Source of the DNA: Yuukianura sp. NJ FZ-2021
Taxonomy: Eukaryota
DNA: 64,000 nucleotides
Assembly: GCA_046563655.1 (NCBI GenBank)
Contig: CM102283.1
Coordinates: 7,378,001-7,442,000 of the forward strand
Direction of reading: 5' to 3'
Shown here: positions 1-64,000 of the stretch, in pieces
How the letters are laid out: each line of letters begins with the position of its first letter
Numbering within the stretch: position 1 is the stretch's first letter
The notes under the pieces: generated by a model
What the model saw: the letters and a program-made list of their open reading frames with translations, nothing else
Told to the model about the DNA's origin: nothing
Databases searched by the model: none
Translations under genes and position numbers: made by a program

Positions 1-55
1 TCAATCCAGCTTTTCAAAATTTTATGAAAAAAATCAAAATTTTGAAAAACCTTAC

Positions 56-554
56 CGTAGGCATGATGTGTCCTGGATATGCCAGTGTCATAATGGTGTC
101 TCCACATTGCTCCTGCGTAGGGATACAAGTAGGAAGAGGGGGAGTAGGACCCTGAATTGGCACTTCCGGAAGATCCGGAACTGCTATTCGTACTATTAGT
201 GGGGCTTGTTGTGATGGTGGAATTGTTGTTACTTATGGACAGAGATGCAAAATTGTTTGGCCATAAGTTAGACTGTTGTTGGTGTACCGAATGAGTCCTG
301 CCAGAACTGGACGTGTCCATTGTTTCCACCCCTGACTCAATTTTGATCGTGGTTTGCATCCCCTGTTGTCCCTGGTTGTGTCCATGCAGCGGACTTTGGT
401 TAGGGTGAAAACCGAAATTGGAGCGGGAATGCATCGTGGTGGAGCTGGTTGCTACCCGGGAATTTCTGTCCGTCGGATCGATTCCCCCGCTGGACGAAAA
501 AATGGAAGCTGATGACGGTTGCTTTTGGACGTACACGTTGGATGAGTACAGCAT
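56..554 (-). CDS. pnr: 5' coding exon of a probable pannier-type GATA factor (gene continues beyond the window start)
   Basis: Absent from the ORF track because the frame has no stop before the window edge. Acceptor ttttag|ATG at 554, open frame MLYSSNVYVQKQPSS...SYLYPYAGAMWRHHYDTGISRTHHAY, phase-1 donor G|gtaagg at 55. The end resembles the pre-finger pannier motif (fly ...GSWRSAYDPSGFQRSSPYE, recalled). Lies directly downstream of a GATAe-like gene on the same strand. Confidence 0.6.
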
Positions 555-3500
555 CTAAAAATTTTCTGACGGGAAATCGGAACGGAATCTGAAATTTAAA
601 AAATGTAACAATTTCAAAAACAAAAAAAAAACTCTTTTTTTTACTCAAATTTGGTAACTTGGAATATAAAATTTAAAGGTAAAGATGCATTTTGTTCTAA
701 AAATGTCAAATAAAAGTTAATTGTGACTAATTTGTCGAATTAATGGCTGATTTTATTTGATTTTTTGAATTGTAGTGCACCTTATTTATCTTTGGCGCTT
801 TGTTTTTTCTTTTGTTGTGTTTCTTGAAACATAAAATTGGAAAAGCGTGTTTGGAATTTTAATTTAAAATTTCAGTGAGTGTTGAACTATGGAGTGGGAG
901 GGAATAAAGTTGACATGTTTTTTGGAAAATGGAGGTGTGGAGTATGTGACACAATGAATTTATTGCAAATTTCGTTCATTAATTTTCCACCACCGCCGCA
1001 AACTTAAAGTTTCAATGAGCGCTAAAATTCAAAACACCAAAAATTCAAACTACTTTAAAACTTTCCGTCTGTTTCTGCCTCATTCCCTCTTCAAGAAATG
1101 CAATAAATCCATTTTAAATTATGGAGCCAGAAACAGACGCATAAATCTTGTAAACAACTAAAAAGTGTATGGAACTTTTAGGAAATGGAATTGGAAACTC
1201 AGCATATGCCCCAAAAATTCTCAAAAACCAATTTCCGCGTGGTTTTTGTACAAGAGTGTTTAGTTTTTTCTTTAAATAAGAGATACTCACTATTCCTCTG
1301 AATTGCGCTTAAAAGTTCAGACTTAATGAACATCTTGTAAGTTTTGTACTAGTTAGTGTGACTTAAAACAGTGACTTTGGAAAACAGAAAGTGAGAAATC
1401 AGGCGTGTAGACTTAATTGGTCGTTACTTGACTTTTGCATATGGCAGACACTTTGAACTTCTTCTTCGCGCTCTGAATCCTAACAACCATTTAATTTTTC
1501 CTGGAAGGAGCCGCTACCATTAGGATTTATTTTCTTGTTTTTGGTTGATGCAAAAGTTTTGTACTTTGGCAAATTAGTTATGTTCGGAGCCTGGTTTCTA
1601 AAATTTTCAATTTTGAAATTGAAGTATTGTTTTATTTTTCGAAATGTTTTTTGTTGGCTTGTATCCAGATGTAAAAGGCGCACGAGAAGGAACAGGGTTA
1701 AGTGGGTTCATTTTTCTGTAGGTTTTGTGTTTCGGAAACTATAAAGAGGGCTTTCCCCCTTTTCAAACTGACACGCGACATAAGCCTAACAAAGCAAAAA
1801 ATATTTGAAACAATTTTTGGTTTCATATGTCGTGGATGTAACAGAAATTACAAAACCCAAACTTCATTGTGAAATTTTTAACAAAAAAAAAATCTATGGT
1901 GCAAAATAAAAAGTGTGAACCACGCTTAACAGCGAAAGTAATTTTTAAGCAAATTCTACTTTTTAGCGGCATTTCTTTTTTGGAGTTTTTGTGCAAAGTG
2001 AATTGTGAAATTTCGAAATTTTGAAATTTCTTAGTTTTACTATTTTTGGAACATACTGTACACGTAGGCCGTTAACTACTAAGATGACTGTGTGTTTGGT
2101 TGGAATGTGAGAACCCGCCTTGTTCACACTCTAATGACCTTTCACCAGTCACCGCACGGAAATGAATGGGACGCAAGGACAAATCTTTCACTTTAAGCAT
2201 TTTCCTGCCTCGCAATTAAGGTTTAGCATTTTCAAAAAGTCCGCGAAAGTTTGAATGCTACAAATTCTAATCCTAAAGTTGCAATATGTTAAACAGGCGT
2301 TCATTGTTTTGTTTCCGTTTGACAAAAATTTACTTTTCTTTATTATAGGTATTGAGCACACGATAGATAGGTAATACTTATTGAAATTGCATGCAAAATT
2401 TCGTTTTTTGAATCCAAAATTTGAAATCCTTCTTACATAAATTTTGTGTTTGAAAATGCGCGCGGAACAGCGATTCTGTATTAATTTCAAAACGTCATGG
2501 GCAGCGGAGGCCATTACGAAGTTTGAAAACCGACACGCACATTAAGAGTTAATTTTGTTTTAGAGTTACAGAGGTGACATTTTTCGTTACATTTCAGTTA
2601 GTTTTCAAAAAAAATACAGAGGTAATTTTTTTTTGTTAAAAAACCTTGGTGGACTTTCACTCTTGAAGTGTAGCAGTTATTGAGATATTAAAGATTTAAT
2701 TAAGAGATGTCTGTGTCCAATTCCAGACCTTCTTTGAATTTGTGAGTGTGTCGTTAGCGGAGTCGTTAGAATTAATACGATGAGTCTCAATGGGCAATTC
2801 AAAAAAGGAGGGAACATTCAAAATGCCTCCATCCAGGACACCATTAGCACCCTCTGCGTGACAAACAGACGTTTACTACGCTTCCCCTAACAAAACAGAA
2901 AAAACACCTTCATTTTCCATCCACTTCCTTTCAAAATTTATAAAACTGCATTTTGAGACAGAATCAAGCTTATTTTCAAAATTATCAAAAACGTTGTATA
3001 CATACAGTCCACCCAACGTACTGCGCACGTTACCAAAATTTTCCAAGTAAAATACCACCAAAGAAGTGCCATCAAGAATTTGGTGAATTTGAAAACAAGA
3101 AAATTGTTCAAAATTTCAGAACAATTTAAGATTTAGAGCAACGATAATAACCGATTGTAAATTTTCTGCTGGGGTTGACAGTTTCCATTAAGATGAAACA
3201 GTGTTGTAAATTTCTTGGCATTTTCTTTGAAAGTTTTGAAAAAGTCTTCATCGCATCTTCTGAAAACAATTTGACATCAGTAGTGCGTCGACGCGTGAAA
3301 GCATTGTAAATCAATTGGTTTTCGAACAAAAGGTTTGGCGAAACAAGACATTGGGAAAACGAAATGATCATAAACCTACCACTGCGTGTCCCAAAAAATG
3401 TTCCTGGACTCCTATATTTCCCAAAATTTTCGTCAACAAATGCATTTCTGGGCGGCCCAAAACACAAAATGAGTGAAGTACTTTCCAGTACATCAACGCC

Positions 3501-6500
3501 TTACAGCAACAATGGAAAAGCTAACAAAATCAAAAAAAAATTCATCAAATTTGGCCCAAATTCCAAAAAAAAATCAAAATTTCTTTCAGTTTCAGGTCAA
3601 ATTCTAAAATTTGTTGAATATTAAAGTATGTCCTCAAAATTCTCCGCATATTGTTATGCGGAGCAGATTTTGGGGTCAAGATTTAAGACCGTTGATCTCA
3701 GAATGTTAGCGTAAACTAAAAAGTTACAAAGTTTAGCTAAAATCCAGATTAATCCCGCCCTGATCTTGATTTTGATGTGAGATGATGTGCAGAATATAAA
3801 TGTTGGATCAAAAACGTCGCCAACGCCTTGTCTGTCACCTTAAGTCTATTTCCCTGGTAGCATTAAGTGGATTTTGGCACTTGGAGTGATCCCGCCCTTG
3901 GGAATTACTAATTCCGACAGCGCAGAGGACAAGGACAGGAAAGTGGGCTCTGGACCGGCGCCTACCTGGACACTCCTAATGGAAAACTTAGGTTTGGACT
4001 TAAGGGGCCGCTTAAGGGTCGCCCCACACAGAGGAAGAGACAATGATCAAGAAGCCCCAATTACACTCTGTTTCCCTGGATACATCAAAAGACCATTTTA
4101 CTAATTGCTTCACTTTCCCACCTCCGCAACACTGTCTAAGTACCGTGTTCTGGAGTCACTTCAGTTGCGTCATACTGAATCCTGGGTGCCATCACACAAA
4201 TTCATCTGCCAAAAATGTTGCAAAACCAAAAAAAATACATTTTTAACATTTCAGAATGAACCAAAAATTTTAGTTCACTACAGCGAAGTAAATTTTCAAA
4301 AACCGCCCCGGCTTGGTTTAATTCAGAACGGCATGTAAAATTTCAAATCCGAATTTTTGGAAAGGGGAAGTTTGCCGAAAATTTTGGTAAATAAAATAAA
4401 AACTGAAAATCATTTCAAAATTGGCTTAAAATTAAATTTTTTGCAACATTCCGGATGGCAACGAACTTTATGAGTTTGATACAAAGTTGAAGATGGATTT
4501 GGAAGATGTTAGAACTGTAGAAGAGGGGTTGAATGGAAGGAAAGCACTTAAGACGTCATGTCAGAGTTGAAGTGTCGTGGCTGGAACAAGGGTCGTAAAA
4601 GGCAGGGAACAAACAGAAGGATCCATAACAAACGTAAACAACTTCAAGTGACTCATAAGGGCCCTCCTGGTGCCCTTGTCTAATGAGCCTCAGAAGTAGT
4701 TTCCATTTCAACTTGACTCCATCATCCCTCATACCCAACTGACAGCATTTACAAACACAAAGTCAACCAACCGTAAACAAAACATTTTTTCAAAAAATTG
4801 CATCAACGGAAACAACATGGAATTCCAAATTCCCAAAAATTACATGAGAGCAAAACAAGAGAATTTAAATTCTCAAAAATTGTATGAGTGCAAAACAAAC
4901 GGAAAATTCAAATTATGCACAAACTTAACATAAAGTGAAAAAAACTGGAAGCCTTTGATTGCCAAAAATTTTCTCACAATTTTTTAACTTGGCCAATGCA
5001 CCCAAAATTCTATCCTGAATTCATGACCTCTAAGATTTCAATTTAATGGGTTTTCCCACAATCAGAATTTCCAAATAGTCGATAAAATTTTGTTTTCCGT
5101 GTGTGTGTAAATTACCAACAAATTTTGCTTCCGGAAACCAAAAGATAAACCTAACTTTCGGTATTTTGTTTTGTTTTTGAAGAAATAATAAGTTAATTTT
5201 AAACAGAAGTTTAAGTTGACAAATTTTTTTCTTACCAGGAACAGAATACTGATTTTTCCGACTTGATTTTAGTCAATTTGCAAAATTCAGTTTATCGTTT
5301 TTGGCCCAATTGTCAAATTATGAAAAAACTTTCACCGTCACATTCACTGTGTCATTCTTGTAAAATTTTTGTTAATTTGGGAGATTTTTTTCTTTGTCAA
5401 CTGAATGCCAACGTGCAGGAATTTTTGTTTGCAAATTTTAAGAAGATGACGAGAAGTCTATTGAGGTTGGTTGCATTTGACGGGTCAACGTAAAGGTACT
5501 TCCAGCCAAAGTCTTTGGGAATTTGCAATTTGAAAACATAGTTTAGCATAGGTGGTGGTGGTCATGTTGCAAAAAGTTGTCAATCCTGGCAATAACTTAT
5601 GCCTGCAGGAAACCTGTCTTTGTCGTCTGAACTTGTTGTCAGTCTTGTCGTCAGCTTTTGACGTTGTTCAAGTGGGTGACAGAAGGAGTCGAAGATGTCA
5701 CTTCTACCAGTATTTAACAATAAGACGACACTTCCACCTTCACTTCCCTACGATCCAAGCCCAACTGAAGATCAGAAGCAAACCTTAACTTAACAATTGT
5801 TCTTAAGGAAGAATGTTGCTTGGTTTCAAGGGAGGCGGGACTGGGGAATTCGAATCCGGGGAGGCAAAGCGGGTTTTGTGGTTGGTCGGTAGGCGGAGAA
5901 AGTCCGCCTACTCGTCCCGACTTCTGCAACCAATGGAACCCGCTCCGTACGTGTACATTTTTTTGTTTTTGTGAAATTTATCATGTACGGATCTCAAAAC
6001 TACTTTTCCTTTTGAACATCAATCAAACCGAGCCGCATTTTTGTACTTTTTTGGAAGAAGTCGGAAAATTACTGGCACTTTGAGGAGAAAAAAGTTAACC
6101 TTATTTGGTAGAATTTTGGTCGTTTTTAATTTATTTACAAACTAGTTTGATTTGGAATTAAATTTTGAAAAATTCACGCCTTGTTTATCATGGAAGTGAA
6201 AGCGGAAAAGGTTTTTGAATGTGAAAAAGAAGATATTAGTTCGCCTGTTTTAAATTTTCATGGATAACGACCTCCATATTTACCGAAACGCACATCAACA
6301 CGTTTAATGTTGATGTTTATTTTAACTAATCTAAACGACACTGACCACATTTGATTGTTTTTTTTTCATTGTACAGGCGTCGATGCCATTTAAAAAAAAA
6401 ATTAAATTTATTATCATAAACGTATATGAAAAAAATTAGTTTAACACGCTCTAAAATCGGCTTATAATAAGCCCGCTACAAAACGACGCAAAGAATCTGA

Positions 6501-7625
6501 GACAGTCAGCTACAAAATTTTCGTTTAGGGCAGTTTCAAAAAAACAGAGAAAAATTTTCGTTGAAAATTGCAAAGAATAGGGAAGTGAAAGAAGTTAACT
6601 TTTTTTTCAAAATGCATTATGCAAAATGCAACTGTGGACTAATTTGGATCTTATGGCTTCACTGGAATGATCCTGGAGCCACTGGATATCACTGCGACGC
6701 TTAGAATGTCGCCATGATTCCATTCTTTTTTTTATTTCTGAGGTTTACAGCCCTTAAGTCTCCTACCTTAGTGCAGGGGGTACTTGATAAGGGATTAGAA
6801 ATTCTTAATTGTTTAAAGGAAGTGTGGATAACCCCTTTACCTTTTGTTTTTAAGGCCCACTGATGACGACGTCCGACGACAATGACATTATAACACAGGA
6901 CATTGTAAAAGAAAAATTTCAGAAAAAAAAAGTTAATGGAAAAATTAGTTTTTAGTTTGGGTAAAAGACGAGGAGGATTTTTTTGAAGCTTTTCCATTTT
7001 AAGTGAAATGTGTTAAAAGGAAAATCCTGTTGCACTTTCACATTCACTTAATTTTTTTTTGTTTTTTGAAATTGCAAAACAAATTGTCAGAATTTTAGTG
7101 AAACATGGGGTTTACAGTGTATAGTTTTTATTTCATTGAGAATTTGATTACCAATTAAGTACTAAGTGTAATTAATCAAATTGTTGAAGTTTTAAGTAAA
7201 AATTCAAATCAATCAAAGTGACTACTGCTTAAAAAGAACGAAAATTCACATTTTTAAAACAATTTACCCCTTTCCGAAGAAAAACAACAAACAAACATCA
7301 GTTCATTTCTCACTCTGGCTAATGTTTCATGTTAACTAATAAATTAGCAATTAAATTAATATAAATTAAAGCATTATAGGAACTTTTGATTACAAGTTGG
7401 CGGTAAAGTTGACACGCTTGGAAGAAACCTTTTTGAAGAAAAGTTTAATTTTTTTTTTCAAAATTTTGATTTTTGTTTGTACTTTTGGTGTCACACTTTT
7501 CATCATTTACGGACAAAATGCTTTCTCTTGACTTTTTTTAAATAACTCTCTTTTTGACACGTTAGTACACACTGTGTTAGTTAGAACTTGCAGTTGACAA
7601 TTACTTAGACTCGGATGCATGCGCA

Positions 7626-10600
7626 TCAATCGTTTCTGGAGTGATGTTGTGGAGCATGTCCTCCAGGATGACTAGGAACAAAAATTAAGTCCGCATTTTC
7701 TTGAATCTGACTCGTAAAACTTCCGTCTCGGTGATGACGGGGTTCGGAAGCTTCAATACTTCGAAAAGCACAAAAATAATTAAAATTAAAATTAAAAACA
7801 ATTAAAATTTTCATTTTCATTGTTTTGAACATTTTTTGTTTGATTTGTTTTAAAAACATACTCTGCAGGAATTTGTCGAAGTGAAATTGAGCTTGAGGAA
7901 TGTTGGTGATGCGACGGAAAGCAAGAAGAGACGGGTGGAAGTGGCTGCATATCGGCTGGAATGATTCCAGAAACACGCAGCGCATTCTCAATCATCCCGA
8001 CGGAATTGGCTCCGCCCATGTGATGCTGTCCATGCTGCTGAATCCCTTTAAGTCCCCCTAAAAATTCAAATTTTCTTCAAAAACCAAAAAAGGAAACGAC
8101 TTCAAAATTTCAATTTCTCAAAAAAGTTTTTCAAACTAACTTGGAAGAGGAGCCGTAATGAATCCAGGGTGTGGGTGACCCATTGGTGGCGGGGACGCCG
8201 GACTACCACTCATGATTGGATACGACTGTTTACGTTCTAGTTGCGTACTGACATGCATGTGCTGCGGCATTCCTTTCATATCGGGGGGACTTCCCCCGCC
8301 TCCATTTGCCCCCTGATGCATCCCCATCGACCCCGGACTTTTTGGCTTTCTTTTTCTCGTCTGGATGCCTTCCTTCTTCATCGTCTTGGGACGAGAAACC
8401 TGAAAGTGGGAAAATTCAAAATTTTTAATTTTGAAAATTTCTGATGTCACCCATTTCGAAACCCAATTCTAGAAAATCATTTGGAGTGAAAATCCTTGAA
8501 ACCTAGGCTAACGTTAGCTCAATATTTTTAATTTGGAAAAGTGTTTTTTCCAGAAGGTTATTTTGAAATCCGAAATGCGAGTAATAAAAGAGGGGAAGTT
8601 TGATGAAAGCAACCTCTGGTTTTTGCAGGTTTATGTTTCAGAGGGAAGTGGAGTGCATTGGGTCGTTAAGATAAGTTTAGTAGAGAGTCTTCATCAACCT
8701 TAGTGTATGTGATTGTATTTTGTTCATAAAAGGAGAGTAGAGTAAACTAAAACAAAAGGAAATTAAAAAAAACTAACCCCGTGAAGTTTGAAGTAGAGGC
8801 CGCAGGCGTTGCAGACCGGGTCACCCTGATTATTTCGGCGCCAAAGCGTCGTTGTCGTCGTTTCACAGTTGGAACATCGCATTCCTTGACGACGACTCGT
8901 GCCCTGGAATGACACAAAATTCCATTTACAAATCAATTTATTACGTTCCAAAACACAGATTACAAATTTCTCCAAATTGGCCAACGTCACGCCAACTTTA
9001 ACAAATTTTCAAAAGACAAATTCCAAATTTTTAAACAAAATCAAGAAGAAAGTGACTTAAAACAAAGCAAAACTTGAAATCTGTAAAAAGCCAAGGAAAG
9101 GAAGAAATTCTGCTTCAAAAATTCAGCTCGTGCGATCGACTTTCCAAACAAGCTTGTCTCTGCGATCGCAGCTAGCCTGCAGCTTGTTAGAGAAACTGTT
9201 GACCAGCTTGGTCTAACATGTTGACCGCTCACTCTAAAGTGCTAACCGCTAAGTCTAGCGTGTTGACAACTAAGTCTGGAGTGTTGTCCGGTATGTCTAA
9301 AGTTGGGAGCACTATGTTTTCGCGGGAAATTTTGAAAAGTACTTACAGCAGCTGAGACCCTCTTGGTCTGATTTCTGTTGAGGGGTCGATTCATTCCGTT
9401 TGTTCTGTTATAGAGACCACAAGCATTACATAAATAATGACCCGTCTCATCTCTTCGCCACAAAGGAGTATTATGAGCTCCACAATTAACGCACTCTTTA
9501 GGATCCTGCCCATAGTATGGGTCATTCTCCGAAATGACTGTCCATCCACCACTTCCTGGAACCCCTGGCAAGAGAGGGCCGCCTCCATGATGTGGTCCAA
9601 CGTAGTTTCCAGAAGGTCCACTGTTGCTATAGTGATACTGGCCATGTGCTGGAGGTGACCCTTCATTCCCACCATGCAGGTCACTCAGCATCGGAGGATG
9701 AAGCTGCTGATGCGGAGAGCCGCTGCCACCGCTGCCATAGTGGGCTTCACTCCAAACCTTTTCCAAAAAGCAAAAATTTTAGCTTGTCGAACATTTGAAG
9801 CTAAAAATTTCAAAATTATACTTCGTTAGCAGTTCTGCCAGAAATAGCATTCGGCGGAATCCCTGCTGAGCCGTAGTAGTTTTGCAAGTAGGTCAAACTG
9901 CCTGGTCCCTGCGACCCTGACCCCGCGTAACCCGCGGGGATACTTGCGTAGTAGCCTTTACCTCCACTGCTCCCTTCTTCCTTGACGCCTTGAAAAAAAG
10001 AGAGACTTAAGGCTCATGGAGTGAATTCGGAGGGAACTTTTGAAAAGTTAATGATTCCATTGACTAATCTAATCTGAGGAACAGAATTAGAGGATCATAA
10101 AATGAGATGAGGCGAGACTCGGTGTGACTTGGATCTGTTGGAGGGTACTTAAGGGGTACTTACCGAGGGTGACATAGGGTTGTTCATGGTGTTGGTGTTG
10201 GTGATGAGAGTCTCCTGTGCTGGAAGTACTTCGACCACTCGGACTACTGAAGTAGGCACTATCAGTTGACAGGCTCTTAGGGTAAAGGCCTCCTGGCTCC
10301 AGTCCTCCATGAACAACAGTCGGCTGGACGTGATGGCCATGGACAGCATCCACTACGTACTCCTGTGTAATAAGTTAGGTGGTTAGGTCTATGTATACAT
10401 TACATAATCAACAGGAGAAATCGAAAAAATGGATCTAAACACGCAATCTTATCCATCGCATCCGTCTTCATACCACTTCGACTCAGAACTCCCAGGTTTT
10501 ACTTTTACTTTTCAAAAAAAAGTAAAAGTTTTTTATTCTCTTTTTTTTATTCTTCTTAAGGGATACGCCCAAAATAGCTCCAAGGGCTAAGCACTTTCAC

Positions 10601-12942
10601 TTTTGCCGCCACCCATTTCCACTTTCACTCTCTTTTTTCAATTTCCCGACAATCAGATTTGACTTCCAAAAATTATTTACTCCAAACCAACCTTCATCAA
10701 ATGTTAATTTTGAAAAATGAAATCTTAGCAAAAATTCAAAAAGTTTCAAATAGTACTACTGTACTTTTCTTTGGTACAAACTAACCTGAAATCTGGCATT
10801 TTGACCGTGGTAAGGGCCATAGGCCGAAGACCTTGGCGGGTTGACAAGTTGGTAGCCCTGTGGCGGTGGATGCCCGTGGTTACCATGGTTACCATGATTT
10901 GCACTTCCGTTGGAATCCACTTGAGCTGGATACGGAGGTGGAGACTGTTGATTTTGTACTTGACCTCCACTGTTACTAGACCTGCCTGAACCTGGTGAAT
11001 TCACGTAAGTCGCTGACCCTTGACTAGCCGCAGCAATCGCTTCAGCCAAGGAATATTGATTTCTACTCATGTGACCTCCGCCTTGAGGCCCTTGACCGGC
11101 ATATTCATAGTTTTGTAAATTCGGACTTCCACCCCCAGCATTGTTTACCATGCTCATGGATGCCAGTACATCCAAGTGGTTATTGTGAATTTGAATTTCC
11201 CGCTCATATTTTGAAGGGTGATACAATTGGCGCTGTTGGTGATAGATTTGGACAGAAGTGGTTTGTGTTGGCGATTGCTGAAGAATTTCTGCCTCGGGCT
11301 TGATGTGAATCAATCCCGCATTTTCTGGACTTTCACTTTCGTCCATCATTTCTGCAAAGGTGAAAAAACCGCCAAAATTTAAAATGCATAACGCGGGCAT
11401 TGCTTTGAAATAACTCGAGCTTTGAAATATTTGCTACAAAGTGTATTCAAAACCAAAACAAAAGCTAATTGTAAACATTCGTAAGAGCTGAGCGGAAGGC
11501 AATGCTTTTAGCCTAGCCATTTGTAACAAGAGTGATGGGGTTAAGTTGATGATAAGTCAAGTGAAAATGGGAGAATGCACTTAAGGACGACGCACACCGC
11601 TTCTGCGCGGAAGTGCGGTAAAAACTGCAATTAAAAGTCATCAATGCGCGTTTTCTCTTCCGCTAAAAGATTAAAGTATTAGTAAAACCACTTTCCATAA
11701 ATAATTAGAAAACACTTTACAAGCTGCCACAAATAACGAGAGGAACTTTTTGAAATACATTAATGGAATAAGTGGAAGAGGACGTTTTTGATTAATGAAG
11801 TCACATTTTGTAGTATAAAATTTCAAATTTCAAAATTTTCCGCGTAAACATTTACGAACCTTGACATACGCATTATAAGTTCATAGTAGTTTAAGCAGTA
11901 ATTTCCTTGTTTGGATTTTGCCAGATTAGATTAATTTTTTGGTAATCAGAAAATATTTACTTCCAAAAAGTTGCGTATGATGCAGGTTAACGTTAAGCTC
12001 GTTTTCAGTGTTAGTGGAGCAGACATTACCTAACACGCGCCTTTCTGAGTCAAAATTTTGAAAAAAAAAAGTGTGAAATTCTCAAAATTTGCTAAATTCA
12101 TTCCTAAACTTCCAAAAAAGAACTTGAGTTTCGATTTGAAGAGATTTCGTTCTTTGACTTAAAGAAAGACTACTAAAAATCTGAAATTTTTATGAACATT
12201 TTAGTCAATATTTTAGTCATTTTTTCACTGTACCTTTCTCGTAGTCTTGGCTTGGTCCCATGTCCTGCGCATGAGCCTGCGTTTGAACATGAAAATGAAT
12301 CACTCCAACTCCACGTTGTTGCATTTCCGGACTTCTGTTTGACCCCTCGGGGGACCCAGCTTTGGGGGGTGCAGGGGGTGACTCTTGCGGGGTGTACTCT
12401 TCCTGGCCTCTTCGGAATCGGTGACCTTCAGCTGACCCCTGGTCTTCTCCGGCGAAAAGTTCTTCCTGTTTGATACTTCCCAAGTACTCTGGATGGTGAC
12501 CTTGAGAAGCCGAGTCCTCCAAGGGGTCACACTCCTGGACGTGACAATTGCCTTGCTCGTGGTTGTTATTGTGAAGGGACCTCTTGAGCTCTTCGTCCTG
12601 AACTGATGAATTGGGGTCGGCATCTTCCGTTGTCTCTGAGCCAAGTTCCGGTTTCCTTGGAGGTGACACGGGGGGATGGTGGGGTGGGTCTCCAGTCCCA
12701 CCGACAGCTCCATCCACTTCCGCTTCTTCCTTTGTCCCACCCGCACCCCCTTCAATACTTCCCTGAGGATGAGCCACTTCTGAATCAACTTCCGCCTCGG
12801 AAGTGTTGTTGCCTAACCTAACTTCGTCATAAATTTCGGCTGAATCCATGGCACGCTGGTCCTCCCGCAAAAATTTCTTGTCATCTACTTCAGGGGTCAC
12901 CAGGTCAGCAGACTCACTCACTAAGTCTGGCTGCTGATCCAT
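7626..12942 (-). CDS. GATAe: Two-finger GATA4/5/6-class transcription factor, GATAe-like (about 9 coding exons)
   Basis: N-finger [40 protein letters not shown]-finger [33 protein letters not shown], basic tail [18 protein letters not shown] introns keep the frame from ATG 12942 to TGA 7626. The divergent N-finger and KKEGIQ favour GATAe over srp or pnr. Confidence 0.8.
9197..9302. repeat. Degenerate 21-bp minisatellite, 5 units, in the GATAe inter-finger intron
   Basis: Units start at 9197, 9219, 9240, 9261 and 9282; consensus approximately TGTTGACCGCTAAGTCTAAAG. Confidence 0.6.
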
Positions 12943-13663
12943 TTCGACTTTCAGGGAAAAAAAATCACAAATCTTCAACTTTTGATTTAGTTTTCCGCAG
13001 AAATTGGTTTACTTTTAAATCAGTATTTGTGTAATCTTATTGTTTTAGAATCAAAACCCAAATGATAAGATTCACTTTTGCACTGGCAGTTGAATTGTAA
13101 GACACTGAAAATCTGACAAAAGTGTCTGAAACTCTACTAAAATCGTCTGTTCCTCATGATTTCCATAATATTGAAACCGGAATTGACTGTTGACATAGCG
13201 GGTAAGGTTCTTCAAGCACGAAAAGAGCACGGTGGGAAATGACATTATTCTTTAACTTTCAATTTTTTACTTCAAATGAATTACTGCATTTTCTATGAAT
13301 TCACGAAGGTTTTTCATTCGTCAAAGCAACATCCGTCGTCACGTCTCAATCCACCCCAAATCCGTACTTTTACATATTTCATTTTTGAATGTACGTTAAT
13401 TCGACTTGTATTTTTTATGAATTTTATTTTTTGAGTTAGTTGTTTTAGGCTAAAGTTTAGGCTTGCTTGGTTGTTAGTAATTTTCAAAATTTTGGAGAAG
13501 TTGTGAATCTGTGATGAGAAATAAACAGCGCCATGTTGAATTTGAAATGAAAAGTATACATGGTTGCGGATGGTGTAAAATCTAAATCAGCAAAGCATTT
13601 ATGATTATGCGGGAGAATTGAAGTGCGCGGAAATTTGAAATGGAAAACGAAAGAGAAAGTGTA

Positions 13664-14073
13664 TGATAAAATGGTTGATTATTTGAACGAAAAAAGTGTG
13701 GGAAATCTTAAAGATAAAATATGCTGTGTCTGCTGGACCAGGTGAAGTGTGAAAGATGATAAGTCTTTTAGGTTTTAGTGATGATTGGTCAGTCTATTTA
13801 CACCAAAAGTGCGATACATTTGGACATATGATCTGTACGAGTAGCTTCTTGACCTGAAGTGACCTCTTTAGTGGAATCCCTTGTAAAAGTATGATAAAAG
13901 ACGCTATGGCTAATTACCGTATGAAGATAGGACGACTCAGTGGCAGCGGTGGGCGTAAGACGTGATATCGTGGGCCGATTAGACTAGGACGCTTCTGCGA
14001 TTTGATAGTCACTGGCGATAAGTCCGATAACTGATGATAAACGGGATTCCTCCTCAAGCAGTACTAACTATCT
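13664..14073. promoter_or_regulatory. Dense GATA-site cluster upstream of the GATAe-like gene (candidate enhancer)
   Basis: WGATAR at 13664, 13712, 13757, 13892, 13925, 14003, 14035 and 14068 (minus), plus CGATAA at 14016 and 14025. Confidence 0.5.
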
Positions 14074-16647
14074 GACTGATTTGGACTAAGCGACGGTGTC
14101 CAGCCAAATTTTACAAAATGGAAGCGAAGGTGACCAGGCAGGGGGAGGTGACGTGGAGGGTGCCATTGTCACCGGCTGACCCCCGGCTTAAGTTAGTACT
14201 AAAGTCATAAGTATGTTTAGTGCATGGGGAACAATCAGCGACTCAGAAGCAGCGATTGGTTTTTTTGAAGTGGGTAAATAGTTGATTAGAGACGACAAGG
14301 TTTTAGCTGTCGATCTCAATTTTTATCACCGTTTTTCCCGTAGCCTGGATTTTGATCCCTCTAATCTTCTTCGACGTTGTCGCAGGGCCGGCACGACCAA
14401 TTTTTGGCCACATCATTTCATTCCTCAGTTTTTAGTCGTTGCATTTGCAGACGCTAACACTTTTTGATCATGAAATTTTAGTCACTAACATCTTTAGTCC
14501 CATCATTTCCAATAGCTTGCTTCTTTAGTTGAATGAATTTTTCGTTGATTGTTACTTTTTTTAATAGCTTTTCAGTGGTTAATGTCGCTCAGCTCATTTG
14601 CAAGCTGAAGATTTTAGAAAAATCTCTTTTGCGTTTAGTTTAGCTAAAGTTTTACACAAAATTTGATTTTGAGCGTTTTTTTTTCTTTCTAAACGGCCCT
14701 GCAAAGTTATTGAGCAACTTTTGCTGTTGTGTAAACGAAAGTGAAGCGTTTCTAACAATAGGTTTTTTGGAGTTTCGAAAAATTGGAAGTAGGGAATAGT
14801 AAAAAATGAAATGAGGTTAGAATTATCCTAATGTCAATACGGTACATGAAGATATGATAAAAGATGATGGAAAGGGAGGTTTTTCATGGAGAAAGCAAAT
14901 AGGGATGGACTGGATTTTGGAAATGGATTTCGAAAATTGTTTAGTTAGTGGAACAATGAATTTCACGGTGCTTGTGAAGTTTTACTTTTCAAAGTTCCTT
15001 TGGAATTTCCATTGTTCTTCGACGTTTACATTTGTCTATTCACCTTCTGTCCAATTGTCAAACTTAATATGATTTCAACGACGTGTTAAATCATAATTGT
15101 TCTCTGATAAAAAGTTTTTCAAGTGTTTTTTCATTGTCCAATTCGTCAAAATTGTTCATTGGTCGCAAGTCTGAAACTTTGTTTTTGTCCACTTCCAGAT
15201 TTCATGGAATCCGGCATCATCATCACCACCGTCATTAGAAAAGTTGACACGCAAAATTCATTAAAATTGGTATAACTTTAGACTCATGCAGATCTTTGAT
15301 TTTTTTTGTTTTTGCAAATTGACCAAAATTTGAAGTTTGTCAATGAAACAAAATCAAAATTTGATGCTTTCAAATAAAAAAAAAGCTAACCAGACATTGA
15401 ATTTATCAACTCATCTGTCTTAATTTTCAGCCGGCGTAATTTTAGAATTAATGAAAAAGTTTGTTGGTCATTAAAGAATTACAAAAAGAATTCGTCAAAA
15501 TTTTTGTACAAAATTCACTTGTTATTATTAGAACTGTGAGGTCAGAGTGCGTGGGGGTCATAATTTTTTACTGTCAAAACATGGTTTTTGCCAAAGTTTT
15601 GAAAAGTATTTTTCATGTAAGCAGATGCAGCGGTGGAGTGTGTCTTGTACTAACAACTTTCCTTTTGTTTGTTTTTTCAACTTATTCAAAAAAATCCTAT
15701 TCATTATTCGTTTTTACACCTTTGACCTTGACGTGATTCCTTTTCACCTGAGACAGCAGTTTCCAAAAAAACAGTAGTTTTTAGCTTTTAAGACACAGAA
15801 CAGCATCCAAAGTTTCCTTAATTTGAAACAGTAGTGGTGTAGCATGATTGTGTTGCTGAAGCTTTTTTTGAAATTTTGAAACCAAAATTTTTGTGAAATA
15901 AGAAATCAAAATGCATCTGGTTTATGAACTGAATGTCATGGGTCTGTTAGTTGGAATTGGAGTGATGTCATATTTAATGGTAAGCTAGAAAATACTTCAG
16001 AATTTCAGAATTTCCAAGTATTATTTTAAAAAAAAAAAGTCAAAAATTTGTGGAATTCAAAACTCAAAATTTTGTTCTACACAACACAGGTTTACTGTTG
16101 CGTTGCATTACGCAGAAAGTTGTTAGAGATTCCACTAGAACCAAAATTCAACGCAGAACGGAGTCACCCGACGACGCCAATTCCATAATTGCAGATTTCA
16201 GAGATACCAATTACGCATCTTCTGCAAAACGGAGATTAGGACAGTACGTGACTCATTTGCAGAATCTATTAATAACTTAAGTCCAATTTGAGAGTGACGC
16301 ATGCGTGGAGTGTTAGTCGCTTCCGGTGACGCCAAGTTTCGGATGTCCTCTTTCTTACATACAGCGTTAGTCAACCATCACTTTTTAGTCTGTAGAGATG
16401 CAATTCTACGCAATTCTTAGAACTGAAAACAACATCTTCAACTTACCTGTAATTACCAATCATTTTTAATTAGTTCTTTCAAACTGAGACGAAAACAAAA
16501 GATGAAAGTTAAACTGAAAATATGTAAACACCGACCTATAAAAAGACTTCCGCAATCAGCACTCTTCGTAAAGCGAAACTTTTACTTTTTCTTGACTCTT
16601 CTTCAACTTTTTTCAACAACATTTAAAAAAAGTGCTCTTTTTCGAAA

Positions 16648-18741
16648 ATGAACTTTTCAAAACTTTTTTGGACGTTGACCTTGTTGCTGCTTGTTTTGGT
16701 GACCTTTGGAGCTGAATCTCGAAAACGTGCCTACAGGATCCAAGATGTCCATCGCCTCCATCTTAGCCTCACGCCCACAGCATGGAAACCGCGTTGGTCA
16801 GTTATTCGTCGAGGTTAGACGAAAATCCAGAAATAAAACGCATATGTGTTAGTTAAAAATGTTAACTTAAAATTAACTAAAATTATTTAAGTTTATTTTA
16901 CAAAAGTTAAAATTAATCTACACATTCTTGTTTCGTTTGTTAAACTTATTAGTGTTTGAAACTTTTGTTCAAAACAAAGTAAACAATTTCCTAAAAACGG
17001 GTAGTAAACAAATACTTAAATGGTAAACAGTTTGCCAGTACGTGTCTTGCTACTATTTTCTTTTAATTTTAGAACTCATTGTTACGTGCAGCTTTTTTGA
17101 AATGCATCATTCAATTGTTTTAAACGAAGTTTCACTTTTAATTGCTTAATTTCCACTCAGCATAGAAACTACTACTTGTAGAAAAACAAGGCATTTAGAA
17201 CAGTTTTCCAATTTTAGAGCACGTTCAGAAAAAAACAAACCTTGCATACTGTCTGCGAACTGGAGAAAATTTAAATGCATTTTGCAAATTTTCTGTTGTT
17301 AGTTTATAATTTGTTTGTACTCCTGGAATTGGTAAGTAAATTGTGCAAATGTTCACACGGTACGTCGTCAACACCCAAAATTATAATACCTTGCCATATT
17401 TGTTCCAATTCAAAATTTTAGGCAATCTGCGATGGCGCCAATTTTCAAACACTGGGTCATGAAAGTGAAGTTTTGGACAAAGCTGTATTTGCCGTGCGTT
17501 TCAAAAATGGTAAAGTCGTGAAGCGTAGTTTGTTTGAACTGGATCCCCAGAAAATTCTTGACGATGAATACGTCATTCCAATTGGTAAGAAATCTTGAGC
17601 TGCCATGACCTTTGACCTTTCACACTTGACCCTTCACTACGATGTCTCTCAGTATTGTTCTGGTTTCAGTTGAACCCCAAAAAGTTAGCGGCAGGATGAA
17701 ACGTGAAGATGCCCCGCCCGAAGAGGAAACAACACCAGAACCAAGACCAGACGAAATCGCTGCTGATCCAGTTCTAAGTTCAAGGTCGAGGACCGTTGAA
17801 AAGTCGTATCCGAAGTTGGTCACACCTAATGTCACATGTCTTACGGCAGACGACATGAAAGTACGCTTACGGAGTGTCACTTATCTCTACCAACCCCCTC
17901 CTCGTAGAAAATGTCCGAAGAAGCTTAAAGTAAGTTACTGAAATACAAAAAACTTGCATTCGGAAAACGTTTTTCTCGAAATTTTCTATTTTAGTGCCAG
18001 AAGTACACTTCGTGTACAGTTTGGAGAACGGGATTTGTAAGCGCCTGACTATTTTTTCTCAATACGCGATGGCCTGAAATTTTGAAAATTCTAAAATTCG
18101 TCAAAATCTTATGAATCTTGATATTACGCAGGTATACCCCAAAACGTTTGCATTGAACGTAGAAAAGGCCAGAGGGTTCTATAATGAACTTTTTGTTTGG
18201 TTGAATGAGCAAAAGTCACAAGAACTTTTGGCAAGCTTTGACGAATGCGTAAAGTTCTATGGTAAATTTTGTCGAAATTTTTGTTCGAAACGTCAATTTT
18301 TGAAAAACTATTTTTTGAAGGACTTGATAAACCGTTTACCGGAGTGAGTAGTGCTGAAGCAGCAGAAGCAGCGGCGGGTCCTGAAGATCCACTTGCTGTT
18401 GGCCACTCACATGCGCATGCTAAAAAGAAAAAGAAAGGTAAGAAAAAACCGAAGCGGGCACTGGAAGAACCTGATTCGTCGCAGCCAGCACCACCACCGG
18501 TTGCGGGCGGTGAAACGCAAACCGAACAGGTTTCGCCGGATCCCGGAGGGCAAAGTCCGGAAGCCGGACTTACCGACTGTCGAGTTCGTATCGAAGACTA
18601 TATGGAATGTTTCGATACGATCATGAGCAAGGTCAGCACAACTAACAACATAACATAAGTATTGACAAATACTTAACTAATTTCCTAACTTATTCTAAAA
18701 ACTAGGGATTGTGCTACTGGCCATCAATTGAACTGGTGTGA
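16648..18741 (+). CDS. Secreted cysteine-containing protein of unknown family (8 exons including a 29-nt microexon)
   Basis: TATAAAA at 16537; signal peptide MNFSKLFWTLTLLLLVLVTFGAES; the frame is kept via microexon 17303-17331; further exons encode CQKYTSCTVWRTGF, ASFDECVKFYG and TDCRVRIEDYMECFDTIMSK|GLCYWPSIELV*; AATAAA at 18831. Confidence 0.65.
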
Positions 18742-19147
18742 ATTACTGAATTACGTAATTACATAATTACTTTTGGCGAAGTAATTCGTACAAGTAACTT
18801 TATTATTTCGCATGCTTTTTACAATAATGTAATAAATCTTAGTGAGTCGAGTAACTATAAGCACAATATTTTCAGTTTTAGTTCATAAGTTGCACCATAA
18901 GTTAAAAGTTCGCTTTAGTTTAAAATTATTATGAGTTAGTTCGGTGTTCTAAAACAAAACACTAAAAAGATCACAATGTTTGTTACATCTATGAACATTT
19001 AAGTTACTAAAAGTCGATTTAGTCTGCCCTATCAGGGTTAAAAAGATTCTTTCTTCAAGTATTAAGGTCGGAGGTTACGAGTTTAAGCCTAGGTAAAAAT
19101 ATTATACTACAATTCGTTTTCGCTAAAACAACCGACAGCATTGAGGT

Positions 19148-22380
<3,233 letters not shown>

Positions 22381-22969
22381 AACTAAATATTTCCAACATT
22401 CCACTTGAAAAAACCTAAGCCAAAAACTGCTGACGCAAGTGACACCCTCGTAACAGAGGGGTAAAAACCTTATTGTTTTTTAATTAACGTTGGGTGGGAC
22501 CACTTTTAACTTTTAACTTGAACATTAACTTTTAAACAAAGCTGTTACAGTTATCCCAAAAATAGCTCGTGGAACAGTTACAGTACTAACAAGGAAACCA
22601 CAAAATCAAAACCAGGGCAGACCGAAACCAACGTTGTTTCCTCCCTGGTTTTGGTTTTATCTTTAACTTTTGTTGGTTTTGTGCAATTTTTTTGTCACTT
22701 CTGGAAGTGCTCCACTTACAGGTTACACCAGCATGTTCATGTGACTAATAACAAAAATTTTTAATCAGTTTTTATCTAGTTTGTGTAAGGAAAATAGTGG
22801 ACTTACCTGGTGAGTATAGAATTGATCTGATCCAGTGGCATAACTCTTCATGGGGGATTCAACATGTGGAAAAATTTAAAATTGCGACTGTGAAGCCGAC
22901 CTTTGGATTTCTGAGAATAAGTTAGGGTGAAGGTCAGTGACCTTTGGCTTCTAGAGATGCCTCCACATC

Positions 22970-23069
22970 NNNNNNNNNNNNNNNNNNNNNNNNNNNNNNN
23001 NNNNNNNNNNNNNNNNNNNNNNNNNNNNNNNNNNNNNNNNNNNNNNNNNNNNNNNNNNNNNNNNNNNNN
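22970..23069. other. Assembly gap (100 N)
   Basis: Run of N characters. Confidence 1.
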
Positions 23070-25024
23070 TGTTAGTATCTTTACTTTTAGATAATCTCTT
23101 CTCGTGTAAGTTTCTTCCTTCTTCAGTAAAACTTGGATACAAGTTTACCGATTGACGGGATCAGAAGGACTGAAAGGCGAACAACAAATACCAGGAAATC
23201 AAATAGATACGAAGAACATCATCCCATGTACTAAAAACTACCGTACGGAACCTCTTTTGGGTACATAGGATAAGTAGTGTCTCAGCTGTTAGTCTGTTAC
23301 CGTAGGTTTTCCAATACTGACCTCAGAAAATACTGTTCTTGTTCCAGAAGCACTTAAAATACAAAGCTACCAGCAATTTTTTTGATGGCTGACCCTATAA
23401 CTTTAGGAGGGAATGTACTAAATAAAATGCTTCCGCATCCCATGCTAAAAGCTACTAAACTAATGTGAACTGTTGTATTGTATGAGGCATCTGCCAGTGT
23501 ACTAAATTTATTCCATGCGGTTTCTTTATATAATGAAGAATTAAATTTAAATCGGAATTAATTTGGGACCATTTTGCGCATCATTACTCCAAATGCGATT
23601 CAATACCGCAAAACTGCCAATTTTAAAACGCCTCCGGGTAACAGTTTTTACAGTAAATCCCCTCAATTGAGGACCTAAACAAAGAGCCACTTTCAAATTT
23701 CCCTCAAGTTTGCCGCGACCACTCCATGGCGCGAAATTCAAACCTACAAGTGACGCTTTTAGCTGAATTACTAAAGAAGCTATAATTAATTGTCGTCATT
23801 GTACGTGCATTATCCTGAGATAAAGTTATTGACGCATGTCAAATTTGTAATGTCTTTAGACATTGAAATTGAATTGTTAAATCTCTTGAGTTGCAAAATT
23901 TTAGTTTTGCTTTGTCAGGTTTTTCATTTCGAGACTGCATTGCGGGCACAATCCTTTCTGTATAGGGTATGGAAATCCATTGATTTTCTACAAAGCTATT
24001 GACCTGTCATTGACCTTTGTTTTCTCAAATTTCAACTTTCGTGCAACCTTATTACTTTCACGCCTTATTTTCAAAAAGATAATGTTCCATAGGGCAGAAA
24101 ATTTGTCAAGCACTAAAATTTCAGCACATCTTTTGTTGGATTACCATTGTAAAAAACCGTACTAACCACAGACTGACTAAAAACAGAAAGTAAAACGCCA
24201 TTTCTAGGTAGATAAAAGAACGTTTGTGGTATTAATTCGTAATTCATTCTGAATTTGCTTCTGGAAGTTAAACCGCTTTACATGTGTTTACATAATAATA
24301 AATCATGAGAAGGATCCGGGCACTCTAAAATAATGTTCTAAAAGCGTAACAACAACATTAAAAAATGCAAATAAAATACTTTGAATACAAAAGCTTACCT
24401 TGCACTGGAACGACTTTTGTCCAATTTCGTTTTTTCCGAAATCCGTTTAGTTTGGACTTCTATTTGGAAATGACAGTAGAAGTATAGGGTGGGGCTAGTA
24501 ATAAAGAAGAATCGTGAAGAGCTCTCAGAAGTTTCGACTGGGCCAAGGTCATCCGGTTTGGTCGATCGAAAGTGAAAACTCCGGTTTGGATTTTTTAAGA
24601 ACTTTTGGCAAGAAAAAGTAGAGCATGAGCCAAAGAAGTTCCGGGTTTTAGCAGAAGTCGTTCTTTTAGGAGAGAAAGCAATGCAAAAGTTGTGCAAAAG
24701 GGCTTGTGGCCTCTCTTAATCGAACTTCTGGAACAGACTGTACATTTTCTGTTTTTGGCCGGAACTGTACTCACTCCGAGTTATTGTGCCAAAAACAGAG
24801 ACAATGGATCTGCCAAAGTCCAATTCCACGAAAAGTAATTAAATTTTGAACATTCCAGGGGCCGGTTTGCTTTGTGCTATCAAAACTTAGCATCAAATTT
24901 CGAAGAAGTTTGATACCGAAATGGGCGCGGTCCATTTGACCAATTGTTTCTGGACCACATTTAACAAAGTAATTGACTTCGTGAGTCACTGTAATTAAAA
25001 ACTTGGACATAAATTGCTACACTT

Positions 25025-26903
25025 TTAGGCTTCTGGGTCAATGTACTGGTCATCGCGTCCTTCGGTCAATGCTCTCTTGCGTTTCAAAAAAGTTTCTTCG
25101 TCTACGGACAGCGGTTGGTAGCCTTTTCGAGTTCTCCAACTGACACGCGCAATGAATACTACGATGATGATCCAAATTAGGAAGCATGCCAATGAAAATG
25201 CACCAAAGTGGATCCAGATCCAAGTTTCTGAATGACAAATTCAAAAATTCTAAGAATTTTTTGAAATTTTTGTGTTGAACTTTTTTTTTAAGTTATGACG
25301 CTACCCGGAATTGGCGGAGGTTCCACTGGATCTTGTGTGTCCAACTTGAAAATGGCCTTGACAAGGTCATCTACAATGCAAGTGTAATTGCCTTCATCAG
25401 TAGTGTTAAGAGCTGGAAAATGAATTCCACCACGACTCTTGGTGTAGCTCATGACCTTTGACCTTGAACTTGATTTTTCAGGTAACGTCAACAATACATT
25501 GTTTTTGAGCCATACAATGTCGGCCGATGGATTTCTGAAAAAATACAAAAAGAAAATGACAAAAATGTATTTTTTTTTGAAATTCTATTTACTGTGAGCA
25601 TCGAAGCGTCAGTTCCTCTCCGATAGTCCCGACCACTGTTAAGATTTGAGCAGAAGCAATTCGGCTTGAAGTTTGTGCAGATTCGTCTACACCAACTCCT
25701 GGAATTGCACATACGCCATCACAGGGCAACTCTTCAATGAAATCCAAAATGGCGTTAACTTTTTTGCGTAACTTTGAAGTTAGAAATCGCTTGAGCATTG
25801 TCGAGTGACATGAAAATCGGTAGCCAAAATCCAGTGCTTCAGAACCACTTTTTTTGTCATCGCCAGAAGATAAAGTAGGAATAGACAGTTGACAAGTTCC
25901 TGTCCGCATGCGCATTCCATGCGGACGTCCACAACTACGACAACTGCCCCAATTGGTCCATTTATGCGACACCTTAACGTTAATTAAGTTAAGTTAATCA
26001 ACATTTTAAGCAGATTAATCAAGCATCTTGCTTAAAAAACTACTTACGTTGTAGTTGTGAGTGTCGTTGGAATTGACAAACCAATTTTTCAAATCGTTTT
26101 TGTACTCTGCTTGCAGTTTTTTGTTCAACGGAGCGATATTGGCTTTGTAGTATTCATTATAGTCTTGCAAACTCCCGCGTTTTGGTTCCAGGTCACTTGA
26201 CTGGTCAACGGCTATTAAAATATATTAAGATTAATTCATTTTAGTTTATATTTATGATTTTATATTATATAAAATGTTTACCGTCAACGAGAAAGTTAAA
26301 TTTGGGTATGGTGTCGTCCAATCCTTGACAAAAATACAAAGCACCGTCGGATTCAGTGAAATTTCGAATCAGCAGACGATGGTCCTCGGTGACGACAAAT
26401 TTTCGCGCCCATTCTGGATACTCAAGATGCAGCGGAACGATTTTGAAACGTTTCGATGCTAAGAACTTTTCATAGTAGTACCAAACTTTTGGAACGCTTT
26501 CATCATCATGTTCATTGCTTTTGGAAAAAGTTGAAAATCTTGAAAAATGAAAAACTGAAATTTTTAGTTTCAAGTAAATCCGAGCTTACCAATAATGACA
26601 GTCGAGTTGTACCGTTCCATCAGTTTCGGCAGCCACAATTACGTACTTATCAGGAGCATTTTCGGAAAGTCCCACCATTCGCCTGCGCTCGGCACAACTC
26701 GGAGCAGCGCTTGGATTTCCGACTTGACAATCCACTCGATCCATACACTCAAAAACTTTCAAATTCTGCAAATCTTTGGCGCCATTCAATTCTGCCATTT
26801 TCATTAATTCGCCTTCTAAATCACTCCGGTTTTGTTCAAACATCAACACAACTACTAATGTTAAAAACAAAAGTTTCGAAAATGAAGTTGCCACCATTTT
26901 CAT
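25025..26903 (-). CDS. FAM187A-like type I membrane protein with two Ig-like domains
   Basis: Hydrophobic N-terminus; Ig1 (VQLDCHYC...LLIRNFTESDGALYFC); linker WTNWGSCRSCGRPHGMRMRTGTC typical of FAM187; Ig2 (LTLRC...IVWLKNN...DEGNYTC); TM WIWIHFGAFSLACFLIWIIIVVFIA; cytoplasmic YQPL; TAA at 25025. Confidence 0.75.
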
Positions 26904-27098
26904 TCTTATGCTTACTCGTCATATTTGTGATTCAAATTGAAGAATTTTATTCAAAACTCAATTTGTCAAATTCAAAAAAGTTATCTCCGTTTTCAAAATT
27001 CAAACAAACTTTTCAGCTTTTGTCAGCTTGACGAAAGTCAAACACAAAAATATGGAGTCAAATCGTTAAAAAAAAAAGTAAAATCAAAATTTAAAAAA

Positions 27099-28361
27099 TT
27101 ATTTTAAAAAGTTGGAGAAAAGTAAAAACAGTTGTTCCAGATGAGTAAATTGCATCCAATGCGGTGCTTTGTCGATGATTTCTAGTCTATAGAATTTGAA
27201 AAAAAAAACCAATAGCTACTAAATCAAATAATTTTTGAAAATGTACATTTCGAAAACTTGGTTTTCATTTTTTGATGCTGTAAACTGTTTTCAAGTGTTT
27301 TTAATTTTGTATTTACATACCTGGATGCTTTAATGTGTTCATGGAGATGATGCGCTTGCGCAACAGGTCCAAGATCATCATCACTTCCCGCCACAATAAG
27401 CGTGGGACATTTGATTTTTTCAAATTTTTTGACCCACTGGGCCTTGTCTTGGTTGAAATGGTCTCGACCAATCATGTCAGCCCACAAGCGCCAAGTTTTC
27501 TCAAATTCTTCGTGGGTCATTCCGTGTCCTTCGACTTGTTCTTCCAGAAACTTCGGATCCATTGTTTTTACGTCGCTATGCTCTTCAACAACGAAATCCA
27601 AAAACAATTTAAATTTTGGTGCTCAAAATTTTTGAAATCACAGGCTTACTGAGATGTACTGGAAGGTGGTCATCTTCAAACAAATCCCAAGTACCCCACA
27701 CTATTAATTTTTGAACCAACTCTGGGTACTTGACTGTCAGTTGAATTGCAACTTGACCTCCAGCACTCCATCCCATGAGGATCCACTTGTCATGTCCAAG
27801 GTGCTAAAAATTTTAGTTATTATTTATTATAATTATTTTTTATAACAATTAATGTTAATTCGTATTAATCAGAATGAAGAAAATACCTTTAGTAACTGGA
27901 CACCCATCTCAACTTCAGCGTCAAAGGAAATGTCACTGTCTTTGCGTGGCGGATTTCTACTCAAGAAATAACCTTCAAGGGCAGTCAAATATTAAAATTT
28001 CAGTGTAATTACTCTAATTACTTGTAATTCAAAATGTAATTACTTTAGTCTCAATTACCTGGTGGATCCCATGTATAAACGGTGTACTTGTTACCACCAT
28101 CAGAACTTCCTAGTCGTTCCAACAAACCTCCTGAGCTATATCGCATCGAACCTGATTTCCACAATTTCAGGCACAGAAAAATTGGTTTTAAAAAGTAAAA
28201 CTGAAATTTTGAAAAACAAAATACGCACTTATAAGAGACTTACCCAGGAGTCCGGGAAAACAGAAAATCGGAGTGGGTCCTGACCCCAGCTTGACATAGC
28301 AAACATTGTAGTCTCCAATTTTAACTTTTTTGGAGAATTCTAGCATTGGTTCTTTGTCCAT
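27099..28361 (-). CDS. Alpha/beta hydrolase, valacyclovir hydrolase (BPHL)-like, copy A
   Basis: GSGPTPIFCFPGLLG, DPPGYFLSR, nucleophile elbow MGWSAGG, KCPTLIVAGSDD, catalytic His in KAPHW. Confidence 0.82.
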
Positions 28362-28915
28362 TTTTGCAAAAAAATTACAAAAAAAAATCGTGTTGTCTTT
28401 TACTTTTGCAAGAATACCGTCAAGCCTATCACTGTCCACAACGAAAAACTTGAAAACTAGAAAAAAAATTAAAAAAGTTGCAAATGATGCTTCGGCTAAG
28501 GTCCAGTCCTGACTGCTAACAAGAAAAAAAATTTGTCAGAATTTTTTCTGTTTTAAGATTCTAAAGGCATAAGTAAACGACCTTGGATTTGAAATTCCTC
28601 TCACGGCACAACAATTCATGCTCTGTCGTACAGAAAACAAAAGGAACAGAAACTCTAAGCTGCTTTTAATGGTTTAGGTCGTTCAAAATTTACTCATCGT
28701 GGTTCGTTTTTCGAAAAAAAAATCTTTTGTTCAAAGAAATATTTATTTTTAAATTTGAGAGAGTCCAAAAGTCAAAAAAAAAATTCGTTTTCGATTCTCC
28801 AAGAATGAGTCAACTCCATCCATGAAAGTTTTGTCAAATTTTATTTCCAAATTTTATCAGTTCAAGATAGGTCAACTGCTTTCTAGAAAAAAATAACTTA
28901 GGTCAATGACCTCTG

Positions 28916-30123
28916 TCAGTTCAGAAACTCTAAAACGTGGGCGTACATCTCTTCGGCATGTGTCTGCTGCATAAAATGTTGGGCTCCCTCCAGTATTTTT
29001 AGTCTAACATTAAAAAAAATTAATAAAATAAATTATTTCATAAAAACGAAAAATAATTTGGAAAATAATTTGGAAATTACTCCGCATTTTTGATATATTG
29101 GTGGAGGTACTGCGATTGGGAAAGTGCCGCCAAGCGGTCGTCGCTTCCAGCGATAATCAGTGTTGGGCACTTCAAATTTTCAAATTTTTGCTTCCACTGA
29201 TTCCTGTCTTTGTTGAAATGTTCCCGCTGAATCATGTCCATCCACTTGTGCCAACAAGCTTCAAAGTCTGTGAAGCTCAAACCATGTTTCTCAAGTCGGA
29301 TGTTGAGCATCTCTGGATCTCCTGATCTGAGGTCACGGTGGTCTACAAAGGTCAAAAATCACAAGACAGTGTCAAACACAAAGTTGGTTTTGGCGGAAAC
29401 GTTGTTATTTTTGGGAGTCATACGAAGATGAGTTATGAGGTGATCATCATCAAACAAATCCCAAGCTCCCCAAATAATAAGCTTTTGAACCATCTCCGGA
29501 TATTTCATGGCAAGTTTCATCGCCGACTGACTTCCGGCACTGTAGCCTAAAATGATCCACTCGGATTTGGAAGGTTCGAGATGCTAAGACAAAAGAAAAA
29601 TCAAAAATACAACAACAAAAAAGTTTAGGTCAAAGGTCAGACACAGACTTTCATCAACTGAATGCCCAGTTCCATGTCAAAGTCAAAAGAAATGTCAGCG
29701 TCTTTTCGAAGTGTAGGTCGACTCAAGAAATAGCCTGCGTAAGTTAAAACAATTTTAAATTTTGAATTTGATTTTTGAAAATTTTGAAAATTTGAAAAAT
29801 TGAAGCTAACCCGGTGGATCCCAACTGTACAAAGTGTACTTTTGTCCATTCTGAGTGTTTCCAATTTTTGTGGCAATTTCTTCGCATGAATGTCTCAGAG
29901 ACCCTGTTCCCATTTCAAATTTAATAAAATGTATTGCATTTTAAAAATATGAAAAATTACGAGCTCAAATTTGAAAAATTTTGAATTTAATTTTACCAAG
30001 TAGTCCTGGGAAAGCAAAAATCGGTGTAGGTCCTGACCCAAGCTTCAAGTAAGTAATTTTGTAATCTCCAATGTCAACTGCATGTAAAAATTCATACAAA
30101 GGCTCTTTCGTGTTATTCTCCAT
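28916..30123 (-). CDS. Alpha/beta hydrolase, BPHL-like, copy B (tandem paralog)
   Basis: GSGPTPIFAFPGLLG, DPPGYFLSR, LGYSAGS, KCPTLIIAGSDD, GAQHF; intron positions largely shared with copy A. Confidence 0.82.
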
Positions 30124-30487
30124 TGTTTTTTTTGTGAAAAAAAATCTTTTTTTAAGGTTGTCAAAATTTCTAAGAATTGAAGAAGCTGTGACTACCAACA
30201 AACTGATACTACTTGAAAGTACTATCAGTTCGTTCGCGTAAAATCTTGAAATTTTGAAGCTAAATTTAGCTTCAAATTAGCTGCGGATTTCAAAATACAA
30301 AGTACAAAGGCTATTTCAAATCCTTTAGTCATACGGTAAACTGATGAATGCCGTTACGCATGTTGCTGGCTGAAAATTACTAGCTATATGTTTTGTAAGT
30401 TTCGGTTTCAAAATTTATTTTTAATTGCGTCAGACAGCGAATTTCGTTGATGAAAGTTTTTTAACATTACAAAAATTACAGAAAAAT

Positions 30488-32404
30488 TTACACAGCGACT
30501 TCACCGTGTCCATTTCGAAGTTTCGGCGTTGGAACTATGGATCCTTTCAAGGTCATTTCAATCGAACTGTCTTCAATAAATCCAGCATTGGCTGCACTCG
30601 GATACTGCACATGCGCAGCAGCATTGCACGCGCATGAGCATCTACTCACTTTGAGATCTTCGATGTGCTGGTACATTGACTCCCCTAACTCCGCTTTGTC
30701 CAATCCAATTTCCTCGTTTTTGTCTGTAACTCGCAAAGCCAGTCCAGGGATCTTGTCAATTGTAAATGCCAAAATCAGAGTGACAACAAATGCCCAAGCG
30801 AATCCTGCGCATGTGTCGATGATCTGCAAGTACATTTGTTCCCAATGGCCGTCCAGCCATCCTCCCTTGATCTCTGTTCCATCAACTCCCGCTACTTCTT
30901 TTTCGGCAAATACTGCCGTTAATAGATTCCCGACGATTCCACCGACACCGTGAACACAGAAGACGTCAAAGGCGTCGTCAATGCGCAAGTACTTTTTGCA
31001 AGAGAGACTGAGATTGCAGGTCATTGAGCCCACGATGCCAAAGACCATACTGGATGCTGGTGAGATGTAACCACTGGCGGGAGTAACTGCTACTAGGCCA
31101 CAAACGGCTCCACAGCAGAATCCAAGTGCTGAGAATTTCCGCGGTTTTATTTTGACGTAGTCAAGCAAAGCCCATGTAAGTCCACCGACTGATGCTGATA
31201 GATTTGTTGTAACGAAAACGACGACTGCGCGGTAGTTTGGTGAAAGTCCGGAACCAGCGTTGGCCACTAACCACCCAAACCTTAACAAAAATTAACTTAT
31301 TTTTCTTATTCTGAAATTTTTGAGAAGCAAAATGCGAGTTGAAGTTGATACACTTGTTTGAATGTAACGAACTTACCAAATAAAACTACACCCAAGTATG
31401 ACCTGTTTCAAAATTTAGTTTGTTAGGGTTTTAATTTTACTTTTTTTTCGAATTCAAATTTGAATTTTTTTTTTGACAATCATTACGTGCGTCATGTTAT
31501 GCGGTGGTTTGTCTGTTGGATCTTGACGTTTCCCAAGTACTAAAGCGTAGGCCAACGCCGCAGCTCCCGTTGAAATATGAACTGGCGTCCCGCCGCCAAA
31601 ATCCAAACCTGCAAAGAATCGAGTAATTTTTTATATGATTTTGAAAATTTTCATTTTAATTCAAAAATTGTCAAATTTCAAGTTCTTACCGCCTTCTACG
31701 TAGAGCCAGCCATTAATATTCCTGAAAACGTGTTAACAAAACCATTCAATTTAGAAATGCCTGAAAAAATGGAACTTTCCCGCCAAAATATTTTGTATAC
31801 TTTACCAGGTCCAGTAAGTAAGAAAGTCAAAGACAAAAGTTGACCAGAAGAAAATGAAGACTACTGCTGGAAGGAGACGGGCCCTTTCGCTAAGGGCTCC
31901 CAAGATGATTGTAGGTGTAATGCAGGCAAACAGGCAGTACCAAATGGAAACCAGCAGCGCGGGAACTTTTGGATTCGAAATTGCCGGAGAATCGCCAATG
32001 TTCCTCAGGAAGATATGATCCAGATTGCCAATGAACGGACCTCCAGTGTTGCTCAAACACAAGGAGTAGCCAACCAAGTACCACTATAAAGGAATCACAA
32101 CAATTAACACTTGAATTAATCAGTAATTAGTAAATTAGTAATTAGTTAAATAATTGTTAATTAGAATTACCTGGATCGACACTACTGCAACAGAGTAGAA
32201 ACAAAGAATGGTCAGAATGAGTGAACTTTTGTTAGGTGCGAGGCCATTGTAGAAAAATCCAACGCCCGGGACCATGAGCCACGTGATTGCAGTACAAGCC
32301 AGAAGCCATGTCACATCTCCTGGATTGTACTCGTGATATTTCGGCGTGGTGGATTGGAGCGTCGAATTTTCAAAATTCACGGCGCGAAAAGTAGTGTCTT
32401 CCAT
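30488..32404 (-). CDS. Ammonium transporter of Amt/MEP type (fungal MEP-like), 6 exons
   Basis: PGDVTW...WLMVPGVGFFYNGL, FACITP...GALSERARLLP, YWTWNINGWL, GLDFGGGTPVHIS, WFGWLVANAGS, GAVCGLVAVTPASGY, DDAFDVFCVHGVGG, IKGGWLDGHWEQM, GLDKAELGESMY. Microexons at 31690-31721 and 31377-31402. Confidence 0.92.
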
Positions 32405-34014
32405 GATTTCCACTAGACGACTAAAAATACGACAAGTTTTAAGAATCGATGTAGTTGTTACGCAACATGCAACATTTTTCTAAGCAGTTGACCTTCATTG
32501 CACGAGGGAAAATAATTAACGTAACAAGGTTTAGCAATTCTTGGTAATGGGGGATGATGGGTCAGGCATGATCTTGCCATTAATTTTTTGTTTCAATTTC
32601 AGGGTCAAGTTTTGAAACTTTTTTCTTCTTTTGTTGAGGTAGCACTGTAAACTAAAGATGCATTTTTAGTACATGTTATAGTCATTGTTCCATGATTTAT
32701 ACAAATTTTATTATTAGCTTCTGCATCCTAATATTTTAGTAACTTACTTACTCTATTTTAAGTTTTAAAACTTGTTCCACTACATACTTTTTGTTAGCTT
32801 CGAAAAATTCTGCAATTTAAAAAAAAGGTATTAATTCTAACTTAATTGAAAACAGGTTAAGCAATTTTTTCCAAAAATTGGACTCGTGTGACTTTTTTGG
32901 GAGCTCATTTTAACTAGATTCAGACTTTTTTTAAAATTTACATTTCCTTCAGACTTATTGTGTCCAAAAATAATTTTTGAAAAAAATTCTAATTAATTTT
33001 AAAAGAAGTTATTTCAGGATGGGTGTGTCCGTTTCCTATTTACCTTGGCGTGTTATATTTTTGCCTTATAGCGTGCATTATGCATGTCAAAAATTTTGTC
33101 ACGAAGTTGGCATAAAAAGACGACGAAAAAATGAAAACTTTTCCCAGGAAAACTTTTTCATTGCGTTCGGACTGAAAGAGGAATTCATTTAGAATGAAAT
33201 GTTAAACAAAAATTTGGGGCGTTTTGAAATTTTTCATACTTCAAGATGTTCCTTTAATAAATTTTGCACTTTATTTTGCAAATTTTGAAAGATTCAAAAG
33301 AATTCAAATTAGAAACGTCTCCACTTGGAGTTGATTGATATCATTGGAAATTCCATTCTGAGAATCATAAACTTCGCTTGTGATGATGATGACGTAGCAC
33401 TTGAATCGCCCCCGCCAAACTTTAAACTTGGAAAGAACGCTGATCATTACACTTGCAAAAACATGCATACATCATCACCTCCGATTCGCTTAACTATTTT
33501 TTTCTTTCAGTTTACTGCAGATTCTCGTTTTGTAAAACTTTAGACAACTCTAAAGACAAGATGCCTTTGTTTTATTTTCAGATTATCCCAATTTTTTAAG
33601 AATTTGACTCGTGTTTCATCGTTTCCAAAGTATTTTGCTTAATAAGCCAAGGCTAAACCCCAACTTTATAACTTCGTATAAGAGATTCCGACTTCTCACT
33701 TCCCAATCGGTGTCATCCTTTCCTAAATTTTAAAAATAGATTTTGATCTGAACAGGATAAGAAGATTTGGAGTATTTTTAGAACTTACTGCACGGAGCAG
33801 GAACTTTCTCGGATGGAACGGGGAGGACACAGTCAGTGGACGGAATTCCACAAGTCTCGAATGTTCACACTTTCAAACAATTCCTCCATTTTATTTTGTA
33901 CCCACACGTCATTCTCAACTTAATTGTTCTTCTACGTCTTAATTCTACTTTGATTACTTTCAACAGTTAAGTTCAATTAGAGTTAACTCAGCAGTGTTTC
34001 AGGTTCACAACGAA

Positions 34015-37902
<3,888 letters not shown>

Positions 37903-38421
37903 ATTTGTGAACTGGACTTTTGGACAGAAATATTTTCTTTGAGTTTACTCTATTCGAAATTTTTGTTTTTGCAAATCAAATGTTCGTTCGTTGTCCCTTT
38001 TCTAAAAATTACCGAATAAAATGAAGCATCGTTTAAAATTTTTATTGTCCATCACGTCAAACTTTGATTACTTAATTTCAAAAAAAATATCATTAAAGTA
38101 AACGTTGAAGTAAACGTAAATTTTAGTGAAGTACAGAATTAGAATTGGAAAAATAGAAGTTAAGAATGACATGCAGAGAATAAGAGGAAGGAATCATTTT
38201 GGCATAATGAATTAGGTTAGGCTTGCCTAACTTATGAATAGTTAGGAAAGAAAGAAGACAAAGTAAGAAAAGTTAGGCTAGTTTAAGCTAACCTAATGTT
38301 TAAAGTCGAAGCTAAACATGAAAGTAATAGAAATTTAGAAATTATAAGTTTTAAGAGGGAATCAGCGTTCGAACGCATGTGTGAACAACACCAGGACCTG
38401 CGCAATGCGTTAAGGTGGACT

Positions 38422-39290
38422 TCATTTGTAAACTACGCGCGGTTTAGGTGGTGCTGCATTCCTTTTGTAGACAACCCTAGGTTTTGGTGGGGCGGGTTCT
38501 CTTTTATAGACAACCCTAGGTTTTGGTGGCGCTGGTTCTCTCTTGTAAACAACCCTAGGTTTTGGTGGGGCGGGTTCTCGTTTGTAGACTACCCTTGGTT
38601 TTGGTGGCGCTGCTTCTCTCTTGTAGACAACCCTCGGTTTTGGTGGGGCTGCTTCTCTCTTGTAGACAACCCTGGGTTTTGGTGGCGCTGCTTCTCTCTT
38701 GTAGACAACCCTCGGTTTGGGTGGGGCTGCTTCTCTCTTGTAGACAACCCTTGGTTTTGGTGGCGCCGGTTCTCTCTTGTAGACAACCCTGGGTTTTGGT
38801 GGGGCCGGTTCTCTTTTATAGACTACTCTGGGTTTCGGCGGTGCAGGTTCCGGAAGTGGACTTCTCTTATAGACAACCCTGGGTTTTGGTGGGGCGGGTT
38901 CCCTTTTGTAGACAACCCTGGGTTTTGGTGGTGCAGGTTCTGGAAGTGGACTTCGTTTGTAGACAACCCGGGGTTTTGGTGGTGCTGCACTTCGCTCCAC
39001 CCGTTCGTCACTTTCCTCGCTTTCCAGTGAAGCTTGGAGCTGGAGATCTACCTCCTCTTCCGATAGATCACCATTTTCTAAGGTTCCATCATCCTACACA
39101 CAACAGTTTAAATCAAATAATGTTACATAATTACATAATCTAATAAAACATTGAATTCTTTAGTAAAAAAAATCATTAAATAAGAAAGACTGATTTTTTC
39201 TTAAGTTGATCAAAGAGGTACCTCGACATTTGAAGCTGTAGCAACGAGGAGGGCTGCAATAAAAATCAGAATGCCCTTGTAGGGCAACAT
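38422..39290 (-). CDS. Secreted multi-copy peptide precursor (246 aa): signal peptide, acidic propiece and 14 x APPKPRVVY-K(R)
   Basis: Exon 1 39290-39222 MLPYKGILIFIAALLVATASNVE with phase-0 gtacc donor. Exon 2 39093-38422 DDGTLENGDLSEEEVDLQLQASLESEESDERVER followed by 14 repeats separated by KR. Minus-strand AATAAA at 38046-38041. Confidence 0.88.
38425..38991. repeat. Coding tandem repeat, 39-bp unit (two units of 51 bp), 14 copies
   Basis: Repeated ...TTGTAGACAACCCTGGGTTTTGGTGG... with variation at synonymous and spacer positions only. Confidence 0.95.
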
Positions 39291-39330
39291 TTTAGACCTG
39301 AATTGTTGGAGTGGACAATGATCACAAAAT

Positions 39331-39468
39331 GCTGAGAAGTTTGGAATTGCCGCTTAAATACGAAAAATACTTCCGAAGTTACCCCAGTTCTTACCCAAAT
39401 CAACCACTAAAGAACTACTCCCAGGATAGGATGTGGTCAATTAGACAATTTCCAGTGACAAATTTCCC
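39331..39468 (-). promoter_or_regulatory. Candidate core promoter of the peptide precursor, with kB-like motifs
   Basis: TATTTAA at 39360-39354, about 27 nt upstream of an Inr-like TCAGC (39335-39331); GGGGTAACTTC at 39385-39375 and GGGAAATTTG at 39468-39459. Confidence 0.4.
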
Positions 39469-42400
39469 AATTATGGCGTGCAATTCTACAAAAAACACCA
39501 AGAATCGTATTTAGCACCACGATTAACTTACCAATATTAGGGAAACTGATTTAAATAACTTAAACTGGATAAGTTTTAGTTCTAAGTTGACCAAAATGTT
39601 AACCACTGTTAATTTTTATAAACTTACTGTTAAGAACTTAATTAACAAATGCAACTTGTGGGTTACCAACATAGATGAGCTATTTTACTAATAAGTAAAG
39701 TGATTGATGATGTGCTGCTGCAGTAGTTTGGTGCGTTGATGAAGATGAGGTGATGAAGAAGCTTATTAGTAGGCCGCAAGAGCCGAATTGTGCGGCTGCG
39801 GTGAAAGCACAGAAAAAAGCAACGGTGTGATACGGCCTTTACATTTGCTGAGATTAGAATTTTTTTGTAACAAATTTTTTGTAACCGGTTTTTAGTTGCC
39901 ACAAAATTGCGACAAATTTGATAATTCTAAAACCATTATTTAAAGACTAATTAGGAATAATCAGAACAAATGCGGCCAAAAAATACTTTAATTTTGCATT
40001 TGCAAAGAACCACACGGAGAAAAAAAACGCAAAGTAAGTTTGCCAAACTTTCACTTTTAAGCCTTTACGCTACCATACACGCAGAAAAAATTCCATAAGT
40101 TTGCGCCACATTCAAAATTCAAAAAAGCATCAATTCAAAATTGTAGATTTTGATGCGTGCCTAATTTATCCAGCAGCGAGTGCCATCTCTTATCCTTCCG
40201 ATCGATATTAAATAGATTTTGGAATTGAGATAAAACCATGCATGCATCAATCTCCCTAAATGAATGAACTGCATTACTTACTGCATACCTACCTGACTAC
40301 TACGCAATTCAAAAATCAAAATCTCATTGGCGGGAGTGGGTAGCAACAATGTGAAGTTGATGGCGCATGCGGAAGCTTCGCTCGTTTCATCTTGATTAGT
40401 CATGCCCGAAAGTTATTTTGATGATTATGCTCTCTATATCACAGGAAGGGACGCGGAGATTTGGGATAAAAATTGAGGAATTTATGCACATTCCTGAGTT
40501 CGCTCCTGATTCTTTACTCATACATCAACAACTAAACAAAGAGGATTAACGTTAAACCAAGAAGAATTGTTGATGAATGTAACGTTAACATTTAACATTA
40601 GTTTTTGAAGGCTCATTTCTGGAAGCTCCTTTCGTCACACAAAGTCTATTGGATCCTTTCTTCTCTGTCTTCACAAGAAGTGAATCTTGTGCTCCAGAGT
40701 TGATAAGTTTCTCTCGTCAGATCAACTTCAGAAGACCACTACGTCCCACGTCTTTTCTCTTGTTTCAACGTGGGTAACTGCAACAATATACACTAATTAA
40801 TCACGTTAATCCACCACCCACCAGGAAGGAATCTATCTCAACGGAACTATCGACGTAATCTGCATCGCTGCGGTATCGTGTGCGGTAAAGACACAATTTC
40901 CTATCATAATCTTTAGTGTTCTAATCAAATCTTCCTCTAAACATATCTTGTTCCTCCATATCTGACCACCCGTAATCGACGATTGCTAATCGTCCAGTAG
41001 TATTGTCACTCTCGTTAGTTGTCACTAATCGTAATCATGCCAGTATTTTTGAATAATCGATGACAAGGAATGTCAGTTATGCTTATTTGCATATTCAAAA
41101 AACGGCGCGAATTTCCCCATTTTTGAGGGATCGAATTCGTTTACATTGAGTTAGAACTTATTCCGGTTATCCAGAATTTACTTAGATTTTTAATCATAAT
41201 CGGTTAGGGTTAACCCAAATTTAAGCTCTGGCAAGGATTATAACGTTTTCGGACAGTGCGAATTTCCATTGCAAAAATGATGTATTTTTTTTTTCAAAAA
41301 CGTAAATGTAAACATGCGTCATCATGCCTCATACGTTTACATGATTAGGGGGTGGATTCGGTCGCCAGCCCTTGACTTTTCTTTGTTAAGTCGGATTAAA
41401 TATTGAAACTTTTCAATTCCAAAGTCCGAGAAAGTTTTAAAATACTTTTTTTTTGAGTCAGTGACTAAAAACAGAGATGAGAGTTACTTTTAAGCCTTTG
41501 AATTTGTTGAACATGGGTCTTCTCAATTTCAATTTTTACATAAGTTTCAACTTTTGAAGGAAAGAGTTAGAGAGGATGGGGTCAAAAGGTGAGAATTGAC
41601 TGGGAACTACACTAAAAACGTCTTCATTTCACATGATGATCATGAAGACCATCATGACGAGCACCCACTTGTCCTCAAAATTCTTCCCTTCTGTCTTATG
41701 TCTTACCGTTCCGTTAAGTTTAACTTAAAAATAAGAGCAGTAGCTACTTTTTAACAGTCAAGACTAAGATGGGCCGCTGGAGGTCAACTCAGGTCGTCGT
41801 CATCCCCATCCGTATGTCATCTCTGACTTTCAAATGAGCTCCCCTCCTCTAAAAACCACAAAGACATTAATGGAGTCAGGGGGAAAAGGATTTTCTTAAT
41901 TTTTTTTAGTTCAATAAATTGAGTTTTTAGGGAGTGACTGTCGTGGTCCCTATGGTTTTAAAAACGACTGTAGTTATGTACACTATGGGGTCATTGAGAA
42001 GGGGCACTTGGATTTTGGTTTCAGTTGGTTTAGTTGTTGCGTTTTGAAGGTTCAGTGTGACCTCGATGTGACCTCTGAATGACTTCCAACGAACAGTGTT
42101 CAATGTTAGCTTTTTCCAGGCTAGGACGACAGTTCACTCTGCTTGGTCTTTGGACTGTTCATTAATTTTTATGATGAAAAGTCGAAAGAAGTGTTTATGA
42201 CAAGTATTTTCAAAGATTTAGTAAAAAAGGTATTACAAAAAGTTAAACCGTTTTAATGAATTCGGTCCCTAACAAAATCAATTTTTTTTAGCCATTCACA
42301 CATTTTGTCGCAGACTGGCGGCAAATTCAAACGTCAGCCTGACTGTTCTATTGATAAACTTGTATTTTATTATCATTTGCCATAATAATATTTTATTATC

Positions 42401-43560
42401 CAACTATTACATATTAAAGTTAACGTTCGCGGAAAGTATGATTTGGTGATTTACAACGTATTAAACGCGGTTAAAACTAATTTTTGGTTTTGTTGTAGTT
42501 ATGGGGTAACGTGAGACACGGTTCGTTGACCTGATGAGATATTAAGTATCAGTGTCATTGAGAAGTGACTAAATATAGTAGTAAGTGTCTAGTGACTGTC
42601 ATAATCAGGAACCAATTGATAATTGATTGGACTATTTGTAGGGCTGAACGTAACCTTCACCTTCCTTGTCGGAGGTTATCCAGAATCTCCGATTTGTTTT
42701 GTCTGACGTAGCGACAATATCGTATACAGCATTTCCAATGCATTTTTAACGTTATAGACGTAGTAAAAGTACTGGTTGTGGTGGGAATATGGGATAGGCC
42801 AAATCAGTAGCATGATTAGATATCCCGAATTATCCTATACACACTTCAATTCAATTCTTTATAACTTTAACTTTCAAGTAAGTCACGTGCCGCGCAATCT
42901 TTTTAACATTTTCATTCTTCATTCATCACAATTTCGCATCTTTTGAATTTCCCGCTTTCGGATTTCAGTGGAAAGTTTTGTATTTACGTCGAAATTGACT
43001 TGAAACGGAACGTTTTTTTTCTGCAATCATCTTCCCGCTGAAAGTCAAACTTAAGTTGAATGAAAATTTGGTTCCAGGAAATGTCCAAGTGTTGAAATTT
43101 TTTATGTTTACACAGGATGTTGAGAGGTCACCGCGTTTTCCATAATTTTTTTTTGTGGGGACTAAAACTTTTAGTCCAAAACCGATGACTTTGGAGCAGT
43201 TTATGGATTTTGAGTTTGAGTTTTTTACTTGTAAGTTTTCTAGTCCTGATTTTTTTTGAGGATTTGAAAGAAATGATTTTTAAATGCTCTGTTGCGGTTA
43301 CATTCATTTCCCATCTAACGTGTACAAAAAAGTACTAAAAGTTCTATGTGATTTGACTGGGTAAGGAGTCTTAATTATTCTTCAGACTTAAGAAAAAAAA
43401 ACAATTCACAGTGGAGGATCCATTAGAAGGACGACGACGTAGTTAAATGTGCTTGCGGTTGAGTAACAATTTTTTCATTTTTTGGTTGTCGCTTCCTGAG
43501 CATAAGTTCATGTCGCATCTCCAAGTCCCCGTATAATCTTTTGCTAAGTTAATTCTTCCA

Positions 43561-43671
43561 TATACTGTGGGGATTCGGGGTTCGGGGGGTATTCTGTGGG
43601 GATTCGGAAATATACTGTGGGGATTCGGGGGGTATACTGTGGGGATTCGGAGTTATGCTGGGGGGATTTTT
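43561..43671 (+). repeat. G-rich tandem repeat (TATACTGTGGGGATTCGG-like, about 5 copies) upstream of the first srp coding exon
   Basis: Directly visible repeated GGGGATT cores. Confidence 0.75.
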
Positions 43672-43826
43672 GTTAAGACTTGAGATGAAGATGCTTAAGA
43701 AGTCTCTGAGTAGTTATCTTCTTTTTGAAGTAATTGTTAATTATTAATTAAATAATAATTAGGAGCCCAAGAGGAAGGAGGACGTGAACCACAAGGACCC
43801 ACCCACCCCACCACCACCACGAAGCG

Positions 43827-46800
43827 ATGGACTCTGTTCAAGAAGACTGCTTGAGCGCTGCTACTGTTAGTAGTATGCGGGCACAACGGGTGGGGATCGA
43901 CTGCTCTCCGTTGTCACCCAGTTCGATTCCAGGAGGGGGCCACAACTCTCCTGTCGAATCGTCGTCAACTGTGGCCACTGCGGATGATTTGCAAGACCAA
44001 ACTGAAGACGATATCCAGAATCCCACGTCCCCTGCTATCCTCGTCCAGATCCCCAAAATCTCTCCAGTCATCATTCTGTCAAGTAGTCCGCACAATAACA
44101 TGAGTGTCAGCGCTGGTCTCGGCACTACGCTTGACCCCAACTCATGTTCCGCAGAGTCCGAATCCGATTCGTCATCAGACTCCGCACTCCATCACTCTCT
44201 CCATATCCACAACAATAGTTTGGCTCATACGAGTGTCATTGTTGAGAATGGGTCACACTTTGCCCTTGGCGACCACCATCCAATCCCCCTGCATCATAAT
44301 AATAACAATGGAAATCTCCAGTTTCGCAAACCGGAAGTGTACCAGTACTTGCTGAGCAATATGGGAGGACTGGCAGAGGAACATCGTGGTCACCATGGAA
44401 ACGACGAGGATGATCTAGTGATGCAAGATATCAAGCCGAATCCACTGGACTTGGTGGCACATCATGAGCAATCGCATCACTACCACTCTGGTGGACTCTG
44501 CAACAACTCGTCTGCGCAGACGCAGCAACATCAACAACAAAATCTTCATCACAACAATTCGCCTAACGGGTCCTCCAATCACCCGCACCACCACTCAGAA
44601 CATCCTCATCACCAACCGGCGCATGCTCACAACGGAGGATCTTCTTCTAGTAACAGGCAAGCATTTACGCAATTATTTTCGAAAACCTACAAAATTTTGA
44701 AAAAACGAAAATAGATTGCAGCTAGCTTCTTAGTCATGTGATTGTGCAAAGTTTAAGTAAAAGATTCTGGAAATTTTAAACTTTGTACATGGCCGCAAGC
44801 AACGCGGTCAGGTTTGAACTTTGACCAAACTTTTTTTTTTGTTCGTATTTTTGAAAACTTTTGTAAAGGAAAGTTTATGATTCAACTTTTCTTAAAAGTT
44901 GTTTTGTTTTTTCTAAAAATGGACTTTTGGGGTAATATGAGAAACAAAAAATGTTGTTGGACTTGAGTCATACCGGTCATGGTTGCCTCAAAGTTGCGTT
45001 GTTCTGACTCACTTTCAAACAAGAATTTTCGTTTTTGGGAAACTTCTTTTGAAAAACTATTATTTTGAGAAAAGTTTGTTTACTTTTGGATGAGTCACTG
45101 TATATTTTTGGTTTTTGTGTGTTTAGGAGCGGTAGTTCGGAGGATGGACATCACATTTACAGCAGCCTGGAGCCCCACCCCCAAGGGCCCTACAACTCTC
45201 TCATCTACACCACCTACAATCTGGGTGGACATGGACATCAGGACCTCCCTTCAACCCCCTGGCAAAACTCTGGCTCATCCGCAGGTATAACTAAAAATAA
45301 AAGTGGCCCTTAAGTACCCCTCTGTCATTAGGACACTCACTTCAAGTCTTAATCGTCTTTTAATTTAACTTTTTTTCAGATTTGGAAGGTTATAAGCAGC
45401 CCAACTTCTTTCCGCAGAACTCACTTCCATCTATCTTCGGCAGAAATCGGTTCCAACCTTATCCCAACAGTCGTAAGTTCTTGACACGCAGAAATACGCG
45501 CTGTTTTTCAAAATTTTGTGAAAAAAAGTTCTGATTTTTAAGTAATTTGTCGAAGCTAGCTTGAAATTTTGGCAGTGGTGTTACAAATATTGTTGTTTTT
45601 TGTTACAGAATATCACTCTGATGGGTTTTCGCAGTCCGGAACGTGGCCAGGGTACAATTTGGACTTGGCCAACTTCAATGTAATTGGAGCTGGTGGTGGG
45701 ACGGGTGGGAACAGTCATAGCAGCTCCACTTCAGCTTCCGGTGGGGCCTTATCCACCAACCACGCCTTCAATTCCGCTGGAAATGTGAGCAGCTCAAGAG
45801 GAGGCGGAGTTTTGTCGGGACTCATCAAAGGCCAATCCCCACATCTCACCGGTAAGCTTACGTTTTTACATTAACTTTTATAACATGAATTCATGAATTC
45901 TATAGGCGGCAAAGTTAGTTTTTAAATTAATCAAAATTTTAATTCCATATTTCGAAATTTTGAATCTCTTGGTTAGACTTTTGTATTTGACTCGTGCGGC
46001 ACGAGTCGTGCCGCAACTGCAACGATAGGCTTTTATCTCGTTACACGTCAAATGGCGCTGTATTTAAGTGGATAAGAGATTAACCACGTTATAGAAACCA
46101 AGTTACAAGAATTAGTTAGGCTTAAGGACTTTGACACTTTGGTATAAGTGTTAGTTATCACTTGTCACTTTACCAGAATTGAATTCCAATTGCCTTGTTT
46201 TTGGCTTTTGTTATCACCTCAAATTAGGTTTACAGTAAGTTCGTAATTGTAATTAGTTAGGGAATGCTTGGCCACGGTTTGCCGCCGCAGAAATGAGATA
46301 AAGGTGACCAGTTTTTTGAAAAGAACCGCCGCCGCCTTGTGGTCCATTTAAATATGGTTCAATTAATCACTCACACTTTGGGTTTTGGGTTAGAGAATCC
46401 GTCTTATCTAAAGTATTGGCAAGCATTGGCAATTTACAATTCCTAATTTACAATTGATCGTTAATTTGTTAGGGCAATTTAAATGGAGAGAGGAAAATTA
46501 CTCCGATTTGTTTAGAATTTGAATTTTGGCGGCGGGGGATGAGGGATGTTTTCTGCTTAAGATTTTTGTAAGCTTTGGGCTGTTCAATTGTGCAAATTTT
46601 GTGCTGGAGTTAACTTTTGATGTATTTAGAAGTTCGGATGTCTGAGGATTAGATGATGGTTTGAATTTAATGGCGGATCATATTGCATTGTTAAAGTTGA
46701 AATGGATGTTTAATTGTTTATTGACTTAATGGTAATGGGTTTCTATTGTTTCTGACAAGTTCAGGTTCAAGGTTCTGGTTAACTTTCTTGTGTTCTTAAG

Positions 46801-49800
46801 TTGAGGCGATTAGTAATCAAAGGATTTCAGTATTTTCTGAATACGAATTTGACTATTGTCAATTTGAATTTGTTAAAATCATAAGCAAAAGTTTTGCAAT
46901 TTCGAAAATAGTTGAGTAAAAATTGAGTTGTTGGTTTCAGTAGCTCATTCGTTAGAATTGAAGCAGGATTTTTTGAAATTACGTAAGTATGAACAAGTTT
47001 AAATTTTGTTTTTGGAAGTTGCTTTTTCTACGCAAATTGAAAAAAAAAAATTTTTTTTGGTAGTTGCGTTTTGGTATCAGTCATTTTTTAACGGAAATAA
47101 CATATTTTTGAAGATTAGTTTCAAATTTTATGAATAGACACAATAGACAGTAATAGTTGACCGTGAATTTCAATTTGAAATTTTCAAATTGCATTTTGAA
47201 GTAGTGAAATGTGAAATGACAATGTGGCATTTTTATTTGTTGAATGTCATAACCATTGCGGTAGTTTCAAAATGGACTTTTGGCGGGCGTTTTTGAAAAC
47301 ATTGAAGTTGGAATAGTAAGAGAAATGCCGAGTCAGCAGAATTTAATTGGGTAAAAGTTGTTTTTAGCTTAAGCTTTTTTTTGAAGCTCAAGATGTTTAT
47401 GCAATGGTTTGCGTTTTGTTTGGCCGTGGTGTCATTTTTACTACTGGACTTGTGTAAACTGAAAAAATTGGACTTGGCAAATTTTCGTGTCCGGGAAATA
47501 AGAATGTAATTAGAGTTTAACCATAAGTTTAAATTTCAATGGAGACACAAACTCTGTCCTTTGTTAATGCTCCAAGTGTGAGAATAATTTTGTGGTTTTC
47601 AAAACTGTAGGCCATTTTCAGTTTCATTTTTTGAAGCTGGACTTTTAGCAGGGGCTTTTGGACGTTAGGGGAGGTTGAAGTTGTAGAAGAAGGAAAATGT
47701 ATAAGTAACTAAACTTAAAGTTGGAAGATCATTAAGTTTTAATTAGTTTCATCATTATCGCCACCAGCTTCTTTTTCTGGGGGAGGATGTTAAGTTAGCA
47801 TAGTGTTTTTCAGAGGACAGTGTTAGGAAAGAGATGCATAGACTTTGTAATTTTTTGGTTTCTTGGGAATATTTTTACATGAAACGTTAGGTTAAACCTA
47901 ACCTTAAAAGATGAAGATGAGTTTAAAAGTGGATGAGATCTTCCAGGAAGTTATGGTTTCTTTGGACTAAATTTTTTTTAGTCAGGAGATGCTCAATTCA
48001 GAAGAGTAGCATTGGATTTTGAAAGTTTCTGAAGAAGTTATCTTGAGGAGCGGATTGAGGTTTTGAAAAGGCGGAGTTCAGAGTTGACGTAGTTCTCAGA
48101 ATTTGAAAAAAAAAGAGTCAAATTCAATATTAAACTTAAGCGTTTGTGTTTTTGGTTGATCTGTTTCAACAGAATTTGTAAGCAAAGAAACCTAACTTTT
48201 AGTTTGGTAGAATTAAAAGTTGAAAGTTTTTACATGGAGTTAAAGTGAGACTCATGGACGATTGGAGGATGTTGTCTTGTCTGTCGATGGTATAAATAAA
48301 ACGGATATGATTCCAATTCTAAAGTTGACCACTAAAGTTCTAATCTGAGTCTTTCAAGTCCCTTGAGTATATTTTTCGTTTCTAAAAACTCATTTCGGAC
48401 CAAAATGAAAAAAAAAGCGGAAATGAGCATGACTTTTGTTTTTGGTCGTAACATGGATCATGAGAACAGAAATGCTTCATTTAAAAAAAACTATAAGAAA
48501 GAAAATACTAAACAGTCACATTCGAAGTTTTTTTTTGATGAAGCTCTTCCGACGTTAACCTAATTTGAAATGTTAGTTTTGAAGTTTCAGCAGTGTTCTA
48601 ATGCCACAAAATTCAAAATGACTAAACTTCAAAATTTATGACGCAAAGTAACGTGAGTGATGAAAAATGTTTTGAACATTGAATTGAATTGACGTAGCGG
48701 TTTTTGCAATTCAGCAATTTTGAACAGGCGTGCTCTTCACACTCGAGAGTTACTTTTCCAACACATAAACTTTAAAAACTTTAACCTATACGCCACTAAC
48801 CTACATTTAATTTCAATTTTGTAAACATTCAAGTTTTGAGTTGGACAACACATTACAAGTCGAGTAGGGCGGTAAAGTTAACACTTTCAGCATTGCAAAT
48901 TGCAAGTTGCAATTTCTCCGAAGTTAGTTTGTTTTTAAATTCGAAACTTTTGATGTTTTTTTTTGCGAATAGATCTTGTTTCTGCAATTTGAACTTTTTT
49001 TTCGAACTTTGAAAGCAGATCAGTTGAGGTCAAACCGGTTGGTGTTATCTGCAAGTGACAACAGTTGAGGAAGGGAGGAAATATTTGAACGCCTTTTGTT
49101 TGAAATGCTGTAAAGATACATTTTGTAATGTTAGACTTTCATGAGAAAATGTTAGGATTTGGGAAATTGTTGTGGAAGTGTGGATAAGAGTGTGTCGTAA
49201 TCTGATCTGTTGTTGATCTTTGGATCTTCATCTATCTTCTTCAAACTATTCTTCATTTGTCTTTATCTTTCACAAACAGTCCACTGCACTTTCCGTCAAT
49301 TCCGTCGTTCAACTTCTGTTTGACGCCTCATCTTTTTTCAAAAGACAAAAGAATGTTAGGATTCAACTGTCCTAATGTCTTGTCATTTGGTTACTTTTAC
49401 TGGAAAAACAAAATGCAGTTGACATGTTTTCAAACTTTAGGATTTTAGGATTAAGGATTCACAAAGGATTTCGTATTTTAGAGGGAAAAGGGAATTTCGA
49501 AAAAATTGAAATTTGAAAGTGACGGAGCAAGTTTTGAGATTTTAGAAATTTGAAATATACTGAACTTTTCTTAATTACTATGTTGGTATATTTTGAAAGG
49601 GGAAATTTTGAACTATATTTTAATTACTAATTGAAATACTTTGGAAATGCTAACTTTTATTTGTTAATGTTAAATTAAAATGTTGAAATTTGAATTGTGC
49701 CGCCTCCCAGCAGTGGAGATGAGCTACGAGGAGTGGGCAGGCGCAGAGTCAAGGGAATGTGTCAACTGCGGCGCGGTGTCAACACCGCTGTGGCGCCGTG

Positions 49801-51706
49801 ACGGAACTGGTCACTACCTCTGTAATGCTTGTGGCCTCTACCACAAAATGAACGGAATGAATCGGCCTCTTATAAAACAACCCAAACGAACAGTGAGAGA
49901 AATCAAAATTTCAGAAAATTTTCACTTTTGTCATTTTTTAAAATTTAATTTGCTTTCGTCTTGTCGTTTTGACCGTGTTCTTTGTTTTATCCTGTATTTT
50001 TTTTTATCCCACTCCTCTATTTTTTTTTTAAATTTTGCTTACTGCACAAAATGCAAAATCATTTTTTGGCAAACCTTGCCCTGAGGGAGGGATTTTGACA
50101 TTGGCGGGATTTTTTTTTGTGGGAAAGTTCGGTTTTACGTAGGTTTTATTGAATTTTTATATGATTTTTTTTTGGTGAAAAAAAGATTTTGTCGGATTGG
50201 ATAATAAACAGTTGATTATTTTTGGTTTTGATTTTGATTTTTTAAAGAGCATGAACATTTTTGTAGTTCCAATTTTTTTTTACTTTCAAAATTACGAAAT
50301 TACAAAAACATAATAGAATCCGTCGTAAATCCGTCTTTATTGTTTTTGTTATGCGCAGGTTCAGGGACTTACGGTCAGAAACAACGAGACGGATTTGCGA
50401 CGCAGACGCAACATAAACAAAGACTGGTACGTGAATTTCATTTTTTCATCCATTTTTTTCTGGTTTTTGATTGGTGTGGTATTATTTATCAAATTTTAAA
50501 TAAAAAATTGCATGTCCTTTTCAAATTTTTTCCTAAAAAGTATCTTTTAGTATTCGCAATTTTGAAAAATTTGTATTCCGGTAATGATGTTGTGACATTT
50601 AGATAAAATTTCCTGTTTCACATTTTATGATTTTATGGGTTCATTGACCTCCTTTACTTAAAAATTTGAAATCTTCCGCCTATTTTTGTTTCTGCATGGC
50701 TTTCAACATGTTTTGCTTTTTTCATGTAAATTGGTTTTTACCTAATGGCTTTTGGTTTGTGTTGTCTTTGTGGCTTCCTGTCATTTACCAAAATGTGCTT
50801 GGAAATGTTTTATGTAAAAAGTACAAAAAAAAGTGAACTAATTTGTAAATTTTTTGATGATTCAAGAGCGCAACTCGTCGTTTAGGCCTCATGTGTTCAA
50901 ATTGTATGACGGAGAGAACATCTTTGTGGCGCAGAAATCAGTTGGGTGAACCAGTGTGCAATGCATGCGGACTTTACTACAAACTGCATGGCGTCGCACG
51001 ACCCCTGACGATGAAAAAAGATTCGATTCAAACTAGGAAACGGAAACCGAAAAATAATAGCAGCAATGGACCAGCTTCGAAGAGTGGTTCGAAGAATCAG
51101 CAAGAATCAGCAGCAGCTCAAGCGCAAGCGCAGAGTCAAAATCCGAATAGTTACGCTGCACTTTCTGGAGTCATGGCTGCAGCTCATCATGGCGGTAACT
51201 CTGGTCCGCCTACCGTATCATCCTCTGCTACCGGTAAAAAAATTAAATTCAGGAGTTAGTTACAGTCGAGCCTCTCATTGCGCAACACGTTCTGATTGGT
51301 TGGTTTAAATAAACGTTTTCGCGCCTACGGTGCGGCTTCAAATCAAACACTTCTGACATATTAGACCACCTATAACGTTTTTCGTTTTGTTAAAAAGTAT
51401 AATTCCTCCAAAAAAGTTAAGGTTTATGGTTTTCCGCCGTTAGGAAAAATTGAACAAAAGTTGAGTAATGAGAAGCTCGACTGTAGTTAAGTCTAACAAT
51501 TCAACAATTATTGGAAATTTTGAGTTTTGTTGTATGATTTTTTTTTTTTAGATTTGCTCAAAAGTGTTTTGACTGCTGGAACTGTAGGGAATCTCAATAA
51601 TCATGTTGGAAGTTTGAACTTGATGAAGACGCCTCTGACACTCTCATCACTTGGAGAGCAAGGTTACAAATCCAATCCTCAAATTTACTACACCCACGCG
51701 ACCTAA
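43827..51706 (+). CDS. srp: Serpent-like GATA factor, two-finger isoform
   Basis: N-finger exon 49711-49892 [47 protein letters not shown]-finger exon 50867-51233 [13 protein letters not shown]...TSLWRRN...[17 protein letters not shown] (IKQP, TSLWRR and KKDSIQ are srp-type). Upstream exons 43827-44656, 45127-45284, about 45380-45472 and about 45609-45851; last exon 51552-51706. Confidence 0.82.
50359..50426 (+). CDS. srp: Alternative fingerless srp exon, mutually exclusive with the N-finger exon
   Basis: gcgcag|...|gtacgt, 68 nt, phase 1 to 0 exactly like the N-finger exon (182 nt); encodes (G)[22 protein letters not shown]. Confidence 0.7.
51263..51483. mobile_element. Tc1/mariner/pogo-type MITE (221 bp) in the last srp intron
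   Basis: TIRs CAGTCGAGCCTCTCATT and AATGAGAAGCTCGACTG (16/17 match), flanked by TA on both sides; no coding capacity. Confidence 0.8.
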
Positions 51707-53336
51707 TTTATTTTTTGGTAACAGGATTAATCAAGTCTTGTTTTAGGATTGAACTTGTGTAGATTTTTGGTTTTTAAGGACGAAGTTAGCAACTGAAATT
51801 GAAAGTAAAGCTTAGGGTAAAACTTTCGCTGGTATAATATTCATCATCGGCAGTTGTTTGTTGCTACTTGAATGTTGAAAAGTTAAGTGTGAAATAATTT
51901 AGGTTAGAAATAGTAGGATTAGTTAGTTAATTTAGTTGTGAAAATTGTTAGCAATTAATTTAAGCCCGTTTGTGTGCTCTCTGATTCCAAGTGCTTGCAC
52001 TGGATGAAGGATCCACATGAGTCGAGTTCTGATTTCTGGAGTGCTGGACATGAGGTTCCCATTCCAGAATCTCTTAGTCCTTTTTGTGAAAAGTTGTACG
52101 TTATTATTAGTTAGCAGAATATTATTTACAAGTGACGAAGGAAATAACTAGATTTAGCTAATTACTTAATTTAAGAAAATGACGTTGTTCAAAATATGAT
52201 CTGATCAAATTTTGTTATAATGTTAAATTGAGCAAAAGTCCAAAGATACTGAAAAAAAGAGTGACACGGGTCTGCTAAGGTCCTTCAGGGGATGCTCAGC
52301 CTAAGCTCTTATAGTTAATTGTAATTAATTATATAATTGTAATTAGTTGCAAGTAATTAACAGTTGTAGTAGTTTGAAATTAGTGACCGAGGTTAGATTT
52401 TTATGAATTTGGACCTGAATTGAATTGTATGTAACAATTGTAAAAAGTTGAACCAAAATCCGCCCGTTGTGTCTCTTAAGGACTATTCAGGGTACTTCAA
52501 ATCGGATTTAAAGCTAAGACAAATCAGAGATCTAAAAAATCAGACTGGAGAGAATTATTTAAAAAATTAAGATCTAGTTTTATGGTAAAGTTGTTAAGAA
52601 TTCAGTAATTTAGAAATAATTAGTTTAGATTTATTTTAGTTTTGTTGGCGGCGTCAACCTGAGGATCTTCCTGTGTTTCGTCGTAAATATTGGTTTATAT
52701 TTTGACATCAATTAATTGTCATTCGTACTGAAAAGCTCATTAATTTAGTTTAATTATCCAAATTTAGTTAAAAGTGTAAAGTACAACTTTATTTTCAACA
52801 CGGAACGTAAAGAGTTCAAAACTATTATTCTCGACAGGTTAATCATTTGGCAGAAATAAAAACGAATAATTTTGAATAATTAATTGGGAGTTCTGGAATT
52901 GGAGTTAATTGTTAATCGCAATTTGTAATTGATTTATGTAATTTAAAAATTTGAAACAATTCGTTGGATATTTTTCAATTTTTAAATCAGTCTCATAGAA
53001 ATCGCGGGAACCAGAAAAAGTGCGGGAGAGCTGAATTCAAATTTTTTGTCCCGAATTTCTATTTTTTAGTAATTTTTTTTTTACATTGGTCTTTCCTTTC
53101 GTCTTTCTTTTCACTTTCCTCAATGAATCGTTCGAATTCATTAATTAAAAATTTATAGTTAATTAGTTTACTGATTTGATTAATCATAATCGGCACCCGT
53201 TGTAGCGTGGTTTAGATAACCTTTGAGGATCAGGATATTGCATTACTTGGTTGGTGGGATGTTCAAGGACGAACCCGACCACTGATGTCGCCGTGGGGAT
53301 CACTGGCTCTTGGCTCATCAGCGGTGGGATTGTGGG

Positions 53337-54513
53337 ATGGAGGTGTTCTGGAGCGTCGTTTGTGTAGGCAAGAAGTCAGAGTTACCGGAGGCACATGTTG
53401 ATTGGGTCAAGTATGTTGCTGGTGCTGGTTCTGGATTTCTTCAGGGTAAACCGATTTTTCATGATAACCCAAATATTAATGTGAAATGAAATGAACTGTA
53501 TTGAATATTTGCGTTTTGTAGTTGCCGTGCCGTACCCTATACACAAACTTATGTTTCGACAGGTACAAAGACAAGAACTTGCTAATTTTTCTAAAACGTA
53601 GAACACAATTGGACGATTTTGATTTCTAGATGTTTGATGGGGCTACAACGGCAAGAGCCTTCAGACAACTGCGAACAGAAGGTGTCTTCCTATTGTACCG
53701 TGGTATCATGCCTCCATTGCTGCAGAAGGCCATTTCCAATTCGATTATGTTTGGGAGTTATCATAGTTATGGCTCTGTTCTTAAGCAAACGTTTCCTCAA
53801 GGAAATGCCCAACTTCTTAAAAGCTTTGGAGCGTTTTTCGCTGGAGCATCGGAAGCGTTCCTTTTAGTACCGTTCGAAAGAATTCAAACCTTGTTACTGG
53901 TGAGTTGTTAATTACACTTAACATTTTGGATAGCACATGATATTCGACTGGGTACTTTTTATTTTCTAGGATAAGAAATACAACACGGAGTTCAAGAACA
54001 CGCGCCATACCTTTTATTACATTCATAAGAATCACGGCTTGACCGAATTTTACCGTGGAGGATCTACCATTTTAATACGAAACTGCTTATCCACAATTTT
54101 GTTCTTCGCTGCAAAAGAGAAACTAGAATCGTTATTTCCAAATTTCAACTCCGTTGGTCCAGATTTACTACTCGACTTTATCGCGTAAGTAATTAATGCT
54201 TGTTTTGAATTTAAGAAGTGAGAGTTTATGTTAAAATGCAAGTATTTTGTGTAGTGGTGGACTGATTGGCGGTACAATAAGTTCCTCCGTGTCATATCCA
54301 TTGAATGTCGTGAAGACCCGAATGCAAAGTCAAGTTGGTGGATCATTTGAGTCTCCTTGGAAGGTCTTTCAAATCATTTTTAATGAAAGGGATCGGCAGT
54401 GGCGAAAGATTTTTAGAGGAGTTCATTTAAATTTTACTAGAACTATTATATCATGGGGAATTGTTAACTCTTCCTACGAATTGATTAGCAGTATTCTCCG
54501 CCGTGATTCATGA
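53337..54513 (+). CDS. SLC25A51: Mitochondrial carrier, SLC25A51/MCART1-like (NAD+ carrier family)
   Basis: YVAGAGSG...YPIHKLMFRQ, LYRGIMPPLLQK...IMFG, PFERIQTLL, YPLNVVKTRMQSQVGG, FRGVHLNFTR...WGIVNSSYE. The start codon is uncertain. Confidence 0.85.
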
Positions 54514-55307
54514 CGCAGGTTGTCATGTAATACCCATTCATGTTCCCTGATAACCCTGTAAAGGAGCCATTAATCGCTGAAACTCGAAAGTTTTAAACCA
54601 CGTTAAGTTAATGTATCTAGTCTTTAGTGCGCTTCATCAGTCTCAAAGCTTTACTGGTCGAAAACGGTTGCAGATGCAGAAAATGGTGCTGGGTATCAAT
54701 GTCATTATTCGCAAATACTTCTGCTCAGTTTTCGGAATCAGAATTAAGTTTATTCACTTCCACTAAGTTGGTTACTCATTTAGTGTGTAGTGGCAATTGA
54801 AGACTTGACAAGTAGTAAATTCTAAATCATGTTAAATTAGCTTGCTCGACTTGTTCTTATAACGTTGACTCTGAAAACTCCGAATTCCTTGTGAAATTTC
54901 CGGAGTTTTGTCAAAAATTTGTCTCTAGCTCTCTCTGTTGAGAGTTTTGTGTGACAAGGAACCACGCTTGTTATTCCGGCCTCCTCTCGGCATCTCATTT
55001 TGCGTGAATTGTTTTCAGAAAAGGTTGAGCACGGCAGCGAGCATGCTGCACTGAAAAGAACGACGATAGGAAAGACTGCATTTTTTGAACAAACGTTTAA
55101 ATTAAAGTCGTCACTAAACGTTAACTAAAGCAGTTTTCGGTAGACGGCTAACGGGTAGAGAAATACCGACTGACTGTAGGTTACGATGCCAGCCACAACT
55201 AATTCCACGCTGACATTACTGAGGTCAAGATCAAATATTCGCCAATTAGGAAGAACACTTTGTCGAGGTAATGAACGATTTTATCCGTGTTATTAAATAC
55301 TGGGGTA

Positions 55308-55535
55308 GGGGTAAGGTAGAGGGTGTAGGCTGTAACACCCTATTGTAACACCCCATTGTAACACCCTATTGTAACACCCGACCTCGGACATGTTTGCTTT
55401 GTTCGTTTCCCGCGCCGAAGGCGCGGTGTTAGGTTTTTTAAAGTTCGTAATACTGATTACGTCTGTAGGTTAGGTGGGGTGTTACAATGGGGTGTTACAA
55501 TAGGGTGTTACAGCCTACACCCTCTACCTTACTCC
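55308..55535. mobile_element. Foldback/MITE-like element with about 60-bp TIRs containing 12-bp subrepeats
   Basis: GTAAGGTAGAGGGTGTAGGC(TGTAACACCCYAT)n at 55311 is mirrored perfectly, ending at 55532; central hairpin CGCGCCGAAGGCGCG; target-site duplication unclear. Confidence 0.78.
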
Positions 55536-55732
55536 AGCCAATACTTGTGTTCTCAGATTACTTTTTTTTTCTTAATTGCTTATTTCTTGTTTTATAGGAA
55601 GCCATTCGTTTGGGTGATATGCTTTCTTAACGGCTATTGATCGATAACATTCGGAATCGGATTTTTTCTGTTGGTGAGTTATACTCCGTAACGAGTGTGT
55701 ACTAACTAAATTAGACGTTAACTAATCCTGAC

Positions 55733-55801
55733 GTGATGAGTAATCTTAGGACACCTTTGGAATTTCCCTCAGGGAATTTATGAAAGGAAACTAAAAACTG
55801 A
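55733..55801 (+). ncRNA. SNORD58: Box C/D snoRNA, U58/SNORD58-like, copy 1
   Basis: C box GTGATGA, guide TCTTAGGACACCT complementary to conserved 28S AGGUGUCCUAAG, D'-like TGGA, C'-like ATGAAA, D box CTGA; 90 nt upstream of the 3' splice site. Confidence 0.82.
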
Positions 55802-56069
55802 TAAAACGATTTCCAATAAGGCTTGAGAAGGTTGTTAGTAGCAGTGACTGGATGTTACAATTCGAGTTAATTTGTTGTTTCTTTTTACTAGGACTAGAGG
55901 CGAAGTGTTGCCGGAACTGCCGTTGGATTCACTGCTAAGCGAAGGCGGATAATCAGTGACACCGTTGTACATTCATTTCTTTTACTTCGACCATCAGTGA
56001 GCGCATGAGCAGGTATGCATACAAGTCCGAATTTATAAATCAGGGTGTTTAGTTAACACTATCATCGTC

Positions 56070-56143
56070 ATGATGAGTAATCTTAGGACACCTTTGGACA
56101 ATTCCCTGTTGGGGAATTCATGAAAGGAACTTGTTTAAACTGA
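56070..56143 (+). ncRNA. SNORD58: Box C/D snoRNA, U58/SNORD58-like, copy 2
   Basis: ATGATGAGTAATCTTAGGACACCTTTGGA...ATGAAAGG...CTGA; guide identical to copy 1; 75 nt upstream of the 3' splice site. Confidence 0.82.
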
Positions 56144-56334
56144 ATATAATTCCTCATAAGACCATAATTTCCTTGAACGTTCGAAGTATCATAACATTTC
56201 CGTTTCTTGAATTTACAGGAGACGGCATGCTGACTACGAAAACCCAACTTTCATGCCGACTGCGTTCACACAGAGTGGCAAACGTCAGTACAGGTACAAA
56301 TCAAAACGATATTTCTGAAACTAGGTTATAGAGA

Positions 56335-56452
56335 AATTGTGATGAGGTCTTGGTCACCTGGATTTCAATGTGAATAAATGCTTTGGTTCGGGTCATTTAT
56401 TCAAATCCATTGAAAACATGACTTTGAGGTCTTTGAACAGATATCTGAATTT
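56335..56452 (+). ncRNA. Box C/D sno/scaRNA, candidate guide for U2 snRNA C40 2'-O-methylation
   Basis: C box GTGATGA at 56339, D box CTGA at 56445, terminal stem aaat/attt, long internal hairpin; pre-D guide GAACAGATAT pairs with U2 GUAUCUGUUC; 73 nt upstream of the 3' splice site. Confidence 0.68.
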
Positions 56453-57584
56453 GTATTTAAAGAATGAAATTCTGCCAAAGATGAAAAAATTCAGTAAACA
56501 AACTGTCACTTTTTTTCTTAGGTTTCTTCCTGTGTCCACTCCAATTCAATTAAGAGGGAGCTGCTGTCAATGAACTAAATGGATTAAAATGTTATTCCAA
56601 ATTAGCGATTTCTTCTGCAACATCGGATTCGCTCCAGATGAAGCGAAACCCTAATTTGTCTTCGCTTGTTTGTCTTCGATACCACTTTTTACAACTTTTC
56701 CGATCACTGAGACTTGTTACATTATCCGATTGGACAATTATTCTTGGAATAAAATACCACATGTGAAGTATCAGGAGACAAGCTGACAGATTCTCAATAT
56801 AGTTCATACATTCACTTATATGATCAGTAAAACATTGTTGTAATGGAATCAGTACTTGTACTATAGGTCATAGGTCAAGAGAATAATTTTTTATTTTTCG
56901 GATTTGAAGATTTGATTAAGCTTGTTGTGCTTAGTGTTCTTACGAATCGACGGGATTTTGTGTACAATTCTGGGGTGAGTTGAGATGAGCCGGAATTTGG
57001 CGGTTTTTTTCTGGAAGTTCAAAATTGTGATGGTCAGGAAGAAAAGGTAAACAAATCAACAACAAAAACATTTTAGAAGGGGAGCGAAGAAGAAGGATAG
57101 GGTATTATTTTATGACTTTCAAAGGCTCGATCTTTGTGGTAAATTGAAGGTCATTGACCGCCATCGAGTCAACAGAGGTCACATCAACAATTATTGGTAA
57201 GCCGCTTTAACGTTTTAAAGTAACGGTTACAGGCCGAAATATGAATCGATTCTTCCATCCCACAGCAAATGGTTGGTGTTAAATGTGGTGATGTGGCAAA
57301 GTATTAAAAAATACGGCTAAACCAATTAATTATTTAGACTCGTCTGAACTTAGGAGAACTAATCCGCCGTGGACTCTGGGAGCTACGGTAGGTGATAGAC
57401 CAATTAGAAACTAGAAGTTGGAACTTTTTACATGCGTAAGTATTGGTTTGATTTAAACTTCGTTTGGAACAACAATTAATCCTCGCCTTGCTGGTTTGCA
57501 TAGGTTTCTACATCCGGCTCGTTCAAATGTGCCGATCGTATCATCTAGCGTGGATAGATTGTAGTGTCGTTAGGTCTTCATACC

Positions 57585-60500
57585 ATGGATGACATTTTTG
57601 AAGCTGTAAAAAAGAAAACAATCGTCGTTGGAGTTGAAAATATTGCGGATAGGTATGCTTTCTTTTGATTTGTTAGAAATGTTGTCACCATTTTACCATT
57701 TATGCTGCCATTTTCTCCAGGATTTTCAAGCCTTGCGAAGTTTGTCATCAACAGTTCACGCTTGCGGAATTAGTATCACACAAAAAGGTGCATAAAGGAC
57801 GTCTTCCAAATAAGAAACCAAAAGTTGACACAAAGGGCTCAACTATTCTAAATGGACCCTGGAGGAACCCTATCTACACTTGTCCAGTTTGCCCAGATAT
57901 CTTTACAAAGGAAACGGAATTGCGAATTCACCAAATTCAGAAACACTCTTTGAGTCTCGTCGCTTGCTTGAAGGAAACGGAAATCCCCGAAACTTTCAGA
58001 GTAGTTGGTGACATTTCCGGAGAAGCTGAGAAGAATTCAACGTCCAATCAAAGCAAGCGATACAAGTGTCGCTACTGCGATAAGGTCTTTCGTTTGTCAA
58101 GCCAGTGCAAGTCACATGAAAATGCTCATGATGCTCACCCTGACCCCAGCAATGCTTCTGTGATAACAACGAAATTTAACGACGTACCCTCAACTTTAGA
58201 ATCTTCTAGTGATTTGTTACCTCTTCCGTCAGAATTAGAATCCAACCAGTCGGAAGCCTATGTCGAAACTAGAGGCCTAGACGTTCCAGCCTCTCAGTCA
58301 ACAGGAGATACTCCCAAGCCCTTGCCTACTTCGGACTTCGACTCAGAAACTGACCTCGGATCACAATACAACGCAAAGACAGATTGCCATGAGATGGATC
58401 AACATCAGCAGGTCGAATCCATCACCACGTCAACATCTCAACTAGAGTACAACGGAATGGAAATGTCCAGCGCCGTGATACCTCCGCCGTTCCCATTCGA
58501 ATTCCAACAGTCAAGCGAGTTTCCGTCCCGAAACGACGTTGATGGAACGATTGGTACTCCACAACTATTGGGAAACGTGTCGGTCAAACAAGAACCTCAA
58601 GAGCCATGCAATACTTTGTCACTGGAAAGTACTCCATTGATACCCAATGGCGATGTCGTCCCTGCAAAATGGTACGTTGCGTCTAGTCGTAGTAGATTTA
58701 AGTTGTAAATTGGAAACTAATTGAAGTTATTGTATTTTGATTGCAGTGATGAAAAACGGCACAAATGTTTAGTATGTGGCGAAGAGTTTCCGGAGTTGGA
58801 AATTTTCCCGCATGCCAAAACCCATTTGAGAAGAGGTCAGAAGGAATGTGACCATTGCGTCTACAGGGCCAACACCACAGGGGATTTACGAGATCACATA
58901 TCAAAGCATTATCAAGTGAAGCCCTACCGGTGTCCCTACTGCCCTAACGTTTACGGTTGGCAAAGCGGCCTCAAGAAGCACCTTGTAACGCATAGCACTG
59001 GTGACAAATCCTTCAAGTGCAAAATGTGTCCCATGACATTTTCGGCTCAGAGGGAATGTCGTCGTCATGAACTCATTCATGAGGATATCCGCGCCCCATT
59101 GTCGAATTCAAAGAAGAAACCTAAACGCAAGAAAGAAAAGGCAATAAAAGTGATCAAAATCGAAGCACCGGATTTTGATGCGTCTGGAAACCGATCAACT
59201 ACGGAAGATCCAAGGTTTCCAAATGTCCAGCAATATTCAGGTGCCCAATATCCATTGCATTATAATAACTACCCACTACACTCACAACAACATCAACAGA
59301 TTACTTCCTATTCTACTCCAGATACCAGCTTCACTCACCAGACACAAAGTTATTATGATGTCAACTCGTCGTCATCGTCAATGTCAATGGATTCGTCATA
59401 TAACAATGTAAACTCATCAATGGTCTACACCCAGCAACCGCAATCACAACTCTCCCAACCACAACCAGAAGTGACGAACAGGAACAACTCATGGCCTGGA
59501 ACACAACAGTCCAACTATTACGGAGATTACACGAATGAATTTAGCTCTCACCAGCAACAACAGCCACAGCAACAACTGGTTCAGCATCACAACAACTGGA
59601 GTAGTTCTACAGACGAACAACAGCAGATTGGAGCTTATCATAGTAATCACAACTTTGATAATCATGGACAACAGGCTCAGTCTGGAAAAATGGAGCAACA
59701 TGCATTTCGAGAGCCAGGAGATCTCAGGTACAACTTAGTAGACTACAGAAAAGCTTAATTTATTCAATTTCTTCTAGTTTGCATAAACAATTAGTATTTA
59801 ATTGTTAACTTTACAACGTTAGGGAAAGCGAAACTTGTAAGACCTGCGGCATCGAGATTTCAATGAGAGAGTTGCCAACACACATCCGAAGTCACATTTT
59901 ACCTGGACAGAAAGGCTGTTCCTTATGCAAGTACAAATGCAATAGCAGAGTCAACCTTGAAGAGCACTACAATATTCACTACGGTCTCAAACCTTATCTC
60001 TGCAATCTCTGCAATTCCAGGTGAAATCACAAGTTTTTTGTTACGCCAGACTGAATTATGGAAGTTGTTTATCTAAAGTTTGTGTTTTTTGTTTTAGATT
60101 TTCTCTACGGAGCTATTTGCGAACACATACACAGCAGGAGCACCAAAGCTCTGAAGGATACCAGTGTCGATATTGTAACAAGCGTTTTGTCCGTTCCAGT
60201 CACCTTAAAACTCACGAAATGATTCACGAAGGGCAAGGAGAGGTACTGCCACAACGAGAATCCAGTTACGGGAATTCTGGCCATGACTCCGACTCTAATT
60301 CAAACTCTAACGCCTCCTTCCGTACTCCAATGACACCAGATCGGAGTTGCTCTTCTACAGCAACTTCCAGTCCCTCCAACTACGGAATTTACTCTCGTTC
60401 AAACACGGATTCTCCGCAGTCCGTTGCATCATCAACTGTTTCAACACTCACAGCTAAGGGAGAATCACATTGGAGCGGACCTACAAGTGAACATCCAGAT

Positions 60501-62890
60501 CAAGGTCACATGGCAACTACTACTCCTTGGCCTCAATACTTCAACACGCCTCAGCAAGGTCATGACCAAGGTCACTCGAACGCCATGTACTCCCCACTTG
60601 TCAAGTCGGATGTCAATTGGCCACAACCACTCTACGATTCTACGGCTTGGCAACATCAATCTTCAACCCAAACTACTAATCCAGTTTATCCTTTGACGCC
60701 TCAGAAGATAGATACTTCTTGGTCTGAGTCTTTCAATGGATTCAATACTGGCAATACCCCTGGCTCAGGTACACCCAGTGCCTCTGTTCAAGACCTCTGG
60801 GCTGAGCTGCATTTTGAAGAAATGAAGTGGTTTCCGGAATCGTCAACTGGGTTTACGGCTGATGGGATTCCAATGATAACAGAACTTGGTCCACTAGACG
60901 GGTTTTCATATACTGAAATGCTTCACAACGCAACAGCTGATCTCCCAAATTTTGGAAGTACGTTCAATCAATATTCGAAATCGAATGAAGTGGCATCAGG
61001 ATCGGCTGAAATTGTACAAAACACGGCAGAATCCGAGCAATGTTTTCAACAAGTTCAGGCGAAGAGCGAAAAGAAAAGTGGCAAAGGAGAACGTGAACGG
61101 CTAGAGAATCAAACGCCACAACTAAACCGAAGTTCTTACAATGCTCGCGGAAATGGAACGGCAGCTAAGTCGAGTAAACGTCGTCACTTGAGCGCAAAGT
61201 CCATCAAACGAATTCCAAGTGGAGAAATTGATACAGATGAATCAATTAGCGTTTCTCCGAAAATGGACATCTCGGCGGGAGAGGATGGAGAGACTGACGA
61301 CGAGTAAGTGGGATTAATTTTAGTTATTAATTTAGTTAGTTAGTTTAGTTAGGTAATTCATTTAGATTAATTAGATTAATTTTGATGGTCAGACTCCAGA
61401 GTAACTGATAACTTTTGTATTGTATTGTTTCAGCCAAGATGCTTTGAAGAAATGTTTGACATGTCATGTCAGAATTCCGCGGAAAGATCTACTGGACCAC
61501 CTTAGAAGTCACATAAGTCCAGGTCAACGGACATGTGACATCTGCCAACGGACGTACTGCAATCCACTGACTTTGAAGGAACATATTCATATTCACTACA
61601 AACTCAAGCCCTACAAATGTGCCTTTTGTGATGCGAAGTTTAGTACAAAGTATTCTAGGAAAACACACGAAGTTTTCAACCATGAACAATGCAAATCATC
61701 CGTAAGACTTCAACTCATCAATCAACTCGTAATTTTCAAATTAATTTTTTTTTTGTTTTTCTAGATTGTTGTTTGTCCTTTACCGGCCTGTGGAAAGTTT
61801 TTTGCTATTCGCTCGGAACTGGCCAAGCACCTAAGAGCTCATGCCAAGAAAAATGGAACGCCAGTTATTCAGTTGAGTTCTCCAGCAGTACCGCCCAAGA
61901 ACTTGAATGGTACTAAAAACTTAAGTGCTTCAAAAAACTCGAGGAGAGGCAGGAAGTCGTCTGGAAACTCTACTAAAACTAAACGCAATGAAAATAGTAC
62001 TGGAACAGCACAAGTACAACACAGTACCTCAAAATCAGTGAGTGAAGTGGCATCAGCAGCATCCACGTTCAAAATGGAACAATTCAAAGATGTCATGTCG
62101 CGAACATGGGAAGTTCGGCTGAAGGATATTGGCCAAACGTAAGCATTTCATTCATTCCATCTTAGGAAAGTTTTGAAAGTTAAACGTTTTAAATCTTTCA
62201 CAGAATGAAGAAGGAATGTCCGTTATGTAAGAAAGAAATACTGTTGGCAGATTTCCTGGACCACAAAAAGAATCACATGGAAGTGTGTCACCATTGTCGT
62301 AAACCAGTTCCCGTCACTGCTGTTGTGACTCATGGCCAAAGTCATGTCGGAGATGAAATCGTGTGTGAAATATGTGGTACACAGTGCAAACAACGGTCAA
62401 CACTTTGGGAACACATGAATGTTCACCTCAAGTTGAAACCGATTCGATGTGTCTACTGTGGCCAAGGATTTGCCTCCAGAACCTCCCTGAGATGCCACTT
62501 CCTCGCACTGCACACCAAGTTCCGTCCACATTCCTGCAGGTGAGGATCCACTTTTCAAAATACTGCCAGTATTATACTGGCAGCATCTTAGATTTTAGAA
62601 CAGACTTTTGCATAACTAATTCGCCATGGTCAGATTTTGGTTTTACTTTTCGGTAGTGGTAGTGTCCAGTACAGCACTTTTCTTTTTGTTTAGTCCTGGT
62701 CTTATTTTTTAGTTTGCTTTTTTGTATTGATTTTTTAAGGTTTTGTGGCAAATCGTTTGTTCAGCACACAACAATGTTGGCTCATGAATTGATTCATTTG
62801 GGAACACAGTGTCCATCCTGCTCTAAATCCTTCACTACCCGTAAAGAAGTCCAAAATCATCTACGAGAAGAACATTCAATGGATAGCTGA
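57585..62890 (+). CDS. Multi-cluster C2H2 zinc-finger protein (about 20 fingers)
   Basis: ATG 57585 (MDDIFEAVKKK...) splices in frame through ORFs 57788, 58721, 60021, 61420, 61873 and 62205 to TGA 62890; many CxxC...HxxxH motifs with KPY/KPI linkers. Several upstream exons (about 56985-57436) look like 5' UTR. Confidence 0.8.
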
Positions 62891-63249
62891 TGAATCTCCT
62901 CCATTAGCTATTCGGGTAATTCAGGAAAATTAAGGTCTCTCTTACTACACACTTCTACGGTAATTAAAATAAATACGGTATTTATTTATGTAATAAACTA
63001 ATTAAAATGCAATTTAAATCAGAATGTGCTCAATGTAATTAGAATGAACTACTATGATTTTATATTTAGAAATTTTGAAAAAATCCATTTCTAACTTTTG
63101 GATTTGAAGCGTTAATTTCTTATGTCGCTAGAATTTAGTTTGTTAATTTTTTGGGTTAGTTGTTTTTAAAATCCAAATTCATAATTTGACAGAAAAGTAA
63201 AAGAGTAATAACAGAATGGAAATAAAATGTACAAGGACTGCTCAATTTT

Positions 63250-64000
63250 TCAATCAGAAAGTTCAAAATCAACAACTTGGTCTTCAATGTCATCAACCCT
63301 TTGATGTTTCTTAGCTTTCTTTTCTAAAACATTTTTCTTCTGTCCTTTGACCTTCTTAACTTTTGATTTTCCCTCTTCAGTAGACGATAGTTTTCGTTTT
63401 TTAGATTTCTTCGACTTTGATTTTTCTGGACTACCATTGGCAGTATCTTCCGCAGCTTCAGAAATGTCCAGTTTAGTCCGGAAAGAAGATTCTTCGTTAT
63501 CCGAATCTTCCTCTACTGGTTCGTCACGTGAAAACATTGGAGCACCAAACACATCTTCTTCTTCTGTAGCTTTCGATCTGGATGCTGCCTTCGATACTGG
63601 TTTGGGAATACGCCGTTCATCCTTGGTTTCACTTTGATTCTTCTTCGATTTCGCTACGAATTTAGCATTTAGTTTGAAGTAGTCTCTAGCATAGGCGAGA
63701 ATTGGTGGTTCTGGTTTCGAAGTTTCAATTTGAACACGCAGAATTTGGTGTGACTTTTGGTCTACTAGAGACACGAGACCTTCGTCCATGGCCTTGGTTC
63801 GCTTGGCTTTGATGAAATCACTGTGCGCTTCGATCTGAAAAAAGTATAAGATCATAGCATTAACACTCTTCTGAACTAATACTGCTAGAAATGCAAAATT
63901 TTGGAGCGTACCTTCTCAATTAGCGTCTTGTACTTCTTAGAAACCTCAGCATTTCGACAACTCTTCTTGATGAAAGCCTTCAACTGCATGAGAGTTGGCG
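63250..64000 (-). CDS. NOC2L: Nucleolar complex protein 2 homolog, 3' end (partial)
   Basis: PTLMQLKAFIKK...YKTLIEK|IEAHSDFIKAKR...PPILAY and the acidic terminal motif EDQVVDFELSD match the recalled Noc2 C-terminus. Confidence 0.72.

Follow-up and report, generated by a model that had tools for sequence, protein, structure and literature searches.

How does a gene for a fungal-type (MEP) ammonium transporter come to lie in the genome of an animal? Animals in general encode transporters of the AMT and Rh clades, which are the usual animal proteins for handling ammonia, and fungi encode MEP-clade transporters only, the MEP-clade genes being regarded as a fungal and prokaryotic type (McDonald & Ward 2016; PMC4814505, in the portion of the paper drawn on here). 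The gene lies in a 64,000-nucleotide stretch of DNA from Yuukianura sp. NJ FZ-2021, analysed as a whole and referred to below as the window, and belongs, intact, to the nuclear genome of a springtail-like hexapod.

An intact six-exon gene on the minus strand

The gene occupies positions 30488-32404 of the window on the minus strand, from the start codon (ATG, 32404-32402) to the stop codon (TAA, 30490-30488), and its six exons join into a coding sequence of 1485 nt (GC 0.48) that encodes 494 amino acids with 0 internal stops. The five introns (87, 84, 81, 84 and 96 nt) are all bounded by GT and AG and have a GC content of 0.20-0.31, as expected from the five AT-rich introns that an earlier note on this DNA had described, and all six motifs quoted in that note are present in the spliced product, with WTWN..GW spanning intron 2. 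The features are:

Exon 1, 32171..32404, minus strand: 78 codons; N-terminus, TM1 and the ICL1 region, with RxK read as PNK; PF00909 E 7.6e-05, 22.0 bits, below the 23.2-bit cut-off
Intron 1, 32084..32170, minus strand: 87 nt, GT..AG, phase 0, GC 0.20
Exon 2, 31806..32083, minus strand: 278 nt; region of the outer gate Phe and ER motif; PF00909 E 4.9e-11
Intron 2, 31722..31805, minus strand: 84 nt, GT..AG, phase 2, GC 0.31
Exon 3, 31690..31721, minus strand: micro-exon of 32 nt, collinear with orthologues
Intron 3, 31609..31689, minus strand: 81 nt, GT..AG, phase 1, GC 0.21
Exon 4, 31487..31608, minus strand: 122 nt; carries the counterparts of Asp160 and His168, with AmtB Ala162 replaced by Gly; PF00909 E 3.5e-08
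Intron 4, 31403..31486, minus strand: 84 nt, GT..AG, phase 0, GC 0.20
Exon 5, 31377..31402, minus strand: micro-exon of 26 nt, collinear with orthologues
Intron 5, 31281..31376, minus strand: 96 nt, GT..AG, phase 2, GC 0.27
Exon 6 and stop, 30488..31280, minus strand: 263 codons; Trp212, F215 replaced by Ala, Ser219, His318 equivalent, ExxGxD and a variable C-terminal tail; PF00909 E 1.4e-54, 185.8 bits
Candidate poly(A) signals, 30414..30425, minus strand: ATTAAA starting at 30425 and AATAAA starting at 30419, 63-69 nt past the stop

Support for both micro-exons (32 and 26 nt) comes from the product, which aligns collinearly and without indels to springtail orthologues. In a relative known from a fragment (P0369), which groups with the window protein at 70% identity, homology breaks exactly at intron 5 of the window gene, suggesting that the two genes share this intron position. 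The window holds no second copy of the gene, since 0 of 15 tblastn HSPs fell outside 30400-32500.

The product is a MEP-type member of the transporter family

The 494-residue product is a member of the Amt/Mep/Rh family (Pfam PF00909), with exons 2, 4 and 6 each scoring above the cut-off of 23.2 bits, and the family match is far beyond chance. Comparison with the PDB returned Candida albicans Mep2 (E 7e-57) and Saccharomyces cerevisiae Mep2 (7e-49) as the best solved relatives, followed more weakly by Archaeoglobus fulgidus Amt-1 (6e-32) and E. coli AmtB (1e-25). Exon 6 is ~50% identical to the Mep2 structures, an identity from which a Mep2-like fold, putatively trimeric with 11 transmembrane helices, can be predicted. 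The earlier note had classed the gene as MEP type, and this assignment is upheld both by the higher scores of the Mep2 structures over Amt-1 and AmtB and by the trees described below, which place the gene among fungal MEPs. Animal Amt (AMT clade) and Rh proteins are of the same superfamily and form a separate clade according to the sections of the literature consulted (PMC4814505). A protein-atlas search yielded generic Amt clusters and kinase clusters only.

The locus as a probable part of the host genome

That the gene sits between bona fide animal genes, as the earlier note had it, is borne out with one refinement. The neighbouring PHTF gene, the one neighbour with a taxonomic placement, served as a control and finds springtail proteins as its three best matches and then insects and Daphnia, a pattern of vertical descent, but a scaffold gap of 100 N separates it from the transporter gene. 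The neighbours on the same gap-free stretch, comprising Ig-domain, dual GATA-finger, kinase and C2H2 ORFs, are animal-like by their Pfam domains only. The base composition of the transporter gene resembles that of its surroundings (GC3 0.49 versus 0.36-0.48 in neighbouring ORFs), as does its codon usage (RSCU correlation 0.54 versus 0.38-0.63 among the neighbours). In the trimmed 59-row alignment the Allacma protein is 67% identical to the window protein over its full length and no fungal protein comes near this value, local identity of exon 6 to fungi reaching up to 59% among the matches listed.

The 100-N gap is the one feature of the locus that would suit contamination or misassembly, whereby the gene would stem from a co-sequenced fungus or another eukaryote. 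We give this explanation a negligible probability, since the codon usage and composition are those of the neighbouring ORFs, animal-type ORFs lie on the same gap-free stretch, Mortierellomycota proteins reach a mean identity of 51.8% compared with the 67% of Allacma, and the orthologues of Folsomia, O. dallaii and Bradysia reside on contigs 1.2-15 Mb long. A fungal contaminant was rejected on these grounds.

Springtails and a fungus gnat carry the gene

The database matches listed consist of 120 proteins of at least 462 amino acids and 120 of 144-461 amino acids (240 in total), with fungi taking up much of the space; other animals could have weaker homologues that lie beyond these 240. Among the 120 longer matches listed, 9 are from springtails, 74 are fungal, 37 carry no taxon name and 0 are from other animals, while the named animals among the 120 shorter ones are two Bradysia and two springtail entries, all other named rows being fungi. 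The named animals among the 240 matches listed are therefore the springtails Allacma, Orchesella and Folsomia and the fungus gnat Bradysia only, and none of the 240 is an animal AMT or Rh protein. In the order of the matches listed, springtails come first, then Mortierellomycota and Glomeromycota and then other fungi. The broad presence across arthropods that the earlier note had named as evidence against horizontal transfer is not seen among these 240 matches, nor is any grouping with animal Amt proteins, the note's other such condition.

The family is present in every springtail proteome that the searches reached. A recent, species-specific transfer is rejected because the gene is common to springtail orders; the putative transfer is an old one that every springtail lineage sampled has in common, not one specific to the present genome.

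Animal copies adjoin the MEPs of Mortierellomycota

The main maximum-likelihood tree was computed from 59 rows and 464 columns with IQ-TREE under LG+F+G4 (supports are given as SH-aLRT/UFBoot). A scan of contigs had found five prokaryote loci, to which two from Methanoculleus were added; the outgroup comprised L001, L002, L003 and the Methanoculleus paralogues L007 and L008, with L004 and L005 dropped and L006 being a duplicate of L001. A larger FastTree set held 198 rows, and the 78 of 150 representatives shorter than 330 amino acids that were left out of it were screened by BLAST instead. All trees were built without animal AMT and Rh sequences.

All animal sequences cluster together in a single clade (97.6/100), which divides into the three paralogue groups A (100/100), B (99.7/100) and C (100/100). 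The window gene belongs to group A, where it pairs with Allacma (93.7/99), and Bradysia coprophila has copies in A and B. No named fungal sequence lies inside the animal clade in the trees, and P0066 (in group C) is the only full-length match without a taxon name inside A, B or C. The phylogeny that the earlier note had proposed as a check, computed here without animal AMT and Rh, shows the animal copies next to the MEPs of Mortierellomycota (82.3/95), inside fungal MEPs in the 59-row tree. The same neighbours were recovered in a PMSF quick tree (animals 96, animals with Mortierellomycota 87) and in the 198-row FastTree (95). Identities follow the same order: the window protein averages 51.8% identity to Mortierellomycota, 46.3% to Dikarya and 32.9% to prokaryotes, and group B reaches 62.7% to Mortierellomycota, exceeding the animal-Dikarya and animal-Zoopagomycota values. 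The nearest non-animal relatives, among the matches listed and in the trees, are MEPs of Mucoromycota such as those of Mortierella alpina (P0016) and Rhizophagus irregularis (P0033).

An AU test of the topology with fungi monophyletic to the exclusion of animals gave a likelihood difference of 17.9 (p 0.096) under LG and 11.8 (p 0.093) under PMSF. In the constrained tree the long prokaryote root shifts to a position beside animals and Mortierellomycota, and since the constraint moves only this root, the nesting inside fungi is root-dependent and the non-rejection of animals outside fungi reflects the uncertainty of the prokaryote root. This result (p 0.09), together with the fact that Bradysia, a member of Insecta, has A as well as B, is what vertical inheritance can draw on, in which a MEP gene of the opisthokont ancestor would have been kept only by fungi, springtails and sciarid flies. 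Such a history is very improbable in our estimation: it would call for a very large number of separate losses, the 240 matches listed include no further named animal whereas the PHTF control finds many insects, and the affinity to Mortierellomycota holds without a root (UFBoot 95). Moreover, the 62.7% identity of group B to Mortierellomycota runs against it, as does the fact that the Bradysia copies stand no farther from the springtail copies than one springtail order from another.

We consider it likely instead that a MEP gene was transferred from a fungus to springtails in ancient times, was domesticated and neofunctionalised there and later moved between arthropods to Bradysia. A single MEP gene would have passed from a Mucoromycota fungus, nearest to today's Mortierellomycota, to the ancestor of crown springtails, where it would have taken on a composition like that of the host, gained short AT-rich introns and given rise by duplication to the paralogue groups A, B and C. 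Both the direction and the age of this transfer are read from the sequence relationships given above.

Probable passage of A and B to sciarid flies

Group A is represented in the database by entries P0001-P0006 and P0373, which come from springtails and Bradysia and are labelled 'ammonium transporter 1'; these are orthologues at 58-67% identity that share all the signature changes described below, and the window protein is at least 33% divergent from each of them. Bradysia-to-springtail identity is as high as that between springtail orders, and 12 fragments resembling Bradysia sequences cluster with Bradysia A in a single clade. Sciarid flies probably received their copies of A and B at a later time, by arthropod-to-arthropod transfer.

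The alternative is that springtails and sciarids, both of which eat fungi, each took up the genes from the same unsampled lineage of fungi, in which A-like and B-like paralogues already existed and the Ala gate would have arisen. Where Bradysia belongs within A and B is not fixed by the trees, and AU tests do not reject Bradysia A outside springtail A (p 0.19 and 0.29). Nevertheless, 0 of at least 74 named fungal matches listed fall inside A or B, as does no full-length match without a taxon name (P0066 alone is in C), the Ala state is restricted to group A (13/13) and the animal clade is monophyletic (97.6/100), and we regard independent acquisition as improbable, if somewhat less so than vertical descent.

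A remodelled gate in group A

Residue states were read from two anchors, exon 4 positions 1-29 aligning without gaps to AmtB 159-187 (placing D160 and H168) and exon 6 position 2 aligning to AmtB 211 (placing W212, A215 and S219). The twin histidines of the pore are present, one at the AmtB 168 position and the other aligned to CaMep2 His342 (residue named in the part of PMC4852598 used), and Asp160 and Ser219 of the recruitment site are both retained. The twin Phe gate (AmtB F107/F215) is incomplete: by motif alignment the outer Phe, which we take to be F107 in AmtB numbering, is retained, and the inner position is Ala. This Ala occurs in 13 of 13 group-A sequences, and outside group A the site is Phe in 281 of the 283 sequences that cover it. 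Further changes of group A are W/Y at 103-104 (with the 103-105 stretch altered), G162, L213 and V/I214 next to A215. The ExxGxD motif of the C-terminal region (as defined in the portion of PMC4852598 consulted) is present at the aligned position as EEIGLD. The RxK motif of intracellular loop 1 is altered, reading PNK in the window protein and PRK in Allacma, and R-x-K/R is kept in the group-A proteins of Orchesella and Folsomia, in groups B and C and in fungi. The PDB alignment stops near query residue 208 of exon 6, and the tail is variable among orthologues.

Compared with the Mep2 transceptors of C. albicans (5AEZ) and S. cerevisiae (5AEX), the window protein shares the twin His, the Trp-x-Trp recruitment region, Ser219, the ER motif, ExxGxD and the TM1 Tyr, but has Ala at the inner gate Phe, Gly at Ala162 and PNK at RxK. 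Its C-terminal tail is unrelated, with the autoinhibitory region and Npr1 site not recognisable by inspection, and unlike fungal Mep2 it is encoded in an animal genome by a gene with five introns. The Mucoromycota MEPs have a canonical GWFGFNGGS gate motif and LDFAGG, whereas the gate of the window protein is altered. E. coli AmtB has D160, H168, W212, S219 and the second His in alignment with the window protein, yet the match is only E 1e-25, F215 is replaced by Ala and A162 by Gly, and a GlnK-type regulation context is lacking.

In the history that we favour, group A would have undergone remodelling of the outer recruitment site and gate (F215 to Ala, A162 to Gly, 103-105 in AmtB numbering) while its conduction core, made up of Asp160, the twin histidines, Ser219 and the C-terminal ExxGxD, was retained. 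The protein may thus form a pore like that of Mep2 and carry ammonium or ammonia through a membrane, with gating or deprotonation probably altered, and could serve in nitrogen handling, by excretion or uptake. Classical transport by group A is not assured, because F215A inactivates E. coli AmtB, although AtAMT1;2 keeps full activity with the corresponding F271A change (both in the text of PMC6856177 that we drew on). The loss of the inner Phe with its AmtB precedent, PNK at RxK in the present species and a search of sequencing runs that listed none of RNA would also fit a decaying or non-transporting relic, for instance an incipient pseudogene or a protein that acts only as a sensor. A relic is nonetheless very unlikely, on a par with vertical inheritance: the frame is open across six exons with canonical splice sites, the remaining core residues are kept in group-A proteins 58-67% identical across springtail orders, and the plant F271A protein works (PMC6856177, same portion).

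A more specific reading, which we put forward tentatively and hold to be doubtful, is that group A is a natural 'open-gate' MEP. Loss of the inner Phe and rebuilding of the recruitment site would have turned a deprotonating NH3/H+ transporter into a faster, channel-like conduit for NH4+, or into one that carries some other small cation or amine, with a role in excretion; A and its canonical sister B would then have passed from a springtail lineage to the sciarid ancestor, A diversifying there. Springtails have no Malpighian tubules. On springtail ammonia excretion the literature search found nothing usable.

Relation to known transfers

Microbial and fungal genes have been fixed in springtails and soil-arthropod genes occur in Sciaridae, as in the springtail cases and the 'alien' P450 and terpene synthase genes of Bradysia, which follow the same pattern as the genes described here (PMC5490193, PMC12051294 and PMC11665903, in the text available); 87 candidates for horizontal transfer in Folsomia have Rhizophagus as best donor (PMC5490193, likewise). 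Ammonium transporters have 0 occurrences in the text searched of these three papers. No description of a springtail MEP family was found in the literature searched or in the Folsomia genome paper and two supplements, its HGT-tree file (Additional file 3), which might list these genes, aside.

If the transfer is real, a fungal MEP family retained by several springtail orders in three paralogue groups would add a membrane transporter, with a central nitrogen metabolite as its substrate, to the functional fungus-to-animal transfers, and would bear on nitrogen excretion or scavenging by springtails, which are abundant soil animals. Group A would constitute a natural experiment on the inner gate Phe, whose role is debated, a residue essential in AmtB and dispensable in AtAMT1;2 (PMC6856177, in the part used). 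Finally, the A and B copies of Bradysia would provide an extra, independent gene family for the proposed gene flow from springtails or mites to Sciaridae.

Gene structure and family of the transporter

The Amt/Mep/Rh gene, which we refer to as the transporter, is split into six exons, two of them micro-exons:

30488-32404, minus: transporter gene, ATG at 32404, TAA at 30490-30488
32404-32171, minus: exon 1
32083-31806, minus: exon 2
31721-31690, minus: exon 3 (micro-exon)
31608-31487, minus: exon 4
31402-31377, minus: exon 5 (micro-exon)
31280-30488, minus: exon 6

All five introns (87, 84, 81, 84 and 96 nt; phases 0, 2, 1, 0 and 2) are bounded by GT and AG and have a GC content of 0.20-0.31, in agreement with the five AT-rich introns of the earlier note, whose six quoted motifs are likewise all present. 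The spliced coding sequence (1485 nt, GC 0.48) encodes 494 residues, and ATTAAA and AATAAA lie 63-69 nt past the stop codon. The micro-exons are credible since the product is collinear with its orthologues, without indels, and, judging from the likeness of its C-terminal tail to that of the database match P0369, splicing probably does not use an extra candidate donor site inside exon 6. No second copy was found within the window.

Pfam PF00909 matches exon 6 (E 1.4e-54), with exons 2 and 4 also over the cut-off. In a search of all PDB sequences, exon 6 matched Mep2 of C. albicans (7.4e-57) and S. cerevisiae (7.3e-49), followed by A. fulgidus Amt-1 (6.3e-32) and E. coli AmtB (about 1e-25). Exons 2 and 4 gave the same ranking, so that the fungal Mep2 structures come first for all three exons and the initial reading as a fungal Mep-type protein holds. 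According to McDonald & Ward (2016, PMC4814505), fungi encode MEP-clade genes only and animals in general AMT and Rh.

Host and genomic neighbourhood

The genes around the transporter (window GC 0.381) include the following:

9245-9778, minus: GATA zinc-finger ORF
20740-22479, minus: PHTF (putative homeodomain transcription factor) gene, at least two exons, left of the gap
22970-23069: the only run of N (100 N)
27227-27622 and 29077-29358, minus: two ORFs with weak alpha/beta-hydrolase matches (E 0.003-0.007, under Pfam cut-offs)
about 29968-30126, minus: third short ORF, without Pfam match, beginning about 360 nt past the transporter stop
34112-37521, plus: protein kinase gene, oppositely oriented to the transporter and 1.7 kb away on its upstream side
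49674-50081 and 50861-51256, plus: GATA zinc-finger ORFs (Pfam)
57677-62540, plus: clustered C2H2 zinc-finger open exons, three of 343-448 codons and smaller ones

The three best database matches of PHTF are all from springtails (Orchesella dallaii 40%, Allacma fusca 36%, Folsomia candida 37%; E 1e-52 to 7e-48), followed by termites, stick insects, ants and Daphnia at 1e-22 or weaker, which indicates that the host is a springtail or a very close relative, distant from Orchesella, Allacma and Folsomia. The linkage of PHTF to the transporter rests on scaffolding, because the 100-N gap separates the two. The gap-free stretch that carries the transporter bears animal-type ORFs, identified by Pfam domains only (Ig-domain, protein kinase, dual GATA fingers, C2H2 cluster). 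The statement that the gene is flanked by animal genes thus stands as far as domain type goes, but the neighbour placed by taxon lies beyond the gap. In coding GC (0.48) and GC3 (0.49) the transporter lies near the top of the values for seven neighbouring ORFs (0.43-0.52 and 0.36-0.48), and its codon usage correlates with theirs at r 0.54, compared with 0.38-0.63 among the neighbours themselves.

The GATA pair on the plus strand looks like two fingers of a single animal-type GATA factor, and the ORFs downstream of the transporter may be a tandem hydrolase gene pair. The N-lobe exon of the kinase most resembles MARK/CAMK-type kinases in the PDB search, and the gene extends through a further open exon of 808 codons that holds no other domain. 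GC skew is positive throughout 46001-54000 (0.11-0.30, plus strand); no tandem array accounting for it was found, the sole repeat being a 13-bp one at 55331-55379.

Database relatives

Relatives were searched with exon 6 in two size classes (at least 462 aa, and 144-461 aa), the best 120 matches being listed in each. Those listed in the longer class comprise 9 springtail proteins (Allacma, two; O. cincta, one; O. dallaii, two; Folsomia, four), 74 fungal proteins, 37 without organism name and none from other animals. The six best are springtail proteins (54-64% identity); those of Mortierellomycota and Glomeromycota come next (55-59%). Among matches listed in the shorter class are two proteins of Bradysia coprophila, P0373 (61% identical; contig of 9.3 Mb) and P0391 (56% identical; contig of 15.2 Mb), and the springtail paralogues P0435 and P0483; the remaining named ones are exclusively fungal. 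In an all-against-all search of representatives, 182 clusters reached at least E 1e-30.

Our literature search found no description of MEP-type transporters in springtails or Sciaridae, which does not prove absence. The Folsomia genome paper names Rhizophagus as the best donor for 87 HGT candidates; 'ammoni' is absent from its available text, and 'ammonium' and PF00909 from two of its supplements (PMC5490193).

Phylogeny

All trees sample the MEP-type animal copies, their fungal and unnamed matches and prokaryote outgroups, with no animal AMT or Rh among the rows. In a FastTree analysis of 198 rows (the 120 listed matches of at least 462 aa, the 72 out of 150 representatives that reach 330 aa, the window protein and five prokaryote ORFs), all animal sequences group in a single clade whose sister is made up of 21 Mortierellomycota rows (support 95), and this pair lies within a Mucoromycota group (99), inside the fungal radiation. 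A reduced set of 59 rows and 464 columns (15 animal, 40 fungal, 4 prokaryote) gave SH-aLRT values of 96 for animals and 87 for animals plus Mortierellomycota under LG+C20 PMSF (IQ-TREE, quick search); values from the full LG+F+G4 search are tabulated below. In the Methanoculleus outgroup genome (L006-L008, G001 contig 9), three Amt genes lie within about 5 kb.

Table. Support for splits (SH-aLRT/UFBoot; full LG+F+G4 search, 59 rows)
Animals: 97.6/100
Animals + Mortierellomycota: 82.3/95
Animals + Mortierellomycota + Calcarisporiella: 96.5/90
Group A: 100/100
Group B: 99.7/100
Group C: 100/100
Window + Allacma: 93.7/99
Bradysia A + Entomobryomorpha A: 85.5/98

Forcing the fungi to be monophyletic cost 17.9 lnL under LG (p 0.096) and 11.8 under PMSF (p 0.093), and was not rejected by the AU test. 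The constrained tree places the animal groups as a basal grade beside Mortierellomycota, with the same unrooted neighbourhood; the sole change is the attachment point of the very long prokaryote branch, the root of fungal MEP being uncertain. The position beside Mortierellomycota, recovered by maximum likelihood, favours the horizontal transfer proposed in the earlier note, but fungal monophyly without the animals is compatible with the data. We consider the window gene most likely to be a fungal MEP, anciently acquired and domesticated.

Paralogue groups and Bradysia

The animal copies fall into group A (the window gene, Allacma two, O. cincta, O. dallaii, Folsomia two, Bradysia P0373), group B (O. 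dallaii, Folsomia two, Bradysia P0391) and group C (Folsomia, O. cincta, P0066). Likeness to fungi is greatest in group B, whose mean identity to Mortierellomycota is 62.7%; that of group A, which sits on a long stem (0.42-0.57), is 50.9%. Since group A spans a symphypleonan (Allacma) and entomobryomorphs, we infer that transfer and duplications predate the split of these orders.

Identity between Bradysia A and the springtail A proteins is 57-67%, a span also seen from one springtail order to another (58-67%), and Folsomia B2 is 73.7% identical to Bradysia B and 72.7% to O. dallaii B. Twelve fragments without organism name join Bradysia A in a clade supported at 95, one of four group A lineages whose mutual order the tree does not fix, and forcing Bradysia A outside springtail A was not rejected (AU p 0.19 and 0.29). 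[quoted passage not shown]

Folsomia P0005 (group A) and P0021 (group B) share the same longest contig figure (7,050,299), as do the Allacma group A copies P0001 and P0002 (21,545); either pair may be linked or tandem. P0370 (group A; 1138 bp for 317 aa) and P0066 (1589 bp for 473 aa) come from JGI contigs whose coding sequence is unbroken across the intron positions of the window gene. Both could be transcripts of environmental origin and would in that case give a hint that relatives express such genes.

Pore and gate residues

Exon 4 aligns without gaps to AmtB 159-187, and position 2 of exon 6 corresponds to AmtB 211, giving Trp212, Leu213, Val214, Ala215 and Ser219 in the window protein. 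Asp160, His168, Trp212 and Ser219 are thus common to both proteins, whereas Phe215 and Ala162 of E. coli AmtB are replaced by Ala and Gly. Among 399 Amt sequences, 296 cover site 215 (the other 103 are fragments without the motif), with Phe in 281, Ala in 13 and Leu in 2; all 13 Ala carriers belong to group A, as do 9 of the 11 sequences (out of 277) with Gly at 162.

F215A abolishes the activity of E. coli AmtB; with the corresponding F271A change, AtAMT1;2 keeps full activity but shows weaker N-isotope discrimination, read by the authors as partial NH4+ slippage (PMC6856177). The remodelled gate suggests altered kinetics or mechanism, and with the conduction core retained, movement of ammonium or ammonia is still the likeliest activity predicted from the residues. 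The protein may serve ammonia excretion or uptake. Springtails excrete ammonium and are not known to have Malpighian tubules.

Positions 103-105 read W-Y-C/G in group A versus Y/F-Q-G in the others; for residues 103-107 and 148 the AmtB numbers are putative and follow from motif alignment. Group A retains the ER motif, ExxGxD and the outer gate Phe, and the RxK motif is PNK in the window protein and PRK in Allacma.

Follow-up and report, generated by a model that had tools for sequence, protein, structure and literature searches.

In yeast alpha-factor and the fungal Kex2-processed repeat proteins (KEPs), maturation is described as a succession of three reactions: Kex2 cleaves on the carboxyl side of KR, the basic residues are then taken off by Kex1, and XA or XP dipeptides are eliminated by Ste13. 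The same three-step scheme has been proposed for apidaecin, with its RR-EAEPEAEP junctions, and for ant hymenoptaecin, which combines EAEP with RR/KR or RxxR sites. Up to 16 copies are known in fungal alpha-pheromone precursors, the copy number of ant hymenoptaecin has been proposed to amplify the peptide dose, and DPP4/DPF-3 are unable to cleave adjacent prolines. As regards springtails (Collembola), a homology-based survey of antimicrobial peptides (PMC10051947) names diapausin, Alo, diptericin, defensin as well as cecropin, five families of which none is proline-rich or multi-copy. The authors suspect that further peptides, non-orthologous ones, are still hidden. A survey of neuropeptides in non-pterygote hexapods covers, in the passages searched, known families only.

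Here we compare with these systems a locus found in a window of 64,000 nucleotides, the window being the whole stretch of DNA that was analysed. The best explanation of this locus, to which we give as a whole a probability of roughly 0.65, is that a springtail carries here a genuine protein-coding gene whose product would be a secreted polyprotein of 246 residues, matured by a convertase, a carboxypeptidase and a dipeptidyl aminopeptidase in the style of apidaecin and alpha-factor. The gene lies on the minus strand at 39290-38422, is split into two exons and is accompanied by the following elements.

39353..39360, minus strand: TATA-like box, TATTTAAG, 27 nt upstream of the Inr-like TCAGC, putative
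39331..39336, minus strand: initiator-like element, CTCAGC, with its A at 39333, putative
39222..39290, minus strand: coding part of exon 1, MLPYKGILIFIAALLVATASNVE, an ATG and 22 codons, 69 nt, phase 0, predicted signal peptide
39094..39221, minus strand: intron, 128 nt, GT..AG, donor GAG/GTACCT, acceptor TTGTGTGTAG/GAT (the slash marks the splice point)
38992..39093, minus strand: the part of the acidic propiece encoded by exon 2, DDGTLENGDLSEEEVDLQLQASLESEESDERVER, which terminates in the R-x-x-R site RVER
38425..38991, minus strand: array of 14 units, each a spacer of X-Pro or X-Ala dipeptides followed by APPKPRVVY and KR, with K alone in the last unit
38422..38424, minus strand: stop codon TGA, immediately 3' of the Lys of the last unit
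38041..38046, minus strand: AATAAA, 375 nt past the stop, the sole canonical polyadenylation-signal match in about 620 nt downstream, putative

The first-pass annotation of this DNA had placed here a spliced protein of 246 amino acids with a separate signal exon, and everything it described is present in the sequence at the positions it gave: 23 and 223 codons are joined in phase 0 across the proposed intron. This intron has a GC content of 0.22 between exons of 0.46 and 0.52, it contains stops in all three frames, and read-through from exon 1 terminates after 3 codons. Exon 2 (39093-38422, minus strand) consists of 223 codons and TGA, contains no Met, and its frame begins exactly at the acceptor TAG; it is therefore untranslatable without an upstream exon. 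Another in-frame donor is found 6 nt upstream of the first (AAT/GTCGAG). This site is a poorer match to the donor consensus; splicing there would cost the propiece just two residues, Val-Glu.

Exon 1 is the best candidate for the upstream exon. A scan of both strands of 37500-43800, 6.3 kb around the array, restricted to ATG ORFs of 20 codons or more whose N-terminus is hydrophobic, ranked it as the strongest signal-like ORF (score 3.55; sole other ORF over cut-off, 2.46). Its Kyte-Doolittle maximum reaches 3.39 over ILIFIAALLVA. Signal peptidase would likely cleave after Ala19 (A-T-A/S), the signal peptide having been assessed from hydropathy and the -3/-1 rule rather than with a trained predictor, and the cleavage site by eye. 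Upstream of the ATG, TATTTAAG and TCAGC are candidate TATA-like and Inr-like elements; the position of the latter would imply a 5' UTR of about 43 nt. The 1 kb upstream contains one half-site and no match for any of four full kB-type patterns, these patterns being derived from insects and possibly not applicable to springtails, together with two GATA sites vs 1.36 expected per kb.

The organization of exon 2 agrees with what had been claimed for it. Among the 36 residues that precede the first core, 14 are Asp or Glu, and the R-x-x-R site stands directly before the array. The core APPKPRVVY is identical in all 14 units; it is followed by KR in 13 of them and, in unit 14, by a Lys and the stop codon, so placed that the end of the array coincides exactly with a predicted peptide boundary. 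The spacers read, in order, SA, SPLPEP, EP, SPLPEP, EP, EP, EA, EA, EA, EA, EP, EP, EP and NA, and every one of their dipeptides is of the form X-Pro or X-Ala (18/18). Units differ in length only by the four-residue insertion SPLP, which amounts to two X-Pro dipeptides and thus maintains the dipeptide register. All amino-acid variation in the array is confined to the spacers and is made of Pro/Ala exchanges plus Ser/Asn/Glu and Leu. Tandem Repeats Finder assigns the array a period of 39 and detects further, higher-order periods at 78 and 117. Within the 64,000-nt window no paralogue of the array and no other notable tandem array related to it were found, and Rfam gave zero matches.

Nine of the 27 nucleotide sites of the core vary among the 14 units, and all nine are synonymous. 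Over core plus KR (33 nt, 13 units) at least 16 substitution events are needed when events are counted as alleles minus one per site, a count that is robust to block duplication, and 16/16 are synonymous. If one base of the consensus were changed at random, the change would be synonymous in only 25-29% of cases, so that the probability of the observed outcome lies between 2.7e-10 and 2.9e-9 when the transition/transversion weight is set from 1 to 4. Mean pairwise pS amounts to 0.484 (maximum 1.08) with a pN of 0, and the copies, by this measure of divergence, are not recent. In a six-frame control on 13 units, the peptide is invariant in a single frame, the proposed one; the five others give 13, 13, 13, 4 and 13 different peptides, and stops interrupt four of them. 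The restriction of change to synonymous sites, combined with invariance in the proposed frame alone, shows each APPKPRVVY copy to be under strong purifying selection as protein, as had been proposed from the first inspection; this evidence is drawn from paralogous units within one gene.

From these features we infer that the transcript is spliced, that the protein is secreted and cut at every step of the following scheme, and what peptide results. The signal peptide would be removed, probably after Ala19, and a proprotein convertase of the furin/Kex2 type would then cleave after RVER and after the 13 KR pairs. The furin rules of Nakayama reportedly call for Arg at P1 and basic residues at P2 and P6, and by these rules R-V-V-Y-K-R would presumably also suit furin in the constitutive pathway. 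A carboxypeptidase would next remove the C-terminal Lys-Arg, or the lone Lys in unit 14, and a dipeptidyl aminopeptidase of the DPP-IV/Ste13 type would strip SA, SP-LP-EP, EP, EA and NA from the other end. Trimming would halt at Ala-Pro-Pro because an enzyme of the DPP-IV type cannot cut between adjacent prolines; with the spacers removed up to this stall, all 14 units would yield the same free-ended nonapeptide APPKPRVVY, with a computed monoisotopic mass of 1025.602, a pI of about 10 and a net charge of about +1.8. The literature bears out the two general statements on which the first-pass annotation had built this scheme: the exact KR, X-Pro and X-Ala grammar matches the three steps published for apidaecin and alpha-factor, and likewise those for ant hymenoptaecin, and the stall before Pro-Pro agrees with the published statement on adjacent prolines. 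An array that starts behind R-x-x-R, ends on a K-stop and varies solely in spacers that preserve the register would be hard to explain unless its boundaries were true processing sites.

The peptide had also been reported as unrecognised, and no search returned an already characterised family to which it would belong. Pfam gave no family, its best score, 31.5 bits for Lysostaphin_N, lying under the 60-bit cut-off; this identity was rejected as a sub-threshold artefact in which one 13-residue repeat aligns to another. A word-indexed search of 5.8 billion proteins with exon 2 as query left 0 of 8000 scored candidates (lengths 122-391 residues) at E <=0.01. With phmmer, 90 proteins among 1.84 billion representatives were retrieved at E <=0.001, headed by shark, cockroach and fish proteins whose own 13-residue repeats are unrelated. 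A script screen of all 90 found PKPRVVY in none and flagged seven for identical fragments delimited by KR or RR. Sixteen were inspected whole, and the first 13 of these all proved to be other periodic repeat proteins, mostly not peptide precursors. One match of 132 residues (P0085, E 5.5e-4) carries four PRVVY strings, but its 13-residue unit is otherwise dissimilar and lacks the dibasic and X-Pro grammar; it was taken as chance. Similarity at the level of layout was seen in a hypothetical protein of Paraphaeosphaeria (P0058), where a signal peptide precedes KR-EPEP/EAEP-ANVRFNN repeats, in a hypothetical protein of Sistotremastrum (P0066), with a signal peptide and KR-delimited units in PLVVY that terminate on the last Tyr, and in an Octopus protein (P0079) with KR-delimited SPSKSYSEIIG units; the layout-level analogues with named sources among the 90 matches are thus solely fungal or from Octopus. 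Since the phmmer library includes springtail proteomes, an orthologue of similar core would have been retrieved from it if annotated, and missed if unannotated.

Searches beyond the protein libraries were equally negative. In JGI metagenome contigs, 219 pattern matches were obtained and tblastn confirmed none of them. In the full text of 8.4 million papers, APPKPRVVY, its pieces of 5 to 8 residues and the 6-mers APPKPR, PPKPRV and PKPRVV were not found as such, the sole occurrences of PRVVY being in papers on FimH. The passages searched of the non-pterygote hexapod neuropeptide survey contain no similar string and zero occurrences of 'PRV' or 'VVY'. No similar precursor in springtails is reported in the literature searched, to which the supplementary lists of PMC4770511, PMC11549390 and PMC6339444 did not belong.

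The genes surrounding the array indicate its host. An ammonium-transporter exon (30488-31291, minus strand), whose gene lies about 7 kb from the array, has its best five matches in Allacma, Folsomia and Orchesella at 54-63% identity, its best non-springtail matches being Mortierellomycota fungi at 54-58%. For a PHTF exon (20737-22041, minus strand), the top three matches come from the same three genera at 36-40% identity; springtail matches alone reach 98-99% query coverage with E <1e-40, and insect matches have E values of 1e-22 or weaker and mostly partial coverage. Dual-finger GATA factors of animal type are also encoded in the window, together with a kinase and C2H2 zinc-finger genes, and the array gene is located between the kinase and a GATA factor. 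From the two neighbour genes tested (2/2) we conclude that the window belongs to Collembola, more precisely to a springtail without close kinship to Allacma, Folsomia and Orchesella.

Tandem repeats often keep several frames open, and an antisense frame that runs for 247 codons here (38287-39030, plus strand) could suggest that we are dealing with repeat DNA, non-coding or in decay, whose open frame is a by-product. This antisense frame gives 13 different peptides in 13 units, however, the 16 substitution events are all synonymous in one frame only, and it is this frame that continues, in phase, the signal-peptide exon; we find such an origin barely credible. Purifying selection alone cannot separate a peptide precursor from a structural repeat, and the product might be conceived as a secreted, uncleaved structural or adhesive protein of cuticle, egg coat, spermatophore or glue. 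Pro, Lys, Arg, Val and Tyr abound in its 13-residue period, decapeptide-repeat adhesive proteins have a composition comparable to that of such a Pro/Lys/Tyr-rich array, and the first 13 phmmer matches inspected whole were periodic proteins of other kinds. A structural role would leave unexplained why the variable residues occur only in strict X-Pro/X-Ala register, why R-x-x-R stands ahead of the first unit and an acidic propiece ahead of the array, and why the K-stop falls on a peptide boundary; moreover, when a secretory protein rich in proline exposes Lys-Arg pairs, 13 of them here, convertases are expected to cut there. An uncleaved protein is accordingly judged improbable.

A fungal ancestry has been considered as well, in which a KEP gene would have been acquired by horizontal transfer and would now be served by an animal convertase and dipeptidyl peptidase. 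The layout is exactly that of the fungal KEPs with a Ste13 signature, the phmmer analogues point to fungi or Octopus, and the neighbouring ammonium transporter has close fungal matches. The peptide itself occurs in no fungal protein found and in none of the 90 phmmer matches, which were screened for PKPRVVY, however, and the gene, flanked by animal genes, is interrupted by a spliceosomal intron of high AT content and preceded by a TATA/Inr-like promoter. Since the same layout is also known in animal precursors, convergence is the simpler account, and we regard a transfer as very improbable. It is less far-fetched, though in our opinion still unlikely, that the processed nonapeptide is a receptor-specific signal, be it a neuropeptide, a peptide hormone or a contact or aquatic pheromone, with its Ala-Pro-Pro N-terminus protecting it against aminopeptidases. 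Precursors with multiple KR-delimited copies are the norm for neuropeptides and fungal alpha-pheromones, and nine residues that stay invariant in 14/14 copies despite a mean pS of 0.48 suit a short ligand. Nine residues with a charge of about +1.8 are also small for an antimicrobial directed at membranes or ribosomes, and the 1 kb upstream has no kB-type motif, with the proviso that these insect-derived patterns may not apply. On the other side, X-Pro/X-Ala spacers are unusual in arthropod neuropeptide precursors, the amidation signal Gly is absent and no Pfam neuropeptide family matches. No similar string occurs in the passages searched of the non-pterygote hexapod survey either.

Returning to the processed polyprotein as the preferred reading, the function of its peptide can be discussed on the condition that processing takes place. 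A secreted defence effector, in haemolymph, gut or exocrine gland, would then have nearly an even chance; a hormone, neuropeptide or pheromone-type signal is possible but more doubtful, and other roles take up the rest. X-Pro/X-Ala spacers and an acidic propiece are a hallmark of apidaecin and hymenoptaecin and would speak for a defence or exocrine effector; such pro-spacers are also typical of cecropin, melittin and frog-skin peptide precursors. The high copy number suggests a bulk demand for the peptide, and the invariance of nine residues across old copies would favour a receptor ligand. Proline-rich antimicrobial peptides are characterized by high Pro and Arg contents and PRP-type motifs, and they typically measure at least some 14 residues. 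APPKPRVVY, with three Pro in nine residues, one Arg, one Lys and no PRP motif, is weakly cationic, and would fit these peptides in composition, not in motif or length. The antimicrobial option is weighted lower here than in the wording of the first-pass annotation because of the nine residues, the charge of about +1.8, the lack of a PRP motif and of the apidaecin pharmacophore, the zero matches to kB-type patterns and the nature of the host, a springtail and not an insect in the strict sense. Tentatively, and with considerable doubt, one may envisage a class specific to the springtail lineage, made of very short, dipeptidyl-peptidase-resistant, proline-rich secreted effectors, supplied in quantity by a polyprotein of 14 copies, whose origin would be independent of hymenopteran apidaecins and fungal pheromones. 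If true, this would be the first multi-copy Pro-rich peptide of host defence, or of defence signalling, outside winged insects, and since a chain of nine residues does not have the length that the known ribosome-tunnel mechanisms require, it would have to hit another, new target or act in a new manner.

The architecture is textbook and the gain in knowledge is moderate. The locus illustrates a type of gene that escapes both homology surveys and standard ORF tracks through a split signal exon, a main exon devoid of Met and the lack of homologues. Should the peptide be made, it would constitute a cheap and easily synthesised candidate of nine residues with a built-in protease-resistant N-terminus, and its precursor would be a third independent case, beside Hymenoptera and fungi, of mass production of one peptide by means of KR and X-Pro/X-Ala.

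The comparison with known systems can be summarized as follows. Arthropod neuropeptide precursors such as those of the FMRFamide type, allatostatin-A and orcokinin carry many short peptides separated by dibasic sites; as a rule their copies are not identical, and most have a C-terminal Gly that serves amidation. The springtail gene shares with the multi-copy members of this group a signal peptide on its own exon and short dibasic-delimited peptides, and differs from them by identical copies, the lack of Gly and spacers of the dipeptidyl-peptidase type. Neither Pfam nor the passages searched of the non-pterygote hexapod survey gave a match to a known neuropeptide family, and Pfam and phmmer gave none to the five collembolan antimicrobial families named in PMC10051947.

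Ant hymenoptaecin multipeptide precursors resemble the gene in having a single intron, the entire array in one exon, EAEP-type spacers and RR/KR or RxxR sites, but their units are glycine-rich domains of 97 residues instead of nonapeptides, and there is no homology. Fungal KEPs, with which the yeast alpha-factor precursor is grouped here, are described as secreted proteins with identical or near-identical repeats flanked by KR, RR or KK, and the springtail precursor answers to this description, including the Ste13 signature in 18/18 spacer dipeptides. Signal peptide, pro-region, KR-flanked repeats and XA/XP dipeptides follow one another in an identical layout, the released peptide is unmodified (a prediction in the present case), and nine residues fall in the 9-24 residue class. 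KEPs are nevertheless defined within fungi, whereas the gene neighbourhood here is that of an animal, with 2/2 neighbours best matched in Collembola, and neither core nor propiece is shared with any fungal protein found.

As in apidaecin, a Type II PrAMP, a signal peptide and a propiece are encoded here ahead of a tandem array in which one short cationic peptide rich in Pro recurs many times. Apidaecin precursors are pre-pro-polyproteins whose repeats are split by a dibasic site and an acidic X-Ala/X-Pro spacer of the EAEP type, RR-EAEPEAEP in apidaecin and KR-EP or KR-EA in the springtail, where 13 KR pairs are combined with EP, EA, SPLPEP, SA and NA. Apidaecins are antibacterial and trap release factor on the bacterial ribosome; they are given as peptides of 15-34 residues, found only in bees and wasps and bearing the conserved C-terminal pharmacophore PRPPHPRL. 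The springtail core has nine residues, reads APPKPRVVY in 14/14 units and lacks this pharmacophore, and sequence homology is nil by Pfam, word-indexed search and phmmer. On these grounds the precursor would resemble those of apidaecin, hymenoptaecin and alpha-factor and yet belong to none of their families, and it can be proposed as a new, non-homologous precursor of well-known layout in a lineage from which the literature searched reports no other example.

The following features flank the peptide gene in the window (coordinates are those of the window).

About 8100-11400, minus strand: GATA-type zinc-finger regions
30488-31291 and 32135-32479, minus strand: intron-containing gene for an ammonium transporter
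34112-37524, plus strand: serine/threonine kinase gene
43577-43668: short G-rich tandem repeat (period 21/43, about 4 copies)
43800-44700 and 49670-51260, plus strand: GATA-type zinc-finger regions
57677-62543, plus strand: consecutive long ORFs carrying many C2H2 zinc fingers and Gln/Ser-rich linkers

In a protein similarity search, the ammonium transporter retrieved five springtail proteins as its top matches (54-63% identity), directly followed by a long series of Amt/MEP proteins from Mortierellomycota and other fungi (54-58%). Insect proteins were absent from the 120 matches listed. This order of matches suggests a fungal-type transporter that would either have been gained by a springtail ancestor or have been kept in springtails alone.

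The kinase gene lies on the strand opposite to the peptide gene, its end being separated from the 3' end of the latter by about 900 nt. Its exon at 34112-34447 looks NUAK/AMPK-related as judged by eye, and its tail is a low-complexity, Pro/Ser/Lys-rich stretch of 808 codons that includes a 69-nt tandem repeat (35791-35964). The C2H2 ORFs could constitute either a single large zinc-finger gene or several.

Among the 90 phmmer matches to the peptide precursor, three hypothetical proteins resemble multi-copy peptide precursors that have escaped annotation, each having what looks like a signal peptide ahead of identical repeats bounded by KR: P0058 from Paraphaeosphaeria, P0066 from Sistotremastrum and P0079 from Octopus vulgaris, with the respective repeated cores ANVRFNN, ..PDIEPLVVY and SPSKSYSEIIG.

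At least two genes for GATA-type zinc-finger transcription factors are found within these 64 kb. Both fingers of one of them were seen, at 49674-50084 and 50861-51259, and a His/Gln-rich exon (43788-44714), with the G-rich repeat located just upstream, may belong to this two-finger gene. This arrangement is similar to the clustered GATA genes of insects.
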